Source: Candidatus Scatosoma sp. (GTDB taxonomy: Bacteria > Bacillota > Clostridia > Christensenellales > Borkfalkiaceae). From it: a stretch of 59,497 nucleotides of DNA. Below are positions 1 to 59,497 of the stretch, piece by piece. The notes below the pieces were generated by a model that saw nothing but the letters and a program-made list of their open reading frames with translations, had not been told where the DNA came from and did not search any database. Both the position numbers and the translations under genes were made by a program. The stretch covers positions 1 to 59,497 of the forward strand of contig JAZQWZ010000032.1 in the NCBI GenBank assembly GCA_045632625.1. The letters are read 5' to 3'. Position 1 is the first letter of the stretch, and each line of letters begins with the position of its first letter.

Positions 1-2
1 TG

Positions 3-101
3 ACGCGCGGCAGCGGTAAATTTGTTTCAGAATTCTTGGCATACGAACCTGTTCCCGGCGAACTTGAGGAAAAAATTGTTGCAAATGCGAAGAAAGAATA
101 A
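3..101 (+). CDS. 3' end of an unidentified CDS that begins upstream of the window
   Basis: Frame 3 is open from the window edge to TAA at 99-101 (...FLAYEPVPGELEEKIVANAKKE*). A hairpin/T-run follows. Too short to assign a family. Confidence 0.3.
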   Translation, partial: TRGSGKFVSEFLAYEPVPGELEEKIVANAKKE

Positions 102-124
102 GCTTTCTTCTGGTTCCTAAAAAG

Positions 125-159
125 CAATCCTTTGGTCCCCCTCCAAAGGGTTGTTTTTT
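125..159 (+). terminator. Rho-independent terminator candidate
   Basis: caatcctttgg (125-135) pairs with ccaaagggttg (143-153) and is followed by tttttt (154-159). Confidence 0.55.
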
Positions 160-253
160 ATTGTTTTGCACCCCCTTTTCATGAAAAAGGGGGTACCATG
201 TACGAAATGAACACGGTATCCCCTTGTTTTTTATATAAAATTGTTGGATAAAT

Positions 254-1972
254 TTATTGCGAAACGGTAAACAGGGAATAGAAATATCCCTTTTCTTCCA
301 TGAGCTTTTCAAACGTGCCCTTTTCAACGATACAACCGTTTTTCATGGTGAGAATTTCATCGTATTTTTTAAGCTGCAACGCGTCCAACGCATGCGTTAC
401 AACGATACTCGTCACTTGGTCTAAATCCAAAATGGCATCAAACACTTGCTTTGCCGTTTCACTATCTAGCGCCGCCGTTGCTTCGTCTACAAGCAACACC
501 TGCGATTTTTTGAGCAAGCTTCTTGCAATCGCAACGCGCTGTTTTTCGCCCCCTGACAACCCGTTACCGTTTTCGCCGCATAAATAATCCGCGCCCTTGG
601 CTTGTATCACGGACGAAAGCCCCGAAAGCGCAATCGCCCTTTCAATTTCTTCTTCAGGGAAAGAAGAGAACATCGTGATGTTGTCGCGAATAGTCGCATT
701 GAATATAAACACGTTTTGTTGGATGATGCTTTCCGTTTCGTACAGCGATGCCGTGGAAATTTCTTTGAGTTCGGTCTCGTCGAAATAAATATTGCCTTGA
801 TAGGAAGTGTACGACGCCAAAAGCAAGTTCAAAAGCGTACTTTTTCCGCTTCCCGACGCGCCGACTACGGCGTATTTTTTACCCAAATCAAAACGGCAAT
901 TTACGTTATGTAACACCTGTTTATCTTGTTCGTAGCCAAAGCAAAGGTTTTCCACAGTGATACCCTTTTGCAACGGGCAGTGCTCCCCTTGCGTTTCTTC
1001 GCGCACGTTTTTATTGAGCGCCGTTGCTACCTTTTCCACCAACGCTTTCGCCGAACTGCGCTCCGCAAAGCACGTAGGCAGCGTGCCGATAGGACTAAGC
1101 ACGTAGTTCATAAGCTGTACGAATAAGATGGTCGTACCTGCCGTTACGCCTTTCCCCGACAAGGCAAGATACGCACCCACTACAAACACGCCGATTTGTG
1201 CAATCAACGTCGCAATCAAGCCGAAAAATTCGACGATGGCACGCATTTTGTGTTTTCCGCGTTCCGCGGTGGAAAGCGCTTGTACGCGCTCTTTGAAAAT
1301 GCGAAGCACCTGCGCTTCCGCCTTGAAGGATTTGATAACGGGGAACCCGCCCAGCACGTCTTTCATCGTCGCCGTATACAATTCGTTTGCGGACGAAACT
1401 TGCTTTTCCTTATTCGCCATATTTTGCCCAGTAAGCAAAGCGGCAAGCAAAGGAAACAGCGCAAGCGCGATGGCAATCAAGGTCAACAGCGGACTGTAAT
1501 AAATCATCATCGTCAGCGCACCGACAAACGTCAATACGTTGGTGATAATGGTAAAAGTATTGCCTAAAAATCCTTGCTCTATCGTTTTAATATCGTTGGT
1601 GAGTGCGGACACGTAGGTGGAAGAATTTTCCCCTGAAAACGCCGCTATGTTTTTCTTGGTTATCTCTTCAAACACGCGCGCTTTATATTGAGAAATACCG
1701 CGCGTAAAATATCGGGGACGCGCATAGCAAGCCAGCATACTGCCCACAGCGGCAAACAAGATTGTCCCCACGCCGATCATAAGAAGCTGGAAAAGCGTGA
1801 AACCGACGTCGCTTCCGCTGATTAAATCGGTAAGCGCCAACAACAGCCACGAACAAATGAGCGAAATAATCACTTCGCCAAGCGCTACTATAATCAATAA
1901 GGCAACGTTGATACCGTTGCCTTTATAAAATTGTTTGGTATACGGACGAATATCTATTTGAGGCTTATTCAT
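254..1972 (-). CDS. ABC transporter, fused permease/ATP-binding protein (type I exporter, MsbA/LmrA-like)
   Basis: The ORF is trimmed to the MNKPQIDIRPY start (ATG at 1972, AAGGAG upstream). The N-terminal half is hydrophobic. The NBD has Walker A GASGSGKST, signature LSGGEKQR, Walker B LLVDEATAALD and H-loop VVTHA. Confidence 0.9.
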   Translation of the reverse strand: MNKPQIDIRPYTKQFYKGNGINVALLIIVALGEVIISLICSWLLLALTDLISGSDVGFTLFQLLMIGVGTILFAAVGSMLACYARPRYFTRGISQYKARVFEEITKKNIAAFSGENSSTYVSALTNDIKTIEQGFLGNTFTIITNVLTFVGALTMMIYYSPLLTLIAIALALFPLLAALLTGQNMANKEKQVSSANELYTATMKDVLGGFPVIKSFKAEAQVLRIFKERVQALSTAERGKHKMRAIVEFFGLIATLIAQIGVFVVGAYLALSGKGVTAGTTILFVQLMNYVLSPIGTLPTCFAERSSAKALVEKVATALNKNVREETQGEHCPLQKGITVENLCFGYEQDKQVLHNVNCRFDLGKKYAVVGASGSGKSTLLNLLLASYTSYQGNIYFDETELKEISTASLYETESIIQQNVFIFNATIRDNITMFSSFPEEEIERAIALSGLSSVIQAKGADYLCGENGNGLSGGEKQRVAIARSLLKKSQVLLVDEATAALDSETAKQVFDAILDLDQVTSIVVTHALDALQLKKYDEILTMKNGCIVEKGTFEKLMEEKGYFYSLFTVSQ

Positions 1973-1995
1973 TTTCGTTTTTACTCCTTGTTGGC

Positions 1996-2841
1996 TTAAC
2001 TTTCTTGCAATACCCCTTGCTCTATAAGCACGTTGCAAAGAACGCCAAGACGCTCAGGGGAAAGCGTTTCCCCCCTTGCTTTTTCGTCTACGCCTGCTTG
2101 CGCTAAAATGTTTTTCGCTGTTTCACGAGAAACGCCAAAGCTGTTGACAAGGTTGTTTTCTAAGGTTTTTCTTCTGTTCAAAAAGGCGCATTTGACCGTT
2201 TGGCGGTATGCCTTTTCGCTTTTTACGGGGATTCTGCCTCTATCGAATGTGATTTTTACCACTGCCGAATCGACGTTGGGACGGGGATAGAACAAGTTTC
2301 TAGAAACTTTTTTTACGATTTTCGCTGTGCCTTTCAAAGCGATTGCCGCGGTAATCGCGCCGTACTCAGCCGTGTTTTCCTTGGCGCAAAAACGCAATGC
2401 CACTTCTTCCTGCACCATCACGGAAATACCCTGCACCATTTCGCTTTCTTCTAACAGCTTGGTAACGAGTGGCGTAGTGATATAGTAGGGCAAGTTCGCC
2501 ACCACCGTGTACGCGCCGATTTCTTGTTCCAGCTCGCGCAAGTCCACTTTACTGAAATCTCTAAAAATAACTTCTACATTTTCAAGCCCTGCAAGCGTTT
2601 CCGCAAGCACGGGTTTAAGCTGTACGTCTACGTCGAACGCATACACTTTTTTTGCCTTTTCCGCCAAAGCGCGCGTGAGCGTACCTGCACCGCAACCGAT
2701 TTCGACAACCGTCGTGTTTTCGTCAATACCCGACGCGTCTACAATAGAGGCAAGCAGGTTGCTGTCCGATATAAAGTTTTGCCCGAATTGCTTTTTAAAC
2801 GCAAATCCGTGTTTTTGTAAAATGGAACGTAAATCGCTCAT
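1996..2841 (-). CDS. rsmA: 16S rRNA (adenine1518/1519-N6)-dimethyltransferase RsmA/KsgA
   Basis: MSDLRSILQKHGF..FGQNFI.., SAM-binding VVEIGCGAGTLT and NLPYYITTP motifs. The start is set at ATG 2841 because the long upstream extension of the ORF overlaps the next gene and has no homologous sense. Confidence 0.9.
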   Translation of the reverse strand: MSDLRSILQKHGFAFKKQFGQNFISDSNLLASIVDASGIDENTTVVEIGCGAGTLTRALAEKAKKVYAFDVDVQLKPVLAETLAGLENVEVIFRDFSKVDLRELEQEIGAYTVVANLPYYITTPLVTKLLEESEMVQGISVMVQEEVALRFCAKENTAEYGAITAAIALKGTAKIVKKVSRNLFYPRPNVDSAVVKITFDRGRIPVKSEKAYRQTVKCAFLNRRKTLENNLVNSFGVSRETAKNILAQAGVDEKARGETLSPERLGVLCNVLIEQGVLQES

Positions 2842-2866
2842 ACTTTCTTCCTGTTTTTTTGTTTGA

Positions 2867-3838
2867 TTATTCGCCGCTGTCCGTAATATAATCGCGCACG
2901 TATAAAGGTACGCGTAAGCTTTCCGCCAAGCGTTTGCAGGCTTCCACCTCTTCTTCGCCGATACAATCGACGATGGAAAAACGGCAAGGAATATCGTTTC
3001 TCTTGCATTGACGGGCAAACTCCAACATACCGTCGAAACCGTTTGTACCAAACTGCGAACGGCATACGGGTTGGTATTTTTCCGCACAAGAGAAGTTCAA
3101 AGAAATGTTGATAAAATCAATTTTGTCTTTAAGTTCGGGTACGATATCGCGTTTGTTGATTAAATTGCCTTGTCCGTTGGTATTTAAACGCGTTTTTAAG
3201 CCCTTTTCATGGAAGAAATCGCAAAGTGCGAGCATTTCTTTTACTTTGTAAGTGGGTTCGCCGAAACCGCAAAATACCGCTTCCTTAAATTGCGTAAGAT
3301 TGAAATCCTTTGCAGACGCAATTACTTTTTCCGCCGTTACGTCGCCGTTTTTCAGCCATAAATAATGGCCGTAATAGCTATCGCACTCGTTACGCACGCA
3401 AAAATCGCAGGCGTTGGAGCATTTGTTGGTCAAATTGACGTACAAATTACCGTCGAGAACGTACAAATACGTGTCCTTGCGGTTTTGGTTTTTGTTTTGA
3501 TTTTGGTTTTTATTTTGACCGCCTTGACCGCTTTGGTTTTGGTTGTTTTGACTGTTACCGCCGCCCTGTTTTTGCTTTTGCTTTTGCGGTTGGGGTTGTT
3601 GTTTTTGTTTGTTTTGCTGTCCGTTTTGCGGTTGCTTTTGCTTGTTTTGACTGCCCTGCTTTTGCGCGTTTTGGCTATTTTGCGCCTGCGAATTTTGGCT
3701 GTTTTGACCGTTTTGGTTTTGCTTATTACCGCCATGTCCCCTATGACGGCGATGGCGTCTGGAACGACCGCTTTTTTGCTGGCCGTTTTGGCTGCTTTGA
3801 CCGTTTTGCGGTTGTTGGTTATTCTTGATTTCGTCCAT
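2867..3838 (-). CDS. Radical SAM protein of the TatD-associated type, with a ~120-aa Q/N/K/G-rich low-complexity N-terminal extension
   Basis: CX3CX2C cluster CSNACDFC sits at about residue 140 and the gene lies directly downstream of tatD. Residues 1-120 are almost only Q, N, G, K and S. An alternative TTG start at 3466 with AAGGA upstream would remove the extension. Confidence 0.7.
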   Translation of the reverse strand: MDEIKNNQQPQNGQSSQNGQQKSGRSRRHRRHRGHGGNKQNQNGQNSQNSQAQNSQNAQKQGSQNKQKQPQNGQQNKQKQQPQPQKQKQKQGGGNSQNNQNQSGQGGQNKNQNQNKNQNRKDTYLYVLDGNLYVNLTNKCSNACDFCVRNECDSYYGHYLWLKNGDVTAEKVIASAKDFNLTQFKEAVFCGFGEPTYKVKEMLALCDFFHEKGLKTRLNTNGQGNLINKRDIVPELKDKIDFINISLNFSCAEKYQPVCRSQFGTNGFDGMLEFARQCKRNDIPCRFSIVDCIGEEEVEACKRLAESLRVPLYVRDYITDSGE

Positions 3839-3853
3839 ATTGCTACCTACTTT

Positions 3854-4639
3854 TTATTGCAATTTCTTGAACAAGCTTTTCGCGTTGTCCAAAAGCTGTT
3901 TTTTTAATGTTTCTTCGTCTGTTTGCGTAAGCTCTGCCAGCTTTTTCACTACGTGCAAAATGTGTGCAGGTTGGTTGGGAAACGTCCCCCTCAACGGCTC
4001 GGGCGTAAGGTACGGACAATCGGTTTCCGATAAAATGCGGCTACCGTGTACGCGGCGAACGCTTTCTTGTACTTTTTTCGCGTTCTTGAACGTGCAAGGT
4101 CCGCCAAAGGAAAAATACGTACCAAACTGCGCAAAGCGTTCTACCATTTCCGCAGAATACGAATAACAATGCATCAGCGCGCCGTGGTTTAACAAATGCT
4201 TATTTTCTAACAAAAGGCTGAGCGTATCTTCCGCGGCGTCGCGGCTGTGCAGTACTACGGGAAGCCCAAGCCTGTCCGCAAGCTGTAACTGCTGCATAAA
4301 CCGCTGTTTTTGCTCGTCCTTGGCGGGGTTATTTTCGTAGTGATAATCCAAGCCGATTTCCCCAACGGCAACACATTTTTCATGTTTGCAAAGCGTTTCC
4401 AGCTTCTGCAAATCGCCGTCCTGCCACTTGGCAAGCTCGCTGGGATGAAAGCCGGCGCAAAAATACACGCTTTCATATTTTTCGGAAAGCTCCTTGGCAA
4501 TGATGGACGATTGCAAATCAAAACCCGAACAAATCATGCGTGTTACACCAAGCACATTTGCGCGCGCAATCACTTCGTCCACACCGCCCGCTTCTTGATA
4601 TTCGTCGCCCGTTAAATGGCAATGTACGTCGATATACAT
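3854..4639 (-). CDS. tatD: TatD-family metal-dependent hydrolase/DNase
   Basis: MYIDVHCHL (HxH), the typical TatD length (261 aa), and an ATG overlapping the metG TGA (ATGA junction at 4639). Confidence 0.88.
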   Translation of the reverse strand: MYIDVHCHLTGDEYQEAGGVDEVIARANVLGVTRMICSGFDLQSSIIAKELSEKYESVYFCAGFHPSELAKWQDGDLQKLETLCKHEKCVAVGEIGLDYHYENNPAKDEQKQRFMQQLQLADRLGLPVVLHSRDAAEDTLSLLLENKHLLNHGALMHCYSYSAEMVERFAQFGTYFSFGGPCTFKNAKKVQESVRRVHGSRILSETDCPYLTPEPLRGTFPNQPAHILHVVKKLAELTQTDEETLKKQLLDNAKSLFKKLQ

Positions 4640-6633
4640 CAGCCGATATTCGCTCCGCTGTCGATATCCGCGTTGTCAGGGCATACAAGCGCAAACTTAC
4701 CGTTTTCGTCTTCCGCACCCAAAATCATGCCTTCCGACATAATGCCGCACACCTTTCTCGGTGCAAGGTTGGTAACGAACACTACCTTTTTCCCGATGAG
4801 TTCTTCGGGCTTGTAATGCTTAGCAATCCCCGAAACAACCGAACGTGTTTCATTGCCGAATTTCACCGTTTCGTGTAAAAGCTTGGAAGATTTTTCCACC
4901 TTTTCACAAGCAATAATTTCGCCTACGCGCAGTTGTACTTTTGCAAAATCGTCAATGGTAATTTCAGGCACTTTTTCTTCTTCCTTTTCTTGCGTTTGTT
5001 TGTTTTCCGTGGAAACGGCAGGGGCAGGTGCTTGTTCAGCCGCCGCGGCTTTCATTTGCGCTTCGCGGATTTTGTCGATTTCCGGTTGCAGCGTTTTGAA
5101 ATCAATACGCGCAAACAACGGCTCGATACCATTTACTTGCGTTTGTTCTTTCAAGCCGAAAATTGCGCATTCTTCCAAGCTCCTGCTGTTGCCGTCGAAG
5201 GCTTGGACAATCTTCTCACTCGTTTGCGGCATGAAGCTATCGAGAAGCGACGCACCGATTTGAATGGCTTCCGCCAAGTTATAAAGTACGTCGTTCAAGC
5301 GCGTTTTTTGCGCTTCGTCCTTGGCAAGCGCCCAAGGCATCGTTTCGTCGATATATTTATTCGCTCTGCGGAATACCGTGAAAATTTCACCGATAGCGTC
5401 TGCAATACGCAAATCTTCCGCTTTCGCCGTTACCTTTTCCACCGCCGACGTTACCGTTGCTTTGAATTCCTTATCAGGGTCTTGTTCGTTTTCCGCAAGC
5501 GATTTTTGTACGCTGCCGCCGAAATATTTATTGATCATGGCAATCGTACGGCTCACCAAGTTACCCAAAACGTTGGCAAGGTCAGTATTGAAACGTTCCG
5601 CCACAAGCTCCCACGTGATTTGACCGTCGTTATCAAACGGCATTTCGTGGAGCACGAAATAGCGCACGGCTTCCACACCGAACAGGCGTGCCAAATCGTC
5701 CGCGTAAATCACGTTGCCCTTGGATTTACTCATCTTGCCATCGCCCTGCAACAGCCAAGGATGCCCAAATACTTGCTTGGGCAAAGGTTCGCCAAGCGCC
5801 ATCAGGAAAATAGGCCAGTAAATGGTATGAAAACGCAAAATGTCTTTACCGATTAAGTGTAAATCCGCCGGCCAGAACTTTTTATAAAGCTCGCCGTGGT
5901 TGCCGTCTACGTCGTAGCCGATCCCCGTGATATAGTTGGTGAGCGCATCCAGCCACACATACACTACGTGCTTGCTGTCGAAATCCACAGGCACGCCCCA
6001 AGTGAACGTTACGCGCGATACGCACAAATCCTGCAAGCCCTTTTTCAAGAAGTTGTTCATCATCTCGTTTTTACGGGAAACGGGACGGATAAATTCGGGA
6101 TGCGTTTCGATATGTTGGATTAAGCGGTCGGCATATTTGCCCATTTTAAAGAAGTACGCTTCTTCTTTCGCAGGTTTAACTTCTCTGCCACAATCGGGGC
6201 ATTTACCGTCTACAAGCTGGCTTTCCGTCCAAAACGATTCACAAGGCGTACAGTACATACCCTCGTAATAGCTTTTATAAATATCCCCTTGGTCGTAGAA
6301 CTTTTTAAAGATTTTCGCCACCTGTTTCATGTGGTCGGCGTCGGTAGTACGGATAAATTTATCGTACGACGTTTCCACCAAATCCCAAATATCTTTGATT
6401 TCACCCGCCACTTTATCGACAAATTCTTGGGGACTCACGCCGGCCGCCTGCGCTTTTTCTTGAATTTTTTGGCCATGTTCGTCCGTGCCCGTTTGATAGA
6501 ACACTTCATAACCCTGTTTGCGCTTAAAACGCGCGATTGCGTCCGCCAAAATCGCTTCGTACGTGTTGCCGATATGCGGCTTGCCCGAAGTGTACGCGAT
6601 TGCCGTTGTGATGTAGTAAGGTTTCTTTGCCAT
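4639..6633 (-). CDS. metG: Methionine--tRNA ligase with C-terminal tRNA-binding (EMAP/Trbp111-like) domain
   Basis: HIGH motif (KPHIGN), KMSKS motif (GKMSKSKG), Zn knuckles CTPCES/CPDCGRE, and the C-terminal LRVGEI..KL..ETV.FG OB-fold segment. The start is set at MAKKPYYITT (ATG 6633, AGGAG upstream). Confidence 0.95.
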   Translation of the reverse strand: MAKKPYYITTAIAYTSGKPHIGNTYEAILADAIARFKRKQGYEVFYQTGTDEHGQKIQEKAQAAGVSPQEFVDKVAGEIKDIWDLVETSYDKFIRTTDADHMKQVAKIFKKFYDQGDIYKSYYEGMYCTPCESFWTESQLVDGKCPDCGREVKPAKEEAYFFKMGKYADRLIQHIETHPEFIRPVSRKNEMMNNFLKKGLQDLCVSRVTFTWGVPVDFDSKHVVYVWLDALTNYITGIGYDVDGNHGELYKKFWPADLHLIGKDILRFHTIYWPIFLMALGEPLPKQVFGHPWLLQGDGKMSKSKGNVIYADDLARLFGVEAVRYFVLHEMPFDNDGQITWELVAERFNTDLANVLGNLVSRTIAMINKYFGGSVQKSLAENEQDPDKEFKATVTSAVEKVTAKAEDLRIADAIGEIFTVFRRANKYIDETMPWALAKDEAQKTRLNDVLYNLAEAIQIGASLLDSFMPQTSEKIVQAFDGNSRSLEECAIFGLKEQTQVNGIEPLFARIDFKTLQPEIDKIREAQMKAAAAEQAPAPAVSTENKQTQEKEEEKVPEITIDDFAKVQLRVGEIIACEKVEKSSKLLHETVKFGNETRSVVSGIAKHYKPEELIGKKVVFVTNLAPRKVCGIMSEGMILGAEDENGKFALVCPDNADIDSGANIG

Positions 6634-6690
6634 TGCCTTTGCTCCTGCGCGAAAAATGAATATTTTTCGCTTGTTTTTTATTCGCCTATT

Positions 6691-6719
6691 ATTATACCTA
6701 TTTTTTTGGGAAATGTAAA
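6691..6719 (-). promoter_or_regulatory. Sigma-A-type promoter candidate for the metG operon
   Basis: On the minus strand: TTTACA (6719-6714), a 17-nt spacer, then TATAAT (6696-6691), about 55 nt upstream of the metG ATG. Confidence 0.45.
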
Positions 6720-6785
6720 CTGTTTTGCGCGCCCCCGCGAAGAATAAACGGCATTTTCCGCTTCTTTTACGCATATAGTAGTGCT

Positions 6786-7409
6786 ATGAACGTGCTTTTT
6801 TGTGTAGTTGTTGTGTTATCGGTTTGTATCTTTATGATACAAGACCCACAAATTTTTCTTTCTTCTATGCTGGACGGTGCGTCTAAAAGCGCCGTTTTGT
6901 GCTTCTCGCTTATCGCCACCTACGCCGTGTGGCTAGGCTTAATGCGCGTTTGGCAGGACAGCGGTTTGACAAACGCTATCTCTAAACGCATCCGTCCGCT
7001 TACCCGTAAATTGCTAAAAACCAACGATTTGCAAACACTCGATTGCCTGACTATGAATTTGACCGTCAATTTGCTCGGCATTTCGGGTGCGGCAACCCCC
7101 TACGGCATACAAGGAGCCAAGCTTTTGGATAAAACGGAAAATGCAGAATATTCTTCTGCTATGTTTTTCGTGTTCAACGCCACGTCCTTACAGGTTATTC
7201 CCACGTCGGTAATCGGTGTGCGCACCGCTTTAAAAAGCGCCGCGCCTGCGGATATCGTACTTCCCACTATTTTGACAAGCGCGTTTTCCACATTGCTTGC
7301 AGCGTTGTTGGTGTTTTTGCTTATCCGTAAAAACACGGCGGTTGTAACGCAAAAAAACAGTGGTTTTTTACGTAAAACCGCAAAAATTAAGGGGGCAGGT
7401 ATGCAATGA
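6786..7409 (+). CDS. spmA: Spore maturation protein A (nucleoside-recognition/Gate-domain membrane protein)
   Basis: Polytopic membrane protein. Its N-terminus (..AVWLGLMRVWQDSGL..) resembles B. subtilis SpmA, and the gene is followed by spmB with an ATGA overlap. Confidence 0.75.
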   Translation: MNVLFCVVVVLSVCIFMIQDPQIFLSSMLDGASKSAVLCFSLIATYAVWLGLMRVWQDSGLTNAISKRIRPLTRKLLKTNDLQTLDCLTMNLTVNLLGISGAATPYGIQGAKLLDKTENAEYSSAMFFVFNATSLQVIPTSVIGVRTALKSAAPADIVLPTILTSAFSTLLAALLVFLLIRKNTAVVTQKNSGFLRKTAKIKGAGMQ

Positions 7410-7921
7410 ATTACTTTTTCGCCTTAATTGTGCCCGTAATATTTTTGCTTTCCTTTTTATATGCAACCTATAAAAAGGTGCGCGTGTACGACAGCTTTAC
7501 CAACGGCGCAAAAGACGCTATTCCTTTGATTGTTTCCATTTTTCCGTATATTGCGGCGGTTACGATGCTTTGTGTACTGATGGAAAAAAGCGGTTTAGAA
7601 AGCAAAATGATTAAACTTTTGCAACCAACGTTTTCCCGTTTTGGCGTACCGCCTGAGCTAGCACCGCTGTTATTTGTCAAACCACTGTCTGGAAGCGGAT
7701 CTATTGCCGTTTTGACGGATATTTTACAAACGTACGGTGTGGATAGCTATATCGGCCGTTGCGCTTGCGTTGTGTACGGCTCGTCGGATACTATCTTTTA
7801 TATCGGCGCGGTATATTTTGCTTCTCTGCAAAGAAAAAAGCTACCGCTTGCCATTGCAATCGCTTTATTTTCCTTTTTACTATCCGTCGTTTTATGCTGT
7901 TTTTTATGTCAATTCATATAA
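7406..7921 (+). CDS. spmB: Spore maturation protein B
   Basis: 171-aa membrane protein translationally coupled to spmA, in the canonical spmAB arrangement. Confidence 0.75.
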   Translation: MNYFFALIVPVIFLLSFLYATYKKVRVYDSFTNGAKDAIPLIVSIFPYIAAVTMLCVLMEKSGLESKMIKLLQPTFSRFGVPPELAPLLFVKPLSGSGSIAVLTDILQTYGVDSYIGRCACVVYGSSDTIFYIGAVYFASLQRKKLPLAIAIALFSFLLSVVLCCFLCQFI

Positions 7922-8126
7922 TGAATAGCACGCCGATTTCTTTGTTTAATTTTGTACTTTTTTCACATTTTTTGTAAGAGTGAGTACAATTTTATTTTTT
8001 TAAAAAAATATTTTTTGTTTCCTTTACTTTTTTTGTTAAGCGTGCTAAAATATACTTGTAGTTAAGTTGTGGAAACACAACAAGTTACATAGCTCATCAT
8101 TTTCCCCCTTATCATATAGGTAGTTG

Positions 8127-8162
8127 CCTCGAAACGTGAGTTTCGGGGTGATTATCTTTTTT
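8127..8162 (+). terminator. Terminator-like hairpin in ORF-free DNA
   Basis: cctcgaaac (8127-8135) pairs with gtttcgggg (8140-8148). A T-run lies at 8157-8162. Confidence 0.4.
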
Positions 8163-8368
8163 ATTGCTTTTTTTGCCCCAAAATACATTTCCGTCAATAC
8201 CAAAAATGCAAGGCCCCCCTAAATTTACCGGGAGCCATCCCCGTTACATGCTTAAAAACACAAGAAAACTATGCCCCCCTTGAAATATCAAAAGGAACAT
8301 TTAAAAATAGGCATATTTTTATGGCAAATTTTTAATCAATGGATGCCGTTTGTAATGTAAGAACAAGC

Positions 8369-8398
8369 AACTATCCCCCACTAAAGTGGGGGATAGTT
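8369..8398 (+). terminator. Terminator-like hairpin in ORF-free DNA
   Basis: aactatccccc (8369-8379) pairs with gggggatagtt (8388-8398). Only a weak T-tract follows. Confidence 0.3.
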
Positions 8399-8450
8399 AC
8401 TATTTTACCTGTAATTAGTTTTTAGGGGTTTTTCATGCTTGCTTCATGAT

Positions 8451-8486
8451 AAACCGCGGTGGGAAACCCACCGCGGTTCTTTTTTG
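8451..8486 (+). terminator. Rho-independent terminator
   Basis: 12-bp GC-rich stem aaccgcggtggg/cccaccgcggtt with loop aaa, followed by cttttttg. Confidence 0.6.
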
Positions 8487-8498
8487 TTGTTTAGTACT

Positions 8499-8645
8499 AT
8501 GCTATCCTTACTTATCGAAGATAAACTCTCAGTGAAAGAGATCTCTTTTGCTTCGGGATTCGCTGATGAAAAATATTTTTCCCGCGCGTTTAGAAGCAAG
8601 TATGGCTATCCCCCCTCACAACTGCGCCATAATATAATAATGTAA
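8499..8645 (+). pseudogene. C-terminal fragment of an AraC/XylS-family regulator (second HTH only)
   Basis: ..LSVKEISFASGFADEKYFSRAFRSKYGYPPSQLR.. is the conserved end of the AraC HTH_18 domain. No upstream ligand or first-HTH part exists, and a terminator sits where the N-terminus would be. Confidence 0.55.
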
Positions 8646-8693
8646 GAAATAGGCGTCCGCGAACAAGGCGTTTCTTTTACATTTCTCGCCACG

Positions 8694-9135
8694 AAAAAAG
8701 ACACCCATAAATGGGTGTCTCGTTTGTTTGGTGCGTTTCGAGTGGAATTGCGCTTTTAGCGGCGCGCCCCGCTCCGCCATTTTTAATGGCGGCCTTTGCC
8801 TTTTAGCTTTTCGTTTCTTATTCTGTTCTTGGCAAAGCGTTTTGCTCCCGCAAAACGGCTCCCACCCTCAATTCCTGTCGGGTATTCGGCTCATACCAAA
8901 CAAAAAAGCACCCACAAGGGTGCTCGTTTGTTTGGTGCGTTTCGATTGGAATTGCGCTTTTAGCAGCGCGCCCCGCTTGGCAATTATCAATTACCAACTT
9001 TGCCTTCTATCCCTTCGTAAATCATACAATAAAAGGCAAAGCGTTTTGCTCCCGCAAAACGGCTCCACCCTCAATTCCTGTCGAGTATTCGTCTCATACC
9101 AAACAAAAAAGCACCCACAAGGGTGCTCGTTTGTT
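8694..9135. repeat. ~205-bp tandem units (2 full copies plus the start of a third)
   Basis: Units start at 8694, 8902 and 9105. Each has an A-run/hairpin/T-run (gcaccc-acaa-gggtgc), then tggtgcg... (degenerate in units 1-2), a variable centre, and a conserved ggcaaagcgttttgctcccgcaaaacggctcc..ctcaattcctgtcg..ctcataccaaac. Confidence 0.8.
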
Positions 9136-9195
9136 TGGTGCGGTCGACAGGAATTGAAGACGCCGATCCACCTAAAAAGTCCTTTATTTATAAGG
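9105..9195 (-). repeat. att-like pseudo-tRNA block, copy 1
   Basis: Terminator hairpin (9105-9135), 23-mer tggtgcggtcgacaggaattgaa (9136-9158), N22, then 15-mer cctttatttataagg (9181-9195). Confidence 0.7.
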
Positions 9196-9426
9196 CATTC
9201 GTCAACTGAACGCCAAAGTGGACGCCAAAAATTTCTTCCCATAGACTAGTCTCAACCCTTAATAAGCTTCTTAAAAATAAATAAAATTCTTTGATTATTA
9301 AATCTCATTAAAAACAATTAAATGAAAACAACATAGAACTATGGTTTCATTTTCAAAAGCTGTATCCGTTAAGACTTTTTCAAATAAAACACAACTTTTG
9401 GGGACCCGAAAGTTGTGTTTTATTTA

Positions 9427-10098
9427 TTATTGAAAGCAAATTCTCTCTATTTCTTCTAAAGGCAATATCCCACTTTTAATTATCATTTCTTTGTTTAAAA
9501 AATCTATTAATGCTTGGGCTTTACTTCCTTCGTGATAAGTAGCACCTGCCATTCTAAAAATCTTCTTCATCTTGGTTTTTCCTTTCCCGCCTGAAGGAAT
9601 CTGGTCTACTGTTAAAGCTGGAACCTTCCCCAAAAAACCGCAAATCCCCTCAATGTCTGTCAACAAAACATCTTCAATGTCAGCTTTTGCTGCCATGTCA
9701 ACTACCGTTATAGTTTTCTTTTTAGTTAAGTTTTCCCGAAATATTTTCCAATCGTCTTGATAAAATTTACTAATATCCGCTTCATGTGAATCTGTATCGT
9801 AACATAAAAATACCGTCCACGACATCTTTTTGGGAAATTGTTTAACACAAGAATTATTAAACCAATTGGCTGAATGGGTAATTTGCGTTACAGTGCCAAC
9901 ACAATTGCTTTTCACCAAAATCCTTCTTCCATTTCCAATTAACTCATAATAAATACCTGCACCCAAGTCAGTATCTATTTTTTCCAACCGCACCCCATAT
10001 TTATCACAAAAATATTGAAGCAACGAAAAATAGAAGATTTTTTCTGTTTCACCTTCAAAAATGAAAGCTATGCCTTTATCGTATAAACACTCATCCAT
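9427..10098 (-). CDS. Toprim-like small protein (RloB / DUF4276 / DUF4435-type partner of AAA ATPases)
   Basis: N-terminal IAFIFEGETEKIFY (Toprim glutamate motif) and later CYDTD (DxD). The start lies 3 nt downstream of the ATPase stop. Confidence 0.5.
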   Translation of the reverse strand: MDECLYDKGIAFIFEGETEKIFYFSLLQYFCDKYGVRLEKIDTDLGAGIYYELIGNGRRILVKSNCVGTVTQITHSANWFNNSCVKQFPKKMSWTVFLCYDTDSHEADISKFYQDDWKIFRENLTKKKTITVVDMAAKADIEDVLLTDIEGICGFLGKVPALTVDQIPSGGKGKTKMKKIFRMAGATYHEGSKAQALIDFLNKEMIIKSGILPLEEIERICFQ

Positions 10099-10101
10099 TT
10101 A

Positions 10102-11424
10102 TTATTCTCCTAAAAATTTCCTCAAGAAGAATAAAGAATCTTCACCACCCGATAAAAGTTCAAATATATATTCCCCGACTGACATACCCATACCACGAGC
10201 AGAGTCCAGAAGAGCTTTTTGTTTACTATTTCCTTTTACCTTTTTAAAGTTCGCCACCCCATCACAAGAAGGGTTACCAATATAAATTTGATCCATTTTT
10301 AAATATTGAATCAAATAGGGGGAATGACTAGAGATTATAAGTTTGCAATCGTCCAATGTTTCATTAAGCACTTCCAATAATTTCTTTAATAATTTTGGAT
10401 GAATGCTACTCTCCAATTCTTCAATTCCTATACAAGAAACATTAGTGCAACTTGAAACAAACACATTTGTTAAAAGCCAAAAAATTCTTTTGGTACCAGT
10501 TGACATTAAAGAAATATTCAATGGCTGGTTTAACGTCGTGCTATAGACAATCAATCTATACATTTCATCTCGAATATGAAATGGAATTTCAGCAGGGTCC
10601 GCACTCTCTTGTCCCCCATTATCAGCAACATACATACGAATCTTAGGATCTTCTTTTTTAAGTTCATACATTTGAACATCAATATCATAAAATTCAGGAA
10701 ATAAATTAAATACTGCTTCCTTAAATAATTCGTATTTTTCTTTATACTGTTCCTTCAAAAAATATAATGCACGCGGAACATCTTCGTCATCAAATTGAAT
10801 CGTGTGATCTTCATCGTGTACAAGTTCAATTGGAGACGCTTGAAAGCGGTCATGCAAATCCAATGACGTGCAAATTCTATATTCAAAATTTCTTATCTCT
10901 TCAATTACTTCAGAGTATTCCAAATCACTAACCGATGATAAAACATCTATAGCCAATTGAGAATCGTCAAACTTTAAATTTCTTAAAGCAGTTGTCGAGT
11001 TTCCACGTCTATATTTTCCTTCGTTTCTTTTTAAATAAGACGCGTAGCGGTTGTGATCAGTTGAATGCATATCTATCCATTCATCTAATATTTTTTGTCC
11101 AGCGCCATCATCCTTATACCAAGAAAAAGAGAACCCGTAACGCACATATTCGTAACCCTTAATATCGGGGGTTTCAAATTCCATTTCAAATTTAAAGTTT
11201 TTGCTTTCTAATGTCTTGGTTAAAGGAATCCCCCTAACCCAGCTCATCATCGTTTTTCTTTTCTTGATACTTGCTGTTATAAAGTCTGTAGCAAAAGATA
11301 GTGCTTCTAACAAATTGGATTTACCATAATTGTTTGGGGACACTATAGCTATCATTTTATCCAAATCTAAAGCTATATCTTCTAAGTTTTTAAAGCCACC
11401 TATTGTTAGTTTTTTTACTTTCAT
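10102..11424 (-). CDS. ABC/SMC-like AAA_15/AAA_21-family ATPase (defence-associated type)
   Basis: The start is trimmed to MKVKKLTIGGFKN (ATG 11424, AAGGAGA upstream). Walker A SPNNYGKSN, Walker B CIGIEELESSIHP, and SSHSP near the C-terminus. Confidence 0.7.
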   Translation of the reverse strand: MKVKKLTIGGFKNLEDIALDLDKMIAIVSPNNYGKSNLLEALSFATDFITASIKKRKTMMSWVRGIPLTKTLESKNFKFEMEFETPDIKGYEYVRYGFSFSWYKDDGAGQKILDEWIDMHSTDHNRYASYLKRNEGKYRRGNSTTALRNLKFDDSQLAIDVLSSVSDLEYSEVIEEIRNFEYRICTSLDLHDRFQASPIELVHDEDHTIQFDDEDVPRALYFLKEQYKEKYELFKEAVFNLFPEFYDIDVQMYELKKEDPKIRMYVADNGGQESADPAEIPFHIRDEMYRLIVYSTTLNQPLNISLMSTGTKRIFWLLTNVFVSSCTNVSCIGIEELESSIHPKLLKKLLEVLNETLDDCKLIISSHSPYLIQYLKMDQIYIGNPSCDGVANFKKVKGNSKQKALLDSARGMGMSVGEYIFELLSGGEDSLFFLRKFLGE

Positions 11425-11624
11425 TTTGTTTCTCCTTAACACATATATAATAACATATATTTTTTTTAAAATCAACCAATTTTATATATTATATTTTTAA
11501 TTAAGCATATTTTTGACAATATTTCAATTAGAAATACACTTTTGGGTAAATTTTAAATTTTTCTATATTTAATCCATATATTAAATATTTCCTAAAAACG
11601 TCATCAAACAATCCGCTAAATTAT

Positions 11625-12035
11625 ATGAATGACAATATTTTGTGCTCTGTTGTTATTCAAAATAAAACAGCCGGGAAAATTATTATGATGAAAACAGAAA
11701 AAACTACAAGCATATTAACCAAAGAATTAGAAACTTTAACAGACACCCAACTCCACGATTTATTTACCTTTTTCTATAAGTTAAATAATCAACACGGCAA
11801 CATTATTACAACTGAGAAGTTCGATGAATTTTTACGCTCGTTCGAACGCAATCCTTTTCGTCCAAACTTCGACCCCTCATTTAGAAAACAACTCATACAA
11901 AACTTCATCGCCTACACCGACGACCACATGAGTTTAATCACCGCCGTTATATTACTTAAACAACAGTTTTCTACCGAAGAAATTATAGATAATTACTATT
12001 CTAACGTTGACGTTTTTTGCAACGATTTATTTTAA
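11625..12035 (+). CDS. Hypothetical protein
   Basis: 136-aa ORF with no recognisable motif. The start is uncertain (an internal MMKTEK is possible). Confidence 0.35.
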   Translation: MNDNILCSVVIQNKTAGKIIMMKTEKTTSILTKELETLTDTQLHDLFTFFYKLNNQHGNIITTEKFDEFLRSFERNPFRPNFDPSFRKQLIQNFIAYTDDHMSLITAVILLKQQFSTEEIIDNYYSNVDVFCNDLF

Positions 12036-12167
12036 CCACCCAACAACGTATTGATAGCACAAAATGTCAATACTCTGTTATTATGAAAAGGACCGCCGTT
12101 TTTCATCAAACGACAGTCCTTTTATTTTTCTATAACCTAAAATCTCACCACCATGTATGTACTCTCC

Positions 12168-13376
12168 TTAAAACTCAAACTGCACCAAATCCATTTGGTC
12201 GCTCATGAATTTATCAGGGAAATGGGTATAAACACGACCAACCAAACGCTCAGAACTATCCCCCATCCAAGTATCCACGATATCGGGGCGAACGTACAGC
12301 GTACAAGTCGTAGCGAAAGTATGACGCAAGAAGTATTGCGTAACTTCTTTATCCTGCATTACTCTCTTAAAAACACGGTTCAAGGTATCTAACGCACAAT
12401 CACATTCAATCGGTTCATTGACGTTGATATATTTACGCGCTTGTTTAGGAATCGGGATTTTTTTATAGACCTTATTCCCTTCTGCCGTTTTATGCTTTGC
12501 GTTCAAAACGATAAGAAAATCGCTGTCGAAACGAGCTTCTGTCAGTTCAAACGGGCGCAACCCGAAATAATATTGTAACAGCAACAACTTACGATACGGA
12601 TCAAACTCTGGCAAGAAAATTCTATTATGAAAAGTTTGTTGTTCTTCAATCGTCAAAGCACGACGTGTTTCGCGTTTAATCTTCTTAAATTTAATGGCTT
12701 GCATGGGGTTATAAGTAATCTCACCGTTCGCAATCGCATAATTCATAATCCCCTTCAAAATCGTTTGTAAAGTCTCTACAACTCGACCATGGTAGGCATC
12801 AATGATTTGTTTTAAGTCATTTGTAGTAATACTCGTAATCTTTCGTTCGCCTAAAATTGGGATAATACGGCTTTCGCAATTCATAACGTAATCACGATGC
12901 GTTCTTGAATCAATCGTACCGTTTTTAGACGCAAGCCAATCTCTAGCAATCTTTTCAAAACTGTGTTTCGCGGCTCCCTTCTTATTAATACGATACTTGT
13001 CGATATTTTTAGCCGAAGTTGCCTCGATAAAGCGTTCTTTCGCTTTCTCCATCGTATTGCCCGATACAACGATATTATACTCCCCTCTACGATAACGAAT
13101 AAGAAAAATGGTACAATTTTTACTGCGTTGACGCTTAAGAACATGCGCCGCTAATCCATTGCTGATGAATTCCGTCTTAAACGTTTTAGACATTCTATTC
13201 AGCTCCTTTTTTGTAAAAGTAATCTCACACGAAACGGACTTTTCAGGCTCAAAGTCGCTACCTTTCGATTGCGCTAAAAGACCACTGATAAATAATCCGA
13301 TTCGTTCGGTAGCATCTGGCATAGATGCGAGTGCTTGGATATAATTAGATGCAATTTGCAATTCCGCTGTCGTCAT
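12168..13376 (-). CDS. Tyrosine recombinase/integrase (copy A)
   Basis: C-terminal box ..YFLRHTFATTC..WMGDSSERLVGRVYTHF (HxxR and catalytic Y). It is a paralogue of the integrase at 36354-37568. GGAGGAC RBS. Confidence 0.88.
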   Translation of the reverse strand: MTTAELQIASNYIQALASMPDATERIGLFISGLLAQSKGSDFEPEKSVSCEITFTKKELNRMSKTFKTEFISNGLAAHVLKRQRSKNCTIFLIRYRRGEYNIVVSGNTMEKAKERFIEATSAKNIDKYRINKKGAAKHSFEKIARDWLASKNGTIDSRTHRDYVMNCESRIIPILGERKITSITTNDLKQIIDAYHGRVVETLQTILKGIMNYAIANGEITYNPMQAIKFKKIKRETRRALTIEEQQTFHNRIFLPEFDPYRKLLLLQYYFGLRPFELTEARFDSDFLIVLNAKHKTAEGNKVYKKIPIPKQARKYINVNEPIECDCALDTLNRVFKRVMQDKEVTQYFLRHTFATTCTLYVRPDIVDTWMGDSSERLVGRVYTHFPDKFMSDQMDLVQFEF

Positions 13377-14141
13377 TGTCCTCCTTTGTGAAAATTTTGG
13401 TCAGCTTCCCCGTCGGGAAACATAAACGCGTTTACTTTTACCGAATTTTCTACTACCTTTCAAGCCGAAAAAGAAATTTACTTGAAAGTGCGCATTTTTT
13501 ATCCGATCAGCAAACCTACCGCTAATCCTTATTTTATCGCAAAAAACGTCTTCCGCGAACCGTTATCACAAACAAAACAAGAAAATTCGCCCAACCTTTG
13601 CAATCACGATATTTCTTACCAATATATAATAAAAAACTACGCACTATATAATACAGTACGTAGCCATAAATTTTAATAACATTTTTGAAAATAAATTAGA
13701 AAAATTTTTATTTATTTTTTACCTTATCCATTCCATCATAATGCTTTAATTAAAACCTACAACAAACTCCACACGAAACAATTTATCTCACCGCTTATAT
13801 TTTCCTTAACCCTATTATTTCGCTTCATAAAACGCAAAATAAAGCCACCATGTACGCATTCACGCTTATACCTTCTCCCGCCCCTTCCTATCCCCAATCG
13901 TTCAATTTTTGAACGACTTTTTTATTTTTACTTAATTTACTCAAGATTATATAATAGTTTTTACTGAAAAGTATAGTCTAAAGCTTTTAGCTTTAGATTA
14001 TATAAATATTATTAATTTATTATTATTCTTTATTATTATTTATGTCTAATATTTGAACTACATAAGCCCGAAAATTAAACGACTATCATTTGATGTTTAA
14101 ACCATATACGTCCAAAAATCAAACTATCATTTTACGCACCA

Positions 14142-14531
14142 TCAAAACGAAAATCCTTCAAATTTTCGTCCTTCAACCTCACCATTATCCGCAATAAACT
14201 CTTGATACAGCTTATGAACCACCCCCATATCAAACTTAAAGTATCGTTTCTTCGGCATTCCATGTTGCTTTACCTTAATAATACCATACGCTACAAGTTC
14301 TTTACACGCCACTAACTGTTGGTGTTTACTCAAACCTGTATTGTAATACATATTTTCCACCGTACTATAAAACCATCCACCCTGCTGCAATTCGTTTCGT
14401 TCTTTCCAATATGTATATTCAGAATAAATTTCTGATAACATAACCGCTGTATTCAGATTAAACTTTCGAATCAATGGTCTAGGCAATCTTAAAAAATCGT
14501 TTTGAAACATTTTATCCAATTTGCTTTTCAT
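14142..14531 (-). CDS. Hypothetical small protein, possibly a winged-helix DNA-binding/replication-organiser type
   Basis: 129 aa. The ..LSKHQQLVACKELVAYGIIKVKQHGMPKKRYFKF.. segment looks like a wHTH. The assignment is weak. Confidence 0.35.
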   Translation of the reverse strand: MKSKLDKMFQNDFLRLPRPLIRKFNLNTAVMLSEIYSEYTYWKERNELQQGGWFYSTVENMYYNTGLSKHQQLVACKELVAYGIIKVKQHGMPKKRYFKFDMGVVHKLYQEFIADNGEVEGRKFEGFSF

Positions 14532-14700
14532 TTATATTTTCTTTAGTCTCCTATATATGCTAAATTAATTGAATGGGTTCTAAAAGCCCCACTTCTACAC
14601 ATATAATAGTTTCTTTATTAATCATTTTTTTACCTCGTATAAATTTATTTTTTCTTCGGGCTGTAACGTTTTTGGTGTTACAGCCCGTTTGTTTTGTTCA

Positions 14701-15462
14701 TCAAAAGATAAAACCTTGAAAAGTTCCCACTTTATCATCAAACGGATTCATATCAAGCTTTTCTTCGCAATAAAGCGCAAACTCTAAATAGTCGCGTGCC
14801 ATTTTATCATTATAATAGTACATCATCTTTGCCAAATGCCCCGCCATCACATTATGCCTATCAAGCTGACCTACCAATGTGTCCGCAATCGTCTTCAAAC
14901 AAAGATTTTCAATAAAGTGCGATGGGTTTTGTGACACCCGTTGAGAAGGATCCGGATTCTCATCAGCGTAACACAATTCAAGGTCTACGAATGACCTATT
15001 GTCATCACTGAAAAAGTAATACTCGCCCGTTTCTTTGTTTTTCAATGTGATAACAGCAATTAAGAAGTTCTTCATTTGTTCTTTATCAAGCTGATATACG
15101 TATTTCCGCAGAAGCTCTTTATCGTATTCTTCCTCAAAATCTAGAGTCTTCAGTTGAGCTGTATAATATTTCCAGTTAAAGCAATCCTTTACAAGATAGC
15201 TACCAAGCTTTGCGATAGCACTTCTATTACAATCCCTAAGAGCAAACATCCCATTATATTCCTTATACTCAGAAAGCCCTGATTGTTCCCCGCGCTCCAC
15301 CATATCGTTAAGCATAAACATAAACCTCTCCGTATCTTCAGGCTTTACGTAATAATAAGCATGCATCAATGCCACCAATACTTCATCCGACGAGAAATAC
15401 ATAGAGTCACTTTCTGTAGTTGCAACTTTTTCAATGATATTTAATACTTTTTCTGTCTTCAT
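14701..15462 (-). CDS. Hypothetical protein
   Basis: 253-aa ORF with an AGGAGG RBS and no motif recognised. Confidence 0.55.
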   Translation of the reverse strand: MKTEKVLNIIEKVATTESDSMYFSSDEVLVALMHAYYYVKPEDTERFMFMLNDMVERGEQSGLSEYKEYNGMFALRDCNRSAIAKLGSYLVKDCFNWKYYTAQLKTLDFEEEYDKELLRKYVYQLDKEQMKNFLIAVITLKNKETGEYYFFSDDNRSFVDLELCYADENPDPSQRVSQNPSHFIENLCLKTIADTLVGQLDRHNVMAGHLAKMMYYYNDKMARDYLEFALYCEEKLDMNPFDDKVGTFQGFIF

Positions 15463-15604
15463 ATAAAAGACCTCCTTTAAAATTTATTTTTTTCGCCTTA
15501 CCCCGGCTAGGGTTGTATTAAATAAAAATGCCATTTTCTAATCAAAACCATCGGTTCGGCTTGCTTTACGAATCATTTTCATAACACTTTTCCTTGAATG
15601 CGCA

Positions 15605-16126
15605 TTAAAAATCAAAGCCGTTAAATACTCTAGCAGGATATCCCGTCGGAATTTGCGCCCCAGGATAACAAGTTCTAGAAGTATTGATACTATCGTAAAT
15701 CGCAAGTCCATTGCCCATCGCAGAAGGCTTGTCCTCCCACGCCGGTAATCGTTCTTGTTGCGCTCTGTTGAGGCAAAATACCACTCTTGCCATCATACGA
15801 CCTTCATACTCGGCGTGTTTTACTCGCACGGCCCCCGTTTTTCCAACCCATGCATCAAAGCTTTGACACTCGTTATAATTAATATTAAAGGAATGGAAGA
15901 ACTCTCCAAGTCGTTGGTTCGTTTTTCTTTCATCCATAGGGTCCAGCCAAATGTGATACCACAATTTGTTGTTGTGTCCGCTTACGTCAAGCGTAATTTC
16001 ATAACAAGCCTTACCTGACGCATACGATTTATATTCGGCATTAGCGACACGCACACGGTAATCGCCCTCATTGATGGGCTTAAAGTTCTTTTCGCTATAT
16101 TGTTCAGGGTTATATGTCCATTGCAT
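15605..16126 (-). CDS. Hypothetical phage-associated protein (DUF669-like pattern)
   Basis: The N-terminal ..PINEGDYRVRVANAEYKSYASGKACYEITLDV.. resembles the DUF669 pattern found in prophages. AGGAGA RBS. Confidence 0.4.
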   Translation of the reverse strand: MQWTYNPEQYSEKNFKPINEGDYRVRVANAEYKSYASGKACYEITLDVSGHNNKLWYHIWLDPMDERKTNQRLGEFFHSFNINYNECQSFDAWVGKTGAVRVKHAEYEGRMMARVVFCLNRAQQERLPAWEDKPSAMGNGLAIYDSINTSRTCYPGAQIPTGYPARVFNGFDF

Positions 16127-16382
16127 ATTAAGTGAATCTCCTTTTTGTTATTTTTTTAATTGGACTTTCTCAATTTCATTTTTAATTGCCGCCTACCGCA
16201 CGGCGATTTGTTCATTGCACTTTAATTAAAGTAAATTGCAAATCACTCAACCAAACTTGTCCGCGCAAACTTTTTTATTTAATAATCGCATAATTAGACC
16301 TCCCAATTTTTATCAACACTCTATAATACGGTACTTTTTAATCGATTTTTGCATTGTCGCGCAATTTTTATAAATTTTATAT

Positions 16383-16772
16383 TCAATTCACACGAAGATT
16401 GATAACTAACGCAGGTTGAACGTAATTTTTTCCATTTGTCTCAACGTATTCCACCCCAACTGCATATTTATTAAAAACGTAATCGTTATCCGTCGTTTTG
16501 AACATTACCTTAATCATATCAATTCCTTTAGAGGTGGTCGCTTCAATTTTTTCAACCACCACCCCGATTGCGCGAGTCAATTTATGGTATTTTCCATTGT
16601 TATTAATAAGGTTACGGTTTTCTTTAATAGCCTTATCTAACGCCTTAGCGTACTTCGTATTGCCCTTAACGAATCGTGACGGACCTACATTATAAATATA
16701 AAACGCGCACGTGTCGCCAAGAGCATAGGTAGAAATAGAGTTACGAGAATCATAGTTTTTAATTTTGGTCAT
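16383..16772 (-). CDS. Hypothetical protein
   Basis: The ORF is trimmed to MTKIKNYDS (ATG 16772, GGAGGG upstream). Confidence 0.5.
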   Translation of the reverse strand: MTKIKNYDSRNSISTYALGDTCAFYIYNVGPSRFVKGNTKYAKALDKAIKENRNLINNNGKYHKLTRAIGVVVEKIEATTSKGIDMIKVMFKTTDNDYVFNKYAVGVEYVETNGKNYVQPALVINLRVN

Positions 16773-16869
16773 TTTTTGAACCCTCCGTTTAAAAATTTTT
16801 ATATCATTGATGGTGATTACCATTAATTTCAACGTTCATTTCGTTCGTGTCTTTATTATCGCATATTCA

Positions 16870-17595
16870 TCAATCCAAATCCGCGATTGACAATCCGTTT
16901 TTGATTAATCGAATGTTTTTTCTCTTTTCATAAACAGCTTTTGATTGTAATGAACTGTGTGCCAAACCTACGCCTTCTTCCAGATACTGAAAGTTTGATA
17001 ATTTCATTCTAATGGTTCCTTTGCCGTGATTGTAAAATCCATGATCTTTAAGAATTTGAAGCAGCTCGGGAATTTTTCTAAAACTATCCTTACCATGTTG
17101 AGAGTAAAAATCATAAACCAATTCATCTTCGGTAAGCTCCCATTCTTCAAATACCCTATTAAACCTAAGGCCATATCTATTAGCTATTGCAAGAATACTA
17201 ACTCTACTTCTATTATTTAGTCTTTTACAAACATCCGAACCTTCATCAGCATAGTATTGTTTTACAATATCGATTTCTTTTTGAGTCCACATAATATTAT
17301 CTTTATTTATTAATCCCAACGATTTACCTTTAGATACGATTGCACAATAAGTACGGTTGGGTAATAATTCTTGTAACTTATAAGGGCCCAAATCATAGTA
17401 GTTGGCCTTTAAGATGTTAAGTTCATTGTCCGTCCAATCCCCATTATCACAAAGTCCTAATTTATGTGCTTTTGCCACGATTCCCGTATACGATCTACCC
17501 GGCAACATCTTCATTAGCGCTGTCGGTCCTAAAGCGTAATACTTCTTTAAAGTTTTTACTTCAATGCTTGTCCATTTTTTACTAATTTGTCCCAT
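16870..17595 (-). CDS. DNA-binding protein with three SANT/Myb-like repeats
   Basis: Three ~45-aa repeats: W(T)xxE...(K/N)YY..G......LP.R(S/T)Y..IV.K...LGL. The C-terminal ..TIRMKLSNFQYLEEGVGLAHSS.. domain is of unknown type. Confidence 0.5.
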   Translation of the reverse strand: MGQISKKWTSIEVKTLKKYYALGPTALMKMLPGRSYTGIVAKAHKLGLCDNGDWTDNELNILKANYYDLGPYKLQELLPNRTYCAIVSKGKSLGLINKDNIMWTQKEIDIVKQYYADEGSDVCKRLNNRSRVSILAIANRYGLRFNRVFEEWELTEDELVYDFYSQHGKDSFRKIPELLQILKDHGFYNHGKGTIRMKLSNFQYLEEGVGLAHSSLQSKAVYEKRKNIRLIKNGLSIADLD

Positions 17596-17808
17596 TTAGT
17601 TTTCCTCCAATGGTTTTATTTATAATATTGCACCCAACAACAAGTTTCACCTCATCGCCAACCGCACAGCTATTATAACATCTAAAAAACCATGATGTGC
17701 GGATTGCAAATCCGCATTTACACGCGTTACAACTTTTTTGCATAAAAAAAGATAAGCAGCATACAAACTACTTATCTTATAAATAAAATAATCCTTAATT
17801 TTTATTGA

Positions 17809-18555
17809 TTACAACGCAAAGAGTACTGGCGCCTTATTTTCATACAATTCAATGTCTATGCATGTAGGACTATAGATTCTATGTTCCAAACAAGCCTTAA
17901 CAATAACATCTGTCATAATCGCATTAGAGAAAAGATATCCTGCGCTTGCCAACAATTCCTCTGCTTCTTTCACCGTCAATTGCAACCCCACACACAATCT
18001 CATTACATTATCTTTTTTGACATTAACATATTTCCCTCGCAAAATCGAGGAAAACGTATCCGCCTTCATATAAATTTTTCTATACACATCCCTATTCTTC
18101 AACCCTTTCAAATCAAGATACTTTTGAAGCACCATCGGGAATGTTTGGTTAAAGTCTATTGTATGTAGATATGCAGTTAAAGCACTTGGACATTGACTCA
18201 AAGACAGCAAAGCCTGTGCCTCAGCGATTGTTTCAATCGCTATTTCCTCCAACTCATAGTTTGCCTTTATCTCTCTTTTAATAGCCAAACGATATTCCTG
18301 CATCTGACGGCTAGACAATTCAGCAATATCACGAACCTGTTGCGTTGCATAACGCGATTCTCCAGTACAGATCAATTCTTGATATTGCTTAGCGCGACGC
18401 AACACGATCTTCTCGCTTCTTGCTGTAAAGCCAGCCGCATGTAATCGATTCATCATCTCAGCAACCTCTTTATCACCAAGCCAACGATAACCCTCTTGTT
18501 CTACACAATACTTGCAAATAATATAATCTTCTTCAAAAGACCATCTTTGTGCCAT
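17809..18555 (-). CDS. Hypothetical regulator (N-terminal Myb-like W..EED motif, C-terminal HTH-like segment)
   Basis: MAQRWSFEEDYII.. and ..RDVYRKIYMKADTFSSILRGKYVNVKKDNVMRLCVGLQLTVKEAEELL.. AAGGAGA RBS. Confidence 0.45.
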   Translation of the reverse strand: MAQRWSFEEDYIICKYCVEQEGYRWLGDKEVAEMMNRLHAAGFTARSEKIVLRRAKQYQELICTGESRYATQQVRDIAELSSRQMQEYRLAIKREIKANYELEEIAIETIAEAQALLSLSQCPSALTAYLHTIDFNQTFPMVLQKYLDLKGLKNRDVYRKIYMKADTFSSILRGKYVNVKKDNVMRLCVGLQLTVKEAEELLASAGYLFSNAIMTDVIVKACLEHRIYSPTCIDIELYENKAPVLFAL

Positions 18556-18748
18556 AAACAGTTCTCCTTATGTTATAATATTCTATATTATAACATAAAA
18601 CGCTTTGAAAATCTAGTATTAAATGAAAGTTTCGCGAAGATTGTACCAAAAGTGCTGAAAATGATATACGAAACAGCTCAAAACACGACATAATATAAGT
18701 ATAAAAAGAAACTTTAGGTTCTTTAAATACAATTCAGGAAGGTATTTT

Positions 18749-19462
18749 ATGATTTATGCTTATTGCCGCGTTTCAACCAAACATCAACGCATCGCCCGTC
18801 AAATTACCAATATCACCGAACTTTATCCTAACGCTACGATTATTCGCGAGTTCTATACTGGAACCACTCAAAGTCGGCCGCAATGGGACAGGCTTATCTC
18901 TACAATAAAAAAAGAAGACACCATCGTATTTGATAGTGTCTCCCGTATGAGCCGTAATGCTCAAGAAGGTTATAATGATTATAAAGCCCTTTATTCTATG
19001 GGTGTCAATCTTGTTTTTCTTAACGAACCTTTAATCAATACTTCTGTATTTGATACCACCCGCAATAACCTATTAAAGATAGATATTGACACTGGAAATG
19101 AAGCCGTTAATTGCTTCTTTAAAAGCAATATTGAATCGATCAATGATTTCCTTATGGCTCTAGCAGAAGAACAAATTAAGGCTGCTTTTAATCAATCTGA
19201 AAAAGAAGTAACAGACCTTCATTCTAGAATTTCTCAAGGCATCCGCGAAGCCAAACGAAATGGCACACAAATCGGTCTCATTAAAGGAACCGAACTTACC
19301 ACAAAGAAATCAATTGAATGCAAAGCTATCATTAAGAAACACGCCAAAGACTTCGGCGGAACTTTAGACGATCCCGACGTTATCAAACTCTGCGGTTGCT
19401 CTAGAAATTCTTATTATAAATATAAACAAAACCTAAAATCCATACCAACCGAATCACACTAA
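18749..19462 (+). CDS. Small serine recombinase (resolvase/invertase family)
   Basis: MIYAYCRVSTKHQ (nucleophile Ser), ..DTIVFDSVSRMSRN.., and a C-terminal HTH-like tail. Confidence 0.85.
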   Translation: MIYAYCRVSTKHQRIARQITNITELYPNATIIREFYTGTTQSRPQWDRLISTIKKEDTIVFDSVSRMSRNAQEGYNDYKALYSMGVNLVFLNEPLINTSVFDTTRNNLLKIDIDTGNEAVNCFFKSNIESINDFLMALAEEQIKAAFNQSEKEVTDLHSRISQGIREAKRNGTQIGLIKGTELTTKKSIECKAIIKKHAKDFGGTLDDPDVIKLCGCSRNSYYKYKQNLKSIPTESH

Positions 19463-19477
19463 TTTGTTTATTGGTTA

Positions 19478-19777
19478 TTATTGAAATTTTATATTGCGAA
19501 GTAGAAGCAGTTCTGATGCATACGTATTAACTTCACCTATGGTTAACCCCATAGAATTAGTTCCTACTTTCTGCATTTTACAAATTTCTTTCAACCACAA
19601 CCTACAAAAACTATTATACTTAATAATTGTTTTGTTTCTATCATCTTTGGTTTTTACACCTTGCCATCTTAGTTCTTTAGAGTCTTTATTTATACAATAC
19701 AAATAACAAACATAGTATGAGGCACCAATTTTCCTTAAATGATTGCCTCCAGCAAAATTATAATCGTGCTTTTTCAT
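19478..19777 (-). CDS. Hypothetical protein
   Basis: 99-aa ORF with an AGGAGA RBS. Confidence 0.45.
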   Translation of the reverse strand: MKKHDYNFAGGNHLRKIGASYYVCYLYCINKDSKELRWQGVKTKDDRNKTIIKYNSFCRLWLKEICKMQKVGTNSMGLTIGEVNTYASELLLLRNIKFQ

Positions 19778-19859
19778 TTTTTCTCCTTTGTGTTTTATTT
19801 TTCAGTAAATAGGCAGGGCAGGTATAAGCCGAGCCTATTTACTGAGTTTGTTTTGTTAT

Positions 19860-22800
19860 TTAATTACCAGTATAGTTATAGATAATAGTGTATGAACCCA
19901 CCCTATAATTCCAATCATCTTCTTTTTTAATCGCTGACCACTGTAATGATGTTCCACGATATTTTATACAAGTCAAGCTAGAACACCAAGAGAACGCCAT
20001 ATAACCGATACTCGTGACACTGTCACCGATTAGCACACTCGTCAAACTACTGCAATCACTGAACGCATAGTTACCGATACGCGTTACACTGTCAGGAATT
20101 ACCACGCTCGTCAAACTACTACAATAATAGAACGCAAACCGATAGATTTGTGTAACATAAGCTGGCAACATTAAATCTGTTTCACTTCCCGTATAACATA
20201 TCAATATCTTTTCGTTTCCGTCCGTGTAAATGATATAACCATTGTCATTAGAAAGTTTACTTTCAGCACTTAAGGACGTATAAATATCTTTTGCATAGTA
20301 GCCCACATAACCGTACGATTTACTTTCTTTTGCAATATTTAAAGAAGATTTGTTAAACACTTCTACTAATTTGTAGCAATATTCGAACGCAGCGACACCA
20401 ATTGTCGTTACTTTATCACCGATGACTACACTCGTCAATCTCCCGCAAGAATGGAACGCATCAGCCCCAATCGAGATTACACTGTCGGGAATAATCACTG
20501 AAGTAATGTTATCATTATAAGCAAATGCATCTTTGTAAATGCTTGTTACAGGTAACCCCCAATAGGTGGAAGGAATAATGATATCGATATCCGTACATAC
20601 ACCAATACCCATTAAAGAATAGGAAACGCCGTCATTGTTAAGCTTATATTCCAATCCTTGAGATGCCATAGGTCCTTCGGGGTTGTCAAGCTCTTCTGCA
20701 ATTCCCCAAATTTTAATTTCACCATTAGAGTTATAGTGCCAATAATTGCCACTTGTCGTAGGTTCGCTTTCGCTGTAATAATAATAGACTGCGCTGGTTA
20801 ATGTGAAATTATCAGACCCAATTGAAATTTTTGCCCAATCTTCCATCGTACCTTGGTAATAAACGTTCGTCAAATTCTCACAACAATCGAATGCTCTTTC
20901 GTCAATCGAAGTTACACTTTTTCCAATGAATACACTTGTTAAGTTACAACAAGCAGAGAAGGCATTATCACATATTGTAGTTACGCCATTACCAATAACT
21001 ACACTTGTCAAATTGCTGCTAGAAGAGAATGCCATACTACCAATCAAAGTTACATTGTCGGGAATAATCACACTCGTCAAACTGGGGCAACAATCGAACG
21101 CAGCATGGCCAATCGAAATCACACCGTTACCAATAACTACACTTGTCAATCCTTCACACCACCCAAAGGCTTTATTCCCAATCGAGGTTACACTGTCAGG
21201 AATTATTATACTCGTTAAGCTACTGCAATCAAGGAACGCCCCAATACCAATCGAAATTACACCGTCACCAAATTCAAAACTCGTCAAGCTACTGCACTTT
21301 CTAAACGCAGTATCCCCAATCGAGGTTATACTGTCCGGGATGTTTACACTCGTTAAGCTACTGCATTCATAGAAGGCACTATTACCGATTGAAGTTACAG
21401 GCTTTTCTTTATAGGTGGACGGTATAATAATATGCTTATCCGTACATTCTCCAATGCCTGTTACAGAGTATGTGTTGTCGTTGTTAAGCGTGTATGCCAA
21501 GCCTAGACTATAGCGATTTTTAAATTCTTCTTCATCCCATACATTGATTGCGCCGCTTTCGTCATAATACCAATAATTTCCATCAAATGCTGTGCATTCG
21601 CTATTTGGAGCAGGTTGTTCTTCGCTGTAATAATAGAGTTTTCCGTTTCCTATATTACCAATCGCAACTTTTGCCCATTCTTCTACTGTGCCTTTATAAT
21701 ATACACTCGTTAATCTAGGACAATTGTCAAACGCAGATGCGTATATCTTTTCTACACCATCAACTATTACTACACTCTTTACGTTAACACAATAAGAGAG
21801 TGCCCCTTGCTCTATTGTTGTAATGTAAGAAGGTAATATTAAATCCGTTTCTTGCCCGACATATCCAACCAAAATCTTTTCTTCGCCATTCGTATAGATA
21901 ATATACCCATTGTCGTTAAAAAGTTTGCTTTCAAACACATCTTCGCTGTTATAAACAAACAAAGCATAGTGCCCCACCGCACCATTGTTCTCGCTTCCCT
22001 TTTCTACCATTATATACGGCGACTTATTCACCACTTCTATTAGGTTATCGCAATAAGAGAACGCTCCTTCGCCAATCGAAGTTACACTTTTGCCAATTAT
22101 AACGCTCGCCAACTTCTCGCAACTATCGAATGCGTAATTGCCAATTGTGGTTACACCATCGCCAATTACTACTATCGTCAACCCATAACTGAAACAGAAT
22201 GCATCATCACCAATCGAAGTTACACTGTCGGGGATTTCTATACTCGTTAAGCTATAGCACCATTTAAACGCCGCTTTACCAATCGACACTATACCGTCTT
22301 GCATAATAACATTTGTTAAACAGGTACAACCAGCAAAGGCAGAAGATCCGATAGAAGTTACACCATTACCGATAGTCACACTTGTCAAGCCTTCCCAATT
22401 AAGGAACGCAGAAGAACCGATAGATGTTGCACAATCGGGTATAGTAATGTCTGTAACTGTTTTATCTTTTATGCCCGTAATTATACAAGTAGTTTCTGTA
22501 GAAGTAAAGTTGAAAAGGCTCATCTCTTCTCTTAACGCAAACTTTGCCGTATAAGTAACGTTCTTCTCTGCATTAAACCTAAACTCTTCGTTTTCGCAGA
22601 CAAGTATCTCGCCTTCATACCAGCCAAGCCAAGTGTACCCCATGTTAGTTGTTGCAGTCAGTGTAAAATCTTTGCCATAACGATAATTTCCATTTACTTG
22701 CGTACTTACGCCAGCTTTTGAATTGTTATTATTTGCATCAATTTTATAACTAACGCGAGTATAATATACACTTAAAACTTGGCTACCGTCACCATTGATA

Positions 22801-25544
22801 TTGCCACTTACTAAACCCATGCTTGCATTATAAGTAAAGTGTGCATAACGTTCAGTTTCGCCGTAAGCCATCGTATCCGTTTCACCTTCAAGCACTACGG
22901 TTTCGTGTGACGTATAGTTATCATCATCAATGTTTTGCAAATAATAGATAACTGTATATTTCGTGTCAGTATTAGCAGTCCATTTAGCATAATAAACCTT
23001 ATCGCCATAAGAACCAATTTCGATTTTTGTTACTTGGTTTTTAAACGTTTCTTCTAAATACCAACCATTAAACGTATATCCATCACGAGTAGGTGTAATT
23101 AAATCAAACGTTAACGTTTCAATATTATAAGTATAGGTCGTTACTTTTTCTGCATATCCGTAATTATAAGTTACAGTATAGTTTGCAGGTGTCCATTTTG
23201 CATAAACTTTAACATCACCAAAAGAACCAAGAGTGATTTCCGTCACTTGGTTTTTAAATGTTTCTTCAATAAACCAACCATTAAAGCTATAACCTGTTTT
23301 AGTAGGCGTTTTCAAGGCAAACGTTGCCGTTTCAATAGTGTAAGTTGCAACGTTATCTTTATTATTTACGCCACCGTTCAATTCGTATTCAATATTGTAT
23401 ACGTTGGTAGACCATTTTGCGGTTAAAGTAATTGTTTCACAAACGTTAAAGGTGTATGATAACTCGTTATAAACCTTTGTTTCGCCATTAAACCAACCAA
23501 GGAAAGTGTAGCCGTCGTTTGTAGTTGCAGTTAATGTAATTTGCTTATCAAACTTATATGTGCCACCACTTGTAATAGTGCCTGCTTTTGTGTTGTTTTT
23601 ATTTGTAGTAATAGTATAGTTATCACGCGTATAGTAAACCTTTAACACCAAGTCTCCTTTACCGTCAATATTACCACTTAATTCACTCATTGAAGAATTA
23701 AGGGTAAAGTGTTCAATGGTTTCTGGTGTTATAGATGCAGTCTTATCAGTTGTACCTACTGTTTGGTAGCTACGTGTATTATCTAACGTGTAATTGTTAT
23801 TAGAAAGGTTTTGCAAGTAGTATTCTACAACGTATTTTGTATTGGTATTTGCAGACCACGTAGCAGTTATTGTTGTATTGGCGATAATAGGGGTAGCAAA
23901 ATCATAATCCCAAGAATTAAAGGTATAACCAGTTCTCGTAGTGGTAGGCTCAGTTGCAAGATAACCTTCTTCAACGTATTGTGTTTCTACACTCGTACCA
24001 CCATCGGTGTCAAAGGAAACCGTATACATATGATTGCGGTAAATGTTGACGGTATAAGTGGTAACGGTTTTATCAGGATTCTCTACGTGAATATAGAGAA
24101 TGTTGTCGCCCTCGGTTAAGGTTGCTTTTTTGGTAATAATCGTGTGCTCACCATTGGCGTCAGAGCTCAAAACCCACGTGTCGCTATTCGTCACAGAAAT
24201 ATCGTTTGCAAAATTAAACTCAATTGTTGCATATGGAAATTTTCCGCTGATATTTGTTCCATTCACAGTAAGTGCTCCGGAAGAAATTTCAGCCTTGGAA
24301 GGTTTCACAGGAATAATCTCTTGTTCTACAATTACAAAACCGCAAACGCCACAATGCGAACCCTCGGTAAGTCCAGTTTTGGTAAACGTAGGTTCAACTC
24401 GCGCATCCGTTACTGGGGTATGAGTTTCTTTTTTCGCAATCTCTTTTTGATTTCTGCTCAGTTCATCACCGCACGCAGAGCAATAAACTACTTCATCATA
24501 AGAGCCGACTTCATTGCAAGTGGAATCAACCTCATTTTCACGCTCGGTACGCGTAGTGGTATGCTCACACTCGTTATCAATTACCACAACGATACATTGA
24601 GCCATTTTCGCGCCATCTTCTGTAACAGCATATACGATAGCGTTTCCGTCACCAATTGCCGTAATAACACCATTATCGTCAACTGTAACAACAGAAGAAC
24701 TAGAAACCGTCCACATAACGTTTTTATTGGTTGCATCAGTTGGTGTGATAGTAGCAATCAAGGTTTTGACTTCGCCAACCATCATAGCAATTGAAGTGTA
24801 GTTTAAAGTAATGCCCGTTACCGCGATGCCACGTTCATATTGACAAGTATCGCAAATGTTATCCGTTCCGTAATCGTGTTCTATCTTAGGGGAAATCTCA
24901 CTCGTATGCTCGCAATTAGCTTTATGCCAATGGTATTTTGCATCTTTTTCCCAAACCTCTGAATAACTATGCCCAAGTGCTTCACCAGTAATTACGCTAC
25001 CTACCGCTGTGTTTTGTGTCAAAAACGCAGTATTTTCAAACGTGGCTTGATAATGCCCCGTTTCTGCTATATCACAAGTTGCATCGGAATCTTTTACATA
25101 CGTTGCAGTAACCGTTTCGATTTCTTTATGTGTGTTATCGTGAGAACAAATTCTTTCCGCCGTACATTGATTTTCATTCCAAATATACGTTACCAACCCA
25201 TATTCATGGTCTAATGCAGAGTTTTCGTCCGTTCTTGTATCTTTTTCTTCACAACCTTGACGAGAACAAGTCGCTGTTTCCGTACCATTTTCCGTACAGG
25301 TTGCATCACCATTAGGAATATAGTTTTGAAAATCGTGTCCAAGGGCGTCGACATACGTATCGACATAGCTATCGTTACAAGCACAAGTATGCGTAGTAAA
25401 GCCCTGTTCCGTACAAGTAGGCGCAGTGATTGTTTCGGTATAACCATGCTTATGCTCTTCTTTACAAGCCGTAAAAAACGTTGCACTTGCCAAACAAACG
25501 CAAAGCCCTGTTAAGGTAGATATTAAAAATTTCCGTTTCTTCAT
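19860..25544 (-). CDS. Giant surface lipoprotein (1,894 aa) with Cys-rich repeats, a Big_2-like Ig domain, Listeria-Bacteroides (InlB B-type) repeats and BspA-type leucine-rich repeats
   Basis: The start is trimmed to MKKRKFLISTLTGLCVCLASATFFTAC (signal peptide plus lipobox-like Cys). It has recurring ..GYTFNGW(F/Y).. repeat units and many (I/V)xIPDSVTSIGxxAFxxCxxLTSVxI LRR units in three blocks. Confidence 0.85.
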   Translation of the reverse strand: MKKRKFLISTLTGLCVCLASATFFTACKEEHKHGYTETITAPTCTEQGFTTHTCACNDSYVDTYVDALGHDFQNYIPNGDATCTENGTETATCSRQGCEEKDTRTDENSALDHEYGLVTYIWNENQCTAERICSHDNTHKEIETVTATYVKDSDATCDIAETGHYQATFENTAFLTQNTAVGSVITGEALGHSYSEVWEKDAKYHWHKANCEHTSEISPKIEHDYGTDNICDTCQYERGIAVTGITLNYTSIAMMVGEVKTLIATITPTDATNKNVMWTVSSSSVVTVDDNGVITAIGDGNAIVYAVTEDGAKMAQCIVVVIDNECEHTTTRTERENEVDSTCNEVGSYDEVVYCSACGDELSRNQKEIAKKETHTPVTDARVEPTFTKTGLTEGSHCGVCGFVIVEQEIIPVKPSKAEISSGALTVNGTNISGKFPYATIEFNFANDISVTNSDTWVLSSDANGEHTIITKKATLTEGDNILYIHVENPDKTVTTYTVNIYRNHMYTVSFDTDGGTSVETQYVEEGYLATEPTTTRTGYTFNSWDYDFATPIIANTTITATWSANTNTKYVVEYYLQNLSNNNYTLDNTRSYQTVGTTDKTASITPETIEHFTLNSSMSELSGNIDGKGDLVLKVYYTRDNYTITTNKNNTKAGTITSGGTYKFDKQITLTATTNDGYTFLGWFNGETKVYNELSYTFNVCETITLTAKWSTNVYNIEYELNGGVNNKDNVATYTIETATFALKTPTKTGYSFNGWFIEETFKNQVTEITLGSFGDVKVYAKWTPANYTVTYNYGYAEKVTTYTYNIETLTFDLITPTRDGYTFNGWYLEETFKNQVTKIEIGSYGDKVYYAKWTANTDTKYTVIYYLQNIDDDNYTSHETVVLEGETDTMAYGETERYAHFTYNASMGLVSGNINGDGSQVLSVYYTRVSYKIDANNNNSKAGVSTQVNGNYRYGKDFTLTATTNMGYTWLGWYEGEILVCENEEFRFNAEKNVTYTAKFALREEMSLFNFTSTETTCIITGIKDKTVTDITIPDCATSIGSSAFLNWEGLTSVTIGNGVTSIGSSAFAGCTCLTNVIMQDGIVSIGKAAFKWCYSLTSIEIPDSVTSIGDDAFCFSYGLTIVVIGDGVTTIGNYAFDSCEKLASVIIGKSVTSIGEGAFSYCDNLIEVVNKSPYIMVEKGSENNGAVGHYALFVYNSEDVFESKLFNDNGYIIYTNGEEKILVGYVGQETDLILPSYITTIEQGALSYCVNVKSVVIVDGVEKIYASAFDNCPRLTSVYYKGTVEEWAKVAIGNIGNGKLYYYSEEQPAPNSECTAFDGNYWYYDESGAINVWDEEEFKNRYSLGLAYTLNNDNTYSVTGIGECTDKHIIIPSTYKEKPVTSIGNSAFYECSSLTSVNIPDSITSIGDTAFRKCSSLTSFEFGDGVISIGIGAFLDCSSLTSIIIPDSVTSIGNKAFGWCEGLTSVVIGNGVISIGHAAFDCCPSLTSVIIPDNVTLIGSMAFSSSSNLTSVVIGNGVTTICDNAFSACCNLTSVFIGKSVTSIDERAFDCCENLTNVYYQGTMEDWAKISIGSDNFTLTSAVYYYYSESEPTTSGNYWHYNSNGEIKIWGIAEELDNPEGPMASQGLEYKLNNDGVSYSLMGIGVCTDIDIIIPSTYWGLPVTSIYKDAFAYNDNITSVIIPDSVISIGADAFHSCGRLTSVVIGDKVTTIGVAAFEYCYKLVEVFNKSSLNIAKESKSYGYVGYYAKDIYTSLSAESKLSNDNGYIIYTDGNEKILICYTGSETDLMLPAYVTQIYRFAFYYCSSLTSVVIPDSVTRIGNYAFSDCSSLTSVLIGDSVTSIGYMAFSWCSSLTCIKYRGTSLQWSAIKKEDDWNYRVGSYTIIYNYTGN

Positions 25545-25558
25545 AAGAATCACCTCTA

Positions 25559-25593
25559 AAAAATAAAAAGTGCGGCTACCGAAGTAACCGCAC
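25559..25593 (-). terminator. Intrinsic-terminator-like hairpin inside the 5' leader of the giant lipoprotein gene (attenuator candidate)
   Basis: On the minus strand, gtgcggttac-ttcg-gtagccgcac is followed by tttttatttttt and ends ~15 nt before the GAGGTG RBS. Confidence 0.45.
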
Positions 25594-25792
25594 AAAAAAC
25601 GCAAACTCCGATAGTCGCCAAACCAATCCTTATGTAACGTAGCGTATAAAACGCCCTATTCTTATGTGGATAAGGAATTTGCATTTTTATCAAATTCGAA
25701 CACATAAGAATGTTAAAAAGAGTATAGTACCCCCTTTCCTCAAAAAGGTTGCGTTCTATACGTTACAAATATTGAATTGATTTGGCAACTCT

Positions 25793-25821
25793 AGTATATC
25801 ATAAATGATATACTTCGTCAA
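25793..25821 (-). promoter_or_regulatory. Sigma-A-type promoter candidate for the giant lipoprotein gene
   Basis: On the minus strand: TTGACG (25821-25816), a 17-nt spacer, then TATACT (25798-25793). This implies a ~240-nt leader. Confidence 0.5.
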
Positions 25822-26023
25822 GCAATTGGAATTATTTGTAATAAAACAACTGTCCCTTCCACAATTTACAAAGCTTTTCCGTAGCCGTTTTCAGCATACA
25901 AAAAAAGCCGTTTGTGAAATACCCACGAACGACTTGCATTATATAAGACCAATCAACCAAAAAAGTGGACGCCAAAATGAACACCAAAACGGCAATAAAT
26001 TGCCCAAAAATCCATTTTTTAAC

Positions 26024-26151
26024 GCATAAACACGTCAAATATACAAAAAAATCGGGCATTTATGCGTTTATTTTGCATAATTACCCGATTTTGGTGCGGT
26101 CGACAGGAATTGAACCCAAGTAACAATCGCGGAAACCCTTTATTTATAAGG
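26024..26151 (-). repeat. att-like pseudo-tRNA block, copy 2 (left border of element B)
   Basis: The 91-bp segment 26024-26114 nearly matches 37763-37853 (about 3 mismatches) and ends in the 23-mer (26092-26114). N22 follows, then the 15-mer core (26137-26151). Confidence 0.8.
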
Positions 26152-26285
26152 GATTCAGGCACTTCTTGCCCAAACATACACCAATTTGATTTGATTTCGT
26201 TATGTGGAAAGTATACTATGAATAAAGCGGTTTATGGCTTACTGAATTATTTTTCAGTAAAACTTTATTCAAAGACTTTTTCCAA

Positions 26286-27710
26286 TTATGCTTTTATAAA
26301 CCTTTGATAAGCACTCTTTGGCTTATCGGGAATTGTTAATTTCAATTTGCCAGAATCAAGCAAAGGCTGTACGATTTGTGACATCACATAGTTTTTCGAT
26401 TTACCAACAAACGCAGTCAATTCATCTCTGGAACGAGGAATGGCACAAAATTCTACGATGGATTCGGAAATAGACATATTATTCAAGTAATAGCTATTTT
26501 TCATTACAACCTTAAATTCGCCGTGTAAAACAGAGAATACGGGAGCAGGTAAACTAGCATCTAAAAACTCCTTACGCATAGTAGGAATACCCGAATAACG
26601 ATTTTCCGTTACCTTTAATAATTCCAGCATATTTGCAAGAGCTGCGTTGCGCGTTTCGGGGTGTACTTTACCAAGAGCGTCAATAGTAATTTTACCATAT
26701 AAACCACCGCTATTGGTAATTTCCATTCTATCACGGTACATTTCAATTCTAATGGGAACATTTTCCGTATGCTTGCTATAATCTCTATGCACGAGCGCAT
26801 TTAAAATCGCTTCGCGGACGGCTTTAATAGGATATTCAGGTTTATCAACTCGACGGCCGTTTTCATCAATTATTGTTTTAATTCTACTATTTTTTCGAAC
26901 AAATTCGACAGCTTCTTCCAACATATCAGGAATAGCCCCTGTAATACGTTTATTGTCAATAAAGCGCTCACCTTCGCTACCAACCGTACCGTGTTCAACC
27001 CCAGGTAAGCATACCGCGGTAATGCACAGTTGAGGGAAATAGGTTTGTGGATATTTTGAAAACGTCATCACGCCCGCAAGGGTAGGCGTTCCGTTTTTCG
27101 TGATAGCCATCAACTCTAAAATTTCATTTTCGGATACGCTGTTGGCTAAATTCTTTCTTTCAATCTTTACAGCAGTTAAATATGCATCCAATCTTTGTAA
27201 ATCAAATAATTGAATTCCAGCTTCTTCTACAACGCGAATATCATCACGCGTTCTTTTTCTAAAAGCGTCATAGCTATAGATTTCATATTCACTCATCAAC
27301 TCGTCAGATTCTCCAACGCGAATATACGAGCCTTTAATTCTACCGACGCCTTTATAAAAAACAGGACGTTCGGATATATCAATCGCTGGTATTTCCGCAG
27401 AAACTATCAATTTACCGTCGATATCGCAAACAGTAAAAAGGGCTCTTACCGCAGGCTCCATTTGCTTGCATTGTTCGGTTACTTTTTTTTGTAGATCTTG
27501 CGCATCATAAACGCCTTTTATTGTGTAACCATCCGTTTCATCTATCCCAAATATGATAATACCACCTTCATCTTGATTAGAAAACGAAGATAACGTATCA
27601 AAAAGTTTTGTAGGGCAGCCTTGCGCCGCCGTTTTTAATTCGATGCTTTGCGTTTCTGTTTTTTGATGTTGTATTTCATACACTAATTTTTTTAAATCTT
27701 CGGCTTGCAT
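26286..27710 (-). CDS. Schlafen/AlbA_2-domain ATP-binding protein (AlbA_2 + HATPase_c_4-like + C-terminal wHTH)
   Basis: N-terminal ..TETQSIELKTAAQGCP..EGGIIIFGIDE.. matches the AlbA_2 pattern. This 474-aa architecture is commonly annotated as a putative DNA-binding/ATP-binding protein. Confidence 0.6.
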   Translation of the reverse strand: MQAEDLKKLVYEIQHQKTETQSIELKTAAQGCPTKLFDTLSSFSNQDEGGIIIFGIDETDGYTIKGVYDAQDLQKKVTEQCKQMEPAVRALFTVCDIDGKLIVSAEIPAIDISERPVFYKGVGRIKGSYIRVGESDELMSEYEIYSYDAFRKRTRDDIRVVEEAGIQLFDLQRLDAYLTAVKIERKNLANSVSENEILELMAITKNGTPTLAGVMTFSKYPQTYFPQLCITAVCLPGVEHGTVGSEGERFIDNKRITGAIPDMLEEAVEFVRKNSRIKTIIDENGRRVDKPEYPIKAVREAILNALVHRDYSKHTENVPIRIEMYRDRMEITNSGGLYGKITIDALGKVHPETRNAALANMLELLKVTENRYSGIPTMRKEFLDASLPAPVFSVLHGEFKVVMKNSYYLNNMSISESIVEFCAIPRSRDELTAFVGKSKNYVMSQIVQPLLDSGKLKLTIPDKPKSAYQRFIKA

Positions 27711-27782
27711 AACAACACCTCCTTGTCCAATTATATGTGAATTATAGCAAATAAATAATATTTTGTCAATACAATTTTATAA

Positions 27783-27873
27783 GAATTAACGATATTTATA
27801 AAAAATTAACGATAAAAATAGAAGAATTAACGATTTTATAAAAAGAATTAACACTAAAATAGAAGAATTAACG
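27783..27873. repeat. Iteron-like array: five (a/g)aattaac(g/a)(a/c) repeats at 20-21-bp spacing
   Basis: The copies are gaattaacga at 27783, aaattaacga at 27803, gaattaacga at 27824, gaattaacac at 27845 and gaattaacga at 27864. Confidence 0.75.
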
Positions 27874-28051
27874 ATGATAATCTAAAATTTAACTTCTATA
27901 TTTAAAGTTATTCGGCTAATTCTATAAAAATTTTTACTCGGTTAAATCCGACTAATCTAATTCCGAGTAAAACAAATTAAAAATGGCTGCAAAGTTGCCT
28001 GTAAATAGAAGAAAAAATCACTCAAAAAAATTCAATTTTTTCTATTTGAGA

Positions 28052-28118
28052 TTGGGGTGTGCCCTTACATGTATACAAGCGGCGGCGCGTTGCGCCGCCG
28101 TGTAAGGGCACACCCCAA
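28052..28118. other. Nested GC-rich palindrome (18-bp outer arms plus 9-bp inner hairpin)
   Basis: ttggggtgtgcccttaca (28052-28069) pairs with tgtaagggcacaccccaa (28101-28118). The inner hairpin is cggcggcgc-gtt-gcgccgccg (28080-28100). Confidence 0.8.
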
Positions 28119-28150
28119 CAAACTTAACTAAATCGGTCAAAAGAATTGAA

Positions 28151-28213
28151 ACGGCAAAGGAACGCCCATCGCCGCTGATCCGCTTGGCGATTGGGCGTTA
28201 TTCCATTTTGCCG
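28151..28213 (-). terminator. Long imperfect hairpin just downstream of the Rep stop (terminator or origin element)
   Basis: acggcaaa..aacgcccatcgcc (28151-28173) pairs with ggcgattgggcgtt..ttttgccgt (28187-28213). Confidence 0.35.
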
Positions 28214-28246
28214 TGATTTTTCAATAACGACCTTTTGGCTATCACT

Positions 28247-29347
28247 TTAGTTACAAGTTGTTACTTGGGAAAGCACCTTATACACTTTGCCTTTGTCAAG
28301 CTTTATTATTTCGCCGTATTCCGTAACGATCTCCGCTTCATCCGACACGAGAAAGGACGTTTCATCCTCATTCGTCGGTCCTAATATATCTTTTTTTCTG
28401 ACTGCACACTTTATAAAGGTTGGAATATTCTTCGACCACATCGCTTTTCCGCCTTTATCCATATATTTCCCTATGTAATCATACGCACTTTGGCTTAATT
28501 GCGGTATAATTTCTTCTATCGTCGATAAGCCGAACTTTTCGTTGAACTCCTGATTCCGCGTATGCACTTCCATTTGTTTCGTCATTGGATTATATTTCCG
28601 TTCTTCAAAGTTTTTCGACAATATTTCTTCGTCCTCGATGAACATTAAAGCGTGGAAGTGCAGTCGAACGCTTCCGTCCCAGCCCTCCCATACACCGAAA
28701 TATTTCCAACCCTTTCTATTTACCTTATTCCGTAAATACGTGCGTAGCTTCTTTTTAAACTGCTCCGACGTCATTTTTGCATCGTCATAGGTGAAGGTAA
28801 CGAAATAATTCATACCATTGAGCGAACACTTTCTAATAAAACGGTTTTTTCTCGCATTAAAATTATGGCGTTTGCGCTTAAAGTTTTCTTGCAGGAATTC
28901 TTTCCGTTTTGCTCGGTCGGGGATATACGGCGCAAACTTATCCATCATAATCGCCCAACGCTTTTTCCAACTTTCCTTTGCATATGCGTCGTAATAATGA
29001 TTGAATAGCTCCCGAAGTGTCATTTTAACCGTTTTATTGGGCTTATTTTGAACGTCTTTGACAACTTCAACTACTTGTTCGCCTTGGCAATTATCCTCGT
29101 TATTATGCCCAATTTCAACGGTATATTCTTCTATGATAATTCCGTCGTCATCTTCTTCGTTTATCTTCTCGGATATTAAATCGGAAACGTCTACGTCTAC
29201 GCGCTTTTCGGGGATTTTTCTGCGCTTCTTACCCTTGGGGAGATTTTGCTCCTCAAAGAACCAATGAATTTCACCGCCGTCGTTTGTCAGCTTGCCAAAA
29301 AGATATTCGTCTTCGTCCATTTCTGCAAATGGCTTTTTAATTTTCAT
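28247..29347 (-). CDS. HUH-superfamily rolling-circle replication initiator (two-tyrosine, phiX174 gpA/Microviridae-like motif set)
   Basis: Motif 1 YFVTFTYD, motif 2 LHFHALMF (HUH), motif 3 YDYIGKYMDK (YxxKY, compare phiX174 YVAKYVNK). GGAGG RBS. Confidence 0.75.
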   Translation of the reverse strand: MKIKKPFAEMDEDEYLFGKLTNDGGEIHWFFEEQNLPKGKKRRKIPEKRVDVDVSDLISEKINEEDDDGIIIEEYTVEIGHNNEDNCQGEQVVEVVKDVQNKPNKTVKMTLRELFNHYYDAYAKESWKKRWAIMMDKFAPYIPDRAKRKEFLQENFKRKRHNFNARKNRFIRKCSLNGMNYFVTFTYDDAKMTSEQFKKKLRTYLRNKVNRKGWKYFGVWEGWDGSVRLHFHALMFIEDEEILSKNFEERKYNPMTKQMEVHTRNQEFNEKFGLSTIEEIIPQLSQSAYDYIGKYMDKGGKAMWSKNIPTFIKCAVRKKDILGPTNEDETSFLVSDEAEIVTEYGEIIKLDKGKVYKVLSQVTTCN

Positions 29348-29400
29348 AATACTACCTCCAAAATGTTTATTGTAGGGGTATTATAACAAAAATTTTATAG

Positions 29401-29422
29401 CCTGTCTAAGACGAATTTTGTC
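29401..29422 (-). promoter_or_regulatory. 22-nt promoter-associated box upstream of Rep (shared with the integrase)
   Basis: On the minus strand, gacaaaattcgtcTTAGACagg is followed 18 nt later by TATAAT. It matches 36186-36207 at 21 of 22 positions. Confidence 0.55.
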
Positions 29423-29481
29423 GTATTGGTAGGGAAGAAAAAGGGCAGTACTACGCATTTCAACGCATACCTGCCCTATAG

Positions 29482-29946
29482 TTATTCCGTTTTATTCTGC
29501 ATTTCTTGAACCATATTATCAATGTCTTCTTCGGCAGTACAATCCACCAAGCCATTCATAATTTTAAGGAATTCGTCCAAATCGATTTTGCCTTTTTTCT
29601 TGCAATGCATTAAGCGGCGGAGATAATCTTGACGCTCGTTAAAGCTCTTTAAGGCAAGGAAGAACTCTTCGCCATTCCAATCCATTTCGCCAAACTTTTG
29701 TAAGCGCGTTTGAAAATCAGAATCACGGTATTTTGCGAAGATATATGTACGCGCAACCGTTTGCATTAAATTGCGTTTTTCGTGTTCTATAAGCTCAGGA
29801 AATGTCATTTCGCGTATATCAAGGATTTCTTCGCCTTCATCCTCAGCCGCATCATAAATATGTTGGATATCTTCCGTATCCGCAATAAATTCAAAAGTGG
29901 TATTATCTTCATCGGTTTTATATTTTGCCGTTACTTTGTAATACAT
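29482..29946 (-). CDS. Hypothetical acidic protein
   Basis: 154 aa and rich in D/E. The start overlaps the end of the XRE gene by 16 nt. GGAGGAC RBS. Confidence 0.55.
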   Translation of the reverse strand: MYYKVTAKYKTDEDNTTFEFIADTEDIQHIYDAAEDEGEEILDIREMTFPELIEHEKRNLMQTVARTYIFAKYRDSDFQTRLQKFGEMDWNGEEFFLALKSFNERQDYLRRLMHCKKKGKIDLDEFLKIMNGLVDCTAEEDIDNMVQEMQNKTE

Positions 29947-30179
29947 AATTTCCCGTCCTCCACGTTTTCAATAAACAAATTTACCGCATCTAATTCTAAA
30001 ACGGTTGCGATTTCTTGCGCAATGTTGATATTTTTTACGCCTTGATTTACCCAACGGCTTACGTTACGAAGAGGTGTACCAAACACGTAAGAAAATTCTT
30101 CCTGCGTTCTATATTGCGATAAGTGGATGGCTCTTTTCACGTTTGCGCCAACGACTTCGCTTAACAATTTTTGCTCCAT
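29931..30179 (-). CDS. XRE-family HTH transcriptional regulator
   Basis: ..VGANVKRAIHLSQYRTQEEFSYVFGTPLRNVSRWVNQ.. is the HTH_3 pattern. The second ATG (30179) is preferred because GGAGG lies 6 nt upstream. The ORF could instead start at 30191. Confidence 0.75.
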   Translation of the reverse strand: MEQKLLSEVVGANVKRAIHLSQYRTQEEFSYVFGTPLRNVSRWVNQGVKNINIAQEIATVLELDAVNLFIENVEDGKLCITK

Positions 30180-30214
30180 TTGTGCCTCCATAATCTTATT
30201 TTATATGTATAAAT

Positions 30215-30230
30215 ACGAACATATGTTTGT
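30215..30230. promoter_or_regulatory. Near-palindromic operator candidate overlapping the XRE promoter
   Basis: acgaacatatgtttgt matches its reverse complement at 14 of 16 positions (7 of 8 base pairs between the half-sites). It lies immediately downstream of a minus-strand TATAAT (30239-30234). Confidence 0.35.
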
Positions 30231-30393
30231 TTTATTATACTATAAATTGGAAACATTGTCAAGTGTAAGGGATATAAGTTTCGTGAAAACAAACACTTAT
30301 TTCAAGAAGTTTTGTCGTTTTTTGTAAAAAAGAGGTTTCGCATACATTTTACGCGTAACCTCTTTTGATATACAAAAGCAATTTTAGACGGCT

Positions 30394-31710
30394 TTAAAAG
30401 ACCATTTCAAATGCTTTATAAATCTCTTCATTATCTAAGCCAATTCTCTTAAATAACGCCACATAAATCAAAACAACCATGCTATATGATGTATCAGCAA
30501 TTCGGGGAGTCAATTTTGGTTTTTCGCCATGCGTAACATCATTTCTACATTTGACAAATTTTTGTATTAAATCTTCCGTGATTTCAAGATTTTTATGGGA
30601 TAATATTCTATCAACCACTTCTTTGTTTGCTTCATATAATACGAAAAATTGTTCAGCCGCAGGGAATGTCCATTTTGAAATGCTTCCCACGATAGATTGA
30701 TACGCTTTTTCTGTTAAAGCAGGAGTCTCTTCTTTGTATTCTTTAACAACTTTCTTCACTTTTTTAATAAGCTTTGTGATAATTTCTTCTTTTTCTTTTT
30801 TTATCTTACTTTTAGCAAATTCAAATTCAAGGGCTGTACAAATGTTTTTTATTGAGTTATATGTAACATAATGAGCGTCTGTATTATTATCTGGCAAAAA
30901 GTTTGTAGAAAAATCCTCAGAATCTATTATTTCAATGAATTTCGAAAAAACTCTATCTACGGAACGTAGAGAAATTGTTCTTATTGGTTTCTTATCAACG
31001 ATATCTTTAAAGCCGTGGTTTACATAGATATTTGCATATCCTTTATGAGCTTCGTCCTTAAAATAATATACGATTTTATCAAATTCGATATTTTGCTGCC
31101 TTACCAATAAGGCTACTATTTTTGTTAATAGAAAATAGCATTCTTCAAATCTTTTTAAAGGTTGTTCATTTTCGAATTTTAAAGATATAACCGAATTTGT
31201 TACCCCCAACTTATTATCTTTTCTTTCTGAATAAGGGAAAATACTACTTTTGAAAATACACTGAGTGCCACCAACGCTTACATTATATTTTTTAGTTACT
31301 TCCTTTAACGGTTTAAATTTAATGCAACAACCCTTTTCATACATATTGTCTTCAAACTCAAAAGGAGGATATATTAGCTCTGGATCCAAAATACAATTAC
31401 CCGTACCACCAATAAATTCTATGGAGTCAAATTTTGATAAATCATAATTTCTTAGATTAGCAGAACCAACGGCATAATAATCCACCGAAAATCTAATACA
31501 ATTTATAACCTTTGTTGAGTTTTTTATATGTAATGCTATATTATAATTATTATCAGTAACTCCATATAAGATATCAGGCAATTTAACTTTTTCACTAAAC
31601 CGAAAACCTGACACTCCATTAAATATCCTTCCGATAAATCCGTCTAACGTAAAAGCGTATCGTTTTTCTTGTAATGTTATATAGCCATATATTTTTTCGG
31701 GATGATTCAT
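30394..31710 (-). CDS. HEPN-motif protein (ApeA/Abi-like single-gene defence candidate)
   Basis: 438 aa. The C-terminal alpha-helical region carries KCRNDVTHG, which fits the R-N-x3-H HEPN signature. It has its own transcription unit. Confidence 0.45.
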   Translation of the reverse strand: MNHPEKIYGYITLQEKRYAFTLDGFIGRIFNGVSGFRFSEKVKLPDILYGVTDNNYNIALHIKNSTKVINCIRFSVDYYAVGSANLRNYDLSKFDSIEFIGGTGNCILDPELIYPPFEFEDNMYEKGCCIKFKPLKEVTKKYNVSVGGTQCIFKSSIFPYSERKDNKLGVTNSVISLKFENEQPLKRFEECYFLLTKIVALLVRQQNIEFDKIVYYFKDEAHKGYANIYVNHGFKDIVDKKPIRTISLRSVDRVFSKFIEIIDSEDFSTNFLPDNNTDAHYVTYNSIKNICTALEFEFAKSKIKKEKEEIITKLIKKVKKVVKEYKEETPALTEKAYQSIVGSISKWTFPAAEQFFVLYEANKEVVDRILSHKNLEITEDLIQKFVKCRNDVTHGEKPKLTPRIADTSYSMVVLIYVALFKRIGLDNEEIYKAFEMVF

Positions 31711-31921
31711 AGTCTCACCGTTGTTATTTTACTGTTTCTTTGAGGGGAATGGTTCCGACAATTTCTTACGGACGTATGCGTATAGTAATTTCGCAAAAGC
31801 AACTACAATGGACATTCTGCTTATAAGCAGGGCCTAATTTTCCATTGCATTGAGAAAATCGCTATATTTTCAACAGCTTTTGTCCCCATAAATTATTTTC
31901 AATTATCATCATAAAGGAGTT

Positions 31922-32512
31922 TTAAGATATATTAGTGGAAAATTCTGTGGCAAGTTGTTCACTTAATTCCGACAATGACTTTATAAGACCAAGATTACTA
32001 TATTCAAAGTTTTGAGTCAAACTATCCCATTGCATAAAGCCAAGGCAATGCTCCTTGAGGTCATTGCCAACTACAGTTTTTATGTGTGATAAATGTTCCT
32101 CGGTCGAAAGTATCTGAGATAATCTTGGACTGGAGCCATTATCTATGTTAACAAGCAGTCCATACTTTGCGCCCGAAACAAGACAGTAACCAACAAGTTG
32201 AGACCATTCTTTCAATCCAGCACTATTCATTAGTTTTACTTCAAGAATGAGTATTTCAAACTTTATACCATCCGTAATAAGCGCAAAAATATCAAGATTT
32301 AACGGCGGTACACGTTGAGCAAAATTTGTTGCACATTTGCATTGTTCGGGATTTGCGCTAATAATACGTTGCAAATTAGTCTTCAATTCGCCTATACCCC
32401 AAAACACCTCAAGTTCTCTGTGTTGTTGCGCTCTAAAATTACTTTTTAACTGTGCTTCAATAAAACGCTGTATTTCTGGATAATATGAGACCTCGTTACG
32501 TTTAATCGCCAC
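31922..32512 (-). CDS. Small PD-(D/E)xK nuclease-fold protein (Shedu/NucS-like core motifs)
   Basis: ..LNLDIFALITDG..FEILILEVKLMN..EWSQLVGY.. gives D...ExK...Q. GTG start at 32512 with GGAGGA upstream. It overlaps the upstream gene by 11 nt. Confidence 0.55.
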   Translation of the reverse strand: MAIKRNEVSYYPEIQRFIEAQLKSNFRAQQHRELEVFWGIGELKTNLQRIISANPEQCKCATNFAQRVPPLNLDIFALITDGIKFEILILEVKLMNSAGLKEWSQLVGYCLVSGAKYGLLVNIDNGSSPRLSQILSTEEHLSHIKTVVGNDLKEHCLGFMQWDSLTQNFEYSNLGLIKSLSELSEQLATEFSTNIS

Positions 32513-33893
32513 TTCTTAAGTCCTCCTCTGTAATTTGGCGAACCAACAATTTATATTCGTTCGATAAATCACGAGTAACAAGTCGACTATACACAGCAGG
32601 ATTTTTAGCACCAATTAAAGAACCTCTCTCATTACCAAGTATAACGAGTGGCGTTAAAAGTTCAGGCTTACGAATCTCAACTGTTTCCTCGGGATTATTT
32701 GATATATGACTCTCAATTACAGCAGTATATCCTTTGGGACGCTTGCCAAATAGTTCATTATCATTAGCAATTACATAAGCAATGGCTTGAAGAACCTCCG
32801 CAATAGGATAACCATTATGTTGATTGCTTCCATAAATAAGCGCATTATTGTCGTTTTTGTATAAAGTATACAATGCTGCAATAGAGATGTTTTGAATAGA
32901 GTACGTCCTTGCAGATAATAAGGGGTCGTTTGCGATAATAGAAGTTATACGTTCCTTCGTTTCCTTGCATAATATAGGAAAAGGATTAACTAAATCGCCA
33001 AGATTTCTGAAACAATTACAAACTTTATCATAAGGAGCATGTTCACAACCCATTACGGCGCAAAAATGTCGAAAGTGGATATAATGTCCCCCGCGAATGT
33101 TATCAGGTAACCGCAAATCGTTTTCAGCAGGATGTACCGTAGAAGGAGTTACATGAAAATCACGTTCTTCACATATTTCGGCTGTATGAGTCTGTTGTTG
33201 TAATTGGCGGTTCTCATTCGATGTTTCGGCTTTTGTACGAAAAGCAAAAGCACCAAATTGTGCGTATTGGTCAAGTAAAATTCGAAGCTTAAATCCTTTG
33301 TTCCATTGGGAATAATATGGATCACTCGTACAATGAATATTGGGGTGATTCCAATTCACTTGATCCGGAATACAATTTATACTATAAAGCAATCTACACA
33401 AGTCGCAAACAAACTGGAAATTATATCCTTTAATTTCAAATGACAGTATTTGATGCTCGTCCGAAAATCTTCTTTGGGATTTTGCCATGCTCCCAATCGT
33501 ATCAGCCAAACCAGCAACAAATCTGCGCTTAAGATTGTCGTCAATTAATTCGGGCACGATTGCATTAATATTTGCAGTGCCACGTATTTCGCCTTCACAC
33601 GTAATGCCATACTGCATTAAATCTTCTTTTACATCAGAGATATCGCCTTCGCATAAAATTGTCCATGTCCCACCAGGAGTAGTTTCATACTGTACAGATA
33701 AATTGTAGACAGCTCGAAACATTTGTCCAACTTTCTGAAGAATATCTCTTGCAATTTGACCAGCTCTTTGCGGATTATCTATATATGAACCCCATTTTTT
33801 GTAAGGTAAACGAATCCTAAATACATCTTCCGCTGTTCCAAATATGCCACCGCCAATCATTAATCCAAGAAGGTAGGCTTTATCCGTATTCAT
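32502..33893 (-). CDS. Degenerate double-LAGLIDADG-like protein with an uncharacterised C-terminal half
   Basis: The start is trimmed to MNTDKAYLLGLMIGGG (ATG 33893, AAGGAGG upstream). The second motif RRFVAGLADTIGS lies ~118 aa later. Both lack the acidic residue at the catalytic position. Confidence 0.45.
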   Translation of the reverse strand: MNTDKAYLLGLMIGGGIFGTAEDVFRIRLPYKKWGSYIDNPQRAGQIARDILQKVGQMFRAVYNLSVQYETTPGGTWTILCEGDISDVKEDLMQYGITCEGEIRGTANINAIVPELIDDNLKRRFVAGLADTIGSMAKSQRRFSDEHQILSFEIKGYNFQFVCDLCRLLYSINCIPDQVNWNHPNIHCTSDPYYSQWNKGFKLRILLDQYAQFGAFAFRTKAETSNENRQLQQQTHTAEICEERDFHVTPSTVHPAENDLRLPDNIRGGHYIHFRHFCAVMGCEHAPYDKVCNCFRNLGDLVNPFPILCKETKERITSIIANDPLLSARTYSIQNISIAALYTLYKNDNNALIYGSNQHNGYPIAEVLQAIAYVIANDNELFGKRPKGYTAVIESHISNNPEETVEIRKPELLTPLVILGNERGSLIGAKNPAVYSRLVTRDLSNEYKLLVRQITEEDLRSGD

Positions 33894-33903
33894 AAAAGCC
33901 TCC

Positions 33904-35178
33904 TTAATTGTTAGATTGAATAAATACTTGTTCCATAATTGCAGTAGCAATATTATATGCCAAATTAACAGGAACAGCGTTGCCAATTACTTTATACATA
34001 GCAGTGATATTTTTGGGAGAATCGGTTATGAATTTGAAGTCATCAGGAAAGGTTTGAATACGTGCAACTTCTCGCACTGTATATCTCCTGTTTTCTGTAG
34101 GGTGAATGATGCCGCAATTTTCGGGCTGTGCAGAAGCTGTAATCGTCCCACAAATTTCATCTCTTGAAAAACGTCTATAAAAATTAGGGGAATGATATTT
34201 TTTCATATCATCTCGGATTTTTTTGAAGCGTGGAGCTAAATGTTCGTACGGAACATCCTTCCAAGAGCCTCCTTCAGGAATATATTGAATCATTTCCAAT
34301 GCCTGCGGAGAAAAAGGCCAATCCACATTGTTGTCAAGCTCCACAGGAACATCTAAAATATTTCGTAATGTTAATTTTTCTTTGCTTTGTTTTTCAGGGA
34401 ACACAAATGTCTTCTCTAAATCTTTACGTATCCCAATAAAGAGGACTCGTTGACGATTTTGAGGAACGCCATAGTCGGCAGCATTAACAAGTTGGTATAC
34501 TACATTATATCCAATACCATTCATAGCGGATAAATCCTCAACAATTACATCCGCCAAATTTCTACCGTCTATATATTTAGTCGATAATAAACCCTTAACG
34601 TTCTCAAATACAATAACCTTAGGCATTTTGCGCTCAATAATACGCAAACATTCTTTGTATAACATTCCACGAGAATCATGTACGCCTTTGCGACTTCCCG
34701 CATTAGAGAAGGGCTGGCAAGGAAAACCCGCTGTTAAAATGTCCCCATCGGGAATCTCTTCTTCTCCAACAGTCAAAATATCGCGAGTATCAATTTTTCC
34801 TAAATTAAGAGAATATACGGCTTGAGCATCTGCATCAAAGTCATTTGCGTAAACAATATCAAAGCCAGCTTTTTTGAAACCAGTATCCATACCTCCGCAA
34901 CCAGAAAAAAGTGAAATGAGCTTAGGCGAATTAGAATTATTTTCGCTCAAACACAAAGAAGAGCTTTCAATTGGTTGATTTGCCGCGCTTATTGTAGTTG
35001 ATTTGGAATTTGATGTTGCAGTAATATAACTTTCAATATCACAAAGCCTAATTCTCCAGGAACGATTGGCTAATTTGGAAGCTTGTAAACGTCCATCAGT
35101 AATTAGGCGACGTACCGTTTTTTCGGATAATTGTAAATATTCAGCCGTCTGCGAAACAGTTAATAAATCAGTGTTCAT
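33904..35178 (-). CDS. DNA (cytosine-5)-methyltransferase with N-terminal MerR/excisionase-type HTH
   Basis: HTH LLTVSQTAEYLQLSEKTVRRLITDGRL, then motifs I LFSGCGG, IV GFPCQPFS, VI ENVKGL, VIII QNRQRV and X GNAVP. The start is trimmed to MNTDLL (ATG 35178, GGAGG upstream). Confidence 0.88.
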   Translation of the reverse strand: MNTDLLTVSQTAEYLQLSEKTVRRLITDGRLQASKLANRSWRIRLCDIESYITATSNSKSTTISAANQPIESSSLCLSENNSNSPKLISLFSGCGGMDTGFKKAGFDIVYANDFDADAQAVYSLNLGKIDTRDILTVGEEEIPDGDILTAGFPCQPFSNAGSRKGVHDSRGMLYKECLRIIERKMPKVIVFENVKGLLSTKYIDGRNLADVIVEDLSAMNGIGYNVVYQLVNAADYGVPQNRQRVLFIGIRKDLEKTFVFPEKQSKEKLTLRNILDVPVELDNNVDWPFSPQALEMIQYIPEGGSWKDVPYEHLAPRFKKIRDDMKKYHSPNFYRRFSRDEICGTITASAQPENCGIIHPTENRRYTVREVARIQTFPDDFKFITDSPKNITAMYKVIGNAVPVNLAYNIATAIMEQVFIQSNN

Positions 35179-35351
35179 AAAATTTAGACCTCCCATTGTG
35201 TATATATTATAGCATTTCGTATAGAGTCTGTCAAGCAATTTGTGGAAAGTATTGGACAAAATAGGACTAAATTAAATATACGCTTTTTTGGATGCGATTT
35301 TAGTATTGTTATCATGTATACCCGATTTTACCTTTCGGTTGTGGCTATGGT

Positions 35352-35496
35352 AGCATAGGATAACCCGAAAGTAAACGCAAAAAAATTCTTGCGTTTTTAT
35401 CAATTGTTGCTTTATCCGAGCAACAATTTTTTTCGTTTCTCGTTGACTTTCGGGAAGATTTCAACTCGTACATGGTATTCCTCTTTATCCTATGCT
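35352..35496 (+). promoter_or_regulatory. Long-hairpin element, copy 1 (structured leader / ssDNA-promoter-like element upstream of the sigma-like gene)
   Basis: Stem A is 35352-35362 with 35486-35496 (11 bp). Stem B is 35364-35377 with 35441-35454 (14 bp, one A-G mismatch). Two internal terminator-like hairpins include aattgttgc/gcaacaatt plus a T7 run (35402-35433). Confidence 0.55.
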
Positions 35497-35545
35497 CCTT
35501 TGCCCCTGCCCAAAAGGCAAAAGATAAAATCGGAGGTAAACTCAA

Positions 35546-36157
35546 ATGCTTAAATCTCACAATCCTTACAACGTGTTATCGGAAATCATCTCTTTCGAGA
35601 ACGTTCAACAAATGGGCGAAATGATCGCCCTGAAAACTCTGCGTGGTCGTTACGCTTACGCTCGTTATGCCTTGGAATGGCTCTACGTTGGTCTTGTAAA
35701 AGATTTAAACCGTGGCAACGACGCTCATCACATATTTTCAGACGCTTATGACCTTGCACAAACTGCTATTTGCTTCTTATGCGAATTTGTAGGTAAGAGC
35801 TTAAACGACGTTTATATGATTAAAAACGGTCAAGAAATCACCATTAAGAAAGCTACGTATTTGTTAGTTGGTCGCACTATTGATAGAATGCGTAGATACA
35901 TGTCAAGAAGCCGTGATATTAACGATTACACGGAAGAACTCTCTGTGGAAATCGACCACTACGAAGAAAAAGATTATACCGAAGTGGATAACAAAATCGA
36001 ACTTCTTAATTTGAAACCTCGTGACCGCGCTGTATTAGATTGCTATATGGCAGGTATGACTTGCAACGAAATTGCAGAATTCCTCGACATCGACCGTATT
36101 ACCGTATGGCGTAGAAGAACGCGTGCACAGGTAAAATATAAAGCATTATTTTTCTAA
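35546..36157 (+). CDS. Sigma-70-family-like factor (region 4 HTH), mobile-element type
   Basis: C-terminal ..LKPRDRAVLDCYMAGMTCNEIAEFLDIDRITVWRRRTRA.. is the region 4.2 pattern. GGAGG RBS. Confidence 0.65.
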   Translation: MLKSHNPYNVLSEIISFENVQQMGEMIALKTLRGRYAYARYALEWLYVGLVKDLNRGNDAHHIFSDAYDLAQTAICFLCEFVGKSLNDVYMIKNGQEITIKKATYLLVGRTIDRMRRYMSRSRDINDYTEELSVEIDHYEEKDYTEVDNKIELLNLKPRDRAVLDCYMAGMTCNEIAEFLDIDRITVWRRRTRAQVKYKALFF

Positions 36158-36185
36158 AATTAAGTAGTACGCCAAAATTTGTCTT

Positions 36186-36207
36186 AGACAAAACTCGTCT
36201 TAGACAG
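36186..36207 (+). promoter_or_regulatory. 22-nt promoter-associated box upstream of integrase B
   Basis: gacaaaactcgtcTTAGACagg is followed 18 nt later by TACTAT. gtcttagaca occurs twice (36181-36190 and 36197-36206). Confidence 0.5.
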
Positions 36208-36353
36208 GCGTTTAAAAATATGATACTATACTTACGCTCTCAAGGACAAACTATACTTTTACAGCTTGGGAGTTAGCAAGAAAATTAGGTAAAAGTAAAC
36301 GCGTTTATGCTTCCCGACGGGGAAGTTGACCAAAATTTTCAAGAAGGAGGACA

Positions 36354-37568
36354 ATGACAACCGCTGAATTAAAAATTACATCAAATTACATCCAAGCACT
36401 CGCATCGCAGCCTGATGCAACCGAACGCATTTCTCTATTTTTAAGCGGTCTTTTGGCTATGCAGCCGAAGGACAAATTAAACGCGCCTAAAAAGAAGAAA
36501 AAATGCGTTTCAACGTTAATTCATTTTACACAAAAGGAGATTTCTAAAATGGCAAAAACATTTAAGAAAGAGTTCATTGGAAACGGCTTAGCCGCGCACG
36601 TCTTAAAGCGTGATTTGTACAAAAAAGCCGTGTACTACATTATTCGTTACCGCCGTAACGGATATGAAATCCAAGTGGGCGCAACCACGTTGGAAGAGGC
36701 TAAGGAAAAATTCCTTGAAGCAACCAGAGCGGAAAATATTGAAAAATACCGCAAAAAGGAAAAGCGTGCCAAGAAAAATACTTTCCTGTTTGTAACCCAA
36801 GAGTGGTTAGAGTTCAAGAAAGATAAATTGAACGCGCGCACGCATAAGAATTATGAGAGCTACTGTCAAAGATATTTATATCCCGTTTTGGGTGATATGG
36901 ATATTTCCGTTATCAAGACCATCGACATCAACGGCATTATGACAAAAGTCGAAGGGCGTGTATATGAAGATTTGCGCGTAGTTCTCAATTCGGTATTCAA
37001 ATACGCACTCGCAAGCGGTGTGATTACTCACAATCCTATGCTTTTAATTCCCTTCAAAAAAGCGGAAAGAAACAACCGCCGCGCTATGACGGAAGACGAA
37101 GTCAAGAAGATGATAGAACGCTTGAATACGGACGAATACAGCGATTATAAGCGCACGTTTTTGATTTTGTTATTCTTCGGGCTTCGTCCTTGCGAATTGG
37201 AAGATGCTCGATTTGAAGGCGATTTCTTGATTGCACGGAATGCCAAGCGAAAAGGCGGTAAAATTGAGTATAAAAAGATACCCATTTGCAAGCAAGCACG
37301 TGAAATGTTGGACTTGGATGCGCCCGTGGAAGCTTTACATAGAACGGACGTATTGAACCGCATTTTTAAGCGAATTATGGAAGACGAAGAAGTTACGCAA
37401 TACTTCCTGCGCCATACGTTTGCAACCATTTGTCAACAATACGTTCGCCCTGACATTGTGGATATTTGGATGGGTGACAGCTCTGAAAGATTGGTTGGAA
37501 GAGTATATACACACTTCCCCGATAAATTTATGATTGAGCAAATGCAAAACGTCATCTTTGACATTTAA
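36354..37568 (+). CDS. Tyrosine recombinase/integrase (copy B)
   Basis: ..YFLRHTFATICQQYVRPDIVDIWMGDSSERLVGRVYTHF.. The N-terminus MTTAELKITSNYIQALAS is nearly identical to copy A. GGAGGAC RBS. Confidence 0.9.
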   Translation: MTTAELKITSNYIQALASQPDATERISLFLSGLLAMQPKDKLNAPKKKKKCVSTLIHFTQKEISKMAKTFKKEFIGNGLAAHVLKRDLYKKAVYYIIRYRRNGYEIQVGATTLEEAKEKFLEATRAENIEKYRKKEKRAKKNTFLFVTQEWLEFKKDKLNARTHKNYESYCQRYLYPVLGDMDISVIKTIDINGIMTKVEGRVYEDLRVVLNSVFKYALASGVITHNPMLLIPFKKAERNNRRAMTEDEVKKMIERLNTDEYSDYKRTFLILLFFGLRPCELEDARFEGDFLIARNAKRKGGKIEYKKIPICKQAREMLDLDAPVEALHRTDVLNRIFKRIMEDEEVTQYFLRHTFATICQQYVRPDIVDIWMGDSSERLVGRVYTHFPDKFMIEQMQNVIFDI

Positions 37569-37576
37569 AAGTAAAA

Positions 37577-37609
37577 ATACCGCTGGGTTTTATTCCCGGC
37601 GGTATTTTA
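37577..37609 (+). terminator. Rho-independent terminator after integrase B
   Basis: taccgctggg pairs with cccggcggta (9 of 10), followed by tttt. Confidence 0.5.
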
Positions 37610-37670
37610 ATGCTCTCCAAAAGCAATCCAAGTCGATTTAATTTTCATTAAAAAAATGTAAACGTCAAAA

Positions 37671-37685
37671 CCTTTATTTATAAGG
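37671..37685 (-). repeat. Extra copy of the 15-nt core cctttatttataagg (integrase-proximal)
   Basis: Exact 15-mer located 100 nt after the integrase B stop. It is not followed by the 23-mer block. Confidence 0.6.
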
Positions 37686-37762
37686 GGATAAAACGAACGG
37701 AAACATTGCCCAAAACATACACCAATCGTTGCGATTTTCGTGAAAAACGGCGGTTTTGCTGT

Positions 37763-37890
37763 GCATAAACACGTCAAATATACAAAAAAATCGGGCAAAT
37801 ATGCGTTTATTTTGCACAATTACCCGATTTTGGTGCGGTCGACAGGAATTGAAGCGGTTTCCACTTTGCTGAAAACCTTTATTTATAAGG
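37763..37890 (-). repeat. att-like pseudo-tRNA block, copy 3 (right border of element B)
   Basis: 91-bp repeat 37763-37853 ending in the 23-mer (37831-37853), then N22, then the 15-mer core (37876-37890). Confidence 0.8.
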
Positions 37891-38043
37891 GATTCAGCCA
37901 TCTGCCCCCGAAATGCCCCCAAGTAAAAACGTGATTTTTGCAATAGAAAAATGTAGCATTTTTTGTGGCAAAATTTGCCCCGAATAATCGACAGGTCAAA
38001 CACTAAACAATCGAACCTACCTTTTTTTAACTCGAAAAACTGC

Positions 38044-38083
38044 CCCCAATTTTTAGACAAACTTTTGGGGGCAGTAATCCGTG
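38044..38083 (-). terminator. Rho-independent terminator after the KAP NTPase gene
   Basis: On the minus strand, ctgcccccaa...ttgggggcag is followed by tttttcga. Confidence 0.6.
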
Positions 38084-38136
38084 AACAAACCCACAAGACT
38101 AAATAGAGAAAGCTGTTTTTAATCAATACTTCGATA

Positions 38137-41100
38137 CTATATTTTTTTAATTTTTACTTGATGCTTATACTTAGTAATTTTAAATATTCCATGCCTTTCA
38201 AACAGATTTAGAATTTTTGTATCATATTCTTTCATTGGAACTTTAATTTCCAGTTGTGTTTCCAATGAAGCCACTTTGGGCACCGCTTGTTTTAAGTAAC
38301 TGAAAACTTTTGACTTGTCTATGTCGTTCCCATATACATCCAACAAATCTATTTTTATTCCAGAATCCATACTACTTGAAAGTAAAATATTCAATAACCG
38401 TTCGCAACATCTTTCAATTTTATTTTTGATGATGATTTTACTGATATGCTCTTTAAGCGTATCGGTGCTCGGCGTATACGTTTGCTGCATCTTATAAATA
38501 AGCTTTGCCTTTATTTCATTCGACAAATCCTGATTATTCAACAGCAAATCCATAATATTATTCGCAAACGTTGTACCATTCATTTCTTCTATAACGTCGG
38601 GAGCTTTTAAGAGAATGGGAATTAGAACTTTGATTGTAGACTTCGCTAAAACCAGATTTTCTACATTCGCTTCTATAACACAGTTATTAACTAAAATCGC
38701 CGCGATTTCATCTCTCGTTATTTCATTTGCTTTTAATTTTACCGCGAATCCTTTTGAGTATATAGAGAAACCAGTCAAGTCGGTAAAAGAAACTTCATTG
38801 CAAAGCAACAATTCAATATCCTTATCCTCTAATGCGTCCGCACTCAATATTTGTGCATTTCGATCAAGATAGGTAAGAATTGATTGTAATGTAATATATT
38901 TCTTCTTTTTAGACATTACGACATTTGCCCATGTGGGATAAATTTTATCTTGTTCATAGGCATACAATAACAATTCCTTATCTATCCCCTCATAAACGTC
39001 AAAGGTCGTTTTTAAGTTGGAAACAAATTTTTTATGCTCGCTAAGTGGCAATGTTTTATTCTTTAAAATCCATTCGATGCCTATTTGTTCTTCCTCACAA
39101 ATACTTACATTAGACGCATATTCATTTATAATGGTCTGATGATTTGCTTCAACGTAAGCAATAAAAGTAGGATTGTTTGTTTTTAAAACATACGACAATA
39201 CAGCCTTTTGACAATTTTCAAAATTATAATGACTGTGCAAAATAAATTCTAGATTTTTTAGACTTATTTCATACAAATCATTCTTTATTAATTCATCCAT
39301 TACGTATTGAGCTATATGATCATTATTCATACCCTCGTGGCTTACAGTAATTAATTGCACGCTTAATTTTTGTAAAACATCAACAAATAGATCTACATCA
39401 GCATGAATATAGGCAAACATACCAATCGCATTTGGATGTTTTGATAAATATTGCGTTAATACATTTTCTTGATTTTGTCTGATAAATAGCTCAATATCGC
39501 CATACGCAAACAATGCGGACAATAAGCGATCTTTTTGTTCTGGAGACATAGATTCATCCAATAATATATCCCGACAAAAACAATCATAGTCAGGTAAAAT
39601 TTGATTGAATAAGACCGTAAATTCTTGTTGATCGCTTAAGTACTGTTTCCAAAAGCCAATAACTTCAGGGCTTCTTGACGTTAAATAATGCTTTAAACTT
39701 TTTTGTTTCTGTTTGACTTCTTCGTCATTCGTTTTGGCGTTTAATGTTGCTTCAATTAGACTGTAATTAAAAATAAACCTATCCGAAAATCTTTCTTGAG
39801 AAATTTCTCGCATTACCAGTTCAGGTTTTTCCAAGCTTTGCATCACATCTATTGGCTGTTTTTCCAATACTTTTCTCACGAACGCCTGATCTCGTGCTGA
39901 AATTAAGTCATCTTCTTTACTAACAATGTAATCTTTATATGTTTCATCTATATAACCATTAGCTAATAAAAAGCGTTTTAACTCCCCTTGTATGTCCGTT
40001 GACTGTTCCAACGTTAAATATTCGCTCATGGTGTAATTGCGACACTGCCGAATTTGTTGTTGTAAACCATCAATTTCTAACTGCAGTTGTTTTTGCTTGC
40101 TCTCTGATTGATCTTGAATACGCTGTTCTATATCGACAACGTTTTCCCCAAGATCTTCATCAATCTGCCACATCTCAGCATACCAATGATAATTCCCATG
40201 ATAAACAATACGCCCTGTGACCCCTTCAAAACTTTTCAACTGAGACACATCCGTCCCATGATAATTCCCTAATTGATATCGAGTCACCATACAGCCTATT
40301 ACTGCTTTCCGTAAAAGCTCAAAAGAATGAATAGCCGCTTGTTTCGCCTCTAATTTTTTATTGTTTAAGGCTGCTATTTTTTCCTCTTTTTGTTTGATTA
40401 AATCAACGACATAGCTGTGTTTACTTTCAAACGCATCGGCTAAATCTCCTTTTCCATATTGCAACTCGGCAAAATCCGCTGGATGCAGATTTTTATAAAC
40501 CATCAATGAAAACAATTTAATATTCTTCTGAGAATCGGAAAGCCTCCAAAGCTTTAAAAGGTGATAATACGTAACATAATCATTGACTATATTCTTTAAT
40601 ACACGCATTTCTGTAATAAAATGAGAAACTTCGTGTATATACAGCTCCGGCAATTCCATTTCTTTGGAACATGTAGACTCTAATTCTTTTTTCAGCATAC
40701 CACGCACATTTGTAAAACTTAAAACAGGAATCAAAGACAAAATATAATCAAAAAATTTCGCCCTGTCGTTTTCAGTTCTAAAAAGATCGTCTTTTATTGC
40801 GTAAACAAACGTTACTTTTTGTTTTACAAGTTGGCTGTTATTAATTAAAAAATTCAATTCGCGTAATTTGGAAAAAATACTCGTATTATTAAACCGGTCC
40901 AAATCCTCAATCACAACCACCTGAACTTTTGTTTTTTGAAAATAATAAATGATCTCGTCAATAAATGTATTTAAAACAGAACCCGAGGTTAATTCACAAA
41001 ATTCCGCCTGAATATCTTTTACCGCGATTTTATTAATTTTATTATTATAAAACATTAAATATATAAAAAGTAATGCTGTAGTTGCAGCACAGCCAGAAAA

Positions 41101-41634
41101 TATATAAAAATTAGAGCCGTTAGAATTGGGAAGCAACTTAAAAAATTCCAATATAGCACAACCAATCAATGCAATCGTAGCAATTAAATAGAGCGCCAAG
41201 CGAAATGAAAGCCATCCATGGCTTGTATTAATACGATTAATCTTAGAATACGGAACTTTATTCTTACCAACCTTATAAAGGAATTGTTCCAAAATGCTTT
41301 TTTCTACAGCACAATCAATATCTTGCACCCCACCATGCTTGGAATCGCTTGGCTGCTCTTCGTTAATTGTTTGCGTATCATTAAAATTAGCCAATGATAT
41401 CTTCGTTAATTTAGTATCCTTACATAACAGTCTTTTATGATATTTATGCTGATACGTTTTGATTAAACTGCTTTTGCCCGCACCATACGCTCCAATTACG
41501 CCTATATTGCAAACATCTTTATCTTGAATTTTTTCATGTAAAATATCCGCATAAACCCCATATTTCTGCTCATCTATTACCGGACTATTTGATACCAATT
41601 TTAATGATGTAGAATTTACTTTAAATCTCTTCAT
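38137..41634 (-). CDS. KAP-family / YobI-like P-loop NTPase with transmembrane insertion
   Basis: The start is trimmed to MKRFKVNS (ATG 41634, GAGGAGA upstream). Walker A GAYGAGKSS. Two hydrophobic helices (WLSFRLALYLIATIALIGCAIL, FYIFSGCAATTALLFIYLMFY) sit between the Walker motifs. Walker B VVVIEDLDRF. 1,165 aa. Confidence 0.75.
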   Translation of the reverse strand: MKRFKVNSTSLKLVSNSPVIDEQKYGVYADILHEKIQDKDVCNIGVIGAYGAGKSSLIKTYQHKYHKRLLCKDTKLTKISLANFNDTQTINEEQPSDSKHGGVQDIDCAVEKSILEQFLYKVGKNKVPYSKINRINTSHGWLSFRLALYLIATIALIGCAILEFFKLLPNSNGSNFYIFSGCAATTALLFIYLMFYNNKINKIAVKDIQAEFCELTSGSVLNTFIDEIIYYFQKTKVQVVVIEDLDRFNNTSIFSKLRELNFLINNSQLVKQKVTFVYAIKDDLFRTENDRAKFFDYILSLIPVLSFTNVRGMLKKELESTCSKEMELPELYIHEVSHFITEMRVLKNIVNDYVTYYHLLKLWRLSDSQKNIKLFSLMVYKNLHPADFAELQYGKGDLADAFESKHSYVVDLIKQKEEKIAALNNKKLEAKQAAIHSFELLRKAVIGCMVTRYQLGNYHGTDVSQLKSFEGVTGRIVYHGNYHWYAEMWQIDEDLGENVVDIEQRIQDQSESKQKQLQLEIDGLQQQIRQCRNYTMSEYLTLEQSTDIQGELKRFLLANGYIDETYKDYIVSKEDDLISARDQAFVRKVLEKQPIDVMQSLEKPELVMREISQERFSDRFIFNYSLIEATLNAKTNDEEVKQKQKSLKHYLTSRSPEVIGFWKQYLSDQQEFTVLFNQILPDYDCFCRDILLDESMSPEQKDRLLSALFAYGDIELFIRQNQENVLTQYLSKHPNAIGMFAYIHADVDLFVDVLQKLSVQLITVSHEGMNNDHIAQYVMDELIKNDLYEISLKNLEFILHSHYNFENCQKAVLSYVLKTNNPTFIAYVEANHQTIINEYASNVSICEEEQIGIEWILKNKTLPLSEHKKFVSNLKTTFDVYEGIDKELLLYAYEQDKIYPTWANVVMSKKKKYITLQSILTYLDRNAQILSADALEDKDIELLLCNEVSFTDLTGFSIYSKGFAVKLKANEITRDEIAAILVNNCVIEANVENLVLAKSTIKVLIPILLKAPDVIEEMNGTTFANNIMDLLLNNQDLSNEIKAKLIYKMQQTYTPSTDTLKEHISKIIIKNKIERCCERLLNILLSSSMDSGIKIDLLDVYGNDIDKSKVFSYLKQAVPKVASLETQLEIKVPMKEYDTKILNLFERHGIFKITKYKHQVKIKKI

Positions 41635-41766
41635 TTTATTGTTTCTCCTCGACAACCACTTCACATTTGTAGAACAATTTAACATATTTTAAACAACTTG
41701 CATGTCAATAATTAACGCACAAAAATTAAAAAACGTTTATTGACCTCTAGTGTTAGAAACGCTCTT

Positions 41767-43161
41767 TTATAGACTTTCTATCAAAATCAAATTCGAGTTT
41801 TTCTTCGCTTCATCACGCAAACCTTTTGTAAAGCCCGCCGTACTGAAAATAATATATTGAACGTTTTTCGCACCCGTCAAAGATACTATGGCGGGCGTTT
41901 TTTCTTGCAACGTGTGCAACAGTTCCAACCCTTTTTCTTTTTTCGTATACTTGCATTCGCCCAAAATTAAATTCTTTTCTTCGCTTCCGATTGCAACGAT
42001 ATTGATTTCACCTGCTTTGCTCCCCCAATAACGCCCCACCTTTTCAAACGGAAGCGTTTTGCCTTTTGCAGACAATTCCCACATCTTTTCGCGACAAACG
42101 TCCTCATATACGAACGAGGCAAAATTTTGAATAAATCCTTCTTTGATTTTTGCCATAACGTATTCGTCCTCGCCCTTTTCAAGATAAGAACGATACGGAT
42201 AAATATACTTAAACCAAAAGGCAATATAATTGTCGGTAATACGATACAGCCCACTTTTACTCTTTTCCGATGAAACCTCCGTTGCAGGAACTTCCCGTTC
42301 AATCAAATCAAGATCGGTTAAAACTTTCAAATATTTCGTTAAACTCGTAGCCTTCATATCAAGACTCGATGCAATCTCCGAAAGCTTTCTATTCCCCATC
42401 GCAATCGTTTTGATAAGTGAAAAATAGCTACCTATCTCCGTAACTTCACGTTGCAACAAAAAATATGGTTCTTCATATAAAAAGCTCTGACGGTTCAAAA
42501 CGTTTTCCCGAATGGCTTCATATACGTCTTTATAACCTTGAAAAACTTCTATATATTTAGGCACACCGCCCGTTACTGCATAAAACGGTATAAGCTGTTC
42601 TGCCGTCATATTATTATAAAACTCTCCATAATGCTTAAAAGCAATTTGTTTGAGCTTTATCTGTGCCGTGCGTCTTCCATATAACGGGCTGCCGTAATCA
42701 AGCGTTTGCGACTTCATAAGCGAAATAAGCGAACCGCAAAGAATCAGCATTATATTTTCATTGACAAGCAACGTATCCCAAGCCTTTTGCATAATCGACG
42801 GGAACGCCGAATTTGCCTTACCGATATATTGAAATTCATCCATTACGATAATTTTCTTCGTTTCGGTTTTATAATTCACAAGCGTTTTGAACACCGTCAA
42901 CCAATCCACGTTTGCGGACTTTAACAATTCATTATCCGTGTACTCGGCGACCTGCAATTTGAACGCATTCAAATTCTGCATTTCCGATTCTTCCGTCGCC
43001 AAAAAATAAAGCGTGTCTTTATGGCATTTCAAAAATTCATTGATGAGCGATGTTTTCCCTACACGTCTACGCCCATAAACAATTACGAGCGAAGAAACGT
43101 TACTCTCATATTGCTTTTCTAACGTTTCTAATTCTTTTGTACGATTTACGAATTTTTCCAT
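41767..43161 (-). CDS. AAA ATPase of the archaeal-ATPase (PF01637-like) + DUF234 type
   Basis: Walker A YGRRRVGKTS, Walker B IIVMDEFQY, and a C-terminal ..INIVAIG..LILGECKYT.. nuclease-fold-like DUF234 pattern. Confidence 0.7.
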   Translation of the reverse strand: MEKFVNRTKELETLEKQYESNVSSLVIVYGRRRVGKTSLINEFLKCHKDTLYFLATEESEMQNLNAFKLQVAEYTDNELLKSANVDWLTVFKTLVNYKTETKKIIVMDEFQYIGKANSAFPSIMQKAWDTLLVNENIMLILCGSLISLMKSQTLDYGSPLYGRRTAQIKLKQIAFKHYGEFYNNMTAEQLIPFYAVTGGVPKYIEVFQGYKDVYEAIRENVLNRQSFLYEEPYFLLQREVTEIGSYFSLIKTIAMGNRKLSEIASSLDMKATSLTKYLKVLTDLDLIEREVPATEVSSEKSKSGLYRITDNYIAFWFKYIYPYRSYLEKGEDEYVMAKIKEGFIQNFASFVYEDVCREKMWELSAKGKTLPFEKVGRYWGSKAGEINIVAIGSEEKNLILGECKYTKKEKGLELLHTLQEKTPAIVSLTGAKNVQYIIFSTAGFTKGLRDEAKKNSNLILIESL

Positions 43162-43379
43162 TTATCTACCCCATTAATGAGTTCCATATATTTATTATAC
43201 TCGAAATTATAATAATTGCAAGTATATTTCTGAATTTTCTTTATTTTTATTAAAATTTTATTCTTCGTTTTTACTTCTAACCTTATTGCGCCGAGTCCTT
43301 TCCTTTCTTCAATCTAATTTAAAGCCAATTATTTGCTGTTTAATATAACTACAAAAAATCTTCAATGTTTGTGTCTATG

Positions 43380-43551
43380 GTAGCATAGCCGCCGTGGAAG
43401 TAAACGGGTAAAAATTTTTGCAACGAATATAACTTTTTTAGCGTCAAGTTTTAACTTGGCGCTTCTTCCTTTTACGCAAAATTTTTTACTTTGTCCGTTG
43501 ACTTCCTTGCCCTATCGCAAATTCACTTTTCATACACGTTGGCTATGCTAC
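43380..43551 (+). promoter_or_regulatory. Long-hairpin element, copy 2 (upstream of the small-ORF module)
   Basis: Stem A is 43380-43390 with 43541-43551 (11 bp). Stem B is 43396-43407 with 43495-43506 (12 bp, same A-G mismatch as copy 1). The internal hairpin is agcgtcaagt/acttggcgct. It shares ctatggtagcatag, agtaaacg and cgttgactt with copy 1. Confidence 0.55.
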
Positions 43552-43604
43552 GTCGGCTTTGCCTTTCTAGGCACAAACAAAATATTTTATAAGGAGTTTT
43601 TATC

Positions 43605-43895
43605 ATGAACAACCAGACAAAATTTTACGCCGTCCACAACGGTGAAACGTACGAATTCGACCACGGCGCACAGCTTTACATTTTCGATTATGCCCTATAT
43701 TGGGAAATGGACAAGCGTGGCAGGAACGTAATCAAAACATTTATTTACTTCGTATACAACTGCTATATGAAAGATGACAACGCAACACCACTCGGTTCTT
43801 TAACCGATTACATTGCGGAGAACTGGGACTCTATTCAAGAAAAAGCTTTAGGCTCGTATGACATACTTGCCGACTTCTACAAACAATTACCATAA
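43605..43895 (+). CDS. Hypothetical protein
   Basis: 96 aa, AAGGAG RBS, first gene of the one-directional module. Confidence 0.6.
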   Translation: MNNQTKFYAVHNGETYEFDHGAQLYIFDYALYWEMDKRGRNVIKTFIYFVYNCYMKDDNATPLGSLTDYIAENWDSIQEKALGSYDILADFYKQLP

Positions 43896-43907
43896 GGAGA
43901 TACAAAA

Positions 43908-44435
43908 ATGAAAAAACATCAAGAAATCGTCTTTTTTGACAACACCGATTACTCTGAACGCTACAATGAAAAACGCGAAGAACTGTATGAACGACTTGCG
44001 GAAGAATATGACTGGGAATACTCTGACGACGTTCCCGAAGATATGATTTACAGCGAAATGAATTTCCACGAAGAGCTTGATTATCAATACTTCCAAGATA
44101 AATTCACCCAGCTCCTCAAAACCGGGTATTGTCTTTTAGTAGGCACTTGCGGTAGATGGAACGGCCCTGCCCTTGGCGGTAAATTTATTCACTCGTTCCG
44201 CGATTTGAAAGAAGTCATCAAACATTTAGACTATTTCAAAATCATCGACCGCGACGGACACCTTTTTATCGAGGGCTACCATCACGACGGCTCGGATAAA
44301 TACGAAATCAAACAGCTTACCCGCAAAGGATATGAATATGCAGACAGCAATTATTTTGCACATTCCAAAAAACTGCACGAAAACATTATGAAATGCAATC
44401 TTTTCTCTAAGCTCCCCCGCTTGGCATCTTTATAA
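43908..44435 (+). CDS. Hypothetical protein with acidic N-terminal half
   Basis: 175 aa, AAGGAG RBS, and a ..GTCGRWNGPALGG.. motif of unknown family. Confidence 0.6.
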   Translation: MKKHQEIVFFDNTDYSERYNEKREELYERLAEEYDWEYSDDVPEDMIYSEMNFHEELDYQYFQDKFTQLLKTGYCLLVGTCGRWNGPALGGKFIHSFRDLKEVIKHLDYFKIIDRDGHLFIEGYHHDGSDKYEIKQLTRKGYEYADSNYFAHSKKLHENIMKCNLFSKLPRLASL

Positions 44436-44446
44436 GGAGCAACAAA

Positions 44447-44920
44447 ATGAAACATCAACACGGGTATAAAATCGGTTATCGCATTCATGGTAGCCGCTTA
44501 TTTATTAGAACGTTTATAACACATACCTTACCTGTGGCAAGGAAAATGCTACATTTCTACCGCAAATATGGGCACCGCAGCTCGCAAAATAAACGTATTA
44601 AAGATGTCAATTACGATATTAAACCGATTACAAAGCGTGAAATTCTCGATGGGATATGGGAGGAACCACCCTTCCTATATTCGAACCTTTTTCACCTTTC
44701 GGCTCTTGGTTTTCTCAAAAGCCGCTTTTTTCACAATGCGAGAAAATTATCGCTTAAAACTTATATGATGCCAACCGCAACGCAATATTTTTCCGCTTGC
44801 TTTTGTCTAAACACACCCGATTCCTTGCAAAAAAAGCTTTGGCTTTTGAGGTTTGGGGTGTCGCCGAAAGGCAAAAAAGATAAAAAGGAGTTAAATAATG
44901 TACAAAGAAAACCAATTTAG
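44447..44920 (+). CDS. Hypothetical protein (the 3' half is doubtful)
   Basis: AAGGAG RBS. The first ~77 aa look protein-like. The remainder overlaps a long hairpin (44695-44871) and has odd composition. Confidence 0.35.
   Translation: MKHQHGYKIGYRIHGSRLFIRTFITHTLPVARKMLHFYRKYGHRSSQNKRIKDVNYDIKPITKREILDGIWEEPPFLYSNLFHLSALGFLKSRFFHNARKLSLKTYMMPTATQYFSACFCLNTPDSLQKKLWLLRFGVSPKGKKDKKELNNVQRKPI
44695..44871 (+). promoter_or_regulatory. Third, divergent long hairpin upstream of the ORF at 44898
   Basis: cctttcggc (44695-44703) pairs with gccgaaagg (44863-44871), and ctcaaaagcc (44714-44723) pairs with ggcttttgag (44841-44850). The 3' tail gaaaggcaaaaaagataaaaaggag resembles the tail of copy 1. 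Confidence 0.35.
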
Positions 44921-45161
44921 AACGTTTAACGTATGGAGAGATGAAGATATACTTCATATATTTTTATCTTGTCCTGAAAAGAAACGAAAACAATATGAAA
45001 AAACTATCCAACACGTAAAGAACATTCTTGGATTGAATTTCGATCTTGATTTCGATGATGGTCAATACTACTTTATCTTGACTGATTTTGATGAATATAA
45101 AGAATTCAAACAATATTTCTATCGTTATGTATGCTGTTTTGCAAAGGAGAATGAGAAATGA
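44898..45161 (+). CDS. Hypothetical protein
   Basis: 87 aa, AAGGAG RBS. Confidence 0.55.
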   Translation: MYKENQFRTFNVWRDEDILHIFLSCPEKKRKQYEKTIQHVKNILGLNFDLDFDDGQYYFILTDFDEYKEFKQYFYRYVCCFAKENEK

Positions 45162-45385
45162 GAATTGATTTTTATAACAACACGTTAATTATCACGCTCT
45201 ATAATCCTGATGATATCACGCATATCTGGAATACCATTGAAGAAATGGAGCGTTTGCTTTGCAAAAAACTTAGCGTTGATGATAATAATTTCGACGAGCT
45301 TGGCGAAATTTATATCGACGTTGACGATTATTATGAATACCAAGCGTATAGAAGATTGATTTTAGACTATACGCCCATTTATTAA
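45158..45385 (+). CDS. Hypothetical acidic protein
   Basis: 75 aa, ATGA overlap with the upstream gene, AAGGAG RBS. Confidence 0.55.
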   Translation: MRIDFYNNTLIITLYNPDDITHIWNTIEEMERLLCKKLSVDDNNFDELGEIYIDVDDYYEYQAYRRLILDYTPIY

Positions 45386-45393
45386 GGTGAGTT

Positions 45394-46053
45394 ATGAAAG
45401 AAAATTATGCTATGATTAAGCCCTGTAAATTATTATCCGTATCCCATGGTTTAACGGGAAAAATGACGGGAATGCCTGCCGTCACTTCCTCTATGCTTTG
45501 CAATGAATACTGCCAAAAATTAAGCAATATTGTCGGTACGGTATGCGAGAAATGCTACACGAAAAAATACTTAAAGGCGCGACCGAATATAGAGAAAATG
45601 TATGCGCAAAATACAGAGTTGCTCTCCTCGTCCGTTATTCCTATAAAGCAACTGCCGTTTATCAACGCGGCTATGTGTAGATTAGAAACGTTTGGCGATA
45701 TCACAAACGCTACGCACCTACATAATTACGTAAATTTAATCAAGAAAAACAACCACTGTATGTTCTCGCTTTTTACTAAGAACTATACAGTGGTTTTTGA
45801 TTATTTCAAAACGCATAAGCAACCCAAAAACTTATCTATTGTGATTTCTTCCCTACTCATAAATCAACCCTTTGATACGAGCTTCTTAAAGGATATTCCT
45901 CTTACTAACATTAAGATATTCACCGTATATAGCAAGCCATTTGCAAAAGACAATAACGTGATTATCAACTGCGGAAAAAACCGCTGTGTAGATTGCAAGC
46001 GTTGTTACACAAAAAATAAAGCCCCGATCCATGTATCGGAGCTGTTAAAATAA
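45394..46053 (+). CDS. Cys-rich hypothetical protein (possible metal-binding; GP88-like pattern is a guess)
   Basis: CNEYCQK..CEKCY near the N-terminus and CGKNRCVDCKRCY near the C-terminus. Confidence 0.5.
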   Translation: MKENYAMIKPCKLLSVSHGLTGKMTGMPAVTSSMLCNEYCQKLSNIVGTVCEKCYTKKYLKARPNIEKMYAQNTELLSSSVIPIKQLPFINAAMCRLETFGDITNATHLHNYVNLIKKNNHCMFSLFTKNYTVVFDYFKTHKQPKNLSIVISSLLINQPFDTSFLKDIPLTNIKIFTVYSKPFAKDNNVIINCGKNRCVDCKRCYTKNKAPIHVSELLK

Positions 46054-46078
46054 AAATTTATTATAAAGGAGATTTTCT

Positions 46079-46342
46079 ATGAACCAAAGAACCAACCAAG
46101 GCTATACGATTATAGCCAGCATCTCACTCCCTAATCAAGAATACGTGCTTGGGAAAAAGCAATTCAAGTCGCGTGAACCGCAATACGTGACTTGGTGTTG
46201 CGTAAACGAACACGATTATTATTACGGGCATTATATCACCAATAAAAACGTTGCTATGCGCGACCTATATGAACGCGCACAGCAAGAAATCAATTATCGT
46301 ATCGAGCAATTAAATCAAAAAATCAGAGGAGAACAACAATGA
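46079..46342 (+). CDS. Hypothetical protein
   Basis: 87 aa, AGGAGA RBS, overlaps the next gene by 4 nt. Confidence 0.55.
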   Translation: MNQRTNQGYTIIASISLPNQEYVLGKKQFKSREPQYVTWCCVNEHDYYYGHYITNKNVAMRDLYERAQQEINYRIEQLNQKIRGEQQ

Positions 46343-47394
46343 CGTTAAATTTAGAAGCAAACTCCCCAGAAATGCAGGCGTTAAAAGCGTATTTGGAAAA
46401 AAACGTATCGGACGCGCTTGCAGAAAAAATCAACAACGGCGTTCGCATTGAAAAAGACGGTAAAACACTTATCAATAAAAAGACGTTAGAAACATTTATG
46501 GGCTATTCCCACGACGAAGCAAAGAAGCTTGTAGCTCAAGGCGCAAGATACGCTTGTATTAGAAGCGACGTCGTATTTAGCTGGGCTATGCACTACTTTG
46601 AAGAAGACTCTCTTGAAGGCACGCTTTTCAACGAGGATGGTACACCTTATAAGTCAACACCTAAACCTGTGCCGAAAGTGCCCGCTAAAACACCTGCGCC
46701 TGCAACCGCAACCGTTATAGCTAAAGCCAATAAACCCGAAACCAAACAATTCTCGCTCTTTGACCTTATGGGTGGCAATACGGAGCAACAGCAGGAAAAA
46801 CCGCTTGAAGAAAAAGAACCTTGTATCGATGAATTAGACGTTGATAAGGAAACGGGCGAAATCTTAAACGCAAAACCTTTCCCTGCAAGAAAACCCTCTG
46901 GCTTATACCAAAGATATTTGCAGTATAGAAACGAATACCCCGACCACGTGCTTGCTTACCGTGTCGGGGATTTTTATGAATTCTTCGGCGAGGACGCCAT
47001 TCTTCTTTCCAACCGTTTGGATTTAACGCTCACGGGGCGCGATTGCGGTTTAGAAGAACGCGTTGCTATGGTGGGCATCCCCTACCACTCTGCGGATAAA
47101 TATTTCTCTAAAATCACCGACGAATATCCGCTTGCCATTGTAGATAGCGACAACGTAAATGTACTACCCGTTTTCTCGGACGACGATGATTCGATTGATG
47201 AAGAGCTTTCTGAAGAAGAAATGCGTGCTTTTGACGGCGATGTAGACGAGCATATCCCCAAAAAACAAGCCACCATATACGAGAATAATGATGAAGCGGA
47301 CGACGATACCGATATAGATTTTATGAAATATATCGACAAAGACGCGTTTCCCATTTTATTAGAATTACTCGATGATAAGTTAGATGTACAATGA
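46339..47394 (+). CDS. Stand-alone MutS domain I (mismatch-recognition domain) protein with unknown N-domain, Pro-rich linker, QFSLF clamp-motif-like peptide and acidic tail
   Basis: ..YQRYLQYRNEYPDHVLAYRVGDFYEFFGEDAILLSNRLDLTLTGRD......VAMVGIPYHSADKYFSKI..LAIV aligns by eye with the E. coli MutS N-terminus (..[49 protein letters not shown]..VAI). Confidence 0.7.
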   Translation: MTLNLEANSPEMQALKAYLEKNVSDALAEKINNGVRIEKDGKTLINKKTLETFMGYSHDEAKKLVAQGARYACIRSDVVFSWAMHYFEEDSLEGTLFNEDGTPYKSTPKPVPKVPAKTPAPATATVIAKANKPETKQFSLFDLMGGNTEQQQEKPLEEKEPCIDELDVDKETGEILNAKPFPARKPSGLYQRYLQYRNEYPDHVLAYRVGDFYEFFGEDAILLSNRLDLTLTGRDCGLEERVAMVGIPYHSADKYFSKITDEYPLAIVDSDNVNVLPVFSDDDDSIDEELSEEEMRAFDGDVDEHIPKKQATIYENNDEADDDTDIDFMKYIDKDAFPILLELLDDKLDVQ

Positions 47395-48710
47395 GGCAAA
47401 TTATGAAAAGAGAAAAAATTAAACCGATTCCCAAATACATAATTAAACGCATTCAAAAAGCGGATAAAGAACGGCACCCCAACCCTATCGGAAATACACG
47501 CTTTTACGCTTATCTTACCAAAAACGATAAAGAGCTTGTCAAAGTGACCGTCGCTGTAAGACATTATCGTAAAAAATGGATATGTAAACAAGTCGTCGTT
47601 CACGGGCTTGATTCCGATTTTTGTATCGGTCGGGATATGGCATTCCATTATATCGGCGGCTTTTCCGTGGGTTGGTACGATATGGGCGTTTACTCTCGCC
47701 CAAAATGGTACGAAGACGGAAAATGGTATATCAACGAAGATAAATCCTTTGACCCTTGGGCACCCGTCGTCAACAAGGAATATATCGCAAAATTCTCTGA
47801 GTTTAAGTACAGCGCTTACGAGCTGTTTAAAGACGTCAATATTATCAAATTCTTGCGTTTGTATAGAGAATATCCGCAACTGGAATACCTTATGAAGCTC
47901 GGCTTGTACTTTTTATACGATAGCATACAAGTCTTGCGTAAACTTAAAAACGACATTTGCTTCCGTAAATGGATTGCACGACATCGCAATGAAATTAAAT
48001 ATAAGCATTATATCAGCGCTATTTTAAGAGCTTACACAAAAAATATTCCTTTGGCGCAGGCACAAGCCTTTGAAGAAACGAAAAAACAGTTATCCAATAA
48101 ACGTGAATGGCGTGAAATACGTGAACTTTTCCAAAAGGATTTGGGGAAGTTCTTTTCTTATATCGCCGAACAAAACACGTCTATCAATAATTACAACGAT
48201 TACTTAAAAGCCTGCACCGCTTTGGGCTTGAATATGAACACTCCTAAAAATAGGTATCCCCACGATTTCAAACGTTGGCATGATATCCGCATAGACGAAT
48301 ATCAGTCCTTAAAAGCAAAGCAGGACGAAGAAAAGCGAAAGGAACTCTATGAAAAATTCCACGCCGTTGCGGAAAAATACACTTCGTTGCAACAAGAACA
48401 AGACACATTTGTGGTCGTTATCGCTAAATCTCCCGCCGAACTTATGCGCGAGGGAGAAATACTCCACCACTGTGTTGGAAGAATGGGCTACGACCAAAAA
48501 TTCGCACGAGAAGAAACGCTTATCTTCTTCGTTCGAGATAAGAATGCTTTGGATACACCGTTCGTTACGGTGGAATACTCACTTTCTAAACATAAAATTT
48601 TACAATGCTACGCTGAGCATAACCATAAACCCAATGCAACCGTTATGGAGTTTGTTAACAATAAATGGTTGCCCCACGCCAACAAACAATTGAAAAAATT
48701 AGCAGGTTAA
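47391..48710 (+). CDS. PcfJ-like protein (conjugative-element associated)
   Basis: C-terminal ..MREGEILHHCVGRMGYDQKFAREETLIFFVRDK..PFVTVEY.. matches the PcfJ-like domain pattern as I recall it. Confidence 0.55.
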   Translation: MRQIMKREKIKPIPKYIIKRIQKADKERHPNPIGNTRFYAYLTKNDKELVKVTVAVRHYRKKWICKQVVVHGLDSDFCIGRDMAFHYIGGFSVGWYDMGVYSRPKWYEDGKWYINEDKSFDPWAPVVNKEYIAKFSEFKYSAYELFKDVNIIKFLRLYREYPQLEYLMKLGLYFLYDSIQVLRKLKNDICFRKWIARHRNEIKYKHYISAILRAYTKNIPLAQAQAFEETKKQLSNKREWREIRELFQKDLGKFFSYIAEQNTSINNYNDYLKACTALGLNMNTPKNRYPHDFKRWHDIRIDEYQSLKAKQDEEKRKELYEKFHAVAEKYTSLQQEQDTFVVVIAKSPAELMREGEILHHCVGRMGYDQKFAREETLIFFVRDKNALDTPFVTVEYSLSKHKILQCYAEHNHKPNATVMEFVNNKWLPHANKQLKKLAG

Positions 48711-48722
48711 AGGAGGCTGAAC

Positions 48723-49004
48723 ATGAAATCTTATATATCTTATTTATACGAACTGGACTTACGCGCCAATGAAAGCAATCCCCCATCCAAAGAAACCTAC
48801 CAAGAAAATAAGCTACTTTTAGAGTTGCAAAATGAACTGACGGATAAACAGTACCGACGAGTAGAAAAGCTGATTGATCTTATAGGCGACCGCTATACTG
48901 ACGAGTGTGAATTTTACTTTAAGAAAGGCTTTCGCTTTGCCTTGCGTATGGCAATGGAATGTTTTGATGAACAAGAAAAAATTAAGGAGAACATTTATGA
49001 ATAA
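48723..49004 (+). CDS. Hypothetical protein
   Basis: 93 aa, AGGAGG RBS. Confidence 0.55.
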   Translation: MKSYISYLYELDLRANESNPPSKETYQENKLLLELQNELTDKQYRRVEKLIDLIGDRYTDECEFYFKKGFRFALRMAMECFDEQEKIKENIYE

Positions 49005-49281
49005 CTATTTTAGAATTACTGTTTACAACCCTACACACAACGTCACGGCTATTTTAGATAGCAACGGCTATTTTCAAAAGCTGTGGCAGCTTTCTTCTTT
49101 CTTTGTAAAGAACGGCTGGAAAATAAAAGCTGTCGCTGAAAACGAGCATTTCGACGACGGCAATCTCCCACGCGTAAAGCCTGATACAGAGCATTTGATT
49201 TTACGCGCCTGCATTAAGGGCGAAATCAAGCCACAAAACGGAAACATCAACGTTTTAGGACGATATTACACAAACAACTGA
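48997..49281 (+). CDS. Hypothetical protein
   Basis: The ORF is trimmed to MNNYFRITVYNP (ATG 48997, AAGGAGA upstream). It overlaps the previous gene by 8 nt. Confidence 0.5.
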   Translation: MNNYFRITVYNPTHNVTAILDSNGYFQKLWQLSSFFVKNGWKIKAVAENEHFDDGNLPRVKPDTEHLILRACIKGEIKPQNGNINVLGRYYTNN

Positions 49282-49484
49282 CCGCTCTACAACTTAATAT
49301 GCAGTAAATAGCGGGTGGCTTTACTTTTTCGGGCATAGCCCTTTTCTACTGGCGTAGCACAAATGTGCTTTTTTATTGACCTGCCAGTCACGCACGTGTT
49401 ACTTGCTACCCGTCAACGGGTCATTCGGGTCAAAGATGCTCAACTGGTCTGCCTGCCTATCCGCTTTCAACTGGTTGGCTATAT

Positions 49485-49650
49485 ACGTAAACGATACGTT
49501 ATCTTTCGCCAATCTTCTGCCTTGACCGTCGTACGTAAACGTATGTCCGTCATAGCTTGCAAGCCGTCTGCCGTTTTCCCACGTTGCCTCTTTACCGCGA
49601 TACGTCGTAGGGTTGCCAAGCTTATCATACGCAAACGTTTCCACCGTTTC
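49485..49650 (-). pseudogene. Orphan ~55-aa fragment of an RHS/YD-repeat gene
   Basis: ..ETFAYDKLGNPTTYRGKEATWENGRRLASYDGHTFTYDGQGRRLAKDNVSFTY parallels residues of the 1,396-aa RHS protein (..EMFVYDEIGNPTTYRGKGASWARGRLLTAFDGHSFTYDAQGRRLTKDGVSFIY). Homology is lost on both sides. Confidence 0.7.
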
Positions 49651-49831
49651 TTCGTACGTGCCTTATACCTATATTATACTTGTTATTTATGAAATTGTCA
49701 ATACTTATTGCAAAAAATTTAGCAGTGCGATTTCTCGCACTGCTTGTGGCATCTTTTTTAATTTAACTTATTATGGGGCATATCCCTGCCATAATCATAG
49801 GGATTTTCATATCTCGATTCACAAAATTGTT

Positions 49832-50326
49832 CTAAATATTAAAATATGTCGCTAACATACTTCTATATTTTGGTTCATCTGCAAATCTTGCAATATGCTC
49901 AATAAATTTCCCATCAATTGAAAATTTGGCAACCATACTATATCCACAATTCTTTAACAGTGTGCAAGATATAACAATGATTTCATCCTTGTCATTATAA
50001 AGTAAAACTGCATAGCCAGTAGGACTATTGACACTATCATTTTCTTTATGAAAGGTAATAGTTGATAAATCCGCTATAAAATCGTCCATTTTATCATTTG
50101 GTAGTTTTTCAATTAATTTAATAGAATTGACATCAAATTTAGGTACAGAATCATCATTTACAATAATCATTTGAGGATTATCGTTTATACACTCAACCAA
50201 TTCTATTTTTGTTACTTCTCCCAATAATTCATCAGAATCAAAATGATATGTTGGCGGATCAGACACACACCCTGTTAATAATAATATAATTAGGCAACAA
50301 AAAATTACAATATTTGCTTTTTTCAC
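49832..50326 (-). CDS. Lipoprotein, probable immunity protein for the upstream RHS C-terminal toxin
   Basis: GTG start with GAGGTG RBS. (M)KKANIVIFCCLIILLLTGC is a signal peptide plus lipobox. The gene sits 24 nt downstream of the RHS cassette. Confidence 0.55.
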   Translation of the reverse strand: MKKANIVIFCCLIILLLTGCVSDPPTYHFDSDELLGEVTKIELVECINDNPQMIIVNDDSVPKFDVNSIKLIEKLPNDKMDDFIADLSTITFHKENDSVNSPTGYAVLLYNDKDEIIVISCTLLKNCGYSMVAKFSIDGKFIEHIARFADEPKYRSMLATYFNI

Positions 50327-50350
50327 TCATATCACCTCAATTTATTTGAA

Positions 50351-52675
50351 TTAAAACCAATATAAAGCAGTAAATGGAAAAGCAATGATACTAACAGCGT
50401 AATATTCCCAAGCATTCCATTTTTCAGCTTTACTATGTGTTCTCCCTTTCACTCCTCCTAAAATATCTGCCATTGTTTCCCAGGGTGCACCATAATAATT
50501 CCCAGCTTTATCCCATTTACCTAATTTAGCAGGTGAAGGTATACCAACAGTAAATCCATATATACCGATTCCCATCATCATTAATTGCGAATTGTGCCCT
50601 CGTTCATGTCTCACTTCATCTGTATCTGTTAATACATGATACGTTCCGTAAAAATCATGATAACCTCTTCTTAAAAAAATAGCACCAAAAGACCCTGAAC
50701 GCTCTATGTTCGTTCTAATTACAGGTACGCCTTTATAAAAAGACACCTTATTGGATCCTAAAACTAAACTTTCATCAGAGTTAAACGGATTCCAACCAAT
50801 GGCGTTCATATCATTTCTAACATCTTCATCAAAAATGGAAGCAACTGCCATCCCTGCATATCCAACAACCGATGCTATACCCTGCAACGCCATTCCGCCA
50901 AGAGGAGTCAATAGCAACGCCGCAGCTAAAATCGCCAAAGGGAAATGCCCGGTCGGGTCAACACACATGACGGGATTGTTGTTGCAATATGCATACAAGT
51001 TCAAACCGTTGATAACGTCGGGCGCAAGATACGCAATGCTGTCAATCGTCATAAATCTGCCGATTGCAGGGTCATAATACCGCGTGTTCAAATAGTAAAG
51101 ATTTGTTTCTTCGTCATAATAATAGCTTCGATATCTAATGGGGTTGTCGCTTGCTACACCGTCAACGTTCAAATCTATTTCACATTCACCAAACGCCGTA
51201 TAACTATATTTACCGACCAACTCTCCATCCTCGCTGTAAATATGCGTTACGTCACCAAACACGTTCTTGCGGAAAAGATACGGCGTTCCGCCGATTGTTA
51301 TACCTGTAATTCCCTCGGCTCCGTATACGTATTCTATCGTCTTTTCGCCTACTTCTTTGATAAGCTTATCATTACTGTCATATGTATACGTTACCGTTAC
51401 ACCGCCTACTTTCTTGGTCTTCCTTAAACCTTTTCCGTTATAGGTGTATTCTACGGTATTTGTTCCATCATTTAGCAATTTTAACTGTTTGCCGTTTGTC
51501 CATTTTGCAGTCATTCCCCGGAAAGTCGTCGGGTTACCAAATTTGTCATAGATAAACGTTTCATCGCCAAAAGCTACAAGCTGGTCGCTATCTTCTTTAT
51601 ATTTATATGCAATGGTTTCCCCGTTTACGCTTTTTGTTAAAATATTGCCGTTGTTATCATAAGTATAGCAAATTTCTTTTTCTTTGTCAAGTACATTTTC
51701 TTTAATTACCCTATTCAACGCATCGTAGGTGTATTTTCGCGTTTGTTTGCCGTTTTCACTTACCGACAAAATATTCCCCATATTATCGTATGTGTAGCTT
51801 ACTTTTCCGTCCGTCACACCATTTTTCAAATATGCAATGCCGTTGATTTGATTCGTTGCATGGGCACCTACTTTCTTATACGTAAATCGTTTTCCTAAGG
51901 TATTTCCCCCAAACGTTTGCGTAATCTTTTTATTTCTATCAAGGCAATCATATTCATATTCTTCCGTGGCGATAGGAGTACAAATGCTCTTAAGCGCATG
52001 CGTTGCAGTATCCGCATACGTATATTCATATACCTGCGAAACGGGGCCTACAATCGTTTTCTTGGCAAGTTTTCCGTAGGCGTCGTAATCATACGCTTCC
52101 CCAAAGCCGTTAGAAACCTGCATACCGTTTTCGTCCACTTCGTACACCGATGTTAAGCTGTCAAGCTTTTCTTCCCTTTCAAACTTGTAATTCTTGCCCG
52201 TGATTTTGTCTTTCAGCGTATCCAACGCGCCGTTTTTGTACGTGTTTTCCAGTTGCACAACGTTGTTTACCGTCAATTTCAAAAGATTGCCCTTGCCGTC
52301 TTTTTCCGCGACGAACGTATCATTAGACGCATACGCCGCCGTCACCGTTTCCTTTTTGCCACAGCAACAGCTGTCCCACGTTTCCGCATAATCGTATTTC
52401 ACGTAATCTTTTTCGCCGTTCAGTTCCACAGATTTCAGCTTACGCTTATGATTATATGCGTATTTCACGTGATTGTTCGCGCTCCGCACCGCCACCGTTT
52501 CGCCGTAACGATACATTTTCTGCGTGCTGTTTTCTTCGCCATCTTCCGTGCTTTGTGAAATTGCCGTTACCGTATCGTCATAATCTCTTCCGTATGCAAG
52601 TTTACTGCCATTAGGAAGAAGTTCTTCTCGTACAACGTCGCTTGCGTCTGCGTAACTAAATTGCGTCCAGAAATT
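50351..52675 (-). CDS. 5'-truncated (orphan) RHS repeat cassette with C-terminal HExxH-containing toxin domain
   Basis: YD repeats, ..YCNNNPVMCVDPTGH.. core end, then a divergent tail with RHERGHNSQ. The frame is open to 52675 and homologous to the interior of the 53313-57503 RHS from ..TQ.(S/L)Y.D. The first ATG is internal (52516), and no RBS or promoter is visible. Confidence 0.7.
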   Translation of the reverse strand, partial: NFWTQFSYADASDVVREELLPNGSKLAYGRDYDDTVTAISQSTEDGEENSTQKMYRYGETVAVRSANNHVKYAYNHKRKLKSVELNGEKDYVKYDYAETWDSCCCGKKETVTAAYASNDTFVAEKDGKGNLLKLTVNNVVQLENTYKNGALDTLKDKITGKNYKFEREEKLDSLTSVYEVDENGMQVSNGFGEAYDYDAYGKLAKKTIVGPVSQVYEYTYADTATHALKSICTPIATEEYEYDCLDRNKKITQTFGGNTLGKRFTYKKVGAHATNQINGIAYLKNGVTDGKVSYTYDNMGNILSVSENGKQTRKYTYDALNRVIKENVLDKEKEICYTYDNNGNILTKSVNGETIAYKYKEDSDQLVAFGDETFIYDKFGNPTTFRGMTAKWTNGKQLKLLNDGTNTVEYTYNGKGLRKTKKVGGVTVTYTYDSNDKLIKEVGEKTIEYVYGAEGITGITIGGTPYLFRKNVFGDVTHIYSEDGELVGKYSYTAFGECEIDLNVDGVASDNPIRYRSYYYDEETNLYYLNTRYYDPAIGRFMTIDSIAYLAPDVINGLNLYAYCNNNPVMCVDPTGHFPLAILAAALLLTPLGGMALQGIASVVGYAGMAVASIFDEDVRNDMNAIGWNPFNSDESLVLGSNKVSFYKGVPVIRTNIERSGSFGAIFLRRGYHDFYGTYHVLTDTDEVRHERGHNSQLMMMGIGIYGFTVGIPSPAKLGKWDKAGNYYGAPWETMADILGGVKGRTHSKAEKWNAWEYYAVSIIAFPFTALYWF

Positions 52676-52762
52676 TTAGATTTTGTCAAGCGTTTTGATT
52701 ATGATAAAAGGTCGCAGGATTTCTCCTACGACCTATTTTCATTTTAGAGCCAACCTATTCTT

Positions 52763-53308
52763 TTATGTTTCATTACGATGTTTACTTTTGTATTTTTTAT
52801 AGATATGCTCTAATTTATTCCCACCCTCAATATAATATGGCATACAAAAAACTTTTTTTCCGTTTTTATAAAAATACCATTTCAATCCAGTCTTTGCAAT
52901 ATTATATTCAAGATCAGCATATCGATATATTTTCCTCACTCCAATGTAGTTTCTATAGACAAATTCATCTCTTCTTATCTCAACCTTCCATAAAGACCAA
53001 CAGGTGAACATAATCATTCCCGGCAGACCAAAAGCAAGCCACAAACCAATTAAAGGGCCATTGTCTTCTTCTTTTTGTTTTATAAATACAATTGTCATTA
53101 TGCAAATAAAACCAACTAGAATTATCGGAACAACCCGATAAAATATAGGTATTCTTAAGACATATCTCGCTTTATCATTTTCAATCTCGTTTTTTTGTCC
53201 ACCATCTGTTTTATTTTTTCTATATCGCAAAAATAATACACTTAACAGTATCGGCAATCCTATAAGAAGACTTTTTGTGAAAATAGATATCCATTCTGCT
53301 TTTCCCAT
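52763..53308 (-). CDS. Polytopic membrane protein, probable immunity protein for the RHS toxin at 53313-57503
   Basis: 181 aa with ~4 hydrophobic helices. The start lies 4 nt after the RHS stop, and a terminator hairpin lies downstream (52706-52740). Confidence 0.5.
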   Translation of the reverse strand: MGKAEWISIFTKSLLIGLPILLSVLFLRYRKNKTDGGQKNEIENDKARYVLRIPIFYRVVPIILVGFICIMTIVFIKQKEEDNGPLIGLWLAFGLPGMIMFTCWSLWKVEIRRDEFVYRNYIGVRKIYRYADLEYNIAKTGLKWYFYKNGKKVFCMPYYIEGGNKLEHIYKKYKSKHRNET

Positions 53309-53312
53309 AATT

Positions 53313-56300
53313 TTACCTGCTTAAAAGTGAAAATGTTCCATATGCTACGTATTCTAAAATGAAAGTATACAATAGCGTTTCATTTGGTTTAAACGCACTT
53401 ACTCCTGCCTTTGATAATAAGCTTCTTTCATTTTTAATTTGAGCAATTAAAGCCCTAGTAGGTTTCCCTTGAGCACTCCTTTCCTTAAAAAGATTTATTT
53501 TTGACTTCAAGGTAAGATTTTTTCCATATTGTGCGCCACCTCCGGTAAGAGCTCCAAATGCAGCTCCGATGGCCCCAGAGATAATCGCGTCACCCCATTG
53601 AATTCCATTGCCACTCTCGATATCATGAGCAACACTGCTAGCAAAACCTGTAAGCCCCCCAGCAACTGTCATACCAAGAACACCTAAAGCCGTTCCGCCA
53701 AAAGCACCTGTAAGAGCTCCGAAAGACATATCTATTACTAGTTCCGCAAAATTAATGGTCCCTGTTGCCATTACTTGTGTCACTACAGACATAGCACCAC
53801 TTGTGACTGCTCCAATACCAGCCCCCACTAAAACGGGTAACGCAGCTCCTCCTGTCGCAACAGTAACAAGTGCAACTATAGCAACGGCTGCAACAGCTCC
53901 TAACAACCAATGCCACCATGCATTGCCGTTCGGGTCAACCGCCATTACGGGATTATTCCCGCAGTATGCATAAAGATTCAAGCCGTTAATGGTTTCAGGA
54001 TTGAGATATTCAATTCCGTCAATCGTTATAAATCTACCGAGCTCAGGGTCATAATATCTTGTATTCAAGTAATACAACTCAGTATCAGTGTCGTAGTAGT
54101 ACGAACGATATCTAAACGGGTTTAATGCTGCAAGAGTAGCACGAGTAGAATCAAGCACTTCTTCTGCATGATTACCCCACGCATCGTATGTATATTTTAC
54201 CACAATTTTACCAGTTGTGTCAAGTATTGCTACTACGTCGCCTTGAACATTTTTTCTGTAAACGAAAGTTTCATTGTTATATTTTACACCTGCAACTCCT
54301 GTATTGTCGTAGAAGAATTCAAGACCATTGCTTTGTTTCACAACTCTGCCGTTTCCATCATAGATAAAGCTAACACCATCTTTCGTTAAACGTCTGCCTT
54401 GCGCATCATAAGTAAAGCTATGCCCATCAAACGCAGTAAGCAATCTGCCTCTTGCCCAACTTGCACCTTTCCCACGGTACGTTGTGGGATTACCAATTTC
54501 ATCATAGACAAACATTTCATCGTTATAACCTTTCAACTGATCGCCGACATACGCGTAACGATTAATCGTAAACGTATTTTCTTCGATATCCGTTTTTAAG
54601 GTAAAGGATGTTTCTTTTTTAACGAGCAGATTACCGTTATTATCATACGAATACAGCCAAGTTTTACCGAAACGTTTATTATCTTCTCTAATAAGTCGAT
54701 TTAATTTATCATACGCATATTGGGCAACAATATCACCATTTTCGTAAACTTTAGAAATATTGCCCATTTCATCATAAGCATATTTGAGATGTTCGTTTAA
54801 GATGTAATTACCATTCTTAACAGCCCCAAAATATATGCTTGCAGGCATATGTGTCGCATGGTCTCCCACTTTGCGATATACGATATTTTCTTCCGCAATC
54901 TTCGTATCATTTACTAAAATTTCCTTACCCTTATGTCTGCCAAGACAATCTAGCTGAGGCTTGAATTTGACGCCACTAACAGAAATAGACTTAAGTTCAC
55001 GACTAGCCGTATCATCATTATACTCATACGAGTAGTTCATTCCCGTATTTTGAATTTGTGTCAAAACACGTCCAAAATCGTCATAAGCAAATGTTTCTTT
55101 TTGTGTCACGATACTTCCGGTTGTTTCAGTATATTCTAAAATTCTATCCAATGCATCATAACTATATCCCAACGAACGAATAGAAACGTTGTTCCCTTTT
55201 TCTACTATTGCAGTCAATCTATCCGTCGCATCATAAGAATATACCAATGACGTTCCATCACTCAACGACTTAGAGAGAACATTGCCTCGCTTATCTGAAC
55301 GGATCGTAACAGATTCTTTCTTAGCATTAGTAACTTTTACTTCATCGTATTCTCGCAAACAAGTTTCATCGCAAACAACATTATATTCTTTCCCAATATA
55401 GTTATTAACGCCATTGAAAGAAATACTTTCTTTGCGTTTTTTGAAACCATTTGTATAATCAAACAAATACTGAATTCTATTGTTTCCACTACGAACTTCC
55501 GTAAGTACTCCATTTTGATAAATTTTCTGCGTGGAGTTTTCTTCCCCCTCTTCCGTACTATGGGAAATTGCCGTAACGCTATCATCATAATCATGCCCAT
55601 ATGCAAATTTACTACCATTGGGAAGAACTTCTTCGCGAACGATATTTGCCCCATCCGTATACAAAAGTTGAGTTTTATTGTTTCCTGTAGCATCAAACTC
55701 AAAAGAAACTTTACCTTTTTCGTCATATTGAGTTTCGGTATACAACTTACTGCTCGCATCAAGTGAATTATACGTAAACGATTTGATAACATTCCCTTTA
55801 TCATCGTAAACGATTTCTTCAATCGTTTTACCCGTCGTGTATTCTTCGCCTTCCACGTAACTTTCCGTTCTAATTACGTCGCCGTATGCGTTATAATTGT
55901 ATTTCTTATACGAAACAACCGTTTTTGCAGGGTTGCTGTACGTGATTTCCGTTCTTGTTTCCATCAATCTCTGATGATCGTCGTACGTATAATCCACCGC
56001 TGTAATTGCAGTGTTCGTGCTGTCGGCGCTCATTTGGATGGCGCTCGTTTGCGTGCGCACGGCATTGTTAAATTGGTTCAGCGTCGTTCTTTCGCTGTCC
56101 CCTTCTTCAAAGACGTAGCTATCCAGCCCATATTTATGCAACGATGATTTCTTGGCTTGTCTCGTAACGCTTCTCGGATTATCCTGCGGCATGTTACCGT
56201 TCCAATAGCTTTGGTATTCGTAACGCTCCGCTTTCGTTACAACTCCGTTTTCTTCCAAATAATATTCGGTCAGGCTCTTATTCAAACCAAAAACATATCT

Positions 56301-57503
56301 TTCTCGATATTTATCCGTTGTTACTAAAACATAATCCATTCCTTGATGTTCGTTTTTTACAAACTCAAAATTATATCGAGACAAAATACCAGATTCAAAC
56401 GTTGCGTCCGTTGGCATTTCGTCCAGCTTTACAACGTTTACCAACGATTCATTGACAATAGAAAGCGTATTGTTTGTTTGCGTTAGCGTGCTCTTTAATT
56501 GCTGCTTTTTTTCCGTTACAATGCAAATGTTGCCGCTTGCGTCATAAGTCAATTCTAAATGTATACCATTGTCGTCTTTGATTTCCGTAAGCCAGCCATT
56601 GTCATCGTACGTATAACGAATTTGACGGCCGTTTACGTCCTGTATTGCAGAAAGCTTATCCGCACGGTTATAGAAAAATAAAATGCAATTTTTATGATTG
56701 TCGTATACTTGTTTAATTCTTGTTTTTGTAAGATTGTTCACGTCGTATCTTTCATGTTCGATTACAACGTAATTTCCGTATCTATCATATAACTTTACAA
56801 GTTGACCGTATTTATTGTACCCCTTAATCGTTTTTTCATTTGTTAAGAAATTGATAGGAGTTTGCAGTTGGCATTGATCAAACGTTTCTTTAGCGTTGAC
56901 ATATTCTTTATACGTGCGCTCTATTTGTGATAAATAATCGTTTGATTTATTTCTAATATCTTCCATTTGCATAGAAATAATTTCTTTGCCTGAAGAGTCT
57001 GTTGCGTGAACATATTGTGCGTTTAATATTTCATACGTATCGCTTTCCGCTTTTGTCATTAGATAATAAGCTTGCGTATCATTTAGAAAATTCTTAAAGG
57101 CATTATTCGTCGAAAGATATTCACTTAAATATATTTTAGAATTTCCGCTGTAAGAAACGGCAACGTAATTGCTTAAACTTGCTTTGTAGTTCTCGTACTG
57201 TTCCCAATATTGTCTTTCTTCATCACTTCTATCTTCAAAATATTCGCTATGAATATAATCTTCAATTTTCGTGATTGCCTTTAACCCTGTAAGCGATTTA
57301 CATTCGCGAAAAACTTCTTTCCCCTCGTACATAAATCTCCCACTCGTTTCAACAACAATCTGATTTTTGTCCGCAATAATGTAGTTTTTGTTTCCTTTAT
57401 CGTCCAAGTAATAATGGTATTCTTTAAATCCATATACATTGCCCATTGCATCCGTATATTGATAAGTTCCATTATTATTTTTAAATTGTTCATGTAAATT
57501 CAA
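53313..57503 (-). CDS. RHS/YD-repeat protein with glycine-zipper-rich hydrophobic C-terminal domain
   Basis: There are many YD repeats. The core end is ..YCGNNPVMAVDPNGNAWW.., followed by a ~240-aa tail rich in GxxxG/A runs. There is no N-terminal signal peptide. The start is uncertain: TTG at 57503 overlapping the upstream stop, or ATG at 57446. Confidence 0.8.
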   Translation of the reverse strand: MNLHEQFKNNNGTYQYTDAMGNVYGFKEYHYYLDDKGNKNYIIADKNQIVVETSGRFMYEGKEVFRECKSLTGLKAITKIEDYIHSEYFEDRSDEERQYWEQYENYKASLSNYVAVSYSGNSKIYLSEYLSTNNAFKNFLNDTQAYYLMTKAESDTYEILNAQYVHATDSSGKEIISMQMEDIRNKSNDYLSQIERTYKEYVNAKETFDQCQLQTPINFLTNEKTIKGYNKYGQLVKLYDRYGNYVVIEHERYDVNNLTKTRIKQVYDNHKNCILFFYNRADKLSAIQDVNGRQIRYTYDDNGWLTEIKDDNGIHLELTYDASGNICIVTEKKQQLKSTLTQTNNTLSIVNESLVNVVKLDEMPTDATFESGILSRYNFEFVKNEHQGMDYVLVTTDKYRERYVFGLNKSLTEYYLEENGVVTKAERYEYQSYWNGNMPQDNPRSVTRQAKKSSLHKYGLDSYVFEEGDSERTTLNQFNNAVRTQTSAIQMSADSTNTAITAVDYTYDDHQRLMETRTEITYSNPAKTVVSYKKYNYNAYGDVIRTESYVEGEEYTTGKTIEEIVYDDKGNVIKSFTYNSLDASSKLYTETQYDEKGKVSFEFDATGNNKTQLLYTDGANIVREEVLPNGSKFAYGHDYDDSVTAISHSTEEGEENSTQKIYQNGVLTEVRSGNNRIQYLFDYTNGFKKRKESISFNGVNNYIGKEYNVVCDETCLREYDEVKVTNAKKESVTIRSDKRGNVLSKSLSDGTSLVYSYDATDRLTAIVEKGNNVSIRSLGYSYDALDRILEYTETTGSIVTQKETFAYDDFGRVLTQIQNTGMNYSYEYNDDTASRELKSISVSGVKFKPQLDCLGRHKGKEILVNDTKIAEENIVYRKVGDHATHMPASIYFGAVKNGNYILNEHLKYAYDEMGNISKVYENGDIVAQYAYDKLNRLIREDNKRFGKTWLYSYDNNGNLLVKKETSFTLKTDIEENTFTINRYAYVGDQLKGYNDEMFVYDEIGNPTTYRGKGASWARGRLLTAFDGHSFTYDAQGRRLTKDGVSFIYDGNGRVVKQSNGLEFFYDNTGVAGVKYNNETFVYRKNVQGDVVAILDTTGKIVVKYTYDAWGNHAEEVLDSTRATLAALNPFRYRSYYYDTDTELYYLNTRYYDPELGRFITIDGIEYLNPETINGLNLYAYCGNNPVMAVDPNGNAWWHWLLGAVAAVAIVALVTVATGGAALPVLVGAGIGAVTSGAMSVVTQVMATGTINFAELVIDMSFGALTGAFGGTALGVLGMTVAGGLTGFASSVAHDIESGNGIQWGDAIISGAIGAAFGALTGGGAQYGKNLTLKSKINLFKERSAQGKPTRALIAQIKNERSLLSKAGVSAFKPNETLLYTFILEYVAYGTFSLLSR

Positions 57504-57904
57504 TCTGAAATTTTTACCGACATGTAAATTTTCCGAATAATTTTATTGTTTAAAATTTCCTCTTTTGTAACAGCTCCAGCTTCTATTAAAAGCTCATATA
57601 CCTTTTCTTCTATTCTTCTTTTTAGTCGATAGTATCCACTTTCTGTCACAGGAAGTTCCGCCAACAGAGTCTTATCTTTTTTACCTCTAAAATATCTCTC
57701 TTGTATAATTCCCGTTACCACGACGTCCTTTTCAGATTCCATAATTGCAGCCAAATATGATTCTATTTGAAAAAAACAAGGTGGAATATTAATATTCTTT
57801 TTTCTGCCATAAATTTCAATGCTTATGCGCCCAACTTGTTCTATCTGCTTTTCCTTTATTTTTGAAAAGATTTGTAAAAAAAATTTAAATTCTTTTTTTG
57901 TCAT
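57500..57904 (-). CDS. Small sigma-70-region-4-like / ArpU-RinA-type transcriptional regulator
   Basis: ..IIQERYFRGKKDKTLLAELPVTESGYYRLKRRIEEKVYELL.. is an HTH pattern. The start is trimmed to MTKKEFKFF (ATG 57904). An extended -10 (TGATATAAT) lies upstream. Confidence 0.45.
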   Translation of the reverse strand: MTKKEFKFFLQIFSKIKEKQIEQVGRISIEIYGRKKNINIPPCFFQIESYLAAIMESEKDVVVTGIIQERYFRGKKDKTLLAELPVTESGYYRLKRRIEEKVYELLIEAGAVTKEEILNNKIIRKIYMSVKISD

Positions 57905-58080
57905 ATTCCCAACCAAATAGGCGTGCCCTTGCTCGTATTTTTGTTTTTCACTATTATATCATACTTTTTATCTATTTTACTATCAAATTTTTCTGCAATT
58001 TTAATATTTGCGTCCCCTAAAAAGTAAAAGAGGGATTTTTAATGAATAAAAGCCCCCTTCTCTTTTTATATATTCAATTG

Positions 58081-58524
58081 TTAATTAAGAAACTTGGTAA
58101 TTTCTTCTACTATTTTTAGCCTTTGCTTTTTTGAAAACGCCGACAAATACAAGATTTTTTCATCTCCGTGCTTCATTTTTAGTAAAAGATGTTTCCCCTC
58201 AAGACAACAAGCCATTACCTCATCCAAAAAAATTGTTGAAAAGGTTAACATCAGGTTCCATTGTTTTTTTCCATTAATATACATACGTTCATCACAAATA
58301 TTATTTGTTTTTATCGTTCTCGTGCCGTTATCAATATAAACATTCGGCCCCATCCCTGTAACAATAAAGAATATTGTACAAACAGGAATTATTCCAATCA
58401 AAACATATATTAATAAAAATGATTCAGTAAAACCATAATATATTATTAAAAATATATCTAGAATTGCGAAAAAAACAGCCAGCAAAAATAGTATTAAATT
58501 ATATTTTATGCCATAAAACTTCAT
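58081..58524 (-). CDS. Small membrane protein, probable immunity protein for the RHS toxin ending at 58534
   Basis: 147 aa with two N-terminal hydrophobic helices. The start lies 9 nt after the RHS stop. Confidence 0.5.
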   Translation of the reverse strand: MKFYGIKYNLILFLLAVFFAILDIFLIIYYGFTESFLLIYVLIGIIPVCTIFFIVTGMGPNVYIDNGTRTIKTNNICDERMYINGKKQWNLMLTFSTIFLDEVMACCLEGKHLLLKMKHGDEKILYLSAFSKKQRLKIVEEITKFLN

Positions 58525-58533
58525 TTATCATCT

Positions 58534-59497
58534 CTAACCAAATATCAGATTTAATAGTCCATCTTGCAAAAAATCAAGCATATCATCAAGAACCCATGAA
58601 ACAACCAAACCCACACCTGCACCGATAATATATCCTAGAAATGTTCCTACGCCTGGGATTGGAATAATAGTTCCCAATGCAGCACCCAATATTCCTCCTA
58701 CATTAGCGCCAACGACACCACCAATCCATGCTGATAAATAACCTTTACCAAATGATAATACGCCATCCAATACAGCTTCGTCCCACGAATTACCTTCTTG
58801 AAGATTATTGTAAAAGGTGACAACACCATCTAAAACAGCAAAAGCCGTACCGACTTTCCTTACCCAAGTTGCACTTGGCAATTTTCCTAAAGCTTTAGAT
58901 GGATTAACCTCCAATAATCTCATTTCATTTATAAAGTTAAGATTATTAAAGAAATACTTTCCGACCATCACTGAATGGGCAACAGCAGAAAATACATCAT
59001 TGCTTTTAGAAATATACTTTGTCCACTCTGGCAGGGCCGGCAATGAAAATTGCGATAATCCGCTATTCCTTATATTCCTTTGTTCATTGATTCTTAAATG
59101 AGGAGTAATTGTCTCATCAAGGCCGCCACCAACATTTGAACTACTATATGCAACGCTAACGGGATTATTCGCACAGTACGTATACAAATTCAAACCGTTA
59201 AGTGCCATTGGATTAATAGAACCAATATCATCCGCATTGACAAATCTACCGATTCTCGGATCGTAATATCGGCTGTTGAGATAGTACAAGCCCGTTTCCA
59301 CGTCAAAGTAGTACCCACGGTATCTGAACGGATTGATATTCCCAATGAACGTCTCGCTCGTATTTTCCACGCCGCTTGCATCGCATACCTTATGGTTGCC
59401 CCACGCGTCATAGAAATATTGCGCCTGTAAAACGCCGCTTGCATTATAAATACGTACCACGTCACCTTGCAGGTTCTTTTGGAAATAATACTTACTT
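58534..59497 (-). CDS. 3' part of an RHS/YD-repeat toxin gene that continues beyond the window
   Basis: The frame is open to the window edge (..SKYYFQKNLQGDVVRIYNASG..YDAWGNH..RYYDPRIGRFVNAD..YCANNPV). A divergent C-terminal domain follows and ends in a glycine-zipper hydrophobic segment. Confidence 0.8.
   Translation of the reverse strand, partial: SKYYFQKNLQGDVVRIYNASGVLQAQYFYDAWGNHKVCDASGVENTSETFIGNINPFRYRGYYFDVETGLYYLNSRYYDPRIGRFVNADDIGSINPMALNGLNLYTYCANNPVSVAYSSSNVGGGLDETITPHLRINEQRNIRNSGLSQFSLPALPEWTKYISKSNDVFSAVAHSVMVGKYFFNNLNFINEMRLLEVNPSKALGKLPSATWVRKVGTAFAVLDGVVTFYNNLQEGNSWDEAVLDGVLSFGKGYLSAWIGGVVGANVGGILGAALGTIIPIPGVGTFLGYIIGAGVGLVVSWVLDDMLDFLQDGLLNLIFG

Follow-up and report, generated by a model that had tools for sequence, protein, structure and literature searches.

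Three adjacent minus-strand genes, here called G1, G2 and G3, lie in the window (the whole stretch of DNA analysed, 59,497 nucleotides from Candidatus Scatosoma sp.), and the trio most likely constitutes an undescribed kind of restriction-modification system. With a probability modestly above even, it is a Type II-like module with a two-protein restriction component, in which G2 reads the DNA and G3 cuts it. According to this scheme, G1 would methylate cytosine at C5 within a fixed target and thereby protect host DNA, and through its N-terminal HTH it would probably regulate its own single strong promoter, as a C-protein does. G2 and G3 would be made by coupled translation and would jointly attack unmethylated DNA. 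G3 would give the PD-(D/E)xK active site, and G2, as a monomeric pseudo-dimeric LAGLIDADG scaffold that has lost its own catalytic acids, would give DNA binding and target recognition, and position or license G3. We infer the physical contact between G2 and G3, which of the two reads sequence (G2 for G3), the target sequence itself and the restriction phenotype of the trio. A description of this composition was found neither in Pfam, NCBIfam, PADLOC, PHROGs and the PDB nor in the literature (REBASE lay outside the search).

The packing of the trio into one minus-strand unit with GGAGG-type ribosome-binding sites, which the earlier note had described, was recovered in full from the sequence (Table 1). 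G1 and G2 are separated by a 10-nt gap, and G2 and G3 overlap by 11 nt, the G3 start lying across the G2 stop. The ribosome-binding sites are GGGAGG, 9 nt 5' of the G1 ATG; TAAGGAGGcttttATG for G2, a site that overlaps the G1 stop codon; and GAGGAGG, 9 nt 5' of the G3 GTG. The operon promoter is the sole perfect sigma-70 site within 31600-35600. Homologous clusters at 90% identity number 643 for G2 and 656 for G3, and nearly all are full length, so both are real genes and not chance ORFs.

Table 1. Coordinates of the trio, its domains and control sites, and the integrative element that carries it (positions in the window).
Feature	Positions	Strand	Description
G1	33904-35178	-	424 aa; ATG start at 35178
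G1 HTH_17 domain	35017-35166 (aa 5-54)	-	Pfam 1e-13
G1 C5-cytosine DNA methyltransferase domain	33934-34923 (aa 86-415)	-	Pfam DNA_methylase 4e-83
G2	32502-33893	-	463 aa
G2 N-terminal part	33249..33893 (aa 1-215)	-	Double LAGLIDADG-fold domain without canonical catalytic acids
G2 middle part	32994..33248 (aa 216-300)	-	Cys/His-rich: C241, H254-P-x-E257, C278, C283
G2 C-terminal alpha/beta domain	32502..32993 (aa 301-463)	-	Fold family not recognised; confidently modelled
G3	31922-32512	-	196 aa; GTG start
Operon promoter	35206..35234	-	TTGACA-17 nt-TATAAT with TG extension; sigma-70 consensus 12/12
Candidate operator	35244..35267	-	GTCC/GTCC/TTCC boxes with 10-bp phasing, just upstream of -35
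Left direct repeat of trio-carrying integrative element (about 11.7 kb)	26024..26185	.	Repeat comparison
Right direct repeat of trio-carrying integrative element	37710..37900	.	Adjoins integrase gene
Integrase gene	36354-37568	+	Phage_int_M, Phage_int_SAM_3

G1 is, as had been claimed, an HTH fused to a complete Dcm-type methyltransferase. In addition to the HTH_17 and DNA_methylase domains, it matches PADLOC MTase_II (1.6e-101), NCBIfam TIGR00675 dcm and the catalytic core of M.HaeIII and M.HhaI, and its translation holds the complete catalytic motifs, namely I (FSGCGG), IV (PCQ), VI (ENV), VIII (QNRQR), IX and X (GNAVP). An N-terminal HTH on a Dcm-type enzyme is likewise found in M.SsoII, M.EcoRII, M.MspI and M.ScrFIA, C5 methyltransferases which autoregulate their restriction-modification systems, whereas the HTH of G1 is of the excisionase/MerR-like HTH_17 type, a predicted DNA binder, and is replaced in other loci by a stand-alone HTH gene. 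Similar to such HTH-fused autoregulators and to C-protein controllers, the G1 locus carries phased repeat boxes beside its own promoter, and these boxes upstream of the G1 -35 are a candidate operator. Of 26 loci whose methyltransferase carries a fused HTH, 11 have the pattern GTCC-N6-G[TA]CC at -91 to -108, compared to 1 of 47 non-fused loci (shuffle mean 0.045). Across loci the HTH appears as a fused HTH_17, as a fused XRE-type HTH_3 (the CPR loci) or as its own gene upstream, and many loci lack it, a variability which fits an optional controller role.

Of 81 non-redundant loci, drawn from 80 GTDB species-representative genomes and one metagenome contig, 70 have the three genes next to one another in an unchanged order; the others are truncated at contig ends or show visible decay. 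The co-occurrence of G2 and G3 with a methyltransferase elsewhere, which had been proposed from the window, is thus essentially exceptionless. G2 invariably takes the central place in a methyltransferase operon, whose flanks are not conserved; a conserved fourth gene was not found, the commonest flanking family being present in just 10 of 78 loci. The hosts of the trio include Firmicutes, Bacteroidota, Proteobacteria, Verrucomicrobia, Melainabacteria, Spirochaetes, CPR bacteria and two methanogen MAGs, and relatives of the G2-G3 pair are present in bacteria, archaea, plasmids and phages. Cultured carriers are Phascolarctobacterium faecium, Merdibacter massiliensis, Parablautia muri and Syntrophomonas palmitatica. 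All named copies seen are annotated as "hypothetical", and the module was undetected by the defence-finding libraries queried. The family is common, with 643 G2 clusters, relatives in 145 GTDB species-representative genomes and more than 542 metagenome matches in a divergent clade (clade 2), and in gut bacteria the trio probably does hinder gene transfer and infection by phages.

In clade 2, which has a cultured carrier in Lactiplantibacillus plantarum P9 (plasmid p9), a short G2 of 290 aa is followed by an overlapping G3-like gene, whose product matches the G3 profile by hhalign (E 9.8e-5) with the D, ExK and Q aligned. A methyltransferase lies immediately upstream in 85 of 88 clade 2 loci, and in one further locus about 1.1 kb upstream, with an inserted gene between; of the others, two are cut by contig ends and one is an exception (L110). 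The methyltransferase is a fused EcoRI-type N6A and C5 enzyme in 70 of the 88 loci, whereas L087 and L088 carry two separate amino-methyltransferases, a gamma-class N6A and a beta-class N4/N6 enzyme. These double methyltransferases resemble those of systems with asymmetric sites. The nuclease pair is thus kept while its methyltransferase changes, being C5 alone, fused N6A and C5, or an N6A and N4/N6 pair. A constant nuclease beside interchangeable methyltransferases is typical of restriction-modification systems, and such swapping around a constant G2-G3 points to one here.

G3 looks catalytic, since E7, D74, E91, K93 and Q105 do not vary among 18 aligned members that reach down to 32% identity. 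Its core comprises D74 (LDIFAL), E91-x-K93 (ILEVK) and Q105 (SQLVGY). PDDEXK_3 was matched by 18 of 18 diverse members (best 1.3e-5), the window copy itself scoring 16.9 bits (E 0.008), which is under the 22-bit cut-off, and these matches together with the invariant residues support the PD-(D/E)xK identity first read from the motifs. In the structure model a helix spans residues 12-30, and strands 72-80 and 85-97 bear D74 and ExK, in keeping with the alpha-beta-beta-beta core of the PD-(D/E)xK superfamily. The model is poor (pLDDT 60), which accounts for the lack of a significant Foldseek match, the best being Cas4 at E 0.29. No RE_* Pfam, NCBIfam, PADLOC, PHROG or PDB entry was matched by G3 (REBASE being outside the search).

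G2 matched no known family in Pfam, NCBIfam, PADLOC, PHROGs or PDB sequences; a match to a known restriction family, named by the earlier note as evidence against its proposal, was therefore not seen in these collections. The double LAGLIDADG fold, originally read from two short motifs 118 aa apart, KAYLLGLMIGGG at aa 5-16 and RRFVAGLADTIGS at aa 123-135, is backed by a structure model (mean pLDDT 75; the underlying alignment was shallow, with 20 sequences at 70% identity or above), with which only LAGLIDADG/DOD endonucleases and WhiA were matched by Foldseek, at E values down to 1.9e-8. Conservation extends to the helix glycines G10 and G128 and to the Asp at position 6 of motif 2. At position 8 the first copy has Gly15 and the second Ile133, and the claim that the metal positions are non-acidic extends to all members examined: in 47 diverse members and clade 2, motif 1 has Gly, motif 2 has Ile, Val, Leu, Arg or Thr, and an acid is found at neither catalytic position. 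G2, having a LAGLIDADG fold with no acid at either catalytic position, looks non-catalytic. An active homing endonuclease is ruled out, both canonical acid positions being non-acidic family-wide.

The fold of G2 is shared with the homing endonucleases I-DmoI, PI-SceI, I-SceI and I-AniI (target-normalised TM-score 0.53-0.60 and probability 1.0 against I-DmoI), yet its sequence similarity to them is barely detectable, Pfam Hom_end appearing in 3 of 47 members at E about 0.08. Unlike these enzymes, G2 lacks the catalytic Asp or Glu in both motifs and lies in neither an intron nor an intein, and no common insertion or homing site was found among its loci, whose flanking genes differ. A parallel may also be drawn with WhiA/DUF199 (PDB 3hyi, 3hyj), a monomeric double LAGLIDADG fold with replaced metal-binding acids, which was among the Foldseek matches at E 3e-4 and was named in a 2012 review as a non-nuclease host relative of the fold (PMC3384342). 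The metal-binding positions hold Arg and Gly in WhiA of Thermotoga maritima (PMC3384342), compared to Gly and Ile or Arg in G2. WhiA is, however, a chromosomal regulator of Gram-positive bacteria with a C-terminal HTH, whereas G2 has a Cys/His region and an unrelated alpha/beta domain, resides on mobile elements and is tied to a methyltransferase and a nuclease; it gave no HTH or WhiA match in Pfam, and its C-terminal part is alpha/beta or absent.

Beyond the LAGLIDADG part, the Cys/His region is conserved in both clades, a possible zinc site judging by its residues, although its cysteines are missing from plasmid and phage members of clade 2. The model is of low confidence through about aa 260, with pLDDT below 50 across most of aa 182-256. 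The C-terminal domain is modelled at pLDDT 88-96 over about aa 310-440; it has no PDB sequence match and no similarity to G3, and it is absent from the short-G2 clade, in which the proteins stop shortly past the Cys/His region. Residues D131, E153, D177, Q178, H183, K199 and K202 are invariant or nearly so, and both clades share H183-P184 (invariant), the E/D153 position and W197-K199. Such conservation is what might be expected if G2 were active through a non-canonical site, with G2 and G3 each cutting one strand like the large and small subunits of BspD6I, BtsI or BsrDI. Candidate sites would be the D131/E153/D177/H183 cluster of domain 2, or H254-P-x-E257 with the Cys/His region, which is conserved and modelled without confidence. 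This reading is distinctly unlikely: the metal positions of every characterised LAGLIDADG nuclease are Gly and Ile, Val, Leu, Arg or Thr in G2, D131 falls at position 6 of the motif, which is non-catalytic, the middle region matches no Pfam or PDB nuclease family, and the clade 2 members devoid of the cysteines also speak against it.

G2 and G3 overlap not only in the window but also, by 4 nt, in many other loci, and their pairwise distances correlate at r = 0.93, with a partial correlation of 0.73 given G1, compared to a partial correlation of 0.33 with G1 for either protein. By the gene overlap and the strong correlation, they behave as a pair, coupled more tightly to each other than to G1. 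In clade 1, the target-recognition region of the methyltransferase is conserved as much as the catalytic core, and the beta-sheet of G2 domain 2 agrees with this in its invariant residues (R141, Q178, K199, K202 and R204); this suggests that the clade has one shared specificity. Several of these residues differ in clade 2, where the methyltransferases are of other types. The G2 residues common to both clades despite the different methyltransferases favour a generic role over base reading, and argue for a part of H183-P184, E/D153 and W197-K199 in backbone contact, partner contact or cryptic catalysis.

The latter conservation also lends weight to a restriction-modification system in which G3 alone is the enzyme, a conventional homodimeric one, and G2 is an accessory, either a WhiA-like regulator timing the nuclease or a modulator of G3. 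With its full catalytic motif set, G3 is about as large as small Type IIP enzymes usually are, 196 aa being enough for a complete homodimeric one, and WhiA is a precedent for a dead LAGLIDADG scaffold acting as a regulator. Classical LAGLIDADG proteins, moreover, read 14-40 bp, which would be awkward for a defence enzyme and counts against G2 as the reader. We nevertheless consider G3 alone unlikely. Many loci already have a regulatory HTH, whether fused or encoded on its own, and at 290-463 aa G2 is far from the known controller proteins of about 80-100 aa. It is the largest and most persistent partner, never lost from intact loci in which G3 is retained, and co-evolves far more tightly with G3 than with G1, while translational coupling suggests stoichiometric subunits.

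The proposed two-protein restriction component has several counterparts. In BspD6I (Nt.BspD6I and ss.BspD6I), BtsI and BsrDI, a large recognition subunit and a small catalytic subunit are likewise encoded with an adjacent methyltransferase, and the Type IIT heterodimers BslI, Bpu10I and BbvCI likewise combine a methyltransferase with two adjacent restriction-subunit genes. G3 is similar to the small PD-(D/E)xK subunit of such enzymes, which has about 190 aa, and would need a larger DNA-binding partner. In the known two-subunit Type II enzymes both subunits, or the large one, are PD-(D/E)xK nucleases; the large partner here differs in being a LAGLIDADG fold without catalytic acids, and no sequence match of G2 or G3 to families of these kinds was found in Pfam, NCBIfam or PADLOC. 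NgoAVII and CglI (M + R + N/H) also combine a C5 methyltransferase and two co-operating restriction genes in one operon. These are three-gene, ATP-dependent Type II systems with a PLD-type nuclease, B3-like DNA-binding domains and a helicase/ATPase, whereas searches of G2 and G3 against Pfam, NCBIfam and PADLOC gave no PLD, B3-like or helicase/ATPase domain and no NTPase motif.

A Vsr mismatch endonuclease (PF03852, 3e-28) is encoded downstream of the trio in 10 loci, and Vsr is commonly found beside active 5mC methyltransferases, which speaks for the restriction-modification reading. It also bears on the very unlikely case that G2-G3 serves a purpose other than restriction, as a Vsr analogue in repair, in homing of the cassette, or as a methylation-dependent toxin of the mobile element. 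The trio is always on mobile elements, LAGLIDADG proteins are classically homing factors, and the phenotype of G2-G3 is one that we infer. However, a Vsr analogue would be duplicated by the genuine Vsr, the varying flanking genes imply no common homing site, and some copies of the pair accompany N6A/N4 methyltransferases, for which repair of deamination has no relevance.

Returning to restriction by G2 and G3 together, a tentative proposal, put a little below an even chance, is that they form a new class of restriction enzyme, in which a domesticated, dead monomeric double-LAGLIDADG reader recruits or licenses a separate PD-(D/E)xK nuclease. To our knowledge, surveys of restriction enzymes list PD-(D/E)xK, HNH, GIY-YIG, PLD and half-pipe folds, LAGLIDADG being absent. 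If true, this would be the first homing-endonuclease fold used in restriction-modification and a second domestication of the LAGLIDADG fold, here within a defence system. The reader and cutter would be naturally split, with probably asymmetric and possibly long targets, and the architecture would have been re-paired with at least three methyltransferase solutions. A separate reader and cutter on a meganuclease scaffold would also be of interest to nuclease engineers.

The earlier note placed the trio on a small integrative element next to a HEPN gene, and both were found by repeat comparison, the integrase gene and domain search. A 91-nt repeat at 26024-26114 recurs at 37763-37853 with 97% identity, and extra repeat blocks are shared between 26129-26161 and 37868-37900 and between 26169-26185 and 37710-37726. 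The HEPN gene is independent cargo; none of the other loci carries it.

The trio of minus-strand genes, consisting of G1 (an HTH-fused C5-methyltransferase), G2 (a LAGLIDADG-fold protein) and G3 (a small PD-(D/E)xK protein), is conserved as a unit in many other genomes. With one genome scanned per GTDB species, 145 relatives of G2 came to light; linkage was examined by tblastn with the three window proteins in the best 80 of these 145 loci. Intact trios are present in 70 of 81 non-redundant loci, adjacent, in the single order G1-G2-G3 and on one strand, and the trio is incomplete only in loci which are truncated at a contig end or plainly decayed; the conserved neighbourhood which the earlier note proposed to look for in other genomes thus exists. 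The homologous clusters of G2 and G3 are nearly equal in number (643 and 656, respectively). The hosts comprise Firmicutes, Bacteroidota, Proteobacteria, Verrucomicrobia, Melainabacteria, Spirochaetes, Coriobacteriia, CPR bacteria and two methanogen MAGs, and the identities across phyla (65-80%) imply recent horizontal transfer. The flanks repeatedly contain genes of mobile elements (TnpV, a large serine recombinase and a MobA/MobL relaxase). Ten loci have a same-strand Vsr mismatch endonuclease (PF03852, 3e-28) downstream of the trio, and 5 have a stand-alone HTH upstream of it. A conserved fourth gene was rejected: upon clustering of all flanking ORFs, the commonest family appeared in 10 of 78 loci. 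Plasmid and phage collections contain no close copies of the window G2, only relatives from a second clade (clade 2), in which a short G2 and a G3-like gene accompany other methyltransferases; the arrangement of the window is termed clade 1.

In the window, a 10-nt gap separates G1 from G2, with the junction sequence TAAGGAGGcttttATG, and G2 overlaps G3 by 11 nt. Each of the three start codons is preceded by a GGAGG-type site, that of G1 being GGGAGG, 9 nt 5' of the ATG, and that of G3 GAGGAGG, 9 nt 5' of the GTG. The earlier note had described the genes, their spacing and their ribosome-binding sites correctly in every detail which coordinates and sequence allow to be checked. The promoter of the operon is the sole perfect sigma-70 match in the scanned 4-kb region.

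Features of the trio, of its integrative element and of the adjoining region of the window
Feature	Coordinates	Strand	Remarks
G1	33904-35178	-	424 aa
G2	32502-33893	-	463 aa
G3	31922-32512	-	196 aa, GTG start
Extended sigma-70 promoter	35234-35206	-	TTGACA-17-TATAAT, 12/12 matches
Candidate operator	35244-35267	-	Three boxes (GTCC/GTCC/TTCC), 10-bp spacing, directly upstream of the -35 element
Integrative element, ~11.7 kb	26024-37900		Carries the trio; 91-nt direct repeats and two shorter matching blocks
91-nt direct repeats	26024-26114 and 37763-37853		97% identity
Tyrosine integrase, on element	36354-37568		
Sigma/LuxR-type HTH protein, on element	35546-36157		
Rep protein, on element	28247-29347		Pfam REP_ORF2-G2P
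Putative iterons, on element	27778-27900		At least 4 copies of a ~20-nt repeat with AATTAACGAT, upstream of the Rep gene
Schlafen/AlbA_2-HATPase_c_4 protein, on element	26286-27710		
HEPN_Apea protein, on element	30394-31710	-	438 aa; Apea-like HEPN domain at the C-terminus (1.3e-6); immediately 3' of the trio
Tmn-like KAP NTPase, just outside element	38137-41685	-	1182 aa; PADLOC Tmn 3.3e-59
ATPase_2/DUF234 protein, just outside element	within 38137-43161	-	464 aa

In G1, an N-terminal HTH_17 domain (aa 5-54, 1e-13) precedes a complete C5-cytosine methyltransferase (Pfam 4e-83; TIGR00675; PADLOC MTase_II 1.6e-101). The catalytic half of this enzyme is similar to M.HaeIII and M.HhaI, yet homology searches gave no characterised match for the target-recognition region, and an assignment of specificity by homology was rejected, the likeness to the two enzymes being restricted to the catalytic core. 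None of the sources examined gives a specificity name. Within clade 1, the target-recognition region is as conserved as the catalytic core (49-86% versus 47-90% identity), and the clade therefore probably shares one target specificity. The N-terminus varies in kind. In two loci from Saccharibacteria MAGs (L082 and L083) it is an XRE-type HTH_3 domain instead of HTH_17 (1.2e-15 in L082), a different HTH class which was therefore fused independently at the same position. The methyltransferase of a Methanimicrococcus MAG (L049) carries another N-terminal extension, in which Pfam finds no HTH.

The sequence of G2 has no match in Pfam, NCBIfam, PADLOC, PHROGs or PDB sequences (the last searched with single sequences and three profiles). 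The double-LAGLIDADG assignment is instead upheld by its structural model, for which the Foldseek matches listed, in the PDB and among viral models, are LAGLIDADG proteins only. The PDB matches are PI-SceI, I-DmoI, I-SceI, I-AniI and WhiA (E 1e-5 to 1e-3, Foldseek probability 1.0), with a TM score of 0.53-0.60 for I-DmoI, normalised to the target, and the viral matches are DOD/LAGLIDADG domains (E down to 1.9e-8). Beyond the LAGLIDADG part, the model contains a poorly modelled stretch, which covers most of aa 182-256 and includes part of a Cys/His-rich segment, and a confident C-terminal alpha/beta domain (about aa 300-463). The predicted order of this domain, alpha-beta-beta-beta-alpha-beta, prompted the idea of a degenerate PD-(D/E)xK partner for G3, which gained no support from hhalign comparison with the G3 profile (probability below 1%). 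The archaeal homologue in the Methanimicrococcus MAG (L049, 5995-7563) has 522 aa, about 60 more than the others, and so contains an insertion. In a 1082-aa protein from the representative search (P0390), a clade-2-type G2 domain forms the C-terminus, and the N-terminal ~880 aa show no recognised domain and no Pfam family match.

To our knowledge, a metal-binding Asp or Glu occupies one LAGLIDADG motif position in every active enzyme. In an alignment of 47 members of the G2 family, down to 25% identity, motif 1 has Gly at the corresponding position, and motif 2 has Ile, Val, Leu or Arg there; the invariant D131 falls on the non-catalytic motif position 6. The clade 2 proteins have the same non-acidic positions, and the catalytic degeneracy which had been read from the window copy thereby extends to the whole family. 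A cryptically active G2, with G2 and G3 each cutting one strand, would share the fold of the homing endonucleases and would have to act with no acid at these positions; we consider it quite improbable. WhiA, a protein which does not cut DNA, has likewise lost the metal-binding acids, with Arg and Gly in their place (PMC3384342). A group of invariant polar or basic residues (R141, S151, E153, D177, Q178, N182, H183, K199, K202 and R204) maps to the beta-sheet of G2 domain 2, and their presence there fits the probable single specificity of clade 1. The same sheet is the DNA-contact surface in homing endonucleases. Between the clades, Q178 and K202 are changed, while H183-P184 is unchanged.

In G3, residues E7, D74, E91, K93 and Q105 are invariant among 18 members, down to 32% identity. 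All 18 match the Pfam family PDDEXK_3 (best 1.3e-5), the window copy itself below the cut-off, and the PD-(D/E)xK core first noticed in the window is thus a property of the family. For the window G3, searches of Pfam, NCBIfam, PADLOC, PHROGs and PDB sequences gave nothing beyond sub-threshold matches to PDDEXK_3 and GxxExxY. The best Foldseek match is Cas4 (E 0.29), yet the poor quality of the model (pLDDT 60) makes this search uninformative.

The reading frames of G2 and G3 overlap not only in the window but in many other loci, there by 4 nt. Across the 70 intact loci, r is 0.93 between the pairwise distances of G2 and those of G3, and the partial correlation given G1 is 0.73, compared to 0.33 for both G1-G2 and G1-G3; since pairwise distances are not independent, these values support a functional pair of G2 and G3 but fall short of proving contact. 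A model with two subunits, whereby G2 binds DNA and holds or licenses G3 as the cutter, is in our estimate somewhat likelier to be right than wrong. The invariant nuclease core of G3 would also suit an enzyme which acts alone, with G2 as an accessory or regulator; beside the close co-variation of the two proteins, this alternative is rated as rather unlikely.

Clade 2 occurs on a 6.5-kb plasmid and in gut phages, and more than 542 metagenome stretches carry it as well. Its G2, of about 290 aa, is limited to the LAGLIDADG part plus the first portion of the Cys/His region. In Lactiplantibacillus plantarum plasmid p9 (L084, NZ_CP060181) and a Lachnospiraceae phage, a 700-aa methyltransferase, in which an EcoRI-type N6-adenine enzyme is fused to a C5 enzyme, is followed by the short G2. 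The latter is overlapped by a gene of 165-171 aa, which aligns over its full length with the G3 profile, with D/ExK/Q in register (hhalign E 9.8e-5). The phage locus also has a separate excisionase-type HTH gene 5' of the methyltransferase. Among 88 clade 2 loci compared (L084 and L085-L171), the fused N6A and C5 enzyme and the G3-like gene occur in 70; a further 12, most of them cut by a contig end, retain at least the C5 part. In two loci the fused enzyme is replaced by a pair of separate amino-methyltransferases, of which one is an Eco57I/N6_Mtase bearing a TaqI-like specificity domain and the other an N6_N4 enzyme. Two more are cut by a contig end upstream, and one (L110), which ends right after G2, lacks a methyltransferase in the 5 kb upstream. 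In the remaining, viral locus (L091), the fused methyltransferase lies ~1.1 kb upstream of the short G2, with a 358-aa gene inserted between them (2868-3944); the C-terminal D...IEVKT motif of the inserted gene resembles a PD-(D/E)xK site.

The methyltransferase is thus swapped around G2 and G3, and the pair is therefore the constant element. A constant pair behind a DNA methyltransferase of varying chemistry is the signature of restriction-modification systems, and the trio is, with good probability, such a system in the broad sense. A role of the G2-G3 pair outside restriction is deemed very improbable. Double methyltransferases are typical of asymmetric target sites, and a monomeric, pseudo-dimeric LAGLIDADG scaffold is well suited to reading them.

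Around the observed anatomy, folds, residue patterns, linkage and methyltransferase swapping, we infer a mechanism that includes the contact between G2 and G3, the base-reading subunit, the identity and length of the site and the phenotype. G1 would methylate the target and shield host DNA, and its HTH would probably repress the strong promoter after enough methyltransferase has built up. G2 would contact DNA via its LAGLIDADG saddle and hold or license G3, which would cleave unmethylated DNA. The autorepression step is supported by the GTCC/GTCC/TTCC boxes upstream of the -35 element, a putative operator for the fused HTH, and by their recurrence: a GTCC-N6-G[TA]CC pair at an equal distance occurs in 11 of 26 HTH_17-fused methyltransferase loci versus 1 of 47 non-fused ones (shuffle expectation 0.045). 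Besides the window, phased boxes are present in L005, L007-L013, L015, L023 and L072, several of which are near-identical, so that independent observations are fewer than loci.

By function, the closest known systems are BspD6I, BtsI and BsrDI, which are Type II enzymes of two subunits, a large one for recognition and a small one of the PD-(D/E)xK type, and likewise the Type IIT heterodimers. Structurally, G2 comes nearest to WhiA and the LAGLIDADG homing endonucleases, yet it fails the defining tests of both, lacking the HTH tail of the former, and the catalytic acids and any intron, intein or homing context of the latter. No LAGLIDADG-fold component of a restriction or defence system is described in Pfam, NCBIfam, PADLOC, PHROGs or the literature searched, and the named homologues of G2 and G3 which were seen are all annotated "hypothetical protein". 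The suspicion that this composition is not a described system accordingly holds for these libraries and the literature, REBASE lying outside their scope, and within the same bounds we rate the architecture as unprecedented among restriction-modification systems.

The small integrative element with an adjoining HEPN gene, proposed from the sequence, was recovered with its direct repeats, its integrase and HEPN_Apea. The AATTAACGAT repeats look like replication-origin iterons. HEPN_Apea was rejected as part of the system, since it is missing from all 83 other loci and is so a separate cargo. The KAP NTPase and the ATPase_2/DUF234 protein are candidates for further defence genes; together with the cargo of the element, they therefore mark the region as a mobile defence island. 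A 20-nt sequence, TTGTGGCTATGGTAGCATAG, occurs at 35339-35358 and 43369-43388, 8 kb apart and with 95% identity; one of the copies precedes the sigma/LuxR-type HTH gene of the element, and the repeat may be a shared regulatory site. Further along (46339-47394, plus strand), a protein of 351 aa unites a PcfK-like domain and the mismatch-binding MutS domain I, and its gene adjoins a PcfJ-like gene; it is an unusual fusion on a putative conjugative element. The G+C content falls from ~45-50% (1-9000) to ~31-40% (9000-59497) near position 9000, which points to horizontal acquisition or a mosaic make-up of most of the window.

Follow-up and report, generated by a model that had tools for sequence, protein, structure and literature searches.

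Upstream of two different operons, the window analysed here (the whole 59,497-nt stretch of contig JAZQWZ010000032.1 from Candidatus Scatosoma sp.) carries two copies of a long imperfect hairpin, and the question that they raise is whether such elements act as RNA, as duplex DNA or as single-stranded DNA (ssDNA). A first-pass annotation had offered two readings, a structured 5′ leader or attenuator RNA and an ssDNA promoter of the Frpo/ssi kind. The evidence collected here favours the second, on another strand and in another setting than first proposed: each element is probably a promoter and a complementary-strand origin that would be active on ssDNA, of the Frpo/sso kind and unrelated to these in sequence, and the hairpins, as far as their sequences tell, are most likely DNA rather than RNA structures.

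Both copies contain the box CTATGGTAGCATAG, which is exact at 35345–35358 and 43375–43388. These are the only two sites in the window that match the 14-mer with at most two mismatches (0.13 expected by chance); the box being near-palindromic, both also match in reverse orientation. The shared opening and the covarying stems reported earlier were recovered with their paired arms (Table 1), as were the A-G mismatch opposite the G of TTGACT, which arises where the TTTACT of copy 1 faces the TTGACT of the other arm, and the enclosed terminator-like hairpins with T-runs. The TACCAT of copy 1 faces TCCTTT (35496–35501), with which its pairing is partial. While the two elements are real, their limits had been drawn too narrowly: pairing extends to about 35322–35533 and 43355–43588, one end reaching the ribosome-binding region and the opposite end an RBS-like GGAG in mirror image; the two arms are colinear copies down to this GGAG. 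The loop sequence at the apex differs freely between close relatives, and the apex varies in length from 60 to 123 nt.

Table 1. Coordinates of the two hairpins, their parts and the neighbouring features in the window.
Feature	Position	Strand	Remarks
Copy 1, whole imperfect hairpin	35322–35533	− (proposed folding strand)	ssDNA fold −48.2 kcal/mol, z −7.65
Copy 1, inverted repeat I2	35326–35363 / 35485–35522		
Copy 1, −35-like hexamer TTTACT	35370–35375	−	Plus strand AGTAAA; from sequence
Copy 1, TRTGn extended −10 or "−16" motif, TATGC	35353–35357	−	Opens 17-nt spacer 35353–35369
Copy 1, −10-like hexamer TACCAT	35347–35352	−	Within conserved 14-mer CTATGGTAGCATAG
Copy 1, outer stem, 5′ arm	35352–35363		AGCATAGGATAA; pairs with 35485–35496
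Copy 1, outer stem, 3′ arm	35485–35496		TTATCCTATGCT; pairs with 35352–35363
Copy 1, inner stem, 5′ arm	35364–35377		CCCGAAAGTAAACG; pairs with 35441–35454
Copy 1, inner stem, 3′ arm	35441–35454		CGTTGACTTTCGGG; TTGACT at 35443–35448
Copy 1, 30-nt insertion, 3′ arm only	35455–35484	+	Bulge on would-be template strand
Copy 1, apex	35378–35440	+	A-run/T-run pairing upstream of −35, plus terminator-like hairpin
Copy 1, terminator-like hairpin in apex	35402–35435		Hairpin 35402–35428, T-run 35429–35435
Copy 2, whole imperfect hairpin	43355–43588	−	ssDNA fold −44.7 kcal/mol, z −5.89
Copy 2, promoter-like arm	43377–43404	−	TTTACT 43399–43404; TATGC 43383–43387; TACCAT 43377–43382; 16-nt spacer
Copy 2, outer stem	43380–43390 / 43541–43551		GTAGCATAGCC pairs with GGCTATGCTAC
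Copy 2, inner stem	43396–43407 / 43495–43506		GGAAGTAAACGG pairs with CCGTTGACTTCC
Copy 2, 3′ arm	43495–43551	+	CCGTTGACTTCC, ~29-nt insertion, then GGCTATGCTAC
Copy 2, terminator-like hairpin with T-run	43440–43463		
Operon next to copy 1	35546–37568	+	Pfam and NCBIfam
Sigma-70 region-4-like protein	35546–36157	+	RBS GGAGG at 35532–35536
Tyrosine integrase	36354–37568	+	
Operon next to copy 2	43605–49692	+	12 mostly small ORFs (Pfam and PHROGs)
138-nt direct repeat, left copy (att-like)	26024–26161		Bounds 11.7-kb island
138-nt direct repeat, right copy	37763–37900		Adjoins integrase
HUH rolling-circle Rep (REP_ORF2-G2P)	28247–29347	−	Pfam E 6.5e-11; HFH and YxxKY motifs
Rolling-circle origin-like region	28050–28200	−	Directly downstream of rep; hairpin with TCGCCAAGCGG
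18-bp inverted repeat in origin-like region	28052–28069 / 28101–28118		CTTGTAT in loop 28073–28079, minus strand

As the first-pass annotation had anticipated, the copies fold better than shuffled controls and have further homologues that keep the pairing. As RNA, copies 1 and 2 reach z-scores of −5.4 and −6.85; as ssDNA, the minus and plus strands of copy 1 fold almost equally well (−7.65 and −7.35), with values of −5.6 to −8.1 across five members. For the folds of the two window copies, none of the 200 shuffles made for each was as good. We collected about 50 homologues, all in gut Clostridia, and evaluated covariation on 18 diverged ones. Among these, 89.1% of the cells are paired, against 82.2 ± 0.7% after shuffling and 33–52% in slid controls, and 15 of 37 pairs are changed on both sides, against 7.7 expected, neither value being reached in any of 500 shuffles. 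Compensatory variants of the outer stem include GGCTAA/TTAGCC, GAAC/GTTC, GCC/GGC and GCACAG/CGGTGC, and the spacers between the boxes are wholly different among types, yet complementary inside each element. The hairpin structure is under selection. Wobble pairs, which we considered as a guide to the folding strand, decide nothing (on the plus strand, 13 G-T, or G-U, pairs; on the minus strand 19, which the plus strand shows as A-C mismatches).

The promoter anatomy, in contrast to the pairing, is one-sided. Earlier, no convincing −10 box had been placed. A −10-like box exists on the opposite strand: in the reverse complement of the 5′ arm, the conserved 14-mer reads TATGC-TACCAT and lies 16–17 nt from TTTACT, and it is this arm, not that with TTGACT, that constitutes the promoter-like strand. 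Across 11 diverged types of the element, the minus-strand reading TTTACT, 16–17 nt, TRTGn-TACCAT varies little. The −35 hexamer is TTTACT in nine and TTTACA or TTGACT in the other two; TRTG, the spacer of 16–17 nt and −11A are found in all, and −7T in nine (it is absent from types E and F). The −10 hexamer matches TATAAT at a mean of 4.1 of six positions, against 1.7 for the facing arm, whose hexamers are pyrimidine-rich and non-promoter. All 11 types conform to the general form TT[T/G]AC[T/A], 16–17 nt, TRTGn-nAnnA[T/C]; the pattern used in the metagenome search did not include the box, and types F, G and H were found by PcfJ protein homology alone. Both window copies match the consensus at 8 of 12 positions plus TRTG, and a simple promoter scan of the window listed the promoter-like arm of neither.

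In the predicted folds, the −35 is in a duplex and the −10 falls in a loop or an imperfectly paired region, most clearly in the promoter of L039 (TTTACA-16-TGTGc-TAAAAT), whose TAAAAT coincides exactly with a 6-nt internal loop. All bulges are on the arm opposite the promoter arm, as is, in all types where it could be measured, an insertion of 19–31 nt by automatic alignment; the two low values were mis-anchored (by hand, 31 nt in L034 and 23 nt in L043), which leaves about 23–31 nt. With the insertion confined to the facing arm, the promoter arm keeps its 16–17-nt spacing, although we know of no documented precedent for a template-strand bulge of 19–31 nt between a −35 and a −10.

Other promoters considered for these elements could be discarded. 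A plus-strand promoter inside the 5′ arm (TRTGg-TAGCAT) is out, as its −10 look-alike TAGCAT is gone from types C, D and L022 (three of the five box variants), where the minus-strand −10 is kept. The TTGACT arm has no −10 conserved at a sensible spacing, a TATAAT 11 nt past TTGACT being found in some variants only, and an ECF-type promoter (GTAAAC ... CGT) for the sigma-like protein fails in that its −10 part is not conserved. Neither inspection of all types nor promoter scans revealed a duplex promoter that is conserved in the stretch from the hairpin to the RBS.

The homologues are always found directly before either a sigma-like/recombinase operon, with the order hairpin, sigma-like gene, recombinase in L001–L033, or an ArdA-PcfK-PcfJ operon. 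The operon after copy 2 includes genes for a GP88-like protein, a fusion of PcfK with MutS domain I, PcfJ and DUF6809; ArdA is encoded in the homologous operons of L034–L041 and L043, each preceded by the same kind of hairpin. The expectation that anti-defence genes would be driven fits in part, for the relatives of copy 2 with ardA but not for copy 1, with its sigma-like gene and integrase. This right-hand operon is the sole consistently adjacent gene set; on the left flank are variable cargo, a tRNA or origin scars, and the mirror-image RBS/ATG on that side precedes no conserved gene. A left-hand ORF of type C (MSGTTK...) was rejected as a gene, being 25–45 aa long, frameshifted and not conserved. 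In L042, PcfJ and PcfK lie inside a phage-like gene block and the hairpin is absent, so that it is not obligatory for PcfJ genes. A PHROGs search of the small ORFs returned no match, and the protein of the first ORF behind copy 2 had no exact match.

The carriers of the homologues are integrative islands that encode a phiX174-type rolling-circle Rep, and not, as first supposed, the leading regions of conjugative plasmids; in L039 and L045–L049, no Rep or origin was found within reach. The chromosomal island that holds copy 1 is bounded by direct repeats that are 91–97% identical and resemble a tRNA 3′ end, and its Rep is 32–35% identical to those of L034 and type C. Homologous HUH Reps with HFH and YxxKY motifs are encoded in the window island, L034–L038, L044 and type C, and these, together with the conserved origin just downstream of rep, lead us to expect a single-stranded phase. 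The same origin architecture, with covarying arms and always on the promoter-arm strand, recurs in L034, L003 and L044, and CTTGTAT occurs on that strand in seven locus types (the window, L034–L038, L044, L003, L004, L010b and L017). We take this motif to be nick-like by its likeness to the CTTG/ATA sites of phiX174, pC194 and IS91.

The nick-like motif is followed first by the hairpin operon in L034 and L044, where this operon points toward the motif, the same geometry as that which we derive for the leading-region genes of F and Frpo (compare PMC11541004). In L003, L004, L010b and L017, the hairpin lies 60–750 nt 5′ of the CTTGTAT sites on the same strand, with origin half-sites abutting it, so that, judged from sequence, the element precedes the putative double-strand origin on the strand that would be displaced; in L003 and L004, with 0.1–0.75 kb between hairpin and nick sites, this order is the classical sso-before-dso layout of rolling-circle plasmids. 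The window shows the same hairpin-before-origin order, with cargo and rep in between, while in type C the Rep is encoded inside the hairpin-driven operon and its origin was not located. By analogy, the nicked strand would be the promoter-arm strand, and the polarity of CTTGTAT relative to the promoter arm is consistent with a promoter that acts on ssDNA. The orientation of rep was discarded as a guide to the displaced strand, being inconsistent across loci (opposite to the hairpin operon in the window and L034, the same in type C).

Such an element could work as follows. Once the island-encoded phiX174-type Rep nicks its origin, the minus strand of the island would become single-stranded, either while the excised island replicates as a rolling circle or while it is transferred, and the inverted repeat of about 200 nt would then fold. 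The fold would rebuild a host sigma-A-type promoter with the reverse complement of the 5′ arm as non-template strand (an A/T-rich upstream duplex, the −35 TTTACT, a 16–17-nt spacer, TRTG and a −10 nAnnAT in a mismatch bubble) and with the other arm, absorbing all bulges, as template. We infer that RNA polymerase would start on this fold about 30–40 nt before the ribosome-binding site and transcribe the adjacent operon before a second strand exists, switching on the sigma-like regulator and the integrase at copy 1 and the PcfK/PcfJ operon, with ArdA in relatives, at copy 2; the same RNA could prime second-strand synthesis. While the same −35/−10 points away from the conserved operon in duplex DNA, it would point into it in the folded minus strand. 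The apex hairpin and its T-run can stop read-through in duplex DNA and, with no conserved promoter of its own, the operon should be silent or low while the island is integrated. The genes that would be driven (ArdA, PcfK/PcfJ, recombinases, Rep and the regulator) fit early or establishment functions; in the IncI1 and pESBL plasmids, ArdA is induced early after transfer, and ssDNA promoters drive the induced operons (PMC12672017).

Three other readings are less likely than an ssDNA promoter. One, which we regard as unlikely, is a regulatory region that acts purely as duplex DNA, made of a leftward sigma-A promoter, its degenerate inverted duplicate and repeated, inverted protein sites (CTATGC and CGTTkACTT), bound by the sigma-like/HTH protein or a repressor to form a loop, with the apex as a transcriptional insulator. 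The complement of the 5′ arm is indeed plausible as an ordinary leftward duplex promoter, co-directional in the window with all cargo genes and rep (33904–35259, on to 28247), which it could drive, and for this reason conservation of the −35/−10 alone is no proof of an ssDNA role; the colinearity of the arms down to the RBS-like GGAG, the near-palindromic 14-mer and the HTH protein that is always encoded beside the hairpin point the same way. At most loci, however, a leftward promoter would face nothing conserved, but a tRNA (L034, L043), origin scars (L003, L004) or cargo in either orientation. Protein sites alone need no spacers that differ between types and stay complementary. Had gene conversion kept the two arms alike, the −35 mismatch, the −10 bubble and the insertion on one side should have been lost, but almost all types retain these three. 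Still less likely is a plus-strand leader or attenuator RNA with an upstream start, in which internal terminators regulate read-through into the operon. Besides the strength of the RNA folds over shuffles, it would account for the terminator-like hairpins of every type, whose T-runs look like true RNA terminators and count against an ssDNA promoter, and for the plus-strand cargo genes that read toward the hairpin in L016, L046 and L047; leader terminators and antiterminator RNAs are also used by Firmicute mobile elements (Tn916 T1/canT, PMC11658703). Yet there is no space for a conserved promoter, since homology between loci begins only about 25–45 nt before the stem and this flank is itself paired; the plus-strand −10 look-alike is lost as described above, and a start there would omit the outer stem, which nevertheless covaries. 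Nor can the terminator stems compete with the long-range stem, as the first-pass annotation had envisaged, because the 3′ strand that closes the latter is transcribed only after the terminator. Of that earlier reading, the terminator stems stand, while the upstream promoter and an anti-terminator pairing formed ahead of the terminator were not found. A-C mismatches are at least as common as G-U pairs, unlike in a selected RNA helix, and the bulges of one arm and the promoter spacing of the other are left unexplained. A search of the window against Rfam 15 gave no match at the gathering score, the sole match with E below 0.01 among those at E ≤ 1 being ncS54 (25.4 bits against a threshold of 43).

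The remaining reading, a DNA-processing site, is very improbable. The hairpin would then be a folded recombination site for the adjacent recombinase, akin to the attP of CTX phage or the attC of integrons, or a part of the Rep origin or an oriT. It adjoins tyrosine or serine recombinase genes at many loci, lies directly before the integrase in L010, abuts origin half-sites in the four loci named above and is imperfect, with conserved unpaired bases. However, both kinds of recombinase occur with the same hairpin, which also precedes ArdA/PcfJ operons without a recombinase nearby, and the island has ordinary junctions, long direct repeats or tRNA ends, 0.2–2.4 kb or more away. The apical loops, where HUH nick sites normally lie, vary freely, and a well-conserved origin that bears a nick-like motif lies apart from the hairpin in the island.

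We also compared the ssDNA promoter proposed here with known systems. Copy 1 had no match in a distant-mode blastn search of 72,556 plasmid records, nor did the copy 2 locus in a megablast search of plasmids; BLAST against phages gave no match, and a pattern scan of viral contigs returned nothing. Frpo, ssi and ssp are the ssDNA promoters of F, ColIb-P9 and pESBL (Masai & Arai 1997; PMC11541004; PMC12672017; bioRxiv 10.64898/2026.01.09.698686), and sequence homology to known Frpo/ssi elements is the criterion behind 13,089 copies (PMC11541004); in the plasmid BLAST, our hairpins show no such homology. In all 11 types, one strand is predicted to form a hairpin that rebuilds −35 and −10 boxes at promoter spacing, as the long imperfect hairpins of Frpo/ssi do in the transferred strand. 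Like Frpo/ssi, our hairpins precede early operons such as that of ardA and, in L034 and L044, would stand at the origin-distal end of one that points toward the putative nick; for both kinds, no activity is predicted after conversion to duplex DNA, and their RNA may also prime the second strand. They differ in hosts (Clostridia here, Enterobacteria there) and carriers (chromosomal integrative islands with a rolling-circle Rep against plasmids with a MOBF/MOBP relaxase). In addition, one class here would drive a regulator and a recombinase rather than anti-defence genes, the hairpin has a TRTG "−16" motif typical of Firmicutes and the 19–31-nt bulge on the template strand, and in duplex DNA its promoter strand would also act in the reverse direction.

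A further parallel is the minus-strand origin of the filamentous phages f1 and M13, reportedly described by Higashitani et al. in 1997. There, in a replicon with a G2P-type Rep, the displaced strand forms hairpins that mimic −35 and −10 boxes, with the −10 bases unpaired, and are recognised by sigma-70 holoenzyme. The elements described here would share such a displaced-strand mimic of −35/−10 and the G2P-type Rep, but the phage origin consists of two adjacent hairpins, yields a primer of about 20 nt and no gene expression, and is unrelated in sequence. The conserved motifs of sso elements are the CS-6 TAGCGT in the terminal loop and the RSB; the plasmid BLAST gave no similarity to sso families, and the apical loops here are variable and without TAGCGT. 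With the RNA-polymerase-dependent ssoA, ssoU and ssoT of rolling-circle plasmids and sso1 of ICEBs1 (PMC4595007; PMC5714925), our elements would nevertheless share a folded ssDNA region recognised as a promoter, strand- and orientation-specific by design (a predicted function here), in an element with an HUH/RCR initiator and, in L003 and L004, 5′ of the putative nick site on the strand that would be displaced. Known sso elements make a short primer and are not placed as operon promoters, whereas the fold here ends at the ribosome-binding site. Repeated, structured non-coding sequences before establishment and anti-restriction operons of a Firmicute conjugative element are also known as EGeRS1 of the pLS20 family (PMC8708921), which differs in its length of about 325 nt or more, in a fold where no promoter can be recognised and in its unrelated sequence; in pLS20, the transferred strand is the non-template strand, and an ssDNA promoter was therefore rejected by the authors (PMC8708921). 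Tn916, with T1 and canT (PMC11658703), likewise is a Firmicute integrative element with an insulating terminator near an orf7-like sigma/xis/int module; however, T1 and canT act as RNA and need an upstream promoter, and the place of canT is between orf8 and xis rather than ahead of the sigma-like gene.

It is through ssDNA promoters that F-like plasmids express their anti-defence genes only minutes after entry, a mechanism documented so far mainly in plasmids of E. coli; such promoters have been shown experimentally only in enterobacterial plasmids, with no match in a Gram-positive island in a homology search (PMC11541004). There is about an even chance that gut Clostridia harbour a widespread, undescribed class of promoters functioning only on ssDNA in islands with a phiX174-type Rep, which would point outward in duplex DNA and, once folded, give a burst of expression and priming. 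This burst, before the second strand is made, would comprise the regulator, recombinase, Rep and anti-restriction genes (ArdA, PcfK-MutS, PcfJ). If so, a family of ssDNA promoters would for the first time be known outside the plasmids of enterobacteria and be linked, also for the first time, to the expression of an integrase. The same strategy would then have evolved independently in chromosomal islands of Firmicutes, and this class would explain how integrase and anti-restriction genes are expressed from an incoming or freshly displaced single strand. It would also provide a simple sequence-and-structure signature by which leading regions could be found in uncultured gut Clostridia, and in them further candidates for anti-defence functions (PcfJ, the fusion of PcfK with MutS domain I and many small ORFs). 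A compact genetic part, switched on in ssDNA and off in dsDNA, would be an additional gain.

Apart from the hairpins themselves, the cargo beside them is almost always a defence system, and the islands thus matter for the movement of defence genes.

Both long hairpins in the window carry an exact copy of the conserved 14-mer CTATGGTAGCATAG (the box) in their 5' arm, and no third site occurs in the window even at <=2 mismatches (0.13 expected). Inspection of the sequence bears out the stems quoted for both copies by the first-pass annotation, and both folds exceed dinucleotide shuffles by far, as RNA (z -5.4 for copy 1 and -6.9 for copy 2) as well as single-stranded DNA (ssDNA), while the limits assigned there proved too short for the pairing we observe. 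As ssDNA, the minus strand of copy 1 folds with -48.2 kcal/mol (z -7.65) and its plus strand with -45.2 kcal/mol (z -7.35), and the minus strand of copy 2 reaches z -5.9; the two strands fold equally well, and a count of wobble pairs does not favour either of them. The flanks are themselves an inverted repeat, ending in a genuine ribosome-binding site (RBS) on the right and an RBS-like GGAG on the left.

Coordinates of the features discussed, in the window and in homologous loci (L-numbers)
Feature	Sequence	Position	Strand	Detail
Hairpin copy 1	window	about 35322-35533		box at 35345
Hairpin copy 2	window	about 43355-43588		box at 43375
Island-bounding 138-nt direct repeats	window	26024-26161 and 37763-37900		91-97% identical
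Defence-like cargo	window	26286-35259
Origin-like region	window	27778-28200	minus	repeated AGAATTAACGAT-type iteron units
Perfect 18-bp inverted repeat of origin	window	28052-28069 / 28101-28118		inner GC hairpin, CTTGTAT in loop
HUH Rep	window	28247-29347	minus	Pfam E 6.5e-11; HFH and YxxKY motifs
Methyltransferase promoter	window	35206-35234	minus	TTGACA-17-TGcTATAAT
YobI-like and ATPase_2/DUF234 genes	window	38137-43161	minus	
MutS domain I protein	window	46339-47394
MutS domain I protein	L034	8980-9996
MutS domain I protein	L043	9042-10001
Second hairpin	L016	8560-8740		reverse-complement coordinates
Tandem origin half-sites	L003	6350-6640		original coordinates
Tandem origin half-sites	L004	380-762
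Mob_Pre (MOBV) relaxase	L045	16072-17094
Truncated hairpin	L012	912-1010

Scanning one genome per species for the box plus AGTAAACG returned 15 loci, all in Clostridia MAGs and many named Candidatus Scatosoma, and a metagenome scan in which only AAGTAAACG, CGTTGACTT and CTATGC were fixed and the box was left free added 18 more, including four new box variants. Loci fetched via PcfJ or sigma-like homologues, with the hairpin unconstrained, contributed three further hairpin types (L034-38, L039 and L043) plus L044-L049. Across 18 diverged members, standard pairs fill 89.1% of cells against 82.2 +/- 0.7 when shuffled (0/500), and 15/37 pairs have changed on both sides against 7.7 expected (0/500); this shuffle takes no account of kinship among the sequences, and both the number of distinct pair types and a control in which the partner was slid by 1-3 columns, where pairing falls to 33-52%, agree with it. 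The covariation originally claimed for the stems is confirmed, with examples of compensation in the outer stem (GGATAA/TTATCC, GGCTAA/TTAGCC, GAAC/GTTC, GCC/GGC, GCACAG/CGGTGC) and in the inner stem (CCCGAA/TTCGGG, TCAAA/TTTGA, CAGA/TCTG).

When the 5' arm is reverse-complemented (A') and set beside the 3' arm (B), both running from apex to base, the two prove to be colinear copies with fixed differences. A' holds, from the apex side, an A/T-rich stretch, a -35-like TTTACT (TTTACA in L039, TTGACT in L043), a 16- or 17-nt spacer ending in TRTGn, and a hexamer (TACCAT, GACAAT, GAGAAT, AACAAT, TAAAAC, TACAAC, TAAAAT or TACGAT) with A at positions 2 and 5 in 11/11 types each and T at position 6 in 9/11, the rest varying; this matches the information profile of a sigma-A -10 element accompanied by TRTG, the '-16' motif of Firmicutes. 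Where the first reading saw no convincing -10 box, a -10-like hexamer can now be placed, on A' and not on the TTGACT arm. That arm, B, has a short T-rich bulge ahead of TTGACT and, beyond 3-8 paired bases, an insertion of 19-31 nt by automatic alignment (the two low values, for L034 and L043, were mis-anchored and come to 31 and 23 nt, respectively, when counted by hand), and it faces the -10 with pyrimidine-rich hexamers, e.g., TCCTTT, TCCCGT or TTTTTT, which match TATAAT at a mean of 1.7/6 positions versus 4.1/6 for A'. All length irregularities sit on B, and A' alone keeps promoter geometry. In predicted folds, the TAAAAT of L039 coincides exactly with a 6-nt internal loop between two solid helices, and the -10-like hexamer of the window copies is half paired; the latter match the promoter consensus at only 8/12 positions and were missed by a simple promoter scan. 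We conjecture that the conserved -35 mismatch may improve the -35 of the hairpin over that of duplex A', as the template strand of the fold has the complement of the consensus G where A' has T. We know of no precedent for a template-strand bulge of 19-31 nt between -35 and -10. On the plus strand, the near-palindromic box can be read as TRTGg-TAGCAT, a reading destroyed in types C (TCGCAT) and D (TCTCAT) and in L022 (TTGCAC), where that of the minus strand persists. L012 has a truncated hairpin, in which the 5' arm and the first part of the apex run straight into a portion of the 3'-arm insertion, and no operon comes after it.

The sole constant neighbour of the hairpin is the right-hand operon, for which no conserved duplex promoter was found in all types inspected and by promoter scans. 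Left neighbours are unconserved: they comprise defence-type cargo, which can face either way, a tRNA gene (L034 and L043), several apparent origin scars in a row (L003 and L004), and, in type C, a short frameshifted pseudo-ORF mirroring the right-hand RBS and ATG. From these sequence features, we propose that the hairpin is an ssDNA-dependent promoter, and it may also be a complementary-strand origin. On folding of the minus strand, A' would become the non-template strand of the hairpin promoter and B' the template, and RNA polymerase would exit the hairpin base rightwards into the operon, with a predicted start about 30-40 nt before the RBS. In duplex DNA, where A' is a leftward promoter by orientation, the apex hairpin and T-run would serve as an insulator; plus-strand cargo reads toward the hairpin in some loci (L016, L046, L047). 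A' would also work as an ordinary leftward promoter, and cargo and rep are what it could drive in the window. One gene to the left of copy 1, for a C5 cytosine methyltransferase, is preceded by a perfect promoter of its own and is therefore independent of the hairpin arm.

An RNA leader or attenuator, entertained by the first-pass annotation, is quite unlikely: it would leave no room for a conserved promoter, a start at the plus-strand look-alike would leave the outer stem untranscribed, and the closing strand comes after the terminator. Against it stand also the A-C mismatches, as frequent in the stems as G-U pairs, and an Rfam search in which the hairpin had no match. A regulatory inverted repeat acting in duplex DNA only would account for the boxes but not for the covarying spacers and the persistent one-sided differences, and we regard it as unlikely. 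That the hairpin is a recombination or origin site is very improbable, since att junctions and a separate origin are situated elsewhere, its loops are variable, and it also lies ahead of operons without a nearby recombinase.

Behind the proposed ssDNA promoter, the first gene in the copy 1 type encodes a 203-aa protein whose C-terminal half is sigma-70 region-4/ECF-like, below family thresholds; a tyrosine integrase comes next, directly or past small ORFs (window, L008, L015, L003, L013), and in L010 a second hairpin stands directly ahead of an integrase. The order in type C is hairpin, sigma-like gene, 310-aa HUH Rep (REP_ORF2-G2P, E 4.5e-13) and large serine recombinase. The copy 2 type has a small-ORF operon that includes PcfJ and a fusion of PcfK to MutS domain I, and L034-41 carry ArdA in a homologous operon; in L034-38 and L043, an element is inserted immediately behind a tRNA gene, and the operon starts 200-300 nt into this element. 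In IncI1 and pESBL plasmids, whose induced operons are under the control of ssDNA promoters, ArdA is one of the leading-region genes switched on early post-transfer (PMC12672017). A protein with the mismatch-binding MutS domain I recurs beside PcfJ in the window, L034 and L043, joined to a PcfK-like domain in the first two and within the ArdA operon in L034, and is a candidate establishment or anti-repair factor. In the type C locus L016, a smaller, related second hairpin (GTAAACGGGAAAGGGG ... CCCCTTTCCCGTTTG), followed by GTCGAAAGAC and an RBS ahead of the serine recombinase, shares sequence with the rep terminus. Within it is a 13-bp inverted repeat, a possible origin of the type C element.

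Copy 1 belongs to an 11.7-kb island whose right end holds the integrase and which encodes the HUH Rep, and an ssDNA phase is to be expected of it. The bounding repeats hold a terminator and tRNA-3'-end-like sequence (TTCAATTCCTGTCGACCGCACCA, minus strand), in which ARAGORN called no tRNA or tmRNA. The window Rep is 32-42% identical to those of L034 and type C, and rep is followed closely, on its own sense strand, by a conserved origin-like region with a hairpin containing TCGCCAAGCGG and then a 16-18-bp inverted repeat with CTTGTAT in its loop; this repeat-and-hairpin part, its arms covarying between loci, is also found in L034, L044 and L003, and no origin was found in type C, L039 and L045-49. 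CTTGTAT resembles CTTG|ATA, the sequence nicked in phiX174, pC194 and IS91. Where found near the hairpin, it is always on the A' strand (window, L034-38, L044, L003, L004, L010b, L017), and if Rep nicked there by analogy, it would displace or transfer the strand whose fold aims the promoter at the operon. Hairpin and nick-like site are 2.3 kb apart in L044 and 5.6 kb apart in L034, and in both the operon points toward the site, a layout that by our own derivation would correspond to the way F leading-region genes are arranged with respect to oriT. In L003 and L004, nick-like sites follow the hairpin at a distance of 0.1-0.75 kb on the presumed nicked strand, so that the hairpin stands where rolling-circle plasmids usually have their sso. 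The general sso mechanism in rolling-circle replication has been described (PMC5714925, PMC4595007). Between hairpin and complete origin, both loci have 5-7 tandem half-sites (CTTGTAT plus right arm ACAAGCACACGCC), which may be scars that Rep left in repeated termination or recombination events; they might also be the reason why cargo varies directly beside the left edge of the hairpin. In L045, a sigma-like/hairpin island, a MOBV relaxase replaces the HUH Rep, so the enzymes that generate ssDNA and accompany the hairpin module are of more than one kind.

In Frpo-type promoters, RNA polymerase is recruited by the transferred strand in its folded state, and the promoter is turned off once the DNA becomes duplex (PMC11541004; PMC12672017; bioRxiv 10.64898/2026.01.09.698686); the predicted geometry of our element is the same. 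It would work like Frpo/ssi/ssp promoters and RNA-polymerase-dependent sso's, but falls outside both by their sequence-based membership criteria, and differs from them in phylum, in its carrier (integrative islands with a phiX174-type Rep), in the genes behind it (regulator, recombinase, Rep) and in the dual orientation of its promoter strand. The nearest Firmicute precedent is EGeRS1 of pLS20, a longer sequence whose fold contains no promoter and for which the authors of the study spoke against an ssDNA promoter (PMC8708921). Literature searches found no description of the hairpin element.

Cargo beside the hairpin is nearly always defence-like (window, L002, L006-L008, L016, L026, L029, L039, L044-L047), with restriction-modification genes, HEPN, SLFN/AlbA-HATPase, AAA_21/AbiEii, SIR2 and a Pycsar-like pair (AGS_C and PycTM), and the hairpin islands look like defence-gene carriers. 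Between the right repeat and copy 2, the window encodes a YobI-like P-loop NTPase (1182 aa) and an ATPase_2/DUF234 protein, possibly part of a second, decayed island starting at copy 2, for which no Rep or recombinase was found within the window; RHS genes come after this candidate island.
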